A DNA stretch of 64,000 nucleotides from Klebsormidium nitens (GCA_000708835.1 DF237045.1:124001-188000); one strand, 5' to 3'; positions 1-64,000 are shown, counted from the first letter of the stretch. Translations and numbers: made by a program. Notes: generated by a model not told the origin, from the letters alone.

Positions 1-99
1 AAAAAGTGCACCTGCAAGTGATGGCAGAATACCAGCAGGTCAGCAAGAAAGACAGCGCAGCTTGAAAGAACCTCAAATGCGTGTCCTTTCATTCTCCAG

Positions 100-1888
100 C
101 GCCCCCTATTGGAATCCAAGAGAAGAAGGGCAGAGGCAGGCCTCCTACTACTGGAGCCGGTGCCGCAGGTGCGCACTCATGTGAATCATGCCCTTTCAAT
201 CAGTATTAGTCCGCTGCTAAACTGCTTCTTCACATCTGCTGTTCCGGAGCAGCCCTGGCGGTACTATGCATGCATCTTCGATGTTGTGAGGAGAATTGAG
301 CTTGGAAGTGAAGAATTGCCTGAAACTGAGCGTCATCCGCTTCCTGTGTTGCAGGGAATGTGCCAGGGATCACGCCACAGGTCATTAGCGTGGTAGCCGG
401 AGAGGTGAGTTTTACTCCTTTGTCATGTACCGGTCGTTGAGGCCAAAATTGCTTTCTTCTGTTGTTACTGTATATTAGTAATTCCACGGATGTTGGCAAT
501 CCCTTTCCTTGTTCTATGTTGTGAGCTTTAGTGTTGTGCTTCTTCGCTTGAAAGCACTGGGCGCAAATGTTCAACCCCACTGTCCTTCTCATGGTTTTTT
601 TGCTGCTCCAGGATGTAAACGCAAAGGTTTTGAGCTTCCCGATGCCAACCACGCGAGCGATGGTCATTTTGTCTGCTAGTGGGACCCTATCAGCTATGCA
701 TATGAAGCAGTCCAATGCAGCGGGTGGCGTTCTGGCACTGGAGGTGAGTCCTGAAGGGCGCAGACGGCCTGCAATTTTGGAGATTGCTTGCAATTCATCA
801 CTAGGACATCGCAATGAGGTTTGAGGTACTCTTGACCTGGGACTGGAAGTCAGCATTCTTATTTGCGGCATTGAGCCTGCATCTGTCAATTCTCCTCCCA
901 CCCCTTGAGAAAGTCCCTCCAACAATCTATCAAGGTGACGTGCTCATCTTCCTTTCCAAATTTCCCAATCCTGCACCATGGCATCTCTTCCTCCACCATA
1001 GCCTCAGCAGGTCGTACTCATCAATCGAAGATAGTGTTGACAAATTCCTTCGGCTCCCTCACTCCAGATTCTCCTATGTGCAGGGAAGCTTCGACATCCT
1101 TTCCCTGTCAGGGAGCTTCCTCTCTACCGACGGAGGCCGGCAAAGATTGGGCAGCCTGAGCATCTGCGTGTCTGCACCGGACGGCCGCGTGATCGGTGGC
1201 GTAGTCGCGGGAACTCTGAAAGCGGTGACCCCGGTCCAGGTATGCAAAGCTTCTGATCAGGCGGTACGCGCATTCACAGCCAGGGTGTCTATCTTTTTTC
1301 GCGAGATTACAATCTGGTTAACCGAATGTGGACCATGAAAACCAGGGATCCCTGACTTAGGGAGCATGCCAGGCTACTTGATTGGTGTGCAAGCAGCGAT
1401 CTTTGTGCGCCAAGCTTTTCAACGTTTCTTGGTGATCTGGCGCTTTGCAAGCACCAACTTCTGCCCTCTCAAATCCTGGAGACTGCAATCTTTGAAAAGG
1501 CTGGCTTTGCTGACCTTTGAAAGGTGTCCTCCCCGCGTAAGGGCACTGTAGTCTTGTTAGGATCTGGTCGAATTTGGTACGCTGAGTTATAGACGGGTCA
1601 GCCACATGGGTTCCAATTGGGTTCCAAACGAAACACGTGAGCATGGAGTTCGAGTAGTCTGGTAATCTGTTAGTTGTCCCCACAATGGAAACCTGATGTC
1701 GTTTGTAGGTTCTGGTCGGCACCTTCCCCGCAACTGGAGCCAAAGTTAGGAAGCCTCGGGCTCCAAAGCAACCGAAGCCGGCAGCGGCGGGAGCTCCCAC
1801 CGGACTAATGGCCGCTGCAATGTCTCCAGTCCACGCTCAAATCCCCAACCATGGAACAGGCGGGACTGGTATCGAGCTCAACTCATGA
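100..1888 (+). CDS. AHL: AT-hook motif nuclear-localized (AHL) protein, AT-hook + PPC/DUF296 domain; 5' end lies upstream of the window
   Basis: Exons 100-168, 355-404, 612-743, 1084-1239, 1709-1888, all GT-AG and phase-consistent. Translation gives the AT-hook KKGRGRPP, then GITPQVISVVAGEDVNAKVLSF...AMVILSASGTLS...GSFDILSLSGSFL...GRVIGGVVAGTLKAVTPVQVLVGTF (PPC domain). Stop TGA at 1886-1888. Confidence 0.9.
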
Positions 1889-2841
1889 TTTGTTCATTTC
1901 TGTGGCAACTTACAGTTCTTTGACAAGCTTTAGCCTTGACAGATGCTCATTGAAGATATGCACAATAGGAACCAATGATAGTGTGACTACTGAGCTGGTT
2001 CATGTAGGGCTGTGAACATGCAAACAGACTGAGGTCCATGGTTTTTGAGTTCCAACAACCTAGACCTGCTTCAAAGCCGATTGTACATGGAAAGGGTGGC
2101 GTGCAAAGCCTCTTTGCTTGATTTGGTAGGTATTAGGTAGTCGAGTCAATACTTTGTGGAGCTCGGTGCTTTCGGAGTTCAGGTTCATATATTGGTATTA
2201 ATGACCAGCCTCAGGTGTAGCTGTCATATTATGATGCAAGCTTGTCGGTGTCCCTTCTTCAATGCTGCATGATTTGTTCCACCTCTGCAGATTCCAGTGT
2301 TCTATCCGCAGCCAGCGGGGTACTAATGATAATACTATTCAGAAGGAATGCTCTTCGGATGATGCAAGAAGCAGCATTACCCAGTGCATGTCTGTGCACA
2401 TGATGAACCGTTTGTTTGTGATGGTAAAAGGATGCAAAGTCCCTTGGATCTCGCTACAGCATATATCCAGACACGTCATGATGGGAGGAACTATTGACCA
2501 ATTCTACAACCAGACCCTTGCAGACTTGGCAAGGTTGGTGTTTGAAGGGATTCAAATAATGACCGATACACGCTTCAGGCGGGCAGTTATCACATCTAAG
2601 GCCGCGCCGTAGTACATCAATTCAAAGAGTCCCCTGATATGTTCGTACATCGAAAGCAGACATTGCGATCGGCCTGACAAGTTGGTCTCAACATAGACTT
2701 TTCTGATATGAAGGATTAGTGCAGATTAGACTCCTGTCACACTTTCAGTCAAATGGAGGGGATTTTATCATGGATGGCAACTGAAAAAAATCCACCAGAG
2801 TAATTCTTTAGCCCCTGATTCGCAATCAAGCTCCGATGAGC

Positions 2842-3807
2842 TCAGTCAAACCCTGAGTACACCCCACTGTTGCGTAGCGCCCTTTTCTCTTCCTCAACAT
2901 AGTTTTTACCTCTACTTGCCTGCCCAAGGTCTCGTTTCCGCTTCTCCTTTTGGGCAACTGAAAGCTCTCGCCGCTCAGCCGCTGCGTCTTGCCGTTGCTT
3001 CTTGGCCATGGCGTTAAAAGCAAGAGCTTGTGCGGCAGCCTACAGAGACACTTCTGCTGCTGATAGACTGTCCGTCGACAGGTGGTGCATTTTCAGCTTT
3101 TCAGAGCACAGTCGAAGATGTAGTACTTAGCCAAGATGTAGTTGTCATGGATCCAGATGTGAAAGAAAAGTCAGAGGGGCAATAGGGGCACGTTGCCATT
3201 TGGCAATCAGAGGGGCATCGGGGCAGGTGGCCATCTGACCGGATCGGAGTCGCCACAGAGTTCGCTGATGCTGCTTTTGGCATTGGGAAACATGTTCTGA
3301 CCCAGTCATAACAGGTCGTTTTTCAACAAAACTACAGGGATTTTCGCGCACGCATCTATTAGGGCAAGGCAATTCTGGAACAGCTAAATGATGTGAATAT
3401 TGAACTTCAAAAGCTGACGAAAGATATGAAGCACCTGCAGAGATCTCACGCACCTCGTTCGTGCTTTGATTGGCCGCCGCACCAGTTTGCGCGCGAGCTT
3501 CCCTGTCCTCGGCGTCGCTCTCTGCTTTCCTTTTCTCCCCTTTCGACCAAGAGTAATCAGCAGGGCCAGCCCCAGACTTCGTGTGGGGTACGAATAGAAT
3601 GCTTGGGCCACCTTTGAAACCGTTCCGCTCGAGGTCTTCGTAATTAATGCTCTCCTTGGAGCCAGTTGCCGGAGCCGCATCAACAGCAGCTGTTGCAGCA
3701 GACGCTGCGTCTCTGCCGGTGGTTGTGGTTTCCAACGGCTCATCGTCAGAATCGTCTTCAGAGAAAACAGCGGCCAGTGGATCCATGTATCCACCAGGTT
3801 TCGCCAT
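2842..3807 (-). CDS. Small conserved hypothetical protein (~183 aa), acidic N-terminus and basic C-terminus
   Basis: ATG at 3807 (MAKPGG). Exons 3454-3807 and 2842-3039 join in phase 0 via GT-AG. The second exon, missed by the ORF track, reads AAAQALAFNAMAKKQRQDAAAERRELSVAQKEKRKRDLGQASRGKNYVEEEKRALRNSGVYSGFD*. No function assignable. Confidence 0.75.
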
Positions 3808-4458
3808 CGCACTGAACACACACAAAACTCTAGCTTCTAGGACATGCCAACCAGAGTGGCCTGCACAAACCGCTCAAAGCTTCTCTCTCGAGACCGTTCA
3901 CCGTAGCCTAGGCTGCTGCTTGCAAAATAAGTGGCACGAACTGAGGATGAAGAGGGATGAACGTTCAAGTTCAAAGACCTGTTCAATTTAATTTTCAAAA
4001 GCTTTCTTCTAGAAGACCGCGAAGACGAGCTTTCAAACAAGATCTGCGCGGAAAGTCAAACCCCCTGCCCGGTAGGTCGTGCCAGCCACTTGCGGTACAT
4101 ACTGTTCGCTCCGGTCCCTCTTTTGGAAGTTTGTTGCAGAAGTAGGTTTTGTAATCTGCGGGGCAACGGATCGGTACGTACCCGTTATTGGACGTGCGAG
4201 GCAGCTCCCTCGGACATGCCAGTGGGAGCTGTTTCGAAACTTCTCTCGCGCCAAAGTGACTGCTCTGAGTCTCAGATTTGCTTCGCAAGAAAGCCGTTCC
4301 TGCATCATGGCGGCTCTGGACGAAGGTTAGCTGTGGGGCGCCTTGCTGGTTTCACGATTAGGTAGATCTGGACTACCGTATTTGGTTGGTCTCCTTGCGG
4401 CACTCTTCGAATTCTGTAGGAGGCCGCATGTATCTGCAGGGATTGTACCCCCCCTAGG

Positions 4459-7400
4459 ATGTTGGGGGTGCGGGCGGGCCCCAGCTATGGGGCGCCGCAG
4501 AAGGGGTCTGTGCGACTGACAATCTTCGTGTCGGCGCTGGCGGCTGCAGCATGGATCTGGTTGCTTCTGTTCAGCCAGCCCCGATGCTGGGAGACTTCCA
4601 AGGATCGGTTGCTGGGGCCGCCATCCGTCAGCATACCGAGCTCCGATCCTTCGTTTGTGTTAGAATCCCAACTTGCGGTGCTCTCCCCCAGTAACCATGC
4701 CTTAGTCGGTCGGTCGCGGTCCACGAGCAGCACGGGAAGGGTAATGGAGTCGGAGGGGAGCACACTGAGGAACATCGTGTTTGGGATTGGGGCCTCTGCG
4801 GAGTTGTGGCAACAGAGGAAGGAGTATGTGAAGCTCTGGTGGAGGCCGGGGGAGCTGAGGGGCTATGTCTGGTTAGACGAGCCAGTAGAGATGTCAGCAG
4901 AGGATGTGGGGCAGCTCCCCGAGTTGAGGGTCTCGGAGGACATCTCGAGGTTTCGGTACACGAATCCCAAGGGCCATCCCTCGGCGATCCGCCTCTCGAG
5001 GATAGTGTCGGAGACAGTGCGGATGCAGCCGCAGGGTGTAGACTGGTTTGTCATGGGAGACGATGACACCATCTTCTCCCCGGATAATCTAGTGAAGGTG
5101 CTGTCCAAGTACGATCACACCAAGATGGTGTATGTCGGCTCCAGCTCAGAGTCGCACAAGCAGAATGTTGACTTTTCGTATCAGATGGCTTTTGGTGGGG
5201 GAGGGTTTGCGCTGAGCTATCCATTGGCTCGAGCGCTGGAACGCATGCAGGACAAGTGTCTGGAGAGGCATCCGGAGCTCTTTGGGAGCGATGATCGGAT
5301 GCAGGCGTGTGTGGCCGAGCTGGGAGTGCCCCTCTTCAAGGAGGCTGGCTTCCATCAGGTGAGCAGTTCTTTTTCCTCTTTCTCTGCTCTCACTCTTTCT
5401 ATGTGCCTTTGCGTAAACTGCACCTGCGCTCGTGTCGATGACATCTGTATATTTCTTTATTGGTTTTCATGTGCTATTCTTGCTGGATTGATGTCGTCTT
5501 CTCAGATTGCTCTTTTGAGGCACCCCATATGCCTTACAGCTGCACAAATGCGTCCAGCTGCACGAGTTTATCCAGAGTGCTTCTGTCCAAGACAAGTCTG
5601 CTGCTCAATACAGTCACGCGCAAGTTTTCTGCCACGATAACATGCTCTGCTCAATTGGGAGATCACCCAAGCAATCCAGATAGCTGTTCGGCAGGGTAGA
5701 CCAAGTCCTGTGCGAATTGCTCTTTATTGTTTGCCAGCTGTTATGTACCAGTTTTACAATTGCTGGCAAGCCTAGATCTGCATTGCCAAGTTGTCTCCTG
5801 GCATGAGTGTCTACAATTTTAGCAAGCTTCGGAAGGGCAACCCTGATTCCCTTCAACACAAGCACTCTGGAAGTTCCTCTTTTCTCTGGTGATGTCAGTT
5901 GCAACCGCAGGTTGTGCTAGAGCAGAAAAGGGAACAGTTCGTCTGCTTGCAGAGCGTCCATGAGCCAGTGTTGGTAATGGTGCCTTTCAATGCAATCAGC
6001 AATCTGTGGGAATCTGTGGCCAAGATCTCTGTTCATGGTTTACATCCTGCCCTTGGTTGCTAATCCTATATTTAGCTGTTACAAACTGCTCAGGTGAAGG
6101 GGGAATGCGTCTTTATGTACCATAGGGACCGTCAGAGATTTTGACCATTGTTGTTGTGGCGCATGCTGTCATCCTTCTGAGTTTGTCAGATTCCCACATT
6201 GCACAACTTGCATCACAAATTGTGCAAATCTGCATCGCACTGCTTGCATCACAGATTGTGCAAACCTGCATCAGAGATTGACCTTGGAAAGAGTTGGCCT
6301 GCATGACCTGCAATTTGTACTTTTGCCTGAGGAATTGACCTACCAAACATTGCGATGATTTGTGTGCATGTGGACTCCTCTCTCTTGTCGATGGTTTTAG
6401 CTTTGCATTGTCATGCTGCTTCAGGACTTTAGATTTTCTGTTGCATTCTGGATACGACTGGGGTGCAGTCGTTCCTTTCCAAGATTGTTGTGCCATTCAA
6501 TGTTTGTGGTACGAACAGCATTAGGCTGATAGGATTCTTGATTGTTTGCATTCATGATGACTGCTCGGATGCAGATGAGCTTGTGCCCTTCATGTTCAGA
6601 AGATACCTCTTATGGTGATTTGAATCTGTGTTGGCTGCATCGAGAGCCCGCTTGTCCTTCCAAATCATGAGGTTTCGTTTCATGTGGATTCAGCATCTGT
6701 CCATAAGTGGTACAGCCCTCTTGAATCCCCAAGAGGGTATTACAAACTCTGCAGCCTATCTCCGCACTGGGTATCAGTCTTCATGTCCTTGTTATCCTTC
6801 ACGCATGGAACTGCTTATCTCTTTGTTAACAGAATCAAGCATGACTGCCTCTACCTTTGGCACAGTGTTTTCTGCTCTATGCATTCGACAAGCTTTTCAT
6901 TAACATTGTACAGTAAGGAGGGGTTCTATGGCGGGCTTATTGAACTGTGAACAATGTGGCGACCTTAACTTTGCTGGAGGCAGGTTTTTTGTGGCATTCT
7001 GCATTTGTACGCTGGCCTCAAAATCGCTTGGTTTTCTGTTACGACTAACAGATTCGTGTCAGTCTTCCGTCATTCCTTCGCCGCGTTCGGTCTTCTATCT
7101 ATATCCAATCACAATATCTCCTGCTATTGCTCCCTTCAACCTCTGCTTGTTTGGCTGGGACTATTTGTCAAAAATCCAAGATAATGTATCTTCCCCTGGG
7201 GGGCCAAGCAATATTCAAAGATTGGTTCTATTCCTCCTGCCCCGTCAATCAGACACACAACATCCTTGCACGTTCGGTCGCCTGTAGGTTTCCAACCTTT
7301 TACCCCCACTCATGGTTTCTGAAAATGGTACAACCACTTGTTTGCTCCCTAAGAAATGCGTCTTGGCATTTGCTGACTGTAAGCCTGCGTACTGCTCTCC

Positions 7401-10251
7401 TGATCCCTTTTTTCCTCGCCACCGATTTCCCTGCAATGAAGCCATCTACATTCTGGCATTATGTTTGCACAAACTGAACCTTGCGGCCTCCCCCCCTACT
7501 CCAGTTCGACATATACGGGAACGCGTTTGGGCTGCTCTCTGCGCATCCTCTGGTGCCATTCATCTCGCTGCACCACGTGGATCTCATTGAGCCGGTGTTC
7601 CCTGGGAGGAACACGCGCGACGCTCTCGCGCACCTTAACAAGGCGATGCGCGCCGAACCCGCTGCGTTTTTGCAGCAGTCGTTCTGCGTGGATGCCAAGC
7701 GCCGGTGAGTCGGACGGAGTCTCTCTCGGCGAGCAAAACAGTGGTCCGCGGTTTCAGAACAGTCCTTCCGACCAGTCTAAGAGCGGTTGTTGCCTCGTCA
7801 CAAGTGTTTGAGACCCATAACCTGGCAAAAATGTGACTGGTCAAGAAGACCATGCGCTTCCTCACATGTGTCCACAGTGTTGCTTCCACCAACGACAAAG
7901 GCAGCTTCTCTTGCAGCCTTGCGTACTATCTTGTGTGCCCCGCCGTTTGGCAAGAGGCTTGGCAATGTTCTGCAGCCGCGTCGGAAAGTTTCTTCTGATG
8001 ACGTTTTCATTGCACCCGCATGGTTTCTCTTGGATATATATGAGTACAGCCCGAGCATCATCTGTTAGCGACTGATTAAAGCCCGGGGCTTTCTTTATAG
8101 GTGGACCGTTTCGGTGGCATGGGGCTACTCAGTGCAGTGGTTCCCGGGCGTGATGCGCGCGAGGGATTTGGAGAGGCCAGAGGTAAGCAGTCTGCTTTGT
8201 CGACCATATTTGTCATCTCGAATCACCCTTGATCACCTTATAACGCAAGGGCTTGGTGGAATCAGAACGGTGTAGCAATTCAAGAATCACTCTGTTGCGA
8301 AACCCCCAAGTTCGGACTGATGCACTGGTCAGGAATGCGGTGGACTGCTACTTTGTTGTTCGGTTTCAGTGCAAGGTCAGGTTCAAAGGCACTTAAGATT
8401 GAACACACGCCCACCTGTTGCCAATTTCACTGTCTCCTCACCACCTCACTCTGCAGCGGTTTTGCCTCTTGACGGTTGTATCTCGGTCAGGCTTGGCTTG
8501 CGAGAGAGCATTCAGCATTCTGACGCAGTACTTCTTCATTTGAGTCGTTGACTTCTAATTTACCGAGAATCATCGTGACAAGCTTGCTAGTTCAGCTTCG
8601 CAACATGCGAGCGGTTTCGGAACAGTTGGATAAACTGCAATTCCTCAATCAGTATTTATAAGTCACATACTACAACACCGAAGATAACCCGTTCTCAGGT
8701 TGCCTACCACTCCTTGCTCTGCGGACTCTCTGCACTACTCGTTTGATCGTCTCTGAAACCATCTGGGTTCGGGCCTTAACCCAGAAAGGTTATTTCCCCT
8801 AGGGTCACGTACGAGTCCCGGCACCTCAAGGCGGACCCTCTGCACTACTCGTTTGATTGACTCCGAAACCAGTCGGATTGGACATTAACTGAAAAAGGTT
8901 TACTTTCCCTCAGGTCACGTACCAGTCCTGGCACCGCAAGGCGGACCCTCTGCACTACTCGTTCAACACGCGGCCCGCGATCCGCTCGCCCTGCCAGCGG
9001 CCCACCGTCTTCTACATGGACGACATCGGGTATGCGCAGAACAGCGACGCGCCGGTCAGCGTCTACGCGCGGGATACGGCGAACGACAAGCGCAAGAAGG
9101 AGGCCTACTGCAAGAGCTCGATCGTGCCGCCGGAAGGGGTGACGAGCGTGCGCGTCGTGCGGGACCCGACGGAGGATGACTGGTTCCAGGTGAGGGGGAG
9201 CTGCTTGTTTTTTTTTTACCGGAAGGGTTATTTTGGATTTGAAGGCGTTTGTTGTGGTGTCTCGAGGGGAGTGTCGTGGTTTTCTGCCGCTCACTTGTGC
9301 TCAGTTGTATGGTTTTGGTAGGGACCTACGGACTGAGGTTGGGTCTGCGTGTCCCGTCTCTTTTGCTTGGATCTTTCTTGAAGCGACGACCGTCCACTTT
9401 GTCTTAAGTTCTTGGGGGTGAAGGGAGTTTGCTGACTGATTTTCTCTGGCACCGAAGAGCGGCATCGCGCCTTTTCCCTGCTTTTGCTGGTTGGTGAACA
9501 TTGGGTGGTATACTTGGTGGGGAATTATACGCGGACGTCATCTGGTTTCAGTTTGGGAAGTTCCTTTCTAGAAAGGGTCAGGCGGGTTGCGGCGCCTTTC
9601 TTTTCCTTTCTTTGCGGGCTGTGGTCCAGGTGCTTGTTACGTTTGAATAGGTCGGTGTTTTTCTTTGCCTTTTCCCATCTCAAGGTCACAGCAACTGGTA
9701 TCCTGCTGGGGGTGGGGTGCTTATACAATCTTGTGGGCAGGGAAGAACAGGGCCTCTGGCGGCTGCTATCTTCCGATGCCAAGCTGCACACATTGACTCT
9801 TTGGAAGTAGTCCGGCATAAAGCAGTGCTCCCCTTTTCCTTCGCAAGGACCTTGATGTGTAGCATTTCAAACACAGGGTGATGGCGTCGAGCAAGGTTAG
9901 GTGGATGCTTCACTACTTGGCCTTTGAAAAATGTTCGGTTATTTTTTTTACCCTCAATTCTGGTGGTGAAGGTTTTTGGCTACAGCACGATCGTCGTCCA
10001 GAATATCGAGAAGAAGTTTCGTGGTACAAGGTGAGAAGAATCTATTTGAAAGCTTGGTCAAGAAAAGGGGAACTCTGTGAAAACTTAGTAGAGGGAGAAT
10101 TTTCCTTTCTTAAATCGCCGGAGCTGACTTGTTTCGTCTGTCCGTCCTGCAGACACCGCGGCGGCAGTGCTGCAAGTCGGTGACCATTCAGGAGGGGACA
10201 CAGGCGTTGATCCGCCTGGGGGCTTGTGATGACGGGGAAGTGATTGCCTAA
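4459..10251 (+). CDS. DUF604 / Fringe-like (GT31-related) glycosyltransferase, type II membrane protein, ~518 aa
   Basis: Exons 4459-5358, 7505-7704, 8101-8182, 8914-9189, 10153-10251 (1557 nt, in phase). N-terminal TM anchor, NIVFGIGAS, WFVMGDDDT (DxD motif), MAFGGGGFALSYPLA, SDDRMQACVAELGVP, SLHH, WTVSVAWGYSVQ, FNTRP...PC, C-terminal RRQCC...GACDDGEVIA*. Confidence 0.9.
8690..8970 (+). repeat. Three tandem ~110-bp units, each an intron 3' end + AG + start of DUF604 exon 4; only the last is the functional acceptor
   Basis: gcggac(c/t)ctctgcactactcgtt recurs at ~8722, 8831 and 8941, each preceded by a pyrimidine tract + AG (8699, 8802, 8913). Confidence 0.85.
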
Positions 10252-11319
10252 GGACCAGAGAGCTGTGGCTATCATTGTTGGTCAGAAATGACCAATATAT
10301 AACGTGTGCACTTATCAAGGGTTTGGAGATGTAAGTTGGTCGTAGCCAGGACTCCAAAGACAGAAGTCCGTGCAAATAAGAGTAATTGAAAGGATTGCAC
10401 CAATATAGTATGTATACAAGCAACCTGTACTGTTGATATCCATGTCAACTGAAACTCGAGTTCACTATCTGTACTGCCAAGCTGGCTTTTACTGAGGAGG
10501 ACGCGAAAATGGCCCTGGCGACCTACCAGCCAGAAGTCGTTCTTTTCCTGTGCCTTCTCATTCCGGGCTCTCTTCTTGTGTCATGAGGCGTGACAAGGGC
10601 TCTTCGTATTATCGATGTGTGTAAACCTAAATTCCTCAATATATGTCACAGAACTTAAGTGAGAGCGTGCTCATGGCTGGCAACTGCTACGATCTCGAAG
10701 GTTACCATACCATCCTTTGCATGATGCACGGCGCCGCGCAGCTGCGGCAGATCTCTGATCGACCCCGGATATCACACATGCATATGCACTCGTGTATGTT
10801 AACCGTCAGTATATTGTTCATGCAGATTGTCGGACCGCGTGACATAATGCTTCACTTATGCTAATTCTTGAACGTACCTCGATATCATGTCACCAGCATA
10901 TAGTCAATTTCATGTTGTTGTCGAGTTTGCATAATGTTTCACTGCCGGTCCAAGTCAGCATTGCATGCGGGCGGCGGCCCCATAGAGCCGGACACAAGAC
11001 GCTGGGCATTAGTATGGCCTGGATGCGGTCGGAGCCTTGCTACAGCATGAGCGCAACACGAGACATTTTGGGTTTTACTTCGATTCACTATAGCGTTATT
11101 TTTATATATTAACTTCAAAGTACTGCTCCCTCTTACTTCCGCCGTCCTAATCGAGCTGTCACTGCAGACACGCTGTGAGTATGTTGATCTCTTGCGATCA
11201 GTGGGCGCTTGATCTGTGCGCGACTATTTACCAGCGGCGGACGTCCGGATATGCACAAGTCGGTCCGCACTGTGCGCTGTGTTCCTCAACCGTTGCTTCT
11301 TGTCAAATCGGACAGTGTC

Positions 11320-13404
11320 TCACAGGCCCGGCACCAAACACCTCGGGCACGTGCCGTCCGTCGTTGCGTAACCAAACACTCTCTCCAAGCACTCGCTGTG
11401 GTAAAAATGCCCGCAAACTAGGATGGAGTGCATGGACACCTCATCGGGGTACGTATCGCTCTCCCCGTGGCTCGTCGCCCGGCAATACGGCGACCGCTCG
11501 AGCAACGACAGCCGGCAGGCGCCGCACGCGCCCACATCCTTAGCTGGCCACGTGTCCCCCTCCCATTCGTCGGGGTACACAAACGTAGCCCCCGCTTCTG
11601 ACGCGCGCTCCGAGAAGCTTCGGGCCAAACTCCGGAGGACTCTGCTGACCGGCGCCGTGATGATCTCTGGCTCGAGCACCGGCGAATAGCTGCGCTCCAC
11701 GTGGCTGCTCCTCAGCGGGCCGTTCTCCGCCCGCACTCTGCGCGCCGCCGCAACCACCCCACCATTCCGCACGTTCGACGCTCCGGCGGCCTTCTCCGAC
11801 GTTCTGATGATGCTGGGAGCCGACGGGCTCTTCCGGAGCTGCCCTTTCGGCAGCCCGCTCTCGTTCTTGACACCAGCGCTCTTCGGCCCCGCAGTCGCAC
11901 GTCGCCTGCCCTCCGGTGGTGTCAACGCCCTCCTTCCGCTTCCCACGGACGCTGCCAAACTGCCCGCCGTGCCGGCCCGCTTTTGGCCATCCCACAGGGC
12001 TTTCGTCCGGCTAGCCACCTCCGTACCAGGAACGGCTCGTTTTACCGGAGTCTTATTTGTCACCTTTTCACCAGCTGTAGGAATCGCTCTTCTTTCTGGA
12101 ATCTTGTCCGTCACATTATCCCCAGACGTAGCCAAAGCCTTGCTTAGACTTCGACCCGCAGGACTCACCGCCGCTCTTCCAAACCCTACGCCGACCCTTT
12201 CGGCCGTCCACGTCCGCCCAACGACCGGATTCCCGTTCGACTTCGGCAGGGCCTTTTCGGCCGACACTGCACGTTTCTCGGCAACACCAGACCCTCTCTG
12301 CAAACCGACTCTCCCATTTTGTTTCTGTTGCTCATCTCCTTTCCCTCCCACAGCGGGCGCCGTTTGCCTACCATTCGGCTTCACTTTGCCCCCCGAGACG
12401 GCCGCTCTGGCAAGGCTGCCCTCCTTCTCCGTGCAAGACGGCTTTTGCTGCTCACCGCACGGCGCATCCGGGATCGACGCATCCCCAACCGATGCATCCC
12501 AGGGCTTCGGTCCGACGCACCGCTTCCGACCACCGACCGTTGGCGCTGTCCCTTTCGCTCCTGGCGACGCTTGCGAAACGGGCCGCTTCAACACCGTTGA
12601 ACCTCTGGCATTTTGCTTAGTATGTAAATCTCCCTTAACCCCGCTTCCAAACCTTGCAGGTGACTGACACTTCGGGCTGGCACCTCGCGCGTCAACCCCT
12701 GTGCATTCTTTCCTCCGGTTCTCAGAGTTGGTCGTCCGGGCAGGGGGATCCCCCTGTGGTGCAATTGCCCCTGAGGCTTCCTCCTTCTTCTTGTTCACTG
12801 GACGGTTATTGTGCACTGCGGAAGCCCCCCCAGGAGCATCTACCCTCTTAGGAAGCGCTCCGGTTCGTTGCGACTGGCTGTAGAAACTTCGCCGCTGTCC
12901 AGTCAGAGCGCGCCCCGAGACCCCACCGCTCCACCCCATCGCTTTCTCTACGGCCGCTTCCTTCCTTTTCTCCTCTGGCCGTGACGTCTGCGGCCTCAAC
13001 TCATGCCCCTCGGCTTCCGCTACACTGACCGCTCTTTCCACATCACTCCCGTTCGTCCTTTCCGAAACTCCCTTCTCCTTGTCGCCGTCACCAACCGCCA
13101 ACTTGCTTTCGGGACCCTCCGCCAGAGTGCCGCTCTCCGCTTCATAGGCGATAGGAGCCTTGGACTCAGGTTCTACAGCCACCGTCCCGGTAGATTGTTC
13201 ACTGGCCGAAGGTTGAAGGGATCCCCCTGGGGATGTGATTGCAACGGGTGGGTCTTGAAGAAGGTCCGCCGCATGGGAAAGTGCCAAGGCCAAGGAGGGG
13301 TCTACTGGGCACTTGGCTGAGAAGTGGGCGTCTTTTGGACTGGCTTCGGCGGGGAATGCTCTGTAAAAGGAGGAAGAGCGAGAGACCAGATTAGGCCTTT
13401 CCAA
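11320..13404 (-). CDS. Long low-complexity protein with a C-terminal RING-H2 zinc finger (putative E3 ligase); true start not resolved
   Basis: Uninterrupted 694-codon ORF ending CGAC...CGHFYHSECL...CPRC, which is the C3H2C3 ligand spacing. The ORF opens on TTG, so the real 5' end probably lies in an upstream exon. Confidence 0.75.
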   Translation of the reverse strand: MERPNLVSRSSSFYRAFPAEASPKDAHFSAKCPVDPSLALALSHAADLLQDPPVAITSPGGSLQPSASEQSTGTVAVEPESKAPIAYEAESGTLAEGPESKLAVGDGDKEKGVSERTNGSDVERAVSVAEAEGHELRPQTSRPEEKRKEAAVEKAMGWSGGVSGRALTGQRRSFYSQSQRTGALPKRVDAPGGASAVHNNRPVNKKKEEASGAIAPQGDPPARTTNSENRRKECTGVDARGASPKCQSPARFGSGVKGDLHTKQNARGSTVLKRPVSQASPGAKGTAPTVGGRKRCVGPKPWDASVGDASIPDAPCGEQQKPSCTEKEGSLARAAVSGGKVKPNGRQTAPAVGGKGDEQQKQNGRVGLQRGSGVAEKRAVSAEKALPKSNGNPVVGRTWTAERVGVGFGRAAVSPAGRSLSKALATSGDNVTDKIPERRAIPTAGEKVTNKTPVKRAVPGTEVASRTKALWDGQKRAGTAGSLAASVGSGRRALTPPEGRRRATAGPKSAGVKNESGLPKGQLRKSPSAPSIIRTSEKAAGASNVRNGGVVAAARRVRAENGPLRSSHVERSYSPVLEPEIITAPVSRVLRSLARSFSERASEAGATFVYPDEWEGDTWPAKDVGACGACRLSLLERSPYCRATSHGESDTYPDEVSMHSILVCGHFYHSECLERVFGYATTDGTCPRCLVPGL

Positions 13405-15962
13405 AACAAGTAAAAGGCGTCTTCTCTACAAGAGAGATGGACTGGCTTCCGCAGTGACTGCTCTGCCAAAGGAGGAAGAGCAGAGCATCTGAAATGGCCG
13501 TTCCGGGAATGTCAAAGACGTCTTCTGAACAAAGCTCTGAAATTTCCAAGTTATTCTGGAAAAATGTAGCGGGCACAGGACTTTGAAGACTCGATTTCTT
13601 AGGTCCAAGCAAAGCACGAGTGCATTCAACATGGCCCTTCGACGATCGGCTCACGACAATCAGATGGAGTAGATGTCAGTACTTGTCAGAGCGGAAAAGA
13701 AAAAGGGTTACAAGACCATTGAAAAATCTACCAATGTAAAACCTGGCAAGGCTGCGACTCGGGCGCCATGTGCCGAAGGAAGGGGCTCAAGTGCAGCCCT
13801 TCAAGGTGGCAACTACTTGTGCGCCAAACCAGACTCTGGTCACCAAAACCAAAATAACTCGGAGAAAGAGAGTACAAACAGTTGGTGGCTACTGATGGAT
13901 TGTGGTTCAGTCTGCATATTGTCCCAACAGTGAAGAGAGATTTCAGGTGCCTGAAAATCTCGTCAAATTGTGCAGAGGAGGCCACTTCTGCATGCAGATA
14001 AGTCAGACACGCTGTGTCTCCTCACAATTCCTAAGCAGCAACGGGCTGACTTACATGCATTCGAGAGACTGAACTTCCGAATGAGTTGTTGTTCATCAAT
14101 GATAGTCAAGGTTTGGGTTTGACAGCACTTGGCACTCGGATTAACTTCCAAGTTCCAAGTCCGTCGAAAGGATACAAGAATCTGCCTGTCTGGCAGAAAT
14201 TCTTATCCGAGGTCCTTAACCAAGAAACGACATATAGAGTGTGGCGGCTCTAATTATCTAAATGAAATCTCATTAAAAGTGAGGGCGTAATCACAACTGC
14301 TTATGATCTGCACGTCGACCACTCGCAGCACTTGAACAAAACATTGTCGCCTAAAATCCTGGTGATTCCTGTCCTCTCAAAGAGTGAGTTTCTGCACCAA
14401 AATCCTCTTTTGAAAGCACCCCAGCAGTTAAATGGACAGGCATAATGACCAGGAGGAGGCTGGTAGTTGAACTGCGGACAAATGCCGCCACGACAACCGG
14501 GAAGCAAGTAACCAGATTCTATACCGGACGAATTTCAAAAGGAAAACCCCTAGCATGTAGCCACAAGGAAGTTGCCGTCAATTTGCGCATCCTGCATTCT
14601 TGAGCATCCGGCCACATTAGACCAGAACCCGCCTCTTACCAAGAAGTGCATCGCTGCCTAAACGAGCCCAGTGAATGAACTTACTCATGGGAGGCTTCAG
14701 GATCTTGCTTAGAGCTCGACCTGCCACAGACCAGGCCCATGGTTTGTTCTGAGGGTTTTGTTCCCACCTGCCCAGGGTTGAAGTCAGGAAACTAGGACCG
14801 TTTTGCGGTCCTGTACTACATTTTCTTTATATCTCAATTCCAAGAAACACTTTAACATACTTAACCAAACAAACTTCCAGTTGTGCGCAATGCTGAAATG
14901 TGGGCGGCCTGGCTAGAAGCTACAAGAGATGAACAAGCCTCGACCATCATCCGACCCCATTGCGCTGCCCGCGGTTTTGGACGCGGCGCGCCAGTGCATG
15001 GCGGATTCATTCTCCCGAGTGCGCGCGTGCTAGCGTTCATATGTCAGCATTTATGGAGCCTTATTGAGGTAGGTACGTACCAGGGTGACCCCTCCCCAGA
15101 CCCTGGGTACCGTAGTACGTACCAGTTGGTACGTGAAGCTACGTGCCAGCCTGTCATTGCATACCTGGCCAATCCTCTGATGTCACCGTTCCGGTCGCGC
15201 GACCAGTTTGCTCAAGCAAGAGCGGGTGTCGAACCACGGAAGCCCCGGGAAGCCTAGACATTCTCGGGTCTTCCGTATGTTGAACTGGCCCCTAAATCTA
15301 GTTTCAGTCTGTGACTGAACTGAATCACACTGGTTTCGTATCCAGCTCTAGAAGGTTCGGACCCTCTCCTGGGGCTTCCAGGTTCGACACCGCAGCTTCT
15401 ATAAAGCGGTGGCGTTACCTTTTCTTCGGGCCTTGTTTCGGAGTCTTCCCTCAGCTTTATGGTCTTGCTCCAGTATGAAAGTCTGCCTCACAGGGCCCCA
15501 GCCTGTCGCGTCACTTTTCTTATAAAGTGACTTGGAAACTGGCGTGGAGTGTCCCAACGGGCACACGCCCTCCCGCCACGTCGCGTCACTTTGCAGTCAT
15601 GATTGGCTGCAGGCGAAAAGGGAAGGTGCTCTGCAGCTCAGGTACGAACCCCACAAAAAGGACAGGGGGGCAGCGTCCTTCCTGCATTTCGATCAGAAGC
15701 AAGTCCACATTTGAGCAACCCCGCATTGGCGCTCTCACATTTCCAGCAAGAAAGAAGAAGAAGCGAAGGTTTCACAAGTCAATTTAGGTCCACAGAAAAG
15801 CAGTCTGAGGACAAAGAAAGTAGATCAAAGCGCTGAGCAATCAGGTTGCGAAGAAAAAGGGCGCAGAGCAATCTGATTGAACAGGAAGTTCTGGCTGACA
15901 ATCTGGTCAAAGGAGCGGTTTCAGCTGACAGACAAGCAGGGATTGCGCAGAAGGCGGCCAGC

Positions 15963-17723
15963 ATGATTGCGCCTATGCCAGCTGAGATGAGAGAGATGGG
16001 GGATTGTGAGATGGATTGCAGGACGGGGCCTCTGTGGCTGTCGGCCCTCCTTCAGGCGCGGTTCTTCACGACGTGCAAGTTGCATGCTAGCAGTGGGAAG
16101 AGCGACAAGAACATGTTCTGCATAGATTGCGCAGAGGAATGCTGCCCTAGCTGTGTCCCCGAGGAGCACGAGGGGCATCATGTGGTTCAGATCAGGAGGT
16201 CTTCTTATCACGAGGCGGTGCGTGTGTCGGACATCCAGAAGCTGATTGACTACACGCAAGTGCAGCTCTATGTCATCAATTCTGCAAGGTGAGAAGTCTT
16301 TTCTCGGTTTAAGGTTTGTTCTTCCTAAGTTTGACTGGTCAGATTACACAATGCCAGTGCAGAGTTTCATTGGGGGAAAGTTGGAGTTGTTTGCTGGTTT
16401 GTGCCTAAGCGCCTCTCATTGTGTTGGTGTTTCTGTGACACTTGGCCATTTGAAGATTTTGTTCAGCAGCAATCTTGACCAATCTTTCTTGACCAATCTT
16501 GACTGACATTCTTGGAGCGGGTATGCTGCTGTGTTTCCCAAAAAACCATCGTTGTCCTCATTTGGCATTCATCGTGTCTTCCTTGTTCTCTGAGCCCCTG
16601 TGCTTTTTCAAAGAGATTGTTCTGATCATATTCCATATCTAATTGGTACTAGCTATTCTGATGTTGGCCCCATTTCTTGTAAGACCCCATTATACGTTCC
16701 ATAGCATTGCTCCGGTTGCTGTTACTCTAGTGGATATTGGTTGTTTTCATGATGGTCTCAAACATTGGTTTTCAACAAGTCTTCCTTTTGACAGCCCTTC
16801 CTGTCTCTCTCTCAATGTGCGTCAGTCTGGTGCGTCAGTCTGATTCAGTCACGCTTCCGATGATTGTCATCTTACATGTTGCCTGACATTGTATCCCTTT
16901 TTCTTTCTCCAGGATCATCTTCCTCAATGGTCGCCCCCCACCGCGCCCCATGAAGGGCGCAGAGTTCCTGTGCGAGATTTGCGGTCGCATGCTGATTGAG
17001 GACTTCAGGTTCTGCTCCCTGGGGTGCAAGCTCTCTGCCATCCATGCAAACCCTCGGGAGATGGGGCTGAGCATGTCCCCTAGGCCAGGGGCGATGAAGG
17101 TTCTTGACGAGAACGAACTCAACCACGTGCAGAAGAAGTTCATCATAGTCAGAGGGCAGAAAGTGTCCCCTGGGAAGCAGCAACTGCTCAAGAAGAAGGC
17201 CTCGCCGAAGAAGTCCCCCAAACCAGCGTCTCCCAGAGCAGGAATCAAGGAGGGTGAAAGGGAAGGGGTCAGCAGGAGTGAACGGTTACAAGCGCTGCTC
17301 AGTAGATTGCAAGACAAGCAGGGGGCGAGGACGGTGCAATTGGGGCAGGGGGTTGGGTCTGAGTCGGAGCAAGGGCTGCGGGAAGAGCTGAGAAACTTCT
17401 TGCTGGAGCTGTCGACGGCAGACAGTCTCAGCAGGGACAGTTTGGAGGAGCGGGAACGGGCGCTGCCCCTGAAGAAGCGGCATAGAGGGGAGGACTCCTG
17501 GGGCACTCCCCCTAGACGGGGGGCCCGTGTAGACTCCTCAGAAGAGAGCACGAGCGTGGACTCAGGGCGGCCGTATCGGGCGGTGGTCAAGATCAACGGG
17601 GCTAGTCAACGCATCGCAATGCCGCCCATGGAGGAGGAGGAAATGGGCAGCGAGGGGTCGTGGGAGACTCCTCCGCGCTTGAACAAGAGGAAGGGTGTCC
17701 CACATAGGGCGCCCGTCTGGTAG
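15963..17723 (+). CDS. PLATZ: PLATZ family zinc-dependent DNA-binding protein, ~378 aa
   Basis: Exons 15963-16288 and 16913-17723 (phase 2 join). Motifs WLSALLQARFFTTC..H, NMFCIDC...CC..C...HEGHHVVQIRRSSYHEAVRV, YVINSAR|IIFLNGRP, CEICGR.L...FRFCSLGCK. First ATG at 15963; the ORF-track start 15846 is TTG just after a 5'UTR acceptor. Confidence 0.92.
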
Positions 17724-19659
17724 ATGCGTCAGGGCTTAAGGTGTAGATACTAGGGTTTATTGGGGCAACCTTTGTAACGCTGTAAAGGTTCAAGAGAGAG
17801 CACATTTCTGTTGGTGGCAGGGCCATCTGTTACAGCTAGGGTTGCAAGTGACATCCAATTGCTTGCTGCAATGTGGTTGGCTGGCGATGAGTCACTAAGT
17901 CTTGGGTGGCCGCGAATTTGTACCATAGGGATAAGCAAAGGTAAAAACAGCCAACTATTTAAGAAGTGGAGTATTCTGTGAAAGCAACTCAGCTGAAAAC
18001 GATTCGAGACACGCAAATGCACAGCTAGCTTCCTTGTATAGGACAACTGCTTGATAGTCAATATCATAGAAGCCTAATTGCTCACTCCATATTGTGAAAA
18101 CTGTACGTGCCTGTTAGCACCAGATGTTTAGATTGTATTGTACATACTCGATTGTCAAAAGCTTGAAGATTCAATGCGAGCTCTGCGTGACTCAATTTAG
18201 AATTCACCAATATTCACTTGGTTGCATTCTGCTTAATATTCGGCTCTCTTGGATGTGACATGTTCACTACCGCGCATATTTCAGCGCAGTATTCAGCATT
18301 GAATGCCCGCTGCCTTTGCGCTCCTCATCAAATATGCTCAATGCGCTTTTGATTATGCTTGCAGCTTGATGCAAATATCGGACCAGGCTCATGCATGATG
18401 CATCTAGTCTTAGACACATGATGGGTCATATATTTGTCATGACATGAGGCCATGCCATCGAAGGAGTACGTGTATAGATATATGAAGTGCATTTGCACGA
18501 TGAAAATTCGAACTTTACAGATTTGAGTGACGTCTTATGTCTATGCAATTGCATGATCAAATTAGTAAACTCGTGTCCAATCCACCCGGGCCATGTGTGA
18601 AACGACTATAAGTCTAGCTAGGTGCAATGAATGATCAGTTCTGAGCGCTGGGGGCTGAAGAAAGTTTAGAAATGATGCGTTGATTCTCATTTTGCAAAAC
18701 GGCGGCAGCGGCGGTAGCGCCATGACATATTAAGCATGGGCGATATTAGCTTCCATGGCATACATTGAATGTAGATTAATCGATCTGACATGCCAGTCGG
18801 ATCGATGCTTTGCTCATGCTATAATCAGCTTCATGCGTGATCGTCACGCCATGGATCCGACACTGTCAGTGAAGTGAATGATATTTCAAAACTGCATGTA
18901 CATCCGGATACATCATGTTGGGACGATACGATCAGCCATAATGATGGCCGACACTTTGCAATGACAGGAAACCTCAATATCAGGCACACATGCATATGCA
19001 TGTGGTAAGTAGTGAGTGACAGGGCCGCTGCCAGCTTGTCAACGGAGGTTTTACTGAAGCTTAATTGTGCATACCCATCATCGTTGCCGGGCTCAATGTG
19101 AACCGAAGTATTGGGTATGATGGAAACTCCACTTTCACGCAATCTTGGTTGCTTTGACTTGGCAAAGTGGCACAGACGCATGCCACGGTGCCAATACTAT
19201 GATAGCTCAGCGCTTAATTCAAGCTTGTGATACCTCAGATCCCAGTCTTTTACAACGCCGCCTGACCAAGCTTTTCAGGAAAAACCGGACGCATTCACCA
19301 GAGATGTCTCACTTTAGCACGTCCGACTCCAATGCATTTCAATCACTAGAAGCGGTTGCACGCAATTGCCCCTGCACTTTTACTAGGTATCGTTTTCGAA
19401 ACTGCTATACCGCAGATCCTGAGACAACTGATCCCCCAACGACTGTAACCCCAAATGACCCTAGCTCGCAATCTTTGCTGGCCGACTTGATCATTGACTA
19501 CGGTTATCATCGGAGTTCTTACGGGTGGCTGCATATCGTACTCCCGGAGCACGAGTTTTTAACCCATTCCTACCAAAGGCACCCGCGTATAGCATTCGTG
19601 ACTATCAATGCGCTAACCCCAGCGCTAACCCCCAATCGCCCCTGTTCCTTCCGGACCCC

Positions 19660-22600
19660 TTATGACAGCTGTATGGTCCAGCCCAGCGTGTCTGGACTGC
19701 GCCCCGTTTGCAGATCCGTCAGCGTTTTGTACAAATCCTGGGCGACCGGGCCTGGCTGGCCCGTGTGGTATTCCCTCCTGCACAGCAAGTTGAGAGTCGC
19801 CATCAATGCGAGTTCCGTGACACCTGTCCCCAAACTTTGGCGCTGCTTATTGATACAAAACGCTTGGAACAAGCCCTAGGCGGCCGGTTCTTGATCTTTG
19901 ACCGGTTGATGTTTACTGGCCCGCTCCGTTCGCCGGTTGTGCCAAACTCTTCGGACAGATGTGGCCAGATTCGCCGTGCATTCCAGTTGCCGAACACGAT
20001 TACGTCCAGCCTTACCTTAAAGCAACAAAGCAACAGAGAAAACACACTCGAGAAATCGAAACAAGCAGCTTCTACTCACTCGACAATCAGCGACCCCAGC
20101 AGCCTTTGGGTTCCAGATCAGAAAGTCAACAATCTCCATATCCATATCAAGTTAACCTTCTGGTGCTCTTCCGTTGGTTTCACAAACCAGCGACACAGCT
20201 GACATCATCAAATACCTAGCTCGTGACGCTGCCTGCTTACCAGACACTGTGCAGGCAGTTGGCAACGTCCATTGCATCGAGCTTTGATTCTCGAACTTGC
20301 TTAGTCAGCAGATACTCGACCCTCTTGTTTATCTCAAGCCAGCTTATGTTCATAAGCTGATCCCGAGCTGTCATGCCGGTGCAAAGAAGAAGAGAACTAG
20401 TTTGAGCTTACTAAACTTTCACCTGGCTGTACATGGGGCAACGAGCACACCAATTCCGTGCATGATAAACACTTCGCAGCCGTATGCAGAAGGTTCAGAC
20501 CCTCACTTTTTCCCTTGGTACGTCACGCTCCCGACCGCCGAGATGACGACGGCCGTCCCCGTGCAAAACACCTCGTCGCCCGCCAACAGGTCCTCGATGC
20601 TGACGCGCTCCTCGCTGACGTCGAACCCTTTGCTGCGCGCCAGCTCCATCACGCTCTTCCGAGTGATGCCCGGGAGGATCGTGCCTTTCAGCTCGGGGGT
20701 CACGATGGTCTTACCCTGGGGTCGATTTGAAAACTGGGTTAGGGACCGGTGGTCACACCCGACAAGTCCTCTTCTTGGGAAAACAAGTGCGTAAATCAGA
20801 GAAAATTCTCAGAAGTACTGCCGGAAAGAAACCGTGCCTTTCAGCTCGGGGGTCACGATGGTCTTACCCTGGAATGGGGCTAAGGAGTCGGTTAAGGACC
20901 GCGCTTGGAGTGACAAAGACCATGTCCTTCTAATCAAATCCGTCGTTATGTAACGAGGAATTTAGGGGTGATACGGGTGCAACTGTGACCTCGGGGGTCA
21001 CAATGTTTTATTTGAATCGAGTTTGAGGCGGGACTAGGGACCGGGGTTAGCGGTGACGCCTGGAAGAAACATTTCCTTTCTGACAGCCCAGGTCCCAGGA
21101 GTTGATTCGAAGCGGGTACAGACTGGCCGTGGTGCAGTATGCTGTCAAAACCTGCAGATCCCGCATGTGATACATTGCAGACTGGCAGAGCGACAGCTGG
21201 TCCCTGCAATGCATCCGAAGTAGAACTGTGCGCACTTTCAATGATGGCAACGTTGAGTGGGTCACTGCCCAGGAGACGGGTAGAGTTGCTTTGGCACTTC
21301 GGTGGCGGAGTATGTTAACCTTAGGGTTACCGTCTCGTTTTGTTTGAGGCCTGGGGCATCGACGGAACTCAACATAAGCACTGATCGGCGCAGAATCGAG
21401 AACTAGGAGCGGAGCGCACCTTGACGACGAAGATGTTGCAGGACGACACCTCCTCCACGTACTTGTTCTCCACGGCGTCCAGGTAGATGACGTCAGCAAA
21501 GCCCTGCTTCTTGGCGTTGAGCTGCGTCATGAGCACCTGTGGGTGGAACATTTAGCTGATGTCAGCGCCAGACTGACCCTGTGCTTCGTTGCGAAGCTTG
21601 GGTGTACATTGTATGAGGTGGACACCAATCCTTTGAAAGTGGCGGTATTCAGCACAGGTATGGACACAAAATCCCCAAAGAATTGGCGTATGAGAGAGGC
21701 AGGCGACAAGAACGCTGTGGACCGTTTAAAGACCATCCAGCGCTCCAAGGAAAATCGTTAGTCTGTATCAAGATTTCAACAAAGCGAGCCTACCACTCGG
21801 AACCACTAGCAATTAGTAGCCCCTGACCTTCTTACACCTGACGTAACCGCCTGCATGCCCGGAACAATTTTCAATAACCCAGATACGGAAAGGGCCTAGA
21901 TCAATATAGTCGATGCATATGGACAACATTTGACCAGGTGGGTCGGAAGTCAGCTAGGCCTCTTACGGCCTTTTCACAAGGGAGAAACCGGAGTTTGACC
22001 GGAGTTCAACCGGGGTTCGACCGGAGTTTCAAGGTGCCAGGTAGGCAGACTTTTACCCAATCAGTGTCAGGTACTTGTCCAGGTCACTCCCACATGGTGA
22101 ATGAAAGTTGCAATCAAACTCCGGTGCTGTGAAACCGGCTGGGCCGAGTTTTTCCAGCCCGGCGGAAAAATGTACTCAATCTGTACAGGTTCTGTACAGT
22201 AGCTTGTACCTGACCTCCAATTTCCGCCACGGTGGCAGGCACCACAATCCGCGAGCCAATCAGCGTGCGAGTTTGACCTCCGGAAAACTCCGGTCGAACT
22301 CAGAGGCCTCCGGAGGCCTCTGAGTTTTTTGCCCCTAGCCGGAGTTTGACCGGAGTTCGACCGGAGTTTGGAAATCCGACGTGGCACAAACTCCGGTCGC
22401 AAAAATGTTAATGAACGACCTGAGTTTGAACTCCGGTCAAACTCCGGTCTCTTGTGAAAAGGCCGTTACTCGAAACCTCTACATGCTACTGTTCTTCTCC
22501 ATCTGGAAGTTTGGACCGTTCACTCCACTTCCACATTAATTCTCTTGTGGCAACAACACCAAAGGCTTCTTGGACGTGACCTTTCAACGGACAGTCGAGT

Positions 22601-25600
22601 GTATGCCCTCAGAATACTCATTCACAGGGGAAGGAGAAGAATGGGTAACCTACCGGAGCATAGTTGCTGATGGTCTTCACGCCCCCCGAGCCCCCCGGGC
22701 TCGCCCTCTTGAAGACCTCTTCTACGTACAAGTCCAAGGGAGACATTTGCCCAGTCTGTGACGGGGTGTGACGTTTGTTAAAAGCGTTGTCGAGACAGCA
22801 GAAAAGGCTCAAGACGGCTGTCCTATCGAGCATGTCTACAAACTTCAAGGGGGACAGCTGACCAGTCTCTACCGGAATATACAGCTTGTCAGTAGCGCGT
22901 TTGTTACAGCAGGGGACGCGGTCCTGTCTGGGAAACACGCGCAGTCGAAGCGACAACAAAAGCCACTACGGCCGGGTAGAGGGGGCCACTCCGTCTATGA
23001 CCAAGTTATCAGCAGCGCGCTTCCTATCCGAAAGGCCACCTTGAGGATACGTTTCACAGGCAGCACAAGCTCAGTCTCGGCTTTCAGGATCGACGGATTG
23101 GATGTGAACAAGCTCATCCTATAGTGGACCTTTCCTATGGATGAGAAACAGCAACAGCCCAAAACCAGCTTTTCGCAAATCCTCTTCTCTGGACAATCTT
23201 TCCTGTATTTGATAAGATGAGGGCGACCTGCTTGACCAGATCAAAGCTCGCAAACGAGACTTTTAGCGACAAAAAGCACTATCCTCACCTTGAAATACGA
23301 CCCCACTGGCGACACAAACACGAGGAACGTGAACTCGGGCGCCGGCGCGAGCCCCAGCACCGCGCCCGTCCCAATCAGCAGCGGCCGAATGTAAAGGGAT
23401 CCCTTTCCGTACGGCGGAATCCACGCTTCGTTCGCCAGGACGGTCTGCTTGACGGCGTCTAGAAAGAGGTCCTTCGGCGGAGCCGGCATGCTCATGCGCC
23501 CGGCGCCGTAGGTCATGCGTGCCGCATTCTCCTCGGGACGGAAGAGGAGAATACGCCCGTCGGCGGTGCGGCTGGCTTTGAGGCCCTCAAACACGCCCTG
23601 AGAACACGGGGTCACGCTGAGTGTTGAATGACGAAGGACTGGCTTCTTTTTGCTGTCGCACTTTGCATTGTATCCGTCCCATGTTAGAAGAAAGATCAAC
23701 GGGTTTTGAAGGGCTCAGAAATGCGGGCAATCTGGAGGAAACAGTGCGCACAGGAGCGCCAACTGTGACTCGTTGCTTATCGGAAACAACTTAGACAGGA
23801 AAATGCTCGTCGTGAATGAAGTTTCTCGAAGAGAAACCTGTATGATGGTGGCAGGGTTGCAGGGGGCCGGGTCTGGCGGCCAAACGAGGTCGCAAGCAAA
23901 GTGGTTTTCATGAGTCTTAAAAGGAACCAGCAGTGCCGTCAATAGAGGCCGCCCAACCAAGGCCATCTGAAGATCGTCCCATCACTCCCAGAAGTACCTT
24001 GGCGAGACCCGAAAACCTTGCGTTCACTCCCGCCTTCAGCTCACTCCTTTATTCGGTTTTCACAACAGCCATCAACATGCTCGTGATCATCCGTGCTTTC
24101 CCTGTGTTGTCTTTCTCTGGCCTCTCTGCAGCGCACTGATCATCTGCAAGTTCCTTCTTTCACCATCAGCTACGGCGCTCACCTGGCCGTAATTCAGCAC
24201 CGCAGCTGAGGGGCTCATCGTCATATTTCCGAATGGTCGCAAGGAGCCCCGCCACTCTTCCGTCCCTAGTTGGCATGTCGCCACATACATGTAGTCCGTA
24301 TCCCGGATTCCGAAGCCGATGTTATCCCAGTCAATGTCTACTGTCGATTTACTGCAGCAGATTTGGACCTCCATGAGTCAAAAGTAGGAGGAGGGCCCAC
24401 GCTAGCCACCGGAATGGAGGGGCAATAAGTTTCCTACCGCATGAGGATGCATTCAATCCTGGAACCAGTGTTGATAGTGAAGTGGAGCTGGACTTCCTTC
24501 ATCCTACAAAAAGTAAGCTTTTCACATCCAAAACATGCCAAGTCTAATTGAGGACATCACGAGCATGCCCACCGTTCCGAAGCTGTGTGGCAGAGCCTCA
24601 CAATCATCACCGCTATTTACGGCCCACCGACTAATCATCTATGCGAACGGCCCGCAGACATGTCTTTGCACTGACAGGGATGAAGACAAAGAGCCTCCTC
24701 CAAAGCACCCAGCCAAATAACTGGCAACACAGACAAAACCTTTCTTGGATCTACACTTAACCGCCAGCCCCTACTCACGAACGAATTGCTGAACGCTGAG
24801 CAAGCACTTGATCATGTCACCAATCACTACATTATATATCCACCGTAATGCAATAATGGCAGGACTCCAGTAACTGGCAATCTTTCCAACACAAGCTGCA
24901 CATCCACATCGAAGTTCGAAGTCCAACTTCAGCGAACGAGACTCGCGGCATACCTAGTAGGAGCAGCGACAGCGGATGCTGCAGCCGCAGGCGTGCGAAT
25001 ATCTGCCCTGGCGCCTTGCAATCTCGTACCTTCTTGGTTCCATGGCAAAGCCTAGACAAGGGAAAGAACCGCCATAGTCTCAGCTTTGAAAACTCAACAG
25101 CATGCATGCACTGAAGCGTATGTGCACCAACCATTTGAGCCCCAACAATATCATGGTCCTTCAGAAACTGGCATTGAGACCCATCAGCATCATTTACTTG
25201 ATGAGTGAAAGTCAAAAGCTCAGACGAAGCTGATAAGGAGATATGCGCGCCAACAACAACCATGATCAAGCGGGACTTTGAGATCAGGATCACGATGAAG
25301 CACGCCGCGGAAGGTGAATACCAGAGCGGGGGACACCAGAGTGCTTGATCCGCTTTTTGCTCCACAAAAGTCACCAACTTTCTAAAACCCTAATTTACCA
25401 GCTGAGGCCAAGGTGATTGGTTTCAAGCTCTGCGGCGACTGATCCAGTGCAATGCACCAAATTCATTCTCTTGTAATCCGTGTCTCGTTTGACTTCTCGT
25501 CACCTAGACCATTACCAACTTTGTGCTCCGAACCTTATTAGTTGAGGGTGTCGAATAAAAGTTATGCAGAAAGCCAGTGTTTCCACAAATCAAAAGAGAG

Positions 25601-25912
25601 ATTGTGTCACATTCACATCCGATGAAGATTAATATCATAAAAAGCAAGATCTGGAAGCACTCATATCAGGACCTGTACAGGTAATCTTACCTGCAAACAC
25701 GACCGAAGCTCCGAAGCCCCCTGGCCTGAGATCAGCAACCTCGAACTTTTCAATCGCAACCTTTCTGACGGCATTTGAGATTGGTGCGCCCGTGTTTCCA
25801 TGATGAGGGGGCTTGCAAAGCAACTAGATGTGCCTGCATTTGATGTATCTATGCGCCCCTGCGCCGGAATGTGCAATGAGGCGCTGGCCCCATGACATAA
25901 AGAAGACGCCAT
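19660..25912 (-). CDS. BCAT: Branched-chain amino acid aminotransferase (PLP fold type IV) with N-terminal organellar transit peptide, ~447 aa
   Basis: Exons 25691-25912, 24954-25051, 24183-24351, 23289-23597, 22654-22755, 21420-21536, 20507-20715, 19660-19777 (1344 nt, in phase). Motifs [43 protein letters not shown] (PLP lysine), [31 protein letters not shown]. Confidence 0.95.
20680..21010 (-). repeat. Intronic copies of a BCAT acceptor + exon start
   Basis: 20833-20872 is identical over 40 bp to 20680-20719, which spans the functional acceptor at 20716. A degenerate third copy (ctcgggggtcacaatg) lies near 20990-21005. Confidence 0.85.
21966..22465. mobile_element. 500-bp non-autonomous DNA transposon (MITE), PIF/Harbinger (Tourist)-like, in a BCAT intron
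   Basis: TIR CGGCCTTTTCACAAG at 21966-21980 with its exact reverse complement at 22451-22465. TTA target-site duplication at 21963-21965 and 22466-22468. Subterminal ccggagtttgaccggagttc repeats at both ends and a 30-bp perfect palindrome at 22297-22326. No coding capacity. Confidence 0.85.
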
Positions 25913-26439
25913 ACGTGGCTTCTGCCGCTGCTTTCCTATTTAACTACTCAACAAATTGACTCTGATTTGGAAGTGCCAGATTCCTGCTTACAGTCAAAGC
26001 CTCCTTCGAACCTGCTTGTGGAGCCTCCCTCGCGCAGTCCTGAGGCTGAGAACAAAGCAAACTTGAAAGGGAGCAAATTTGTGGGAGAATCGATCACATG
26101 CGGTGACTCGTGAGCGTTGGCCTGAGCAAGCAAATGAATGAGCAAGTGTCGAGCAAACAAATTGAAGGGGCCGCTGAGGACGTTCCAAGACGTTACCGGT
26201 GAAAGTGTAGGGTTACCGTTGCGTGACCAGATGTTTGGCTTTGCCACTTGCTTCAAGCTGTTGAATCCTGCTGAGCAGTCGATGTGCCTGTAAGTTTGAT
26301 AGCTTGTGGACACCTAGGATCCTACCTACTAGCCTGTTCCGCAAGGGTGAAGGCCCGTCAACGCCAAAGGTTGCGAGAGTCGATACCCAACTCGATGATA
26401 GGTATATTTCTCGATGTAGTGAACAGCAAGCCCAGTGAA

Positions 26440-27460
26440 CAGTAAGCATTTTGGGGTTACTAAAAACCCTAACCTAAGGAAACACCCGCTCCGCACCCGT
26501 ACCCACCCTAACCCCCTAATCAGCCCTACCCGTCTCCGTTACTGTTCACTGGCTGTTACTGTTCACTACGTCGATCGGAATCTCGATGATCTGTTCCTGC
26601 ACTGTGCAGCATCCAGATTGCATGCCTGCGCAGTGCGCACTGCGCAGTAAATGCGTGCATTATTGGCGAGCAAGCAAGTCAAGCCCGGCAGGTATGCCCC
26701 GGCCACCGCATCACAGGCCGGTCGCGAGAGTCGAAAGTTGAAACCATATGCAGAAGTTGAACCTGAAAATAACCCAGCTATTAAACCAGATTCGGCCAGC
26801 CAGCCCGCCCGCCCGCCCCATTGAACAACCTAACAGTGACCCGTCCTTTTAATCGGCCCCTAAATATTGTAATCTAGGTAGGCGCCGTACCAATTGCCAG
26901 GTCACGCCCCGGTTGAAAATCCTTCAAGGGGGTGTGCACTGTGCATGATGTGCATGCAAGGCCCACTCGGGACATGCCAGCTGTCAAAGTGACAACTCGT
27001 TGGAAAAGCAGGCTTGCTGCCAGTGCCGCAAGTACGACAAAGCATTCTCCTTTTATTAGTGTCTCAGACTTCTAAAAGTGTGAAAACTCTTCACACGCTC
27101 CTTTATTGGCTCTCAAGGTGTCCGCGTGGATCAAATTGTCAGATCAGGTCCTTTGATCAAATTTCCGTCAGAGTTGTCAGATTTACCGTACAGTTTGCGG
27201 TACGGCTCCGGTACAGATGGGGACCGGGTCAGAGGAAGTGGCTACATACACTAAACCAAAAGTACTCTGCCCGGTTGTCACTGTCAGTGAGTAACCCTAA
27301 TGTCACTAGGAAATGACGTAACCCTAACAAAACGCTAGTCGATTGCCACGAACCGTTACAGGTTTGCAACATAACCCTAATATCCTAGTGAGAGCCCCGG
27401 TCACTGTCAATGTCAATGTCAATGTCATTGTCACTTGTCAGCGTCACTGTCACTGTCCTA
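26440..27460. promoter_or_regulatory. Divergent promoter region shared by BCAT (-) and the SPX-RING gene (+)
   Basis: Lies between head-to-head genes. Contains telo-box-like AAACCCTAA (26464, 27373), GC boxes (~26805), a 22-bp perfect palindrome (26626-26647) and a TGTCA(A/C) hexamer run (27401-27457). No TSS data. Confidence 0.45.
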
Positions 27461-27872
27461 ACCACAGCCCGTAACCACTGCCAGACTCGTGACTCCGATG
27501 ACTTCAGGTGTTTGAGTGTGCTTTACACCTATTTGGCGGGGCGGAGACACTAATAAAAGGAGAATGCTTTGATGCTTTTGCGCTAGTGCCAGCTCCAGGC
27601 TGAGCTCTTTCGAGTCTTTGCTGTGGTTGTCAAGTTTGAACAGGTGCCGTACCTAGATGCGCAGCAAAGGCGCACAGACAGCCTGCCTCACGGCTTCGAT
27701 GTTGCCGCCAAGTATTCCCATCTTCACCACTCGGCATCTGCATCTGAGCTCTACACGCCTCCTCCCACTTTTCTTTCCTTGAGCTTAAATTCCACAAAGA
27801 CTGAGCTTAAACACCACTTAGAGTAACAGCCAATTTATTTGAGCAGGACCTTTACACGGAACGTTCGCAGAA

Positions 27873-30800
27873 ATGAAGTTTGGCAGCCAATTCCAGTGGT
27901 TCCTCCAATCGCAGATTAGCGGGGAGTACCGTGCACACTGTCTTCAGTACAAATCATTGAAGAAGCAGCTCTCTCCGTGCCGAAGGCGCGACCCTTCCGC
28001 TCCCCCTCCCCATGGTTCTCCATCTGTGTGGGACTCCTACAGGCCCGTGCGCGCTCATTGCGATAGCTGTGACGTTCATTTCTGGTCCAATGTTGGTAAA
28101 GAAGTCAAGGATATCAGTGCATTCTTCACAAAACGAGCGGCGTTTCTACTCCAAGAGCATGGCGTTTCGCCGGTGTATGACGCGCAGCACCGGTGGTTTG
28201 CTTGCTTTTTGGGGGATGGGTGCAGGGGTCATGCGCATGAGCAGGTTGTGGATGCTGAGCTGGCGGGGGAGGCACGTCAGCTCATTCAGTTCGCTAAGGC
28301 CAACACAATGGCGCTCAGGAAAATATTGAAGAAGTACGATAAGCTTCACCGAACAGGTGCGTATTTATGGGACTTCTGGGATATGTGCCTGGCTTCCAAT
28401 GAACAAGTGTTGCAGGTTAGTGCACCATATGATGCAACCCTTACTTTTCTCTCCTGCATTCGGCAGGTCTCTGAAGTCAAGTGTTTGCATTCACCTTGCG
28501 TTGGCCTCCTCGTTGATGAAGCAATCATCTGAACTCAAAAAGGACTGCTCTTCCGAAAACACCAGCGCATCTGGCCCTCTCTGCCCTTTTAAGCCGTTGA
28601 ATTAGGTGGTGCACGTGCTCATCTGCTTATTCTGCACTGCCCCGGCCCTCCAAAGTCAGCTTCCTTGTCAGAGTTCCACTCTGTTGATTCTACAAACAGA
28701 TGAGGAGCATATTGCTCATGGTCCTGGCCACACTGTCAACTGGTGTACAAAAAGGGAACGACGCTCCCAGTGAAATTTGCCAGGAAGCAGTCTTCATGCG
28801 CCGTAACCTTCTAGGCTTCAAGGGAATGGTCCGCAGATACTGCAGCGTTTCCCATGATCAACACGGAGATCATACGTTGGTATCTTGTATTCTCCTTCAT
28901 CTTCTTCACACCTCGGCAAGGCATTGATCTGCTTGATCTGCATCAGCATCTGAAGCACTCTGTCCCCTTTACCCTGGCAGGAGCCGGCAAGGAGTTTATG
29001 CAGCGGTTGTTGCGCAAGGAGCACGGCAACAGCTTCTTCACGCAGCGCTTCCTTTTACATGAGCTCACGGCGCTACACTCCAGTCTCGGCGAGGAGAAGA
29101 CAAGTGATGCCGCTATTGGCCGGGAGCAGAGGCACAAGTGCGCTGAGCTCTTACAGGCGGTACGTCTCTCGTTGACAGATGCGGGTACGGAGGCGAGGTT
29201 GCCAGGGCCATATGCGCTGGACTTGCATTGCAGCGTGTGCCTGGTGAGGCTTCACGCTGCATAGTTCCCCTTTCTGCGCTGATTGCGTGTGTGCACCAGT
29301 AGTACCATCTGGAAATCGAATGGTCAGGGGCCTCTGTAGCTTGGTGTCGCATGGTTTTCCCCTAGTCAGGAGGTTATGTGTTCCAATCTCCCCATTTGGA
29401 TGGAGTCGGTTATCTTAGTCAAGTAGGAGTGCCTCATGGGAAACCCTTGTGCTGATTATGAAGAACCCAGTCTGACATGGAAACGTTCTGGCTTTTTGGA
29501 AGCCCTGTTCTCGTTTTGCCCCTCCGCATCTGGCAAGGCCTGTCGTAGGATGCCATTGTTGTGAAGGGTGATCTCTGAACCGGAATAAACACTGCGATAA
29601 GACTTTTCAGCGCTTGGAGTTCCGACTCTGGATTCTGCTTGGGAATTGCGTTTATACTGAGGTCAGTTCGCCGCAATCAACTCATCGTACACGTGGATCA
29701 GTTTCAGAAGGCGAGGCAATCGTTTTGTTTACCTCCTGCAGTACTCTCGAGACCTCTGCAATTACATTATCGAAGACAGGATTGGCCCCTCCTTAATACG
29801 TCGAAAAGCTTCAATCCAACCACATGCGATGTCCATTGCTGACTCCGCATTCCTGCTCTTGGTGCAGGAGGTCTTCGTGGATCCAATGGGGCTCAAGTGC
29901 GGGCACGTGTTCTGCAAGTCATGCGCATGTCGAGTAGCCAGAATCCACCCCCTGAACCCCAAGGGTCTGAAGGTGGCTCTGAAAACCGCACGCTGCGCGA
30001 TATGCCGCCAGGTGAAAAGACCAGGGCTTCAGAACTTTAGTTCCATGCAACAGAACCTTAGTGCAGATGCTCCTTCGAGTTTTCGCAGAAGCACGAGAAA
30101 ACCTGGGGTGCACAAGATTTGAGGTTTCCGGCGATCTCAAGTCGCTCAGCAGAATCATGATTTATATTTCGGTTTGCATAGCGAGCACTCTTGGGAGTGC
30201 TGTGTTGAGGATGGTTATCATTAAAAGAGACAAGGCCTGCCAAGCATCACAAAGGCTGCAATTGATGCATCTCTTACTCTTTGTCCGTCAACGGAAGGCT
30301 TTTGATTTCGCAGCTCAACCCCCCGCAAGACTCACATACTAACATTCTGATTTGTCCGACCGATTCACAACTTGGTACAGCTGTACGGCAAACGTTGACA
30401 TAGCCCCAAATGCTTATCAGGCTCTTGTGTTGCAGGCTGACGTGTACCAGAAGGCCGTTCCGCTCCCTGAGGTTGGAGAGCTCGTGAAGAAGAGGTCAGT
30501 CACATTATTCGCGTCTGCGGGTCTCTGGCTGTTTGATGTGCTCTCTTACACTAATGCAACGAGGCTACATCCGTCTGCAAATTCGCAATAAGTAAAGGGC
30601 TAAACAGTGAAGGTTGTCAGTTTGCAGTGTCTATGGTCGTAAATGAGTCCAAAAATGAAGTCCTTATCCACGTTCATTCCCTGTCGACTAGGGTCTGCCT
30701 AGGTCCGCGACTGCAGAAAAGCTGGTAAAGATGCACAATGTCTTCGCACAGCTTCTGGTGGTAATGTATTTTTGTGCATTTCAGGTTTCCAAAGGAGTGG

Positions 30801-30893
30801 AAGGAACGCGAGCTTCAGGACAGGCAGATCTTACCATACAAGGCCGATTCACGCCTTGACGGTTACATCCAAGCGCCCCAGCGCGCCCTGTAA
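27873..30893 (+). CDS. NLA: SPX-RING E3 ubiquitin ligase, NLA/BAH1-like, ~352 aa
   Basis: Exons 27873-28356, 28981-29243, 29868-30011, 30436-30494, 30785-30893 (1059 nt, in phase). SPX motifs MKFG, QYKSLKKQL, ALRKILKKYDK. C3HC4 RING [28 protein letters not shown]...ARCAICRQ. Confidence 0.88.
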
Positions 30894-32485
30894 CTAGTTT
30901 CAGCAGAGAAGCCTTGCTGTAGTGTCGTGTTTCCAGCTGAAACTTCGCATGGGGGCAGCATGGCGGCTGTCCTCTTTGACTAGCGAAGTTGGCACTGCAA
31001 CATTGGGTCACTTAGTCTAGGATAGCAGATCGGAACACTGTACTAATGTAGCAAAAGTGTAAAGTAGCTTATAGTCTTGGCTTCAAGCATCGGAGCTCCA
31101 AGCTAGACCTGCTTTCAGTCCGAGCTTAGGAGAACTTTGGGAATAAGATAGCTGGCTAATCTGTATAGACAAGCTGCCAGTTGTTAGCGGGTAGCTAGGG
31201 CATCGATCTCAGGTCTGCATGTAGGGAGTGGGATTGTGGATTGTAGACAAGTTGAAGCAAGATTGGGATAAGGCTCGCAAAGGGCAGAACGAGTCTGAAG
31301 TTACGAAGCGTTCAACCATTAGGGATACTACACGATCTTATGGTGGCAAACGCCCCCAGCTGCTTTGCCAGCCCGGTTCGACACCAAGAGGAAGAGAGGA
31401 CTGATATCCCATTCCGATGCAGGCTCAAGAGCGCCGGTCCATTTTCAAGCTGCGAGGCCTGGCAAGTGAACCTTGCCAGTTAAATCAACTGAACGATCCC
31501 GCCATGCCACACCGCTGCGCTACAAACAAGGCGAGGCTGAGGCCTGAAACTTAGTAGTGCCCCGGTCATGAAGCGAAAGGCCGTAGCTTCTCGTTGGCCG
31601 AAGGGCCGGCTAGCTGTTGATCTACATCGGCTTGTTATGAGTCATGATCTGTACGTGCAGGCGTGCCATGATATGCATGGAGGCTTGCGGTTCGAGACAA
31701 TGATTGGCGTGCACCATATATGGTGCAACCCATGGCGCACAATTAAAAGGATCGGATACACGTCAGTTGAATATGAAGTTTTTTTATAGTTGACCGAGTT
31801 TTAAACATGACGGCTAGCCTCCCATGTAAGTTCGTATATCATTGCAGACGGTTGTTCCTACGTGACCGTGAAGAAACGTTGAACGTTCCTGACAATGATC
31901 CGGATCCTTTGCCACAACAGTAAGCTAGATATGTTTCATTGCACGCACCGAGTTCATATAGTACCTGGGAAGTTGAAGTATACGCACGCGACGAAATGTT
32001 GTTGAAAAAATGCGCATGCCCAGGGTACGCCTTTGATTCGATATCAGCGAGGGCCCTTTGGAGCAGAGGTTTAACGGGCGGAGGCGAGTCACATCATCGA
32101 TCAGGCTTGCCAACATGACCTGCGACTACAGAGAAAGACACGAGCTAGTCACGTACACACTGAGTGACACATATATGCAGTCAATAAAACTAAAGACCGT
32201 CTTGTTTCAGGGATGTATAAAGTCCGTCTATGCTAAGTTCTCTCTTTAGCCCTTATTTAATGACGGCTTCCGACACTCAACACCTCTGTATAAAAGGTAG
32301 ATTAGATGACAGACACTATCTAAGTCTGATTACTTCAGACCTTTCTACGTAGTATCACACTTGTGCGGACACATATTAGCAGATTGCCATGACTTCTTCA
32401 AGATAAACTCTCTGCTTATCTAAATAGCAACACTACTTTCACATCATGGGGCCCGTACAGTCAAGCTAGTTTCGCTGGATGCCGG

Positions 32486-35400
32486 TCAAGTCTCCTGGAA
32501 CTCGAAGACCTGCACCACGGTCACCCCTTCCGTTCCGTTGCACTCCGCCAGGAACGGAAGGAGCCGCCAGATCCGGACGGCCAGAATGACGTGCTCCTCC
32601 GCATCTTCCTTCTTTGGGGAGTGTACGTCCGGATAAGTGAACGAAAAGACGAGCTCGCAGCCGTCTTGGCGCGCGGCCCACGCGCGCGCAGCGGGCGACG
32701 CGACGCGCAGCTCGACTTGACACGTGGCGTCGTACAGGCAGCTGATGGCCAGGAGGTGGATGCGAGGGCTGCCAAGAGACGATTCAATAGGGGTTTGGCA
32801 GCTGTTTTGTGGATCAGCGCTGTTTAAAGGATGCGCGGCGAAGGCCTGCCGAAAAGAAGTAATTTGGAGAAGCTCCGAAGAACTGATCTTGCTGACTTGA
32901 GTATTTCTAGTTTCGAATTCGTTTTGCGAGGACTGAGCGGAGTTTGGAGGCATTCAAGCGGCAAAAAGTCGGACATCAATCTGCTTGAACAAGAATGGTC
33001 GAAAAAGCACTATAAGCACTTCGCGGAAACCCGGAGTGAAGTATTCAGCCCACGTGCACTCAATCAAACTGGCAAGTCGTACACGGAAGCACAAGAAGAC
33101 CCCTCCAAAAATGCAATGAGCAAACAATCCTGTGGCCAAAGTAATCGTTCTTCTGGCGAAACATGCGGTAGAGTTTCGACGCGGAACGAGAGCCAGTTCC
33201 TTGGCAAAATTCAAGCTTTTTTCCGCACCAATCAAAGCGTTCTTTGTTGAACATCACGAGCTACCTGCGAGTCAAAAATGGAGTGACGACACCCCCCACC
33301 CCCAAACTCACTCTGTCATGGATGAGAGCTCCTTGAGAATCTCGGTGAAGGGCACGTGCTTCGGGACGCGCATCACGAGCAGCGGCACCTTCGCGGCCGC
33401 CGAAACTCCCAAACCCTCCAGCCTTTGCGCGAGCGCGCCCGGGATGCTCTCCCAGGGGACGTCCAGAACGTGACACGTGGCGGACGGGTGGAGGCCCGCG
33501 AGCGTCTCGTCCAAAGGCGCGCGGGCGGCGCTCGCGCGTGCTAGCGCACCGCTTCGGAACTGCCCGCTTGGTTCCAACCGGTCACTCTCGGCTTGCGAAT
33601 GGGCGTCACTGAAACGCCGCCCGTCTATCCTCAGCTGGTTATCCTCCAATTGAAGTTGGGCGGATCCCGCCGGAGGTGGAATAGTCCGGTCGAGCACGAT
33701 TTCCCAGTGGCTTCCGTTGTCGAGCTGCGCGGTTGAAGCCGACCGGTCGATAGCGGCGTCGCTTTCGCTTTCTAGTGACGTGACGCTGACGTCACTCTGT
33801 TCGCTAAACTGGGCGAACAGCAGGAGGTCCTCGTAATCCTCCGGGGTCGCCTCGCCGAGGCCGAGACGCAAGGGGAGCGCAAGCAACCACATCCGCACGG
33901 ATCAGAGTGACGTCAGCGTCACGTCAGCCGCAGGAGAGCAGATTGTCATGCGTTTGCAGCGGATATCTGTCTGGCCTGGTGGCCCGAACGGGTTTGTGGA
34001 TGTCATGGTTACCGGTGAAAAGAAGACAGGTTTGTAATATTGCCTCAGACAAGTAAAACCTACGAATCTCAACCAAATCCAGGGCTCATGTCCGTAGCCT
34101 GTAAACGAACTGTCCTCGAAGCAAGCGACTGAGCAGAGGAGGCGAGTCACATCCAAGATAACCCAATTGAACGTTTGGACGCACAATCTGGAAAACATTG
34201 TGGCCCTAAGCCCAGTTGAGACCAGGAAAAGTTGCAAGACAGGATACTCTCTTTAACCGTCCCCATTCAAGCCCAATCTGTGAACGAGAGCAAAAGGAAG
34301 AAACGGTCTCATGTTGACAAGCAGGCACCAGTGGAACTGAGGACATAAAAACGAAGGTTGTCCCGTTTACCTGTCCGAACACGAACGTCAGGACCGCCCC
34401 GATGACGACCGCCATGTGGAAGCCCCGGTTCACGAGCACTCCGTGCGCGACGCCGTGCGCGCGCGCGGCGGCCGCGGCCTCGGCCGCGCACACGCGCCAG
34501 TAGAGCGCCACGTGGCGCATGAAGGGGAAGCGGAACCAGGCGGTGTGGTCCAGCGAAGCGGCGAACGATTTGGGCACGTGGACGAGCATCCACTCCGGGA
34601 GGCGGAAGAAGTTGAACGCGTGCGAGCCGCGGATTAGTCTCCGTTCGTACGCCAGAAGCCGTTCGTTTATCGCCGCGTCTAGTTGTCCGTATTCACCCAG
34701 GGCGCCCCCGGCCCACAGGTCCCGGTGTGAAAAGGCGCCTCTGGGTCGGACGTCCGCGGCCGCGGAGGCGACAAGCGAGAAGCGCTTATGCGGTGCCACG
34801 TGGCCGAGAAGCGCTTCTCCGCGCCCCGCCCCGAGCGGCTTCATGAAGCAGAACATGACGTCATCCGTGGGGTCCTTGGGGTCGTGTGCGCGCACCATGA
34901 GGTCGACGAAGCCGGCCGCGCGCGCGAGCGCACGCCAGGCGGCGAGCGGCCGGAACGCGCGCACTTCGGACGCTTCCTCGGACGCGGGGACGCCGGTGGC
35001 CGCGTTGAAGATGCTGTGGGCCAAATCGAGGAGAGGAACTAGATCGGGGGTCGCGTCGTGCTCCCTGCACAGACAAAAGAAAGCCCAATTCACGATCAGT
35101 GCTTGTCAAATCTTGACAGAGTTTGTTAGTTATAGTGGGGCCTGTCATGGGCGCGATTTGATGGTCCTTGTCTTAGGAGATACTAATTTGGCAGGCTTTT
35201 TTGTTCGTTTATAAGTACTGGAAGCAGATTCAAAAGAAAGAACTCGTCCAAATGTTGTAGATTTCGGAACGGCGCATTGGTAATCAGCGTAATCAACCTG
35301 ATAAGGCGCTGTCTTCGACTTTCACAAGATAGAGAGCTGGCTTCGAGATCCATACTTTTGATGCACAAGCATCTCATCCGGATAAGATTTGTTCGACCAA

Positions 35401-38400
35401 GCGTCACTTTGGTGCCACATGATATAACTAATGAGAGAAACTGCGAAGAAATTAAGAAAGGAACGGACAATACACGAAGTTTCGTTACTTGATTTCATCA
35501 TTCGTTTCAGTCAAGAGAAAAGTCCTACTAGAACATGATGGCTGCAGTACGAAGGGTCACAAAACACCGGTCCGAAAGAACCGGATCTCGACGACCTTGA
35601 GGCGGCAACCCCGTTTCGTGTCGTTTGCTAGCTAGGAGAATTTGCAGTAATATAAACAACGAGGCTAAAGAAAGCCGGCAGGAATGAATAGACGGACCCT
35701 TTTAAGCCTGATAAACAAGACGAAGATTGAATCGGCTGAAAGTTGCGGAGATGATTGGTAAGCTTCTATCCATCCAGCGTCCGAACCCCGTTTCTCACCT
35801 GATGATGAACAAACCGCCCGGCGCGAGAACCCTCCGGACGTCCGCCAGAAAGTCTCCAAGTCGTTCCTGGGGCAAATGGTGCAGCCCCATCATGACCGTT
35901 ACCAGGTCCACGCTGCCCGGCGGTAACGGTAGCTCCGGACACGTTTGATAGTCATACGCCATGCGCTCGCCCACCGGCCACGGGCGTCCGCGCTCCAGGG
36001 CGTCCGCGGGGAAGCGCGCGCGGTCGTGCGCGACGCACGCGCGGCCGCGCATGCCGAGCGCGCGCCGGAGGCCGACGACGTGGCGGCCGGCGTCGCCCAG
36101 GGTTAGCAGGGTTTGGAGGCGGCCGCCGAAGCCGAGGAGGGAGACGCACGTGGCCATCTGAAAGAGAAGAAAGCGAAGTCGATGAGGAATCCGCAATTCT
36201 TGCTAATTCTTCAACGTACTACTTTCCGGAGAAGTATCGTTTGTCCGTCCTTTTCGTTGATCCCTTCGCCCTCCCCTTTGTCATTGGTCTCAACGCTTCA
36301 AGCACTGAGAAGACGTCTTTCGGGCAACCGGGAAGAGTCCATTCTACGTAGCGCTGGCCAAAATTAGTTTGGGCGATTCGAATTAGTTTGGGCGAATCGA
36401 ACTGTCGCTAACGACAAACAGATTTGCTTCCTCCGGTTGCCTCTCTCCGTCGAAGGTGCAAAGCTAAGATACTCCCTCGACGCACTCTCAACAACGTAGT
36501 CTACGCCCTTGCGTAACAACTCTGGCATGTCAATGCCAAGAGGGCTCCTTTCCCACATGAGACCCTTCTGTCATGATTCTGAAGAGCTTTGAAGTGACAA
36601 TCGTACTCAATTGAAGTCTGGAAGGTTAAAGAAAAAAGCGACCGCACCGAGGATGGAGTATCGATTGATAAGGCACCTCCGGCACGCGTCAGCGAGATTG
36701 GTGCGCATAGCCGATGCTTCGTTTTGGTGATTGTCACCGCGGATAAAACCGGACGCCCAAAATTGGCGCCAAAGCCGTCCGAGAAGAATTACTCCTGCTT
36801 CACACTATCAACACAATTGACGCATTCGGGCAGCTTTGTGAAGTGTGAGGCGAAATACTCAAAAACACTGTCATACAAGCGCATGTCTAGCAAAAGAGAA
36901 CGGATACTACAAAGCCCAGTTAAAGCGAAGGAACAAAGAAGCAAGTACCTGCTCCACGAGGTCGGCCTTTTGCAGGATCAGTTGCTTCAGCGTCAGCAGC
37001 TGCGACCCAAACTTGTGCATCGGATGCCGCTCGTCTAGGATCCGCTGCAAGTCCGCGAAGACCTAGACGGAACCGGAATCAGACACGTGTCAGAGTAGCC
37101 GCCCGACAAGCTTACAAGTGCGTCTCTAGAAGAGTGAGGTCGTCAACTATAGCTTCTGACTTCATGAAGAGAATCGATGTGATCGGGAAATCAAGACATT
37201 TTTCTAGCATGACTATGAGTAGAAACCGGTCGTTTCAGTACATGGGTACGTTCAAGCAAAAGAATCTTGGACGGAGCAGATATAGAACATATCAGAACGC
37301 GGCTTTCCATCATGAAAGCTCTGTAGAACAGCGGGTCTTGCTTACTGTGGAAAGCTATGTCCTTCTTACCTGGCTGTCGTCCTTGTCGTGCGGACCCATA
37401 GCCGCTTGGCACACGTACGAATACATCGCGTCCGGGCTCTCCACGTGGAACACGTGGCGCAGGAACAGCTGCAGGCGCGCGCGCAGCGCGTCGCTCGCGA
37501 GCACCGCCCGGTACGAGTTCGTCCGGTGCTCGGACACCGTTTCGATCGGGACCGAGGGATCCCCCCGGGCGCAACTAGGGGCGGCAGAAAAGTCGCCGGA
37601 AGAAGGCGCGGATAAAGATGGGCAGCTCCGAGTCTGCGTCGAGCTATCGGTGTTACCTAAGTGATTGGTGACACCGACTATGTTGCTGACGTCAATACAA
37701 TTGGGCAGGACGGAAGTTGGTGACGTGGCCTGGCGGGCGACGCTGACGTACTCCTTGCCGTATGTGGTGAACCTGTAAAGACCGGAAGAGTCAATTTTGG
37801 CTCTCTTGTGTTCAGGTTGATTTTTGCTGACCAAGGAACAATCTCAGAGCACTCGAAGAACAGCAAACGTATGCCAGTAACAAGGAAACAATACACGTGT
37901 CTTAGGGCAAATCTTAGAAATTCAGTTGGGCTTGAGTCCGATGGAGCCGACGGAGTCCGAGGGGATGATATCAGTCTAAAAGCTCGTTCATCTTGTCCAC
38001 GGACTGCCGCAAGAAACGCAGGGATACCATACTGAGTACGTTGCAAGGAAAGAACTTCTCACTTTAAGGCTTCAGGCACAGAAAGAATCCCGCAGAGCAT
38101 GAGTACTTAAAGTTGTTGCAACAGCCCATGTGCTCAAAGACTTGTGCACAATACGAAAGAGCCCATAAAGATTTGTATTAAAAGGATCTCAACAGCCGAC
38201 TCAAACGAGGGGCAAAGGTATCCACTCAACGACCGGGTCACCCCCAGCTCCCTTGATAGGTGACGGGACGAAGTACTGGTTTTGATACAACTTAACTTCT
38301 TCCATAGAAAGGAAAACGAAGGCAGTCGAGGGAAGCCTTACCAGACGTTGGAGAAGATGTTGTCCGGATCGTACTTGGCCTTGAGCCGGAAGAACTCGCC

Positions 38401-41400
38401 GATGTTGGGGTACGCTGTCCGCAGCTCCTCGGGCGAGTAGTGCGGACGGTACGGCAGGTAGAAGGTGCCTGAACCCGAAATTGGGCTTAGGGTTCCGTCT
38501 TTTTTGACAAAGCGATGAACGTTTCCAAACTTTTTCTCTCGGTTCCAACAAAATCAGGTGCCACACCTTACGAACTCCAGAGGTCGTCCGTCGTGAGAGA
38601 CTTTCCAGCTCCCAAAGGGAAGACGAGAGAACCCTTTTCGAGCACCCCCAACTCGCACTTACGCAACTCAGTAGGTGCGAGATTGACGGAATTCGACGTT
38701 ATATGACACTCTCCGCCTTTTGTGGTGGCTATCGAGCACTCCGTTGAAAACAACATCTTGGGTGGAGGTGAAGGGGCCCGAGCTTTTGACAAGCATCGTA
38801 ACCCACGGATGGCTAGAATAACTAGGCACAAAGAAAAAGAAAGCGAAGAATAGACAAGTGTGTCGTGACCGGATACCCACCTCCGAGGCGCAGCGCAGTC
38901 TATCAATGTGAACAAAAGCCTTTTTGCTTGGATCTTGCGTCATCCCTCCGACGCTCGAGTGAGATCTCAGCACCACACTCTTCTAGGTCCTCAAACGAGG
39001 AAGCTTCAAAGAAGACAGTAGCCTTTTGGGAAGGAATGGCTAGAAGCGAGACGAGCCCTGTCCGGGAACCCACCCTCGAGGCGCAGCGTGGCGTCCACGA
39101 GTGCCCGGTGGACTGCCCCGAGCGCCGCGTCTCCCTCCGGCGTGCACGGGAGGCGGAAGTAGAGCACGAACGCGAAGCTGGGGCAGCGGGCGTAGCGCAG
39201 GAATGTGGTGGTATCGGGTTGGAGATACCTGGGGAGATAGAAGGAGTCAGATTAGGAGCCCACAAAGAGCACTCATGCATCAAAGAATAGAGCACGAAGG
39301 CGAAGCTGGGGAACCGGGTGTAGAAGGAACGTCGTGATATCGGGTTGGAGATACCTGCCGGAGATATAAGATTGCCGCAGGAGCCAAGAAAGAGCACTCA
39401 TTGGAAAGTTTAGAGCACGAAAGCGAAGCTGGGGAACCGGGCGTGGCGCACAAACGTCGTGGTATTGGCTTGAGGATACCTGCCGGAGATATAAGATTAA
39501 CGCAGGAGCCAAGAAAGAGCACTCATTGGAAAGTGTAGAGCACAAAAGCGAAGCTGGGGCACCGAGCGTAACGCAGGAATGTGGTGGTCTTTGATTGGAC
39601 TTGCCTAAAGGGCCAAGATGGGGGATGCGATGTGTCTTTCTTCGTTGTTTTTGTTGTTTGTCTTGTATCTGAGCCGCTGCGCACATTGTGGGCCGCGATC
39701 ATGCGGTAGAAGAGATGAGCTTTAGAGATTGAGGACTACAAACGCCAAGGAAGAAGTTGGTGCATAGAATGAGCAAATTTGGAGGGATGCTAAGGGGGCG
39801 GCGGGACTTTGACTGGAGACATCATGGGAGCAGAGCCCCGGAACTGAGAAAGAGACTTTCAGGGCGCGAACTTCGAACCGTGAAAGATTCCATCATCTTC
39901 GAATGAAGCGCTGGGAAAGTTCTCAAAGGTACGACTAAGGCATCTCGCAAAAGGAGGACCTATTTTGAACGTTGAGTGTCTCCTCTTCTCCTACTCAGAT
40001 AATTTTTGACAAGCTTTGATGCAAATAACCTCTGGTCAACAAGCCTTCCGACCTACCTGTTGCACAACGAGAGAGTTTGTAATACTCACAAATCAGAAAA
40101 TGTCGAAAACGAACGTCTTCTGTGTACTTTCGCATGAAGCGAGATGCTTGCCTGATGGTGATGTTGAGCAGCTTGATATCGCAGTGTGCGTCGCTCAGAA
40201 TGCCCGTCGCGGCCTCCATCCAGTCGGCGAATCGATGGTGCGGGACGAAGTATTCCTGGAAGGCAGGTTTGCAACTCTCAGATGCTGAACGGCTGACCCG
40301 ATTTGCTACAGATACCGTTAAATTGACTTGAGAAGAGGCGAATAAGAGGCGCGCAGAATTGGAGCAGTACTAAGGTGAGTCAAAGGGCTGAAACCATCTC
40401 CGTCATGTTGCTCGTTGCTTGCAGCGTCAATTTCATTGAGAGCCCCAGGACGCCGAGTAATTCCCAATGACGAGACTCCTGCCAAGCCAAAGCTGTTCAG
40501 TTTATCAAACGAAGTTACGACAACCCCTCTTATGTAAGTACCCGCAGCAATAATGGTAAAAGCTGTCCACGAAAGCAAAGGAAATTTTTCCTTCCTGGAC
40601 GATTGCGGTTACCAGCATGGTTACGAGTACGGTTCCGAGCATGGTTACGAGCATGACTACGAGCACGGATACGAGCATATTTACGAGCACGGTTACGAGA
40701 ACGAATACGACCATGGTTACGAGCATTGTTAGAACTTAACCTTTCCACTTTACCTGAAGAACGTGCGTCTGGTTGAGCCGCACGAGGGGCGCCACGAGGT
40801 GCGCGAGCGGGTACGCGCTCTCGTACAGGATGCAGTTCCGGTCGACCTCCCGCTGCCAGTCGAGCGGAACGCGGAGCAGCCGCTCCAAGGAGAAGCGGAG
40901 CTGCGGGGGAAGCAGGCACGTGGGTCGTTGACGTCAGCTGACGTCGTTTCATGGACGCGGGTCTCCGCTGCGACCGCAGCACAGGAACGACAGTACATCT
41001 ATCGAGGATAACACCCCACGACCTTAACCTCTCCTTACCAAGATCGAAAACCCACATTCATCACGTAACAGACGGTGACAAACCCACTTTACCGTGACTA
41101 GACACCGAGAGCACCAGACTCTTAGTTTTGAGAAACAAAGGAGAGTCCGAACCTTTCATCCCAGGAGCCAAAAACCCGAAAGCTCACGACTCCTGCGTGA
41201 TGCCCACCTTTTGGACGATCCTGAGCGGCAAGAGCCACTTGTAGATAAGAGCGCCGGCAGGGCTCATCTGGCGGGGCCCCTCCGGAAGGTCACTAACCGT
41301 CGGCTGGCCCTGCGAAACCAAAACCTTAACCTTAAGTACAGCTTTTCCGTCGAGCTCGCCACCCTATGATCTTTCAGAAATCAGGTTATGGTGCGCAGTC

Positions 41401-44400
41401 CGATGCCTTGCCGTCGTCCAATTGAATGATTCGAGATGATGACTCATGCTCCGACAATCTGGGAAATGATGGCAAGTCTACGCAAACAGCTGTATCCAAC
41501 TTCTGAAACACTGAAACCCGGAAAGTCTACAGGTTCTTTGAATGCAACTCGTGAACTTTGCATTTCGTTTGGCTGCTAGAGGCCCGGCAGCAGCGGCGAG
41601 ACATTGGAATCGGCAACCGAGGAAGCACTCAAAGAAATTTGACTAACTCAAGTTTAGGACATCTAAGCACAGCGTAGTTCCACGTGCTGACGTCAAGAGC
41701 GATCGATCGATCAAGCAGCCTGCTCGAGCAGGCTGCTTGCACAGATGCTCTTGGATCCAGAGAAAGTTCGACACTCGTGAGGCAGGACCAGAAAGAGAAA
41801 CACCCCGCTGGAGACTCATGATAGCTTACGTGGGAATTTTGCACGGTCAAGTAAGCCGTTCTGCCCCAAGAACTCTACAAAACTGTGCCAGATGAAGTGC
41901 AGACACCTCAGCGTTTACGCCTCATCATTCTTGGAGCCTGAACAAAGCGCGGGAACGCTGGACGAGAATGCTTTACCTTGTTGGAGCGCCTCGAGGTGTA
42001 GAGCGAGATCCGGTCGAACTTGTGCCACGTCAGCTCGACGCGCGCCAGTTTCATCTCCACCGCCGGGTCCGTCAGCAGAGGCCTGCAAAATGCAGCAAAT
42101 TTTCAGCAGAAAATCTACGGAAACCTACTTGACATAAAGTTTAGGAGTTCGAACTCCTCTCGTCGCCGCTCAACAAAATCTTCGCAGTCCGCTGGGCGAC
42201 CACCTGGCGGAATCACTCAATCTATGTCGCCGTTTCGTGCCCCAATCCGTGCTTCCTTAAAAACTGCTGCCAAAGTGAGGGAATTTTGCCTCACAGACAT
42301 TGAAGAAGGTTCAAGGGGTCAATCGTGCAAGGTACACAACACGAGGGATGCTGACTTCACAGGTTATACTGAAATACTGGCAAGCAAAATGCCCCTGACG
42401 TCATGCTCACGTGTACGCGTCGACGAACCGGTGCCGATCCAACGTGAGAGACTCCAGCGCGGTCTTCACGTTCGGCACTACGCGCAGCGTCACCTCCGTC
42501 AGCACGCCAAACAGACCGTAGCCGCCGATCACCTGCGGAAATGGACGGTCCCGATGCTTCTGGATTGACATTGACGGTCGTTGTGTGAGTATAAGGGAGA
42601 AAGGATTGAACGACGGCATGGAGTTGAGAGGAAAAGGATGGAGAAAGCTGGACGTTTCGGACGCTTTTAAGGACTGCTCTTTGGCCTGAAAGGGTGTATT
42701 CTGCTCGGAAGGCCAGATGAAAATGTGCGGGGATGTGAGAATGTTGGCAAAAGGCCAGCGTCTTCAAGGTGAGGAAAGTGGAGGGGAAACCAGTACGTAG
42801 GCGGAATTCGCGCAAACAAGTGTGCCGATGCTTCGCAATGAGTCAGATAAGCGGGCACCTGTTTGCACTTAGAGCAACTGGATTTCCGTGAACGCCTGCG
42901 CACTTTGTCGAACGAGACGTTGCTTGTAGAGTCAGCTTCTGCCAGAAAGAACTGATTAGCGCTTGGTGAAGCGCTCTCCTTCATCATGGCCACGAAAACC
43001 CTGACCAATCCAGCGACGCTGGCAAAGACTCCCCTAAATCCTTCCTGAGAGGGGAGGACCCTCCTGACAAAAAGCTCACCGGAGACAAAGGTCGCTCAGT
43101 CGCTTCTTAAGTGTCCCTTTTTCAAGTGTCCCTCACCAGCGACCCGAGTCAACTAGGTTATCGGATAACCAGTGTCGTTAAAAGGTCAAACCCGGTGCAA
43201 AAAAGTGCGACTTACCAGGAGAGCTTGGCCCAGTTGTGAGGAAAAGGGGTCGGCGTTTTGGTCATAACACACGCTTTTCAAGGAAAAAGGCTTGGCGATT
43301 ACGTCCCCGTTGCGACGTGCTAGAGAAAGAGGTCGGCGTCTAGGTGCCGGTCACTGCTGATCAGCAAGGGAAAAGAGTCGGCAAATGCTTCCCGGTTGCG
43401 GCTTACTAGGAGAATGTGGCTAGGATTTTTCGTCCGGGTTGCATTTTGGTAGGAAGAAGAACCCCGGTTTATTGTCCCGGTTGCGACTTACCAGGGAGAA
43501 CAGCTCGGCGTTCTCGTCCCGACAACAATTGACCACGTGTCCGTTTGCGTCGACGAGCCGCAGCCGCAGAACGGCCTCGTGCATGGCGCAGTCCGCCGTG
43601 ATGCCGTGCGCATTCACACTGATGCTCCCACCCACGGAGAAGGAGCAGTAGGACTGCGAGGTGAACGGGCTCGTCAGGCACAAGCCGCCGAGAAGATGAT
43701 CAATGAAACTCGTGTGTTAATGGAAATCAAAATGTAGTGAGACGAGCGATCCGATGACATTTGGCAATAAAGTTTTGATATATACAAGAGGCCGATGCTC
43801 CATATGTGTACACATCAAGTTTTCGGACTCCAAATTATCCTCACCACGCAGCAAACCAAACCCTCCATTGTAAGGTATGCTGACTTACATCACAGGAGTG
43901 AGGGACTTGGGGTGTTCTCAATCTAACCAGATCAACCAACGAAGCAACACCCACAAGTTACCTGCATGATCATTGGCGACACTCCAAAGTCGTTGAGGTA
44001 CTTGATAAGGTCGCCCCAAGTCGCGCCCGGGCCAACTGACACCGTCTGCGAGGCCGGGTCGTAGCGCATGCTGTTGAGGTACTTGGTGTCAATCAGGAAG
44101 CCGCCCGGCGCCAAGATGTGACCGCCCATCGTGTGGGACTGGCCCCGCATGGAAACCTGGGGACGTTGCGTTTCTGTGTTAGGTGCTAAACTGGAAAGGG
44201 ATGTATCTTACTGATCGGCGAAAAAAGAATTGCCAGAGAATGGTGGTCGACACAAGCGCGTGAACGTGCAAAGTTGGTGGAAAGAAGAAGCAGATCTGTC
44301 CATCTTCTCAAGATCAAATTGAACCTGCACTTTGGTAAGAAACTGCGGTGGAAAACGGCTGAATCAATGGAACACTGAGCAGAATAAAAGAAAGGTGCTT

Positions 44401-45704
44401 TCGGTCCAAACAACGTCCTTGGGACTAAAGCAAACTTCTTTCAGAGCAGCTCTTTAGATGCCTCCCGACTCTGAAATCACTCAAACGAACAACATTTGGT
44501 TCTCTACCTATGAATTGGCGAAGCTGAGCCAGCCATAGAACCGAATGGCAATAGGGACAGATCTGAAACCTAAGTAGAGCCGAACAAGTACAGATGAAAG
44601 AGTGTCATGAAACTTAAGTCTCTAGTTGAACAGTCATCCGCCACAAAACCGCACAGGTTGGATATCACATTCAGCTCATAAGCTCCACAGCAGGGCTCAA
44701 ATCAACACCACTTATCCCTAGACCCTTTGCTTGAACAGTGGCTGTCAAGTCCGAGTTAGTGTCATGTCAGATTCAGATCAACTGCCATCTCGTTTGACGG
44801 CTCTCACCTGACAGCCCTTGAGCTGGGCGGCCCGCACCACCGCTCGCACGTCCTCCTCCGACGCCACCATGAACACCCGCTCCACCTCACACTCGTTCAT
44901 CTGAGTGACGTCATCCACCAAGACCCCGTCCCCTCCCCCTCCCTTCGACGCCTTCCGCCGAAGTCTTTTTGCCGTCAAGGTAACTAAAGTGATTGTAGCC
45001 AGCCCTAGCGTCGGTTTCGAGTAGAATATTGCTTTCAAGGGAGGGAGGTGTGTGATCAAGTGCCCGGTAGAGTACCCCAGGCGCAGAATCCAGTGAAGCC
45101 CGATGCCCAGAACCACAAACCGGGGGATCAGAATCTTTGCCCCAAGCGCCCAGCGAAAGAAGCGCCCAACAGGCCTGGCAACTAGGTTGAGGGATAGAGA
45201 CCCCAGCTTAGAGATGGATTTCCGGATAGTGGGCTGTTGCGTTCCTAGGAACGTGCACAAAACGAGTCCTGAGGAGAGGATTGGCTGAGCAGCCCACAAT
45301 TGAGATGCGTCCAAAAGGAGGCTATTCGCACTGCTAAGGAATGGCGTCAAGGGGTTGAAGGCGGATAGTACATTCGGTGCGATGCCAATTGCCTTTGGAA
45401 GGAAGGGAGAGATTTGGCGGAACAGGTGGGAACCGATTGGGGCAGCTGCCAAAAGCAAAGGGATCGCTGGCAATTGCACCGGCGGGCGCCTCTTTCTAAA
45501 CAACCGCACAAACAGCTGGCGGCCAATGTGGAAAAGCTGGAGAAACAGTCCGCTGATGCTGCGCCAGGCAGGGGGAAGGATCCTCGTCGCCACAAAGCGC
45601 CCCAGTCTAGTTAGCCCGATGAGAGCGAGTGCCAGCGCTAAGGCGGCAATCACTGGGTGGTATGAACAAAACCGCTGCGGTGCGCCAGTGAGAATGCGCT
45701 CCAT
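32486..45704 (-). CDS. ~1,500-aa multidomain protein: hydrophobic N-terminus + VAO/PCMH-type FAD-linked oxidase + class I SAM-dependent methyltransferase-like domain + uncharacterised C-terminal domain
   Basis: 16 phase-consistent exons: 44808-45704, 43962-44156, 43492-43653, 42411-42532, 41977-42082, 41208-41309, 40754-40900, 40152-40255, 39074-39228, 38342-38468, 37370-37772, 36949-37062, 35799-36157, 34371-35064, 33312-~33892, 32486-32768. Oxidase motifs: SMRGQSHTMGGH, VSVGPGATW, SFSVGGSISVNAHG, ELFSLVIGGYGLFGV, LQEYFVP, LLNITIR, GTFYLPY, KYDPDNIFSN. MTase motifs: GSVDLVTVMMGLHHL...DVRRVLAPGGLFIIREHD. Start (45704 vs 46157) and the exon 15 acceptor are uncertain. Confidence 0.82.
33776..33926. 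repeat. Perfect 24-bp inverted repeat flanking the exon 15 acceptor region of the FAD fusion gene
   Basis: tgacgtgacgctgacgtcactctg (33776-33799) is the exact reverse complement of cagagtgacgtcagcgtcacgtca (33903-33926). Confidence 0.9.
38871..38910 (-). repeat. Degenerate intronic copy of the FAD-gene exon 9 donor junction
   Basis: Minus strand ...gactgcgctgcgcctcggag|gtgggtatcc versus functional ...gccacgctgcgcctcgagg|gtgggttccc at 39074. Confidence 0.7.
39159..39600 (-). repeat. Four tandem ~125-bp units of acceptor + exon 9 start of the FAD gene; only the most 3' unit is functional
   Basis: agagcac anchors at 39161, 39289, 39412, 39537; gatacctg (acceptor, plus-strand view) at 39225, 39350, 39475. 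Confidence 0.9.
40611..40730. repeat. Degenerate 12-bp minisatellite (ACGAGCATGGTT) x~10 in an intron
   Basis: Direct reading: accagcatggtt acgagtacggtt ccgagcatggtt acgagcatgact acgagcacggat ... Confidence 0.85.
43200..43510 (-). repeat. Degenerate tandem copies (~85-105 bp period) of the FAD-gene exon 3 donor junction
   Basis: Functional cccggttgcgacttaccagggagaa (43476-43500) is echoed at ~43391 (cccggttgcggcttactaggagaa), ~43306 and ~43207 (gcgacttaccaggagag). Confidence 0.65.
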
Positions 45705-47850
45705 TGTGGCAGAGGTGACTTGGCGGTAGCGGGAGAGAGGGGCTCCAATGATGCCAGCTGGCAGTCTTTCCAGAGCTGAACAAATACGCAGCGGTTGTGC
45801 TTTTGAGCTGTGGCGAGCTGGGATTGCAGGAGACAGAGGCTGATTGACTGTTCTTCCGAATGAACGTCTGGAGCGAGAGAAGGGGTGCGAGAGTGAAGAG
45901 CTATAAGAAACAAAATGCACGCCCCTTCTTGGGTCTGACGTTTTGCCTGGTGCATTGGCTGATGTTCTCTGCAGGGCAGATCTGGGTGGGGTGCGAGGAG
46001 TTGGCCTGCGCTTGAGCTTGGCCCACACGCTTTTCAAGTCCCTCTCGCATTCTGAGACGTTGCTTCTCCGCAGCGCTTGTTCTGAACAAGACAAGAACCC
46101 GGCCATCGTCTGGTTCCCAGTAAGACTCAGAGGCAGGAGCAGGCTGAGGTCCTCCATGCTGATGTCGCTTGAGGGAGTTCTCTTGCAGGATACGCTCCTC
46201 CTCACCAGCTAAAGATGACGGTGAGCGCGAACTGGCAAGAAAATCTCCTTCAAGTTCAAATGATGACGTCCACTGTAGTCGCTTCGTTGAAAGTGACAGC
46301 CGCGGTGGCTTCTCATTGGCAGCTAGGGAACTGGGGGCGTCATCGAAGCACTCCCTCTCCGGCCCGCGCGAGGTGGCAGGCAGGGTTACGACCGTCGCGC
46401 GTTTTCTGTCCTGCAGTGGAGTCAGGCGGATCGAGTCCTGCCGTCCGAGCGCCGTCTTCTGCGCGAGCTTACGTCACCAAATTTGGACCGCGCGTATTCA
46501 AACCTCAAACCGCAAACCAAGGCGCGACACCTCGGTATCGGCCGGCCGGGCGGGCGCGGGCTACGTGTACGGCCCGCGGGCGGGCGCGCGTCCAAAGGGT
46601 CGAGTCCGAGGCAGACGTCAGTAACAAATCCGCCGTTTGAACGATACAACTGACCATCAAGCGTCAGTGAGAATCGGCCCGATTAGTGGGAAACGTTTTT
46701 GGAAGCAACAAAGCAACCTTGAGAAGCTCGCCTTGGCCGTGATTTCGTCGCGGGCGCTTCTTTGAACCGTGAAAGATGGCGCGCTTCAAACACAGCAGCA
46801 TTCAGATGGGACTATACCCAACTCGTTCGAACGTCGGGCGCACAAAGATGTTCAGATGATCGGATTCCCCGACGTTTCATGTACGTTTTAAATCTGTTCT
46901 GCAATGAGTTCTGTGATTTATGTAATCGTGGTTCAGCTCCTTTTCTATCATTTCATTCAAGACTCCATTTAACGAAGACATCGGCGCAGGACAGCGATAA
47001 AGGTACTCTGATCTTTACCCTGGCAAAGCCTTCCAGTTGTGTAGTACTCGGAGACCAGTGGACATCTACATAGGTTGAACTCATCGAATGAATATGGATT
47101 TCTGAAGACTTCGAACCGCTATCTGCGGACTTGAAATGCAAAATGCTGCCCATATGCCGCCGAACGTTTTGTAACAGAAGACGGATCGCAGCACATTGAA
47201 CGTAATAGCAAGGGCTGTGCAGCAATTGCATCCGTTTCTGCCTATTCGGCAACCCCCACAACGCTTAAGCGAATATTGTTCGGGAGAAAAATCCTGCAGT
47301 GACTTTGAACACTGTCAACGTTACGAACGTCTCGAAATTCCGCTAGATATGATAGTTACATTACAGAATTTGTCCGTAACTACTGGCCGCGTGCCTTCGC
47401 TTGATTGAACCATTCAGGGTACCTCCAGAGCACTAAATGTACATCCCGCGCAAGCAAGAGTCTGTATTGTACACTTCACGGTAAAGATTGTACACTACGG
47501 TAAAGATTCGTCATGTCTTCCAAAAATCGCAAGCAGCGTGCTGTATCTAACAACGGCGCAAAGCAGTACGCCGTTTCCTTGTACCGTCCTCCCACTTCGC
47601 ATGCAAGAAGCTACTGACTGCGCGGAAAGAACGACGTGCTGATCTATTAGAGGTGAATTTCAGCTTGCCAAATCCTTGTACCGTCCCTCAATACTCAAAT
47701 TGCATGCAAGAAGTAATACGTATTAGTAATAACTGTCCAAAAAGAATGTCCATAAACTCGATCCCCGCCCACCCACCAAATCGGCTTTCCCAGCGATCCG
47801 TTTTCGCCGAACCAAAGTCAACCTTCCCACGCCCACTTTCCTCAATCCGT

Positions 47851-48130
47851 TCACACTTCCGGCGTCACACCCTTGTGCGCCTTCTCCGGAACGTGAACGA
47901 GCGGAACCTTGGGCACCTTCTCCTCACCGGCCACTCCCAGATTCCGCATCCGTTTACACTTCCGGCGTCACTCCCCTGTGCACCTTCCCCGGAACGTGGG
48001 CGAGCGAAACCTTTGACACCTTCTCCTCACCAGCCACTCCCAGATTTCGGTTCCGTTACACTTCCGGCGTCACGCCCTTGTGCACCTTCTCCGGAACGTG
48101 GGCGAGCGTAACTTTGGGCGCCTTCTCGTT
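47851..48130 (-). repeat. Three tandem ~102-bp units containing the last codons and stop of the PHT1 gene
   Basis: cacttccggcgtcac anchors at 48059, 47957, 47854; each copy ends GTG ACG CCG GAA GTG + stop (TAA, TAA, TGA). Confidence 0.9.
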
Positions 48131-48339
48131 GTATTGGCGCGCATAGCCCACCAGCCATTCCCAGACGGAAAGGTTCCGCCACTGAACGGCGGGGCCCTGG
48201 TACTCACGGCCCTTTCCTTCCAGGAGCATCACCCAGCGCGCGTCGGCCTCGCGCAGATCCAGACCGGTAATGTCGGGAACAAAAAGAATGGTCAGCGCCA
48301 GGCCTGTAAAAGACGGTTAGAAGATAGTGTGAAGATATC

Positions 48340-48530
48340 TGGTTCAGCGCGCGCCGGCTCGCGCAGAATCAGCAAATGAATGTCGGGCACGGAAAGAATG
48401 GTCAACATAAGACCTGTGGGGAGAGGAGTATGTACATCAAAGGATCGTGGGATCCAGCGCGCTTTGGCTAGCGCAAATCCACCGCTGTAATGTCGCGCAC
48501 GAAGACAAGGTGAGCGTCAGGCTTGCGCAC
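48340..48530 (-). repeat. Two degenerate copies of acceptor + start of the last PHT1 exon
   Basis: Minus strand cag|GTCTTATGTTGACCATTCTTTCCGTGCCCGACATT (~48415) and CCTGACGCTCACC...GCGCGACATTACAGCGGTGGAT (~48520) versus functional cag|GCCTGGCGCTGACCATTCTTTTTGTTCCCGACATTACCGGTCTGGAT at 48303. Confidence 0.75.
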
Positions 48531-50749
48531 GACTAAGTGACGGTGACCGATGATTGCAGGTCACGGTTCAAGGTCCGCTCAGATGGTTTGTAAGGGACCC
48601 GGAAAATTGATTGGAGAATGCTAGGAACGAGTGCACCATAAGATGACGTTCGACCGCGCGAATCTCCTAGAAAGCTCCCGTACATTTGCCGCCAGAAGTC
48701 CGCCCGCCTTTGACCCTTGAATCTCACGCGCTCGGTCGTCCCTTCAAACAAAAGGGACGAACAGTCTCCAATCACGACTTGGCTGGAATATGCACGAGAC
48801 CGCTCGTGGTTGAGAGAGAGAACAGACGAACAGTCTTGTTTATCTTTCAAAACCACGGCCGCAACCTTTCTCGGCAGACATCGTGACTTGATTGCGCAGA
48901 GGATTCGTAAGTGCGTCCCCTCACCAATTCCGGCGCAGACTGTGGTAATGGTGAACTTGCTCTGGTTGTCCACGTGTTGGAACCAGATGCCGGCCGTCAG
49001 TGCGCCGGCCTTGCCGGTCGCCGCCGCGATGCCGTGCGCAGATGCCCTGGGCAAAAGAACGCAGGTAAGGTCACAAACAATCCTAAGTAGCGAAATATGT
49101 ATCGAATTTGCGGGCATCAGGCAACGTGAGAGAAGCGCCAGTCGAATTCGTCAAGCCTCTCGACATTTGACAGGCAGACCGCTGACGTTGGCACGCCTTG
49201 CAAGCTTTCTGCGCGCGTGTACATGAGGGGAAGCCTCAAAAGAAGCAGAAGGCGATGGTCAGAGGCTACAGAACCTACAGATTTGTCGGCGTTTCGAACC
49301 AACAAGAAGCGGCCGCAGTGAAAATAAGTGCACCTTGGCCGAAATCATAGTCCAGTTTGCGTTCATATTCATCTGATAAGAGCCTTCTGACCAATGTAGC
49401 TCTCCGGATCCCCCACAAATGTGAACATATCAGATAAACGCCTGTGGCACCCCGGGGGCTATAAACCGACCACATGCGCCTAACGTGCGCTCACCTGGTC
49501 TCGGTCGGGAAGACCTCCCCGGGCAGTAGTCAGGTGGTCGAGTTGGGCCCCCACTGTCCCCAGAAGGAGCTGAAGAAGTAGAGGAACTCGAAGACGCCGA
49601 TGTACTTCTTTGACGTCAGCGAATCGTAGTAGATGGAGCACAGCAGAAAGAGGACGAAGATGAACGCGAAGCCCATGATCTGCGCAGGACGGAACGGAAT
49701 GAGACTCGGTGATTCAATGAGAGGAATTTTGACGAAGTTCAGTTGCCGTAGAGACTATGTTTCAAGTGCGTCTCGAAGAGGCCATAGGCCATGCCGTGCT
49801 CTGTAGTGGTCTCGAGCGAGTTCTGACGTACGTAATCCAGTGAGAGTTCCTTTGTTGAAAGGCCCTCAGTAGAATCTCTCGAAACGGCTCGTCGATCAAT
49901 CGGGTCTCTTCCAGTAAAGCAACCTGGATTTCTACGTGCCCAAGCAACTGCACAGCTTTAATCTTTCATCACGAAATGCCTCCCGCCACTGCTACGACTC
50001 CATCTTTTGACCCTGCCAATAACATCTCGAAACCTCCCGACGAACCCTTATTTCATTGCGGCTGTCAGCCGCATACGAAAGAGATAAATGTTCCTGTAAC
50101 ATTCAAAAGCTCCAAGATTCCAAGACCCAGTCCTTAACCCTCCAGGTAACCTTGAACCTTGAAATTTAAAGTAAATAAACCTCTGAAGCTCCCCGGAAGT
50201 AACCCTGTTTTGGTCGCCCTCTTACCTGCATCCTGGTTCTGCCCATCCACCGGCGGTCAATGGTGAAGGCGGCGAAAAAGTAGCCCACGTAAGCGATGAC
50301 GGAGTTCAGCAGCGTGTACTCCAATGTCTGGATGAGCGAGGGCGAGCCGCCGATGATGATGTTGATGAACGTGCTCTGCGTAGGGAAAAAACTTTTGTGG
50401 GCTGGCGATAGCATAAATTAGCAGCCTACAGATCGTATCTTAGCATACCGTATGTGGGCTGATCATAGGCAGGGAGTCAAGTTCGGAACTGTTGATGCAA
50501 TGATACAACGTATCCGGCCATCGCTTGTCATGTCGAGGCCGGCCGCTTCTTCGATCAAGCCCGCAAAGGTTTGGCAACCCATTCCAAGGAGAACAAATTT
50601 TCCTAACAAATCATCCGGCTTGACCGTGTAGCTTGAAGAACGGCGGACAGGTTTCAAAGCGGACGCCCAACTCATTAGCACTTTGGTTCGAAATCAGAGG
50701 GTTGTAGAAACACAACACCGTGCCTTTTCTGTATTTATTTACCAACTTG

Positions 50750-51230
50750 GTTTGCATAACCCACCTTGAAAAGCTTGTTGCCGTAGAAGACCACGTCCCA
50801 GACGAACCACGAGAGCGCCATCTCGGCCAGGCAGTATTGACTTCAAAAATCGTGTTTTCAAAAAACTGGGTTGTCAGGTTGGTTTACTTACCCCACCTGG
50901 AAGAGTCTGTTGCCGTGGAAGGGGGCATCCCAGACGAACCAGGAAAGGGCCGTTCAGGCCAGGCAGTATCGATTTCAAAACCCGTGTTTTTTTCAAAATA
51001 AATGGTTACCAGTTTGGTTTAGCTAAGCGACCTGGAACAGCTTTTTGCCGTAGAAGGCCACCGCCCAGACGAACCAGGAAGGCGCAGTCCCGGCTAGGCA
51101 GTACTGATGTCAAAAACTGTGTTTCAATAAATAGGTTCCCAGGTAGGTTTATCTAACCCACCTGGAACAGCTTGTTGCCGTAGAAGGCCACGTCCCAAAC
51201 GAACCAGGAAAGGGCCGTTCCAGCCAGGCG
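50750..51230 (-). repeat. Four tandem ~132-bp units of PHT1 exon 6 end + GT donor; only the most 5' unit is functional
   Basis: Donor (acct, plus-strand view) at 51160, 51030, 50895, 50763; each followed on plus by ttgccgt(a/g)gaag...cccagacgaacca. Confidence 0.9.
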
Positions 51231-54200
51231 GTGCCAATAATGGTACACCAGGACAAGGAATTTGCGCCCGCCAAAGGAGACGCGGAGGCCCTCCTTCTTG
51301 AGGTTGTTCCGCTTCGCTGCAGTGGGGAAGTCTCCACTTGTCAAAGTCAAATAGCATGGATCCTGGTTGCTGATTTCACTAGGAAAGGTGTACTTGAAAT
51401 CAAGAGAGAGGAACGATCACAATCGCTGGACTTCGGCATTTTCATGGTGATTCACGCGCTTGCATCGAGCCCAAAAAATATACTCAACAAAATAGATAGG
51501 CTTCGGTGGCCAGCTGATCGACCTGGCCCATCGAAGAGGACATTCCAATTCAACAAGTAAAGAACCTTGATGCCATCCCGCCACCGCTGAAGAGAAGTGA
51601 CGGAGGTAACAGTCGATCGGCATACTCATTTGGAAATGTCTATTTATCATGCTGGGTCTGTTACAACTCATGTGTGAATTGAGAGCTTAGGACTTCGACG
51701 CTGTCCTGCCAACAACCGCGAAGCTAAACCTTGCACATGCGTCGGCAAACGGAACGGCAGCGCTGCTGTCTCGAGCAGCACAGCGTTCTGAGGTGAGGTG
51801 CTCGCCTGTCCAGATAGACGACTCCTGAAGCTTGAAGATCCTGATGTAGAGCATGATCATAACGGGGATGAGGCCGAAGGCGAAGGAGAGCCGCCACACC
51901 CAGTCTAGTTTCTGCAGCAGTCACGAATGCGTCAGCTGGATTCACGCAACAAACGGCGCTGGCCTTTCGGAATAGATAAAATTTCGCGGAGGATTCTCAT
52001 GTCGCAAACACGAAATGGAATCATATGATTGCTAAACAAGGCGCTCGGGTCAGGTAGGTCTCCTTCACATCTGCAGCTATATAATTTGCATCCAAGCATC
52101 TTTGAAAAATGAATCTCCAATCTTAGATCTGAAACCTGGATACGGAGATTCAATGTCAGTAGAAACTTTAGAAGTGAGAGCAGAATCCAAACGACGAGTC
52201 CTGATTATCAGAGCGCTGCTGAAAATAAGAGCAACTCAAAATGCGTCCGAATCAGAGAAGCGTCCGGCTTACCGTGGGGTCGTACGTGGGTCCCCACTGT
52301 CCGAAGCACGCGAGCAGAAATAGGAGCACGCACACGTTAACCACGTTTCCCAAACCCTGGTTAGAGAACACCAAGATCACGGTCTCGCCGCGCTTGTTGA
52401 TCAGGTTCTTGTCCGCTTCCGCCCGTTCGCCGCGGAAGAAGAGGCGATGGGGTATTCGCCACCGACTCCCACACCGAACACAAGCTGCGTGAGAGAGGAG
52501 AATAATTTGCAACGGGATTTTTGTGGAAGCTCTGCGGACGTCAGATGGACAAGAAATCTCAAAATGAAAGCTTTTACGAAGTGGGCCTGGCATCGAACAC
52601 ATGGGACGTTCTGGAGATCAATAAAATCTGAACTGATTTTGATCCCCCAGAGACTTGTATCCTATTTGGGATACAAACCAACCCTTGAGCGGCCAGTAAT
52701 GTGCATTCACCACCGAGGATTCGGTCGGACGTTTGCAACGTGGAGGCGTCAGCACACGGCCCACGAGAGGTTCGAAACGTACAGACAGGGCCCTGTGAGT
52801 GGCCCCACAATGCGCAAAATAGGTCTTGCTCTCACAAACTTATCCGCAAAAGCAACAGGCCCCGCTGAAAGCAGACGATTTCGCATCGTCAAACGACCGG
52901 GGCTTTTTCTAAGTGGAGGAAAGATGTTCTAAGCGGAGAAAGATGGGTCTGAAGAGAAAAGTCTCACCTGGGAGATTGTGTACATAAGCACGATCCCAGA
53001 CTGGGTGGGCCCGTCGGAGGCGGTGAGCATGATTCCGCCCACGAGCATGATCGACGCTGTAATGATGGAGCCAAGCTTGCGCCCGAGTCGGTCCGCAAAG
53101 AAACCCAGGAAGACCATTCCAGCCATGATGCCCGCAATCTGCAAGGCAAGTTTCGATGTGATTCTTAACATAGAGCATTAAGTTTTGGTAAATGGGAGAG
53201 TATATAGGCCGAGGAGGCACTTGCACTGAGATGCATTTGGAATCCTCCGATTTCAAGAGCATGTAAGGGGTCCAGAGCATTGAAAGAGAGTATGTTGACA
53301 CGCGAAGACGGTACTGCAGTTCAGAGATGACGGCGCGGATCAACACGGGTCGTATCTGCAACGAACTCAAACGAGGAGCAAAAGCCAGAAACTGGACCTT
53401 GTACTTGTCCGAGCAAAGCTGATACCGATCCCATTCGTCAAGGGGTTGGCTTTAGATGGGCCGACGTAGCCAGACATCGTTGACCATTGGCTCGAAGCTG
53501 CCAAACATGCATGCTTCAGATCCTACTCACTGCCCATCGTGTTTCGAGCAGCTACACATGCATGGATAAGACTTGCTGCCATTTAGCGCATTCAAATTGA
53601 TCGAGATCGACAGTCAGGTCACCCCATCAGGACGTCGTCCATCGAAAACAAACGACTGCGAACTGATCAAAGCTGTCGACCTGACTTGCTGAGATTTGCA
53701 AACTGCACAGAAGTCTCTCAACCCCACCTGGGTGTAAGTCGTCGAGTTCGTGAGGCGGTAGCTACAGTTGGGGTGGGTTTTCCCAAAGCACTTGGGGTAC
53801 TCCTTTGCAAAGATCGCCGACAGGTTGCCGATGGAGAAGTGAAGTACGCCTCTGAAAACATGCCCAGCCCTGGGATCTTGAAGGAGAGTACCCATTGGCC
53901 GAACCTGCATGAAGAACAGCAGCTTATTGTAAGGGGCTGGTGAGTGAGACTAAGAGAGCTGGAAGTACTACACCACTGTGCCCTGACAAATCGACTTCCA
54001 GAAAGCCCAGAGGGTTGAAAGTCATGCACATCTGTCTTTAAGAAGATGGTAATATAAGAAGCCTTTGTACGAGATTTCTCGTCAGTCTATCCTTCGGAAA
54101 GCTGACTCGAAATTGGCCTGTCGATGACAGTCAGAGACGCACCTTCTATGCCAACAGTACACTTTCTCACCAATCATTGTTCAGTTTACAATCAGTGAGC

Positions 54201-57164
54201 AATCCAAACATCTTTCTTGAACAAAACCCGCACTCTCCAGATGTACATACGGTGCAGATCCGGGTCTCAGCTATAAGCTTTTTGAGTCAGAGTTGGCAGT
54301 GCCCAGAAACATGCCCAAACAATCTTGACAGCAGAAGCAGCTTGCACCTCAACAAGGTCGTCAGCGTTTTACTGCTCCCCATCCACAGGCTACCAAAGTA
54401 CTGAACTAGCAGCTGTAAGGGGAAAACAAAATTCTAGAATTCTGCTGTCTGCAATGTGAACCAAACACGCTGTCTGCGGTATGGACCAAACAGGTTCTTT
54501 CGAATTCAGGAGCTTCCAAGTTGCTGGCGATCTGGTCAAGAACGGGCAGGGAATCAACTCTACATGGTGCACCATCAAAGTTGAGCTGAACAAACTAAGA
54601 ATTCAACCATTCTGCATGCACATACATTGTGGCTGAATGCAAAGTGAACTCTCAATCTCAGATGCGACTACAAGCTCAGCTCACTAAGTAAGTGATCACT
54701 TCAACAGGAGGTCTAAACTCTGCATTTTCCACTCTAGTTTTGTTGAAAGGACCCCAAGTCAGGCTCAACATGGCGGCACTTTCTGAACAAAGCCAGGATG
54801 ATATTGCGACCACCATTGCTGGATCATGCAACAACGACAGTCCATTCGCTTCAAAAGGGAAAGTTCAGCTCCAGAGAGAACAGTAATCAGTACTCACGCG
54901 ATCACTGGGTTGGAACTGTACACCTTCGATGGCCTGTCCCCGTAGTCGTACTCTTCCGCGGCCACCGCGGAAGCGCTCGCAGGCGCAGCGGTGACTCCCG
55001 TCGGGCCATGGAAGTCCTTCTCGGAGAAGTCGCCATTGCGCGCCGCCATGACGTCAGTAGCACAGGGCTGTGCCGCTTGGGATCGCTGAAATGCTCAGTG
55101 TGACAATGTGAGCGTTGATCGGTAGTGGTACGTCTAGTGTTGTTTCGATCAGCAGCTACTGGTGGAGTTGCCAACCCTCGGGATCTTCAGCGCCGCAAGG
55201 GAGTAACACCCGCCCAGGCCCAAGGACTGCTTGGAACATAAGTAAGTTCTCCATATGCATATCTATCTACCCTTTCAGATGCTCGGACGCTTCCGTTGCG
55301 TTGTGATACTTACTGTGCTAGGAAGAAGCGAGCCTTAATTGTACTTTTCTAAGGCGTTTTAAACAACAGGCTGTCGTGAAAGCCCCTGCTGAGCGAACTG
55401 TGAGCTCACTCATCAGAGGGAATCTCGCTTTCCCTGGAAGGAGTTCCCTGCTGACAAGCACAAGATTCCCTCTCGCCAGCCCTGAGGCTGCCACCGCACC
55501 ATTATGTCAATTATGACTATGATTGCCTAGCTACTTGCAAGATTCCTTTTAGGTAATTGCTTCAAAGTTCAGAGAGCGGCACTTCAATGTTGCGCCCGTG
55601 CATATGCTTCGTGTAGGTCCTAGAGCTGCATGATGCAGATCATATGATTGCGGTCCTCGCGGGGGTCGCTCCGAGGCTGACACGAGGGTGAAATATTGGC
55701 ACTTGTCGCCTAGGCGACAAGCCACCGCAGTATTCCGTACGAAGCGACAATTTGGAACCGGCCTCGGGAGTTCCCCCGGGACGCCTAGACTCTAGAGCAA
55801 ACCGGGGGTTACCGGGCATGGCTGGCCGCTGCAATGTGCAGCCTGCGCGTGTGAACTGTGACTGTGCACTTTGCACAGTGGCTCCGCGGGCCCAGTCGGC
55901 CGGGCATCTATGTGAGGAGTCGACTCCTCACACCGATCGGAGAGGAGTGGACCCCGGGGGCCGGAAATTCAAAGTTCAGAGCCACGTGCCAGACTTCGAC
56001 AGCCAATCATTGGGTCACGCGCGCGGCCGGGCGCGGCCAGCTGCAACGCGCGCCCCGCGACTCGCGAGCTAGTCGCGACCAGAGTCCAGTAGCTAGGGGT
56101 GGGCCGGGACTCGCACACACCGACTTTGTTCTGCCTAAAGCTGCGCATGTTTTTGCGCCACTTCAAGGATTGAGCGGGCCCCCGCCTTCGCCGGTCCCCT
56201 ATTGAACCCATTCGAGTAACCTAGAACACCCCCGGCTGCAATCAGCTCCCATGCAAGCCCAAACCGCTATATCTCAGCACCGGGGATGCGCCGATAAGGT
56301 TTTCTCGTACCTCGATCGATCAAATCAAGAGACAAGATTCCTCACGAATAATTGGATGAATTGATTAGGTGCATTGAATTTCGATCCTAGCTTGTCGATT
56401 CTGTCAATTATTAATCTTTCAAGCGCACCTACGCTGTCAAAAACGCCGGAACTACAAGCTCGATCGCGGCGCGTGGCAAGATTTTTGCCCCAGTTTTGAC
56501 CGAAACAGAAACGAGCGCCCCAGCCGCTTCGATCTCCCAGGACGTATAAGCTTGCGCGCAGGGTACGTCTGGCGAATTCCGTCCAGCCGCGGAAAAAACC
56601 CTGGAACTGCCTGGTAATCCGGCTGTCGACTGCAGCGCACGAAGTGACTACTAATGGACGGTGTCATGTGTATAGAGTTGGCGGCCATCTTCTATACTGA
56701 AGTTTTGTAATGAAGGCATCCAAAATTATCCGGATGACACAGCAGAGATTGCAGCTGCGGCACGCAAATCCTCCTGAACCGGTGCTTGCGAGTTCCACTG
56801 CAGTCTGGGCAATGAAGCAGTCCGACGCTAAGAAGATCGACCAGATGGCCAAGCAATACAAGTCACCTTGATCCCGGCCGTGCCCATGTTAAGAGATATG
56901 CTGCTGCAGCTTTTTCCGTACAACCAAATTTTCCGTTCATAAATCGTCACTTTCGAAAGCAGTTGGATGTTGACGGACGACGGACCATTGGACAACTACA
57001 GTAAGACGGCCGGAATGTGTTCCCACGAAAATTCCCTTGCTTGCACAGTATACGGTCAGATCTCGGATGATCTTTCATCCGGCAACAGTAATGAATCTCT
57101 AGATTGCCCGGTCTGCCTCCCCAAGCAAACACACAGATTGCTGGAGTCACAACGCGCTGCGTCG

Positions 57165-60100
57165 TCAGGCGTGGGCCTTCGCGGGCGTCCCGTGCGGTTG
57201 TTGGCCCTTAACCACGGTCTGGACGGCCGCCAGAACGACCGGCATCAAGCGAGCGTTGGTGGCGATGATGCCCCGGTCCAAGTCGAGGAACCGGCCCTTC
57301 GAGAAGTCGAGCTTGTTGCCGCCCGCGTCACGCACAACGCCGCCCGCCTCTGCAAAGCGGAAGCGATGGGTAAGTTGGGCTTGAAAAGGTGGGTTTGGAA
57401 GGTTAATATCGGGGCTTATAGTGGAAGCCCAAGGATGTCTCGTTCTTACGTGACCGGCCCCTGGACAAGTCGAGCTTGTTGCCGCTGGCGTCACGCACAA
57501 TGCCGCCCACCTCTGCAGTGATTCGAAAAGATGACTTAGCTGGCATTTTGTGGTAGGTATTAGAAGGCAGGTTTGGCAAGCTGATGCGAGCCTTGCATCA
57601 GAAGCCCAGGGATGGTAGAAATCTAGCCAACCGCCAATTCAGTCGTGCCCACCGAAACACTTCCTATCGACGCTGTGATTTTAAATAGTAAGACTCTTCC
57701 TCATTCCCTATCTCCGCCACTCGATGAGAATGTCCAGCATCGACAAAACGGAAAGGACAGAGCTAGAAAAGTTCGTCATATTTTCGAAGAGCGAGTGCTG
57801 TAGACCGGCAATGGATCGTCCCACAAGCTTCGCATGTATTGCCAGTCTGCAGTCATTGCGGAGCCGCAAAGCGTAAGCAGTCGTTGCTGCCAACGCGAAA
57901 GGCAACCTCGGGGGGAGAATGTTGTCAAGGTCCTTCACTAACCGCAGCCACCATGCGTTTGGCTTGAGGGCCTGGCCTACTGCAGGAGACGAAGGAAACA
58001 AAGGAAAGACAGGCGCTTCCAAGAATAATCGAGGAGGACGGCGGTTTTCAACGCAGGCGCATCCTTACATTACACGAGAACGGGAAATGCCAAGCCAATT
58101 TTTGAGTAGCGACGCGACCAGAAACTCTAACGAAACTATGCCTTGGTGAAGAGGGTAACACAACCTATCAGCACACATTGCAAAAGATAACAGTCTGCAG
58201 AAAGGACAAACTCTCGCCCTGCGAAGATTATCTTGTACTTCAAGTGCGACCAGAAAGTGCTACCACAGTAAGTGCCTGTTCTAAACAGAGTGAAGGAACG
58301 AACGGAAACAACATTTATGACCCGAAAATAAGGTAACGGAAAATAAGGTACAAGTTCACCTTCAATGACGCAGCACCCTGCGACGTGGTCCCAAATCTTC
58401 TCGCGGTAGCCCGCGTGCGGGAAGCGCAGGTAGATCGCGGCGTCCCCTCGGGCCATGGCGCCGTACTTGGCCTGGCTGTCGATGCGGCACGGCGGCGCAG
58501 TCACTCCCAAAACCTGCATCAGAGCGGAGTTCTTGCTGACGTCAGCTGGACGTGGATGAGTCGATGCACGGGGCGACGAGGGAGGAGGTTCACTTGGCCT
58601 CGCTGCCAATGCGCACGGCAGCGCAGTGACTCCCAAAACCTGCATCATTGTGCTGACGTCAACGAACGGCGGGAGTGCAGCGTGACGGCACGGCAGCCAC
58701 TTCACTCCTGGGACGTGTGAAGAGATGAAGAAGCTTGTGCTGACGTCAGGAGCACGGAAGTGGAGTGTGCTGAGCAGGAAGGGCGCGGCCCAAGCGTGCG
58801 TGTTCGAAACCAGGAGACAGGCCGCTCGAGGCTGATGCCAGCAAGCTCTTGAACAAAGGCCTGGCAAACCCATTGCTTTCGACACCCAAAATACCCTGTC
58901 AGATTGCAGCCCGCCCTCTATGCTCCCTCAGGTGTCTTCATCAGGTATCTTCAGTGCTGGCTTCTCATCCAGGACTCTTGTCATCCTGGCAACTTAGACA
59001 TGGAAGTGGGGTCGGAATCATTTGTTCACCTGCGCAATGCCCCCCGTCAGTTCCTGGTCCGAGTGCTTCTTCTCAAATGACTCGCAGAAGCTAGCCCACG
59101 CAGGGTCCTCCACGGAGCTCACGCGGACCTGCGGAGAAAGAAGGGAGCAACTCGGAACGGCTGTTCGGTTTGATTGGGATAATTTGTGCGGTTCGATCAG
59201 AAGGCAGAGGTCAAAAGACAGTCAGAGAAACGCAGAGAGCGGCAGGGCATCGGGGTTCGAACGAAGCAACTAACCGCGACTGTAATCCAGGCGCAATCGA
59301 CGGAGAGCAGTAACGGCGAAAAAATGATGTAGTGTTCTCTGGAGCAGTCCGCCTCTTTGGACGACCAACCAAACACCCTTAAGATCGAGTAACGATAGCT
59401 GCGCAGTCTCCGAACCAAAAGAGTACCGCTGACGCATCCAGCACACCAAAACTGGCACACCCCTCTGAAGGGGCTCTTCTTTTCAATAACCTGCCCCGTA
59501 ATCCTTGACTAGTCCTTGATCATCCCTTAATCTTAGTGCTTGATCATCCCTTAATCTTAGTCCTTGATCATCCCTTAATCTTAATCCTTGATCTCAAAAC
59601 CTTCTCGAATCCTGGAAAGCTCAGCTCACCTTTGTTGGCGGTGACGACCCATCGATCGGCTCAACGGTGGTCCCCGCGCCCTTGTAGGCCGCAAAAAGGC
59701 TCCCCACTGGCTCCCCCTTCTTCCGTGCCGCTTCAACGTCCATGGAAGCGAGCGGCAGGTTTGGACACCCCAGGACGCCCAACACGACCTCCCCGCCGTC
59801 CAACAGTCCGAGGGCAACCGCGTATTGGTCGCCACGAACGAACCTGCGGCCGAGGAGAGGTGTGATTCGCAAAAAGAGTAACCGACTCTTGAGTTACTTG
59901 GGTCCAAATCGTTGACTTCAGAGAACCCGACTTTAAGCAGAATCAGCACGACTTTGGTCTGCTCGAGAAATTGAGTACGGGTTGGAGTTTCTCCACTAAT
60001 TTTACAGCAACAGCCTACTGGTTGCTTTGAGTGAACCTGCGGCCAAGAAAAACAATCGTTCGAGCAAGGCGAGTCTAAACAGGATCCATGTGTGAGGGGG

Positions 60101-62278
60101 TCTCAGATTGTTTACTGCAAGGGCGTACTGGTTGCCATGAAGACACCTGCAAGTAGGAACCTTGGAAAACTGGAGGGGCGAGTGAGTGAAAGTAAAGGTA
60201 GGGTGCAGGATGGGGTTTTTTCGAGGGCGGATGCCATATGAGAGTCCTCCAATCAACAGTCCTGCAAGCAGGTGAAGAACTCGCACTGCCAGCATCACTG
60301 CAGTTCCAAGAGCGCGTCGCAAATTTCAGCTGACCGTACTCACAAACGAGTTTTCAAGGAGCTCCTCCTGCACACACACTCGCTTTCCTCGTGCTCTACT
60401 CAAAAGGCCTCCATTTTCTCGCTCTTTCAAAGGTCAGGACCCTCTTTCGTCCTTTCAAAGGTCACGACCCTCTTTCGTCTTGCTTTCATAACTTGACCAC
60501 CAACTTCTCTCTTCGTAAGAAGGCTCGTTCCTTCCTTGTTCCTTCCTCTTGCTCATTCACAATCCCATCTTTCCACATCTTTCCAATCTGTCAAAAGTCT
60601 TACCCTTTGGTTCCGTCAATGGGATCGAGCACCCAGTGGCGTCCCTCCGGGCCGCCTGGCGATCGGCCCCTGTCAATTGCAATGACTATTTCCTCCTGAC
60701 TGAGTGGCTCAGCATCGGTGATAGATCCGTCCGCCTTGATGGTCTCGTTCACCAACTCAGTAATCCGCGCTAGCATGGGGCCGGCGCTCTCTGCCTGGAG
60801 ATCGTCTGAGTCCTGCGCAAATACAAAGGCTTCTGACGTCAATAAATCCATCCTGTATCTGAGTATGTAATGAGAGGCGTTGGCGTCTCAACAATGACGG
60901 TGAAGTTGCAAAGCAGGCTTTAGCAACGGAGGTGAAAGGTGTCCCCGTTTGTGTGAACACTGCCCCCTTTGAAAAGCTAGCGACAGGAATTTGAAACATT
61001 TCAAATCTCACAATAACCAGCGGTACCTTGTATCAATCCTGAAAAGAATGAAAGTCCAGACACAGAGTACACTAGAAGCCTGGAAGAGGAAGTGCGACTG
61101 ATCAGAAGTTCGCGGATCACTGTTGTTTATAGCACGTTGCTGGGATAGCTGGTATGATAGAAGATGCATCATGTGAGATCGGATCCTGGCTTGAGATCTA
61201 AACGAGGAATTTACCTCCTCAGCGACCATGGAGAAAGTCCCCTTCGGCAAGGCCCTCTCAAGGGCCCAACTGATCAGCGCTTGCGAGCCTGCAGGAAAAT
61301 AGGTGGAAACTGTTGCGAGTGCGGAGGTTCGATGCCTATTCTCATAAAGGATAGGAAAGCCATGAAGGAAGGTGGAGAATTCTTCATAGTGCAGTAGTCC
61401 TTGTGAGTATTGCAGCTCGATGTGACTGTTCTGCCTTTAGTGGATAGAATCTCTGCAGTTGATACAGAGTTTCACACAAGTACAAAGAATGGCCATCAGA
61501 GCCCCACAAGGATAGAGCGAATGCGCAGGAGGCACATGGCCAATGCAGATGTGCAAGTCAACCAAAACGCATTCGGCCAAGAGGGCGCCCTGTAGATTGT
61601 GTTGGAGTAGTCGAACTCACCATAATCAGCAACAGTAACCGGAGACTCGTCCGACTTTGACTGAGTCTCTTTGGCGAGAAGACGGGATTGCACGGTCTGC
61701 ATTTGCAAAGCATTGTTCATTTAATTGCCCCTCTAGGCGACTATGATCTCCTGTAACCTGTGGCAGGTTGCTCTTAGTGCGTTATACGAGCATCAAAACA
61801 TCACTTGACGAGGCTCCACGAGTCTGGCACGGGGCACAATGTGCCAAAAGTTCCTCCTTGAAGATCCAATTTAAAAGGATCTTCGATGAGCGATCCCTGA
61901 TGCTTGTCAATTGACCTATTCATTGCAGGTTTCAGATCCAGATAATGTATAATGTAGGGGACCGCAGGGAGATGGCATAAACTTGAATTGTAGACCTTAT
62001 GCAGCTAGAGACACGTTGTGTGTGTGCAATGACCAGATCACTCTGAATGGAGATGTACGAAGATCAATGGCTTCCTGAAAATGGGAGTCCCTGAGGAAGT
62101 TTACACGCAGCACCACGACCTGTCCCTCCAGCCACTCAGCACAATGGTGTCCCTAAAGACCAAGGAAATTCAAAAAGTCAAGGTTTCAAGGAGGACCGCG
62201 CCTGCTCACCGTGCAAAGGCGACAGGCCAGCCGGACAGCCGTCACGGCAACCTCCAGATCTTTTGCATACTTGGTCAT
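57165..62278 (-). CDS. SAL1: SAL1/FIERY1/HAL2-like 3'(2'),5'-bisphosphate nucleotidase (inositol monophosphatase superfamily), ~359 aa from the first in-frame ATG
   Basis: Exons 62210-62278, 61621-61696, 61215-61288, 60604-60812, 59630-59843, 59030-59128, 58360-58513, 57165-57349 (1080 nt, in phase). Motifs YAKDLEVAV.AV.LA, SKSDESPVTVADYGSQA, MVAEED, WVLDPIDGTKGFVRGDQYAVALGL, GVLGCPNLP, IDSQAKYG, YREKIWDHVAG, EAGGVVRDAGG..LDFS. Confidence 0.93.
57450..60150 (-). repeat. Intronic copies of acceptor + exon start upstream of three SAL1 exons
   Basis: One copy at 57450-57518 (last exon); two at ~58605-58660 and ~58685-58750 (exon ending 58513); two at ~60012-60050 and ~60122-60150 (exon ending 59843). 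Confidence 0.75.
59512..59592. repeat. 24-bp tandem repeat (gtccttgatcatcccttaatctta) x3.4 in a SAL1 intron
   Basis: Direct reading of the sequence. Confidence 0.9.
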
Positions 62279-63397
62279 GATGGTGCCTGGGTTTAGTCAC
62301 CCAGAAAACCACTCAACGATGCAAGAATGCAACAATGCAGGAACCAGATCAAGATGCGTTTCTGCCTGTTCACCCCTCCAAATTCCACCTCTGCGTCTCC
62401 TGCGTCTTGCGCTTTTCAGAAGTTTTCTCCTCCGAGTCCAACGAGTCGATCACAGCTAGAGGTGAAGCGATGAAGTGCTGACGTGGTCCAAAAGCGGCAC
62501 CAACCAGAGGGCGCAAACGCCCAGGCAAGTTTTGTACCGGTTGTTCGCTAGCAGAGATTGAGAGCACCGCCGGGCGCCGCAAAACCAAAATTGGCATATG
62601 CTTTCTGTACCATAAGAGCCATCTAAAACCGCTTTGAAACTTTTGCCGCGACCGGCGGTGCCCTTCGTATAGTGGCATGTATGACCGTATGTCCCATTTC
62701 ACCAGCTAAATCGTCATTTTTGGGGCGCTCAGTAGGGGGGTCAAAAGCTCAGAATTTTTGGCGGAAACTTGTCGAGACCTTATTGGTGCCTATTCAAGCC
62801 ATTTTGAAGTTGTGGGCACTTCAAACTCATCCAGAATCTCAACATACAGTTTTGCTATCTGGCGACTTTTACCCGGCGTTTGCGCCCTCTGGCACCAACC
62901 TCAAGAGGTACCGTACCGTTCGCAGACGAACAAGGCGGCGGTGCCTACTTTGCTACCCACGTGATGGATCCGATCAATTGATTGGTAGATCAGGCCTTGA
63001 ACAAACACATGATTCTCTTGCAAGGCTGCCAGTGCAAGTTTCAACTCGCTGTTCAGTTTGCAATTGCTGTGAATCGTGTTTAGCATGGCGCCAAGCCCTA
63101 GCTGGGATCTGGAACGGCTTCATTCAGCAAGGGAGATGGCACTCATATCAGAAGGGAAAATGGAGCTAATGAATACAACAATGCTACAAACAACCGGGAG
63201 CAATGCTGACGTTTTTGCCACCAGATGATCCAGTGGAAGCTCAACAAGCTGCATGCAGAACCATTTGGAGGGTGTGCAAAGATAGGTGTTCGCTGGATGC
63301 TCTCAAAGACTCATCTGAAGCACTCTGAATTGAAACAATTTGCAAGTCAGCTGCAATTCCTTAACGGAGACCCTTGCCTTTAGTGGTGGCTGGGGGA

Positions 63398-63840
63398 ATG
63401 GGACAAGCACAGTCACACAGCGACAGCTTTTTGAAGGCATCAAAGTAATTCGGTCAAAGCCTTGGTCAAGCTCTTCGTACTGCTACTCTACTCGGGGGGA
63501 TCCCTCTGCAAAAAGCTTCTGATTTTGGTTCGCTTCATGTGATGAGTATAGCCCATGCCAATGGCACGGGCGTTTCAAATGGCAGCTTCGTCTTCATGCA
63601 ATATCAATCAAGCATTGAGGATGAGAGCTGGAGTGCTCTGGATTGGAAGGAGGAACGGGTAGGCATCAAGGAGAATGCGACTCTACTTCAAAAATCAGTC
63701 TCTGTTTTGCAAAGACTGTCTTCGTCAAATGCAGGCAGTTCACGCCTCAAGAGCTTGACAACCTCAGAAGCAAGTTCAGATCCATAGCACACAAGTCAAG
63801 ATCGTCAGAGGACCTATGCATATTCGCCTCTGCTTTTCAG
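63398..63840 (+). CDS. First two coding exons of a probable N-myristoylated TLDc-domain protein (plant TLD/MEAK7-like); continues beyond the window
   Basis: Exons 63398-63444 and 63735-63840 join in phase 2 to give MGQAQSHSDSFLKASKQFTPQELDNLRSKFRSIAHKSRSSEDLCIFASAFQ, with an MGxxxS myristoylation motif. The family call rests on recalled similarity to the N-terminus of plant TLDc proteins; the TLDc domain itself is not in the window. Confidence 0.5.
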
Positions 63841-64000
63841 GTGAGGAAATTCTGCTTTGATGTGAGAAAGACCTGCAATTGAAGTTCTAGAGTTGGCGCG
63901 AAGGAACATACCTTTAAATTCAACCCGGTGCCATGTTATACAAGTTGAGCGAACGTAATTTGACTGACGTCCAAGATCAGACTGTGAAAACTGGATTGCA

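What the first reader, a model, noticed from the sequence alone, without database searches (positions are those of the whole stretch)
32486..45704. Giant spliced fusion of FAD-linked oxidase + methyltransferase + unknown domain: a bacterial-type module in one eukaryotic gene
Seen: 16 exons splice in phase into ~1,500 aa: a hydrophobic N-terminus; a complete VAO/PCMH-type oxidase (GQSHT with the candidate covalent-FAD His, VGGSISVNAHG, QEYFVP, GTFYLPY, KYDPxNIF); a class I MTase-like domain; and a further ~450-aa domain. Established: such oxidases (gulonolactone oxidase, DprE1, berberine-bridge relatives) and SAM methyltransferases are typical tailoring enzymes. Inference from recollection only: oxidase-MTase fusions with an adjacent PEW-motif hypothetical gene occur in bacteria, so this may be a horizontally acquired operon fused and intronised, acting as a membrane-anchored multi-step enzyme for an unknown metabolite. 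I know of no land-plant protein with this architecture. The MTase motif I is degenerate (LTLGDAGRH), so SAM binding is uncertain.
Basis: partly seen in the sequence, partly recalled or inferred. Interest (0 to 1): 0.85.

Follow-up and report, generated by a model that had tools for sequence, protein, structure and literature searches.

The report
Flavin oxidase–methyltransferase fusion gene in alga
This alga transcribes one long 16-exon gene joining a flavin oxidase, a methyl-adding enzyme and a membrane tail; the same three parts form an operon in bacteria and one protein in many protists and giant viruses, its function is unknown, and this genome's copy has lost a splice site.

Summary
A minus-strand gene (about 46224 to 32486) has 16 exons that splice in phase. 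It encodes an N-terminal hydrophobic region, a VAO/PCMH oxidase of the ALO/DprE1 type, a class I methyltransferase domain, and a "PEW" tail. The tail is a helical bundle, a hydrophobic helix and two ferredoxin-like domains.

Spliced RNA contigs from four studies carry oxidase, methyltransferase and tail exons on one molecule.

- Bacteria do carry the module. Of 80 loci, 40 have an oxidase-methyltransferase ORF with a PEW ORF directly downstream, 12 have three separate ORFs, and 3 (Chlamydiota-type) are fully fused.
- The full fusion is not special to this alga. It occurs in green algae, alveolates, diatoms, Discoba, Amoebozoa, bdelloid rotifers and giant viruses.
- The window's protein sits inside the eukaryotic clade. 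AU tests reject a clade with bacteria (p 0.015) or with giant viruses (p 0.002).

No function is known for any member.

New here: the acceptor of intron 14 reads GG in this genome, where a related genome has AG. RNA contigs mostly retain the intron, which brings a premature stop. One contig uses a cryptic acceptor that deletes 56 codons.

The parts
32486..46157 (-). Coding span of the gene, from the first AUG at 46157 to the stop at 32488-32486. The mRNA probably starts near 46200-46224 and runs at least 276 nt past 32486.
   Evidence: The 16-exon model is in frame. Family profile score is 1058 bits. The 5' end is inferred from RNA contig lengths, and no AUG lies upstream of 46157 in that span.
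44808..46157 (-). Exon 1. It encodes a Ser/Arg/Pro-rich N-terminus (about 150 aa), then several hydrophobic helices (aa about 164-400), then the start of the FAD domain.
   Evidence: Hydropathy peaks at aa 164-186 and 336-360. Profile positions 12-73 map to 44987-44802. Relatives in the same clade also carry multi-helix N-termini.
38342..44156 (-). Exons 2-10 encode the VAO/PCMH flavin oxidase (FAD_binding_4 plus an ALO/DprE1-like cap). The exons are 44156-43962, 43653-43492, 42532-42411, 42082-41977, 41309-41208, 40900-40754, 40255-40152, 39228-39074 and 38468-38342.
   Evidence: Pfam and NCBIfam hits. Splice choice was guided by homologues. The junction 39074|38468 is confirmed by an RNA loose end. 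Exon-only conservation in the relative L085.
44133..44135 (-). His codon of the G-Q-S-H-T motif, the candidate site of covalent 8-alpha-histidyl FAD.
   Evidence: It aligns with the G-H-S histidine of cytokinin dehydrogenase 7. That this histidine carries the flavin in cytokinin dehydrogenases is from my own knowledge. It is His in 91% of eukaryotic and viral members and Phe in 85% of bacterial ones.
39229..40151 (-). Intron 8, a GC-AG intron (donor CAG|GCAAGC).
   Evidence: Best homologue-guided junction. Profile positions of exons 8 and 9 abut at about 384. No RNA was laid here.
36949..37772 (-). Exons 11 (37772-37370) and 12 (37062-36949). They encode a variable linker plus the conserved helical N-terminal part of the methyltransferase module.
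   Evidence: RNA joints at 38342|37772, 37370|37062 and 36949|36157. Profile positions 513-612. The same helices are present in the bacterial 556-aa protein model.
34900..36157 (-). Exon 13 (36157-35799) and the first part of exon 14 encode the class I SAM-methyltransferase core. Motif I is L-G-D-A-G-R-H; other motifs are V-A-H-D, G-L-H-H and R-E-H-D.
   Evidence: Methyltransf_11 E 1.9e-9. RNA joint 35799|35064. The homologue model matches solved methyltransferases such as PsoF, Coq5, MitM and NodS at E 1e-9 to 1e-7.
34371..34899 (-). The rest of exon 14 encodes the PEW helical module (P-E-W at 34598-34590) and the first half of the conserved hydrophobic helix.
   Evidence: Profile positions about 800-915. 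E and W are invariant in 66 sequences. The model is a long-helix bundle.
33725..34370 (-). Intron 14 as removed through a cryptic acceptor. It is retained in most RNA contigs, and the reading frame then stops at 34208-34206.
   Evidence: Contigs of X5 and X7 run unbroken across 33312-35063, and X1 and X12 also cover the intron. Only X12 shows the joint 34371|33724. The retained form gives 1,434 aa.
33893..33894 (-). Lost natural acceptor of intron 14. This genome reads GG before ATGTGG; the related genome reads AG.
   Evidence: Window sequence against L085 7940-7960. An L085-like join at 33892 extends the family match to profile position 947 and adds 15 bits. The peptide from 33892 is conserved in L085.
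33312..33724 (-). Exon 15 as spliced in RNA; the inferred ancestral start is 33892. It encodes a variable insert, then the start of the C-terminal ferredoxin-like pair (V-P-K-H-V-P-F-T-E-I-L).
   Evidence: RNA joints 34371|33724 and 33312|32768. 65% protein identity to L085 with in-frame gaps. Profile positions 961 onward.
32486..32768 (-). Exon 16 and the stop codon. It encodes the end of the tandem ferredoxin-like domain.
   Evidence: Profile positions 992-1070. The C-terminal domain match has i-Evalue 8e-11 in the spliced model. 90% nucleotide identity to L085, ending exactly at the stop.
39160..39588 (.). 125-bp tandem repeat (3.4 copies) that copies the acceptor and 5' part of exon 9 into intron 8 as pseudo-exons.
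   Evidence: Tandem Repeats Finder. Weak extra profile hits at 39606-39535 and 39481-39413.

Best explanation
This is an expressed nuclear gene of a streptophyte alga. Other notes of this scan name the alga as Klebsormidium nitens; I did not verify that.

The gene encodes a membrane-anchored enzyme of three modules:
1. A flavin oxidase of the ALO/GULO/DprE1 branch of the VAO/PCMH superfamily, probably with histidine-linked FAD.
2. A class I SAM-dependent methyltransferase of the small-molecule/lipid type.
3. A 'PEW' module: a helical bundle, one hydrophobic helix, and two ferredoxin-like (ACT-like) domains.

It belongs to an uncharacterised family. In bacteria the same three parts are an operon, usually an oxidase-methyltransferase gene followed by a PEW gene. 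In Chlamydiota-type bacteria, many protists, bdelloid rotifers and giant viruses they form one polypeptide.

Inferred mechanism: a two-step tailoring of a membrane-bound or lipid-linked substrate. The flavin domain dehydrogenates an alcohol (less likely an amine), and the methyltransferase methylates the same molecule. The PEW tail would hold the enzyme at the membrane and bind a ligand or partner.

Shown: the architecture, the transcription as one mRNA, family membership and the family's distribution. Inferred: the chemistry.

In this genome the natural acceptor of intron 14 is mutated from AG to GG. Most mRNA therefore keeps the intron and would give a protein cut inside the hydrophobic helix, without the ferredoxin-like tail. 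A minor form uses a cryptic acceptor and lacks 56 residues.
For: Domains:
- Pfam and NCBIfam hits on the exons.
- Collinear family-profile hits covering positions 12-1070, found only in this gene.
- The spliced model scores 1058 bits.

One transcript:
- Spliced contigs in four runs from four studies join oxidase, linker, methyltransferase and tail exons. Examples are X7 record 12 (32486-38469) and X1 record 4 (4,047 nt).

Family and distribution:
- 352 representative proteins at E<=1e-3.
- Named full-length homologues come from Cymbomonas, Perkinsus, dinoflagellates, Naegleria, dictyostelids, Bodo, Balamuthia, a diatom, bdelloid rotifers, Tupanvirus and Edafosvirus.

Bacterial operon:
- Of 80 loci, 40 have an OX-MT ORF with a PEW ORF directly downstream, 12 have three ORFs, and 3 are full fusions.
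- One further locus has an MT-PEW gene next to the oxidase gene, inside a polysaccharide cluster.

Placement:
- Bacteria are split from eukaryotes plus viruses with 100% SH-aLRT.
- AU tests.

Folds:
- The model of the homologue has pLDDT 92. It shows a methyltransferase fold, a helical bundle and a ferredoxin-like pair.
- The PEW fold recurs in bacterial hypothetical proteins and in FAD-oxidoreductase fusions.

Oxidase subtype:
- Best NCBIfam matches are sugar-1,4-lactone oxidase, DprE1 and bact_FAD_ox, all below their cut-offs.
- The motif His aligns with the G-H-S histidine of cytokinin dehydrogenase.

Membrane association:
- A strongly hydrophobic segment occurs in the PEW module of nearly all members, and N-terminal helices in many.

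Splice defect.
Against: - No member of the family has a tested activity, and I found no paper on it.
- The substrate is unknown.
- Bacterial neighbours are not conserved beyond the module itself. They point in two directions: a polysaccharide cluster in one locus, and a lysophospholipid-type MFS-acyltransferase and an alpha/beta hydrolase in subsets.
- Methyltransferase motif I is non-canonical, so SAM binding is unproven.
- The PEW tail has no specific solved relative (Z at most 8.3, generic).
- Logan contigs cannot quantify isoforms. 'Mostly retained' rests on unbroken contigs, not on read counts.
- The upstream exons 1-9 are homology-guided, not read-confirmed.
- The tree is unrooted, and many rows have skewed composition.
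Confidence: 0.6

Rival explanations
1. A bacterial oxidase-methyltransferase-PEW operon was transferred directly into this algal lineage, then fused and acquired introns there.
For: Bacteria do carry the operon. The family is patchy in eukaryotes and absent from named land-plant hits.
Against: The full fusion already exists across many eukaryotes and giant viruses. The window's protein lies inside the eukaryotic clade. A clade with bacteria is rejected (lnL difference 56.7, p-AU 0.015). A clade with Cymbomonas is not rejected (p-AU 0.50).
Confidence: 0.07
2. BfaA/BfaB-like chemistry. The methyltransferase adds a methylene to a double bond of a membrane lipid, and the flavoenzyme works as a reductase, giving a methyl-branched lipid.
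For: BfaA (an 'FAD-binding oxidoreductase') and BfaB (a SAM methyltransferase) form an overlapping operon, sometimes with a third ORF bfaC of unknown function. An artificial BfaA-B fusion works better than the separate genes (PMC5660069; PMC7791843). Some bacterial loci have lipid-type neighbours. The family is membrane-associated.
Against: BfaB is a Cfa-type methyltransferase, and no CMAS/Cfa Pfam family matches here. The oxidase groups with alcohol-oxidising ALO/DprE1/lactone oxidases. A histidine-linked flavin, as expected in the eukaryotic members, usually marks an oxidase rather than a reductase (general knowledge).
Confidence: 0.15
3. Only the oxidase is catalytic. The methyltransferase-like domain is a SAM or ligand sensor or a scaffold, and the ACT-like tail is regulatory.
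For: Motif I lacks the middle glycine in the whole family. The PEW fold is also found fused to FAD oxidoreductases in bacterial clusters where no methyltransferase Pfam family is listed. Tandem ferredoxin/ACT-like domains are commonly ligand-binding (one search matches to HisG and aspartate-kinase regulatory domains; general knowledge).
Against: The fold is a complete class I methyltransferase. The two motif-I glycines that are present are invariant, and the strand-2 Asp, G-L-H-H and R-x-H-D are strongly conserved from bacteria to eukaryotes. That pattern fits a working active site.
Confidence: 0.15
4. In this strain the gene is on its way to being a pseudogene. The acceptor loss makes the full-length protein rare or absent, so it has little or no function here.
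For: GG replaces AG at 33894-33893. The intron is retained in contigs of all four runs, with a stop at 34208-34206 and a further intron downstream of that stop.
Against: The gene is transcribed in all runs laid. All other exons are intact and conserved against the relative, up to the stop codon. A cryptic in-frame splice exists. A truncated oxidase-methyltransferase protein could still be active, because bacteria encode the tail separately.
Confidence: 0.2

Closest known systems
DprE1 (decaprenylphosphoryl-beta-D-ribose 2'-oxidase) and the sugar-1,4-lactone oxidases GULO/ALO/GLDH
   Same: Same branch of the VAO/PCMH superfamily: FAD_binding_4 plus an ALO-type cap. These enzymes are membrane-associated and dehydrogenate a secondary alcohol (general knowledge). 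The bacterial members of this family lack the flavinylation histidine, as DprE1 does (general knowledge).
   Different: Scores are far below every curated cut-off, for example DprE1 64-84 bits against a cut-off of 500. The C-terminal motif is Y-L-P-Y rather than the Lys-containing motifs of DprE1/GULO (from memory). No known member of those families is fused to a methyltransferase and a PEW tail.
Cytokinin dehydrogenase (CKX)
   Same: Best solved-structure relatives by sequence in the FAD domain (E 1e-17). The motif His aligns with the CKX G-H-S histidine, and the C-terminal Y-L-P-x-Y / D-P motif aligns weakly (second stretch, 2.2 bits).
   Different: Only about 160 residues align well. Pfam assigns an ALO cap, not the cytokinin-binding cap. 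CKX is a soluble secreted or vacuolar single-domain enzyme (general knowledge).
BfaA-BfaB (10-methyl fatty acid pathway of actinomycetes)
   Same: An FAD-binding oxidoreductase and a SAM methyltransferase encoded as an overlapping pair, with an optional third ORF. They act on membrane lipids and are more efficient when fused (PMC5660069, PMC7791843).
   Different: BfaB is a Cfa-type methyltransferase, and no such Pfam match exists here. I could not compare BfaA directly. There is no PEW module.
Small-molecule class I methyltransferases (Coq5/UbiE, PsoF, MitM, NodS, RebM)
   Same: Fold match of the homologue model at E 1e-9 to 1e-7. Methyltransf_11/25 hits. The weak best NCBIfam names are lipid or quinone methyltransferases.
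   Different: Motif I is G-x-x-G-R instead of G-x-G-x-G. Family-specific invariant residues include H-H, R-x-H, H-x-x-x-N and E-x-R-x-F. All curated cut-offs are missed.

Membership tests
VAO/PCMH flavoprotein superfamily, ALO/GULO/DprE1 branch | FAD_binding_4 (PCMH-type) domain | tested here: met
   PF01565 on two window exons (E 6e-9 and 5e-7). E 1e-21 to 1e-32 in full-length homologues.
VAO/PCMH flavoprotein superfamily, ALO/GULO/DprE1 branch | ALO-type substrate/cap domain (PF04030) | tested here: inconclusive
   Met in homologues (E 5e-6 to 2.5e-4). In the window only weak DprE1 and pln_FAD_oxido hits on the last oxidase exon (E 0.003-0.005). The spliced window protein could not be handed to Pfam.
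VAO/PCMH flavoprotein superfamily, ALO/GULO/DprE1 branch | Equivalog-level match to a characterised enzyme (GULO, ALO, GLDH, DprE1) | tested here: not met
   All NCBIfam scores are far below the curated cut-offs.
VAO/PCMH flavoprotein superfamily, ALO/GULO/DprE1 branch | Covalent histidyl-FAD | not testable with these tools
   The His of G-Q-S-H-T aligns with the CKX G-H-S histidine and is 91% conserved in eukaryotic members. Flavinylation itself needs protein chemistry.
Class I SAM-dependent methyltransferases | Rossmann-like seven-strand fold | tested here: met
   Shown for the family: model of P0071, pLDDT 92, with Foldseek matches to SAM/SAH-bound methyltransferases. The window exon matches Methyltransf_11 at E 1.9e-9.
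Class I SAM-dependent methyltransferases | Motif I G-x-G-x-G | tested here: not met
   The window has L-G-D-A-G-R. The family consensus is G-[DS]-x-G-R in both eukaryotes and bacteria.
Class I SAM-dependent methyltransferases | Acidic residue at the end of strand 2 (binds the ribose of SAM) | tested here: met
   Asp in V-A-H-D, conserved in 81-85% of members. The assignment is by alignment only.
Class I SAM-dependent methyltransferases | SAM binding and methyl transfer | not testable with these tools
   Needs recombinant protein.
BfaA/BfaB branched-fatty-acid system | Cfa-type (cyclopropane-fatty-acyl-phospholipid synthase) methyltransferase | tested here: not met
   No CMAS/Cfa family among the Pfam hits of the window exon or the homologues.
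BfaA/BfaB branched-fatty-acid system | FAD oxidoreductase and methyltransferase genetically coupled | tested here: met
   Fused here, and fused or adjacent in 75 of 80 bacterial loci.
Uncharacterised OX-MT-PEW family ('FAD-binding PCMH-type domain-containing protein' in databases) | Collinear oxidase, methyltransferase, PEW helices, hydrophobic helix and ferredoxin-like pair | tested here: met
   1058 bits over profile positions 12-915 and 961-1070. 43-44% identity to the closest full-length members.

The most novel reading that the evidence does not exclude
The oxidase-methyltransferase-PEW unit is an undescribed, ancient three-part membrane enzyme system. It makes a still unknown oxidised and methylated lipid or glycan. 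It fused once, in a Chlamydiota-like or early eukaryotic or viral host, and then spread among protists, rotifers and giant viruses. The alga's copy would be a natural splice-site hypomorph that separates the catalytic part from the tail.
Probability: 0.45. Interest if true: 0.65.

Novelty: new member of a known kind. Interest (0 to 1): 0.5.

Why it matters
The gene itself is one more member of a family already present, unnamed, in public databases. The family is what makes it worth attention. It is a conserved three-part module with no known product. It is an operon in Proteobacteria, Bacteroidota and Planctomycetota and a single protein in chlamydiae, many protist groups, bdelloid rotifers and giant viruses.

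Finding its substrate would assign a function to hundreds of proteins. It might also reveal a membrane lipid or glycan modification shared by bacteria, protists and giant viruses.

The bacterial operons give tractable systems for that work. The acceptor loss in this alga is a small natural experiment on whether the tail is needed.

Tried and rejected
- ESM Atlas feature search with exon 14 gave only weak methyltransferase-like leads (scores at most 0.84).
A 5-sequence alignment worked.
- Literature searches found no paper on this family: Pfam name pair, oxidase/methyltransferase/giant virus/Naegleria, UniProt-style name plus HGT.
- Neighbour clustering in 80 bacterial loci found no widely conserved partner beyond the module.
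- Foldseek and VIA-align on the PEW tail gave only generic helical-bundle and ferredoxin-like matches.
- The AU test on the 73-row mixture-model tree did not finish. I repeated it on 28 rows with LG+G4.
- Separate genes: rejected, because spliced contigs span the junctions.
- Recent giant-virus origin: rejected, because the gene has 15 introns and the AU test gives p 0.002.
- Contamination: rejected, because of spliceosomal introns and exon-only conservation in a related genome.
- I could not hand the spliced window protein to Pfam, the fold tools or the big searches, because it has no reference. Those analyses used single exons or homologues.

Full report
**1. What is in the sequence**

All coding signal of the finding lies on the minus strand. 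Pfam finds FAD_binding_4 in two exon-sized open stretches (44150-43932, E 6e-9; 43683-43420, E 5e-7). It finds Methyltransf_11/25 in 36196-35795 (E 2e-9). NCBIfam gives weak hits of the sugar-lactone-oxidase, DprE1 and GlcD kind on the oxidase exons, and UbiE-like hits on the methyltransferase exon.

I searched 1.84 billion representative proteins with the 299-aa open stretch 35105-34209 and found 352 relatives. Many are 1,000-1,800 aa long. A profile built from 29 of them was run against every stop-free segment of all six frames of the 64-kb window. Every hit with E<1 lay on the minus strand inside this gene. The hits are collinear and cover profile positions 12-1070 of 1070. The only hits out of series were two weak copies of exon 9 inside a tandem repeat. 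This is far beyond chance.

**2. Gene model**

I chose splice sites with homologue guidance. This gives 16 exons:
- 46157-44808
- 44156-43962
- 43653-43492
- 42532-42411
- 42082-41977
- 41309-41208
- 40900-40754
- 40255-40152
- 39228-39074
- 38468-38342
- 37772-37370
- 37062-36949
- 36157-35799
- 35064-34371
- 33724-33312
- 32768-32489, followed by the stop at 32488-32486

The joined sequence is in frame with a single terminal stop. Fourteen introns are GT-AG and one (40151-39229) is GC-AG with a good GC-donor context. The product is 1,611 aa from the AUG at 46157 and matches the family profile with 1058 bits.

**3. RNA evidence**

Public runs hold about half of the sampled words of 32486-38485, as expected for exon-only RNA. 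I laid four runs from four studies on exactly those 6,000 bases. All contigs are identical to the window. They show these introns removed:
- 38341-37773
- 37369-37063
- 36948-36158
- 35798-35065
- 33311-32769

A loose end at 38469 reads into the end of exon 9, which confirms 39074|38468. Single contigs carry oxidase, linker, methyltransferase and tail exons together. X7 record 12 spans 32486-38469. X1 record 4 is 4,047 nt long. The oxidase-methyltransferase fusion is therefore transcribed as one mRNA.

Three contigs extend 2,483-2,510 nt upstream of 38469. Subtracting the 1,093 nt of exons 2-9 places their ends at about 46197-46224. This is an inference, because I could not lay reads there. 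In that span the first AUG is 46157, in a good context, and an in-frame stop lies just upstream.

**4. A lost splice acceptor**

Contigs of X5 and X7 run unbroken from 33312 to 35063. X1 and X12 also cover that interval. Only X12 shows a joint, 34371|33724.

With the interval retained, the frame stops at 34208-34206, giving 1,434 aa.

A related genome (L085, a Logan contig) aligns to the window only in the exons, at 88-90% nucleotide identity. The exon-14 block ends at 34362, about the donor. The last block ends exactly at the stop codon. In L085 the intron ends ...ggtgcAG|ATGTGGCTG. This joins F-G-Q to M-W-L-L-A-L-P-L-R.

The window reads ...gtgcGG|ATGTGGTTG. No AG lies between about 33960 and 33853, and an in-frame stop sits at 33904-33902.

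The peptide from 33892 is conserved in L085. An L085-like join extends the family match from profile position 915 to 947 and adds 15 bits. That restores the second half of the family's hydrophobic helix.

I conclude that this genome has lost the natural acceptor of intron 14. The intron is mostly retained. A cryptic acceptor at 33724 gives an in-frame product lacking 56 residues. Contigs cannot give isoform ratios, so 'mostly' is an inference from the unbroken contigs.

**5. The three modules**

(a) Oxidase. Full-length homologues carry FAD_binding_4 plus the ALO cap. The best curated models are sugar-1,4-lactone oxidase, DprE1 and bact_FAD_ox, all far below their cut-offs. The closest solved relatives by sequence are cytokinin dehydrogenases. 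Their G-H-S histidine, which I know to be the covalent flavinylation site, aligns with the His of G-Q-S-H-T. That His is present in 91% of eukaryotic and viral members but is Phe in 85% of bacterial ones.

(b) Methyltransferase. An AlphaFold model of the 556-aa bacterial relative P0071 has pLDDT 92. It matches SAM/SAH-bound small-molecule methyltransferases at E 1e-9 to 1e-7. The 'degenerate' motif I (G-D-A-G-R) is the family norm. Its two glycines and the Asp ending strand 2 are conserved.

(c) PEW module. It has long helices with invariant E-W, then a strongly hydrophobic helix present in almost all members, then two ferredoxin-like domains. Solved structures give only generic matches: spectrin-like bundles, and HisG, EF-G and CutA-like ferredoxin folds, with Z at most 8.3. 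In the ESM Atlas the same fold occurs in bacterial hypothetical proteins and fused to FAD oxidoreductases.

In addition, the window's protein and its closest clade carry several N-terminal hydrophobic helices.

**6. Distribution and origin**

Named full-length homologues come from these organisms:
- the green alga Cymbomonas
- Perkinsus, dinoflagellates and Amoebophrya
- a diatom
- Naegleria and Willaertia
- Bodo, and a EukProt transcriptome entry labelled 'Hpha'
- dictyostelids and Balamuthia
- bdelloid rotifers
- Tupanvirus and Edafosvirus

No land plant appears among the named hits.

A scan of one genome per bacterial species found 126 loci, of which 80 were kept. Their arrangements:

| Arrangement | Loci |
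|---|---|
| OX-MT ORF with PEW ORF directly downstream | 40 |
| OX-MT ORF, no PEW ORF in the fetched flank (some contigs are short) | 17 |
| Three separate ORFs | 12 |
| OX-MT ORF with PEW ORF placed elsewhere | 3 |
| Fully fused (two Chlamydiota bins and one unclassified bin) | 3 |
| Incomplete | 5 |

The fully fused loci have bacterial neighbours. One further arrangement, an MT-PEW gene followed by the oxidase gene, lies in a polysaccharide and ABC-exporter cluster.

In a 73-row tree, bacteria form one side of a 100% branch. The window's protein sits unresolved inside a eukaryotic clade, apart from the two viral clades.

On a 28-row set:
- A clade of window plus bacteria is rejected (lnL difference 56.7, p-AU 0.015).
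- A clade with the giant-virus group is rejected (p-AU 0.002).
- A clade with Cymbomonas is not rejected (p-AU 0.50).

The gene is therefore not a lineage-specific bacterial import. Any bacterium-to-eukaryote transfer is old, or passed through other eukaryotes. Vertical descent within green algae is allowed but not shown.

The tree is unrooted. If the root lies among the split-gene bacteria, then the Chlamydiota and eukaryotic/viral fusions would share one fusion event. This is a speculation.

**7. How it most likely works**

Shown: the domain folds and the family's conserved residues, the predicted membrane segments (hydropathy only, no experiment), the coupling of the three parts from bacteria to eukaryotes, and the transcription as one mRNA.

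Inferred: a two-step tailoring of a membrane-bound or lipid-linked substrate. The flavin domain would dehydrogenate an alcohol (possibly an amine), as its ALO, DprE1 and CKX relatives do. The methyltransferase would modify the same molecule. The tail would anchor the enzyme and perhaps bind a ligand. I give this chemistry about 0.3-0.35. I give the identity and evolutionary statements about 0.9.

The main rival is BfaA/BfaB-like chemistry: methylenation of a lipid double bond followed by flavin-dependent reduction (PMC5660069, PMC7791843). The genetic coupling and an optional third ORF are the same. The methyltransferase type differs, with no Cfa-type match.

Bacterial neighbours are not decisive. 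They include a polysaccharide cluster in one case, and MFS-acyltransferase and alpha/beta-hydrolase genes in subsets.

**8. Verdict**

The gene is a new member of a widespread but uncharacterised family. Its architecture is not unique to this alga. I found no published function.

Interest is moderate. It rests on the family-level question and on the natural splice-site lesion, not on the gene's uniqueness.

Noticed in passing
window 39160-39588: A 125-bp tandem repeat (3.4 copies, 81% matches) copies the acceptor and first part of exon 9 into intron 8. The related genome L085 has its own separate duplications of the 3' part of exon 9 (L085 2017-2095 and 2425-2503).
   Followed up: partly
window 40607-40731: A 12/36-bp repeat (GGTTACGAGCAT, about 10 copies) lies inside intron 7. 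It reads as Gly-Tyr-Glu-His repeats on the plus strand and is probably non-coding.
   Followed up: no
window 32486-33727 versus 34371-38469: RNA contigs over the last two exons have higher mean depth than those over upstream exons (X12: 36.7 against 15-20; X1: 271 against 150). This could be 3' bias, or a shorter transcript starting inside retained intron 14 near the conserved ATG at 33892.
   Followed up: no
proteins P0005, P0009, P0014, P0021, P0035, P0043 and others: Many eukaryotic members (dinoflagellates, dictyostelids, Naegleria gruberi, diatoms, Bodo) carry an extra 450-600 aa between the methyltransferase and PEW modules. It has no Pfam match. These members form one well-supported clade in the tree.
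   Followed up: partly
L001 8001-11071: An alternative bacterial arrangement: an MT-PEW gene (556 aa) followed by a separate FAD_binding_4/ALO oxidase gene. It lies inside a surface-polysaccharide cluster with a UDP-sugar epimerase and dehydrogenase, two Asn-synthase-like genes, a GT4 glycosyltransferase and an ABC-2 exporter.
   Followed up: partly
L005, L006, L007: Fully fused three-module genes in Chlamydiota-type bins, with bacterial neighbours (ABC-3 permease, MatE). They branch apart from all other bacteria sampled, which suggests a possible link to the eukaryotic fusions.
   Followed up: partly
window 15837-17720, 23244-23714, 27843-30119: By eye from the translations only: a PLATZ-like zinc-finger gene, a branched-chain aminotransferase-like exon, and an SPX-domain gene followed by a RING-finger exon. 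All look like ordinary intron-containing nuclear genes.
   Followed up: no
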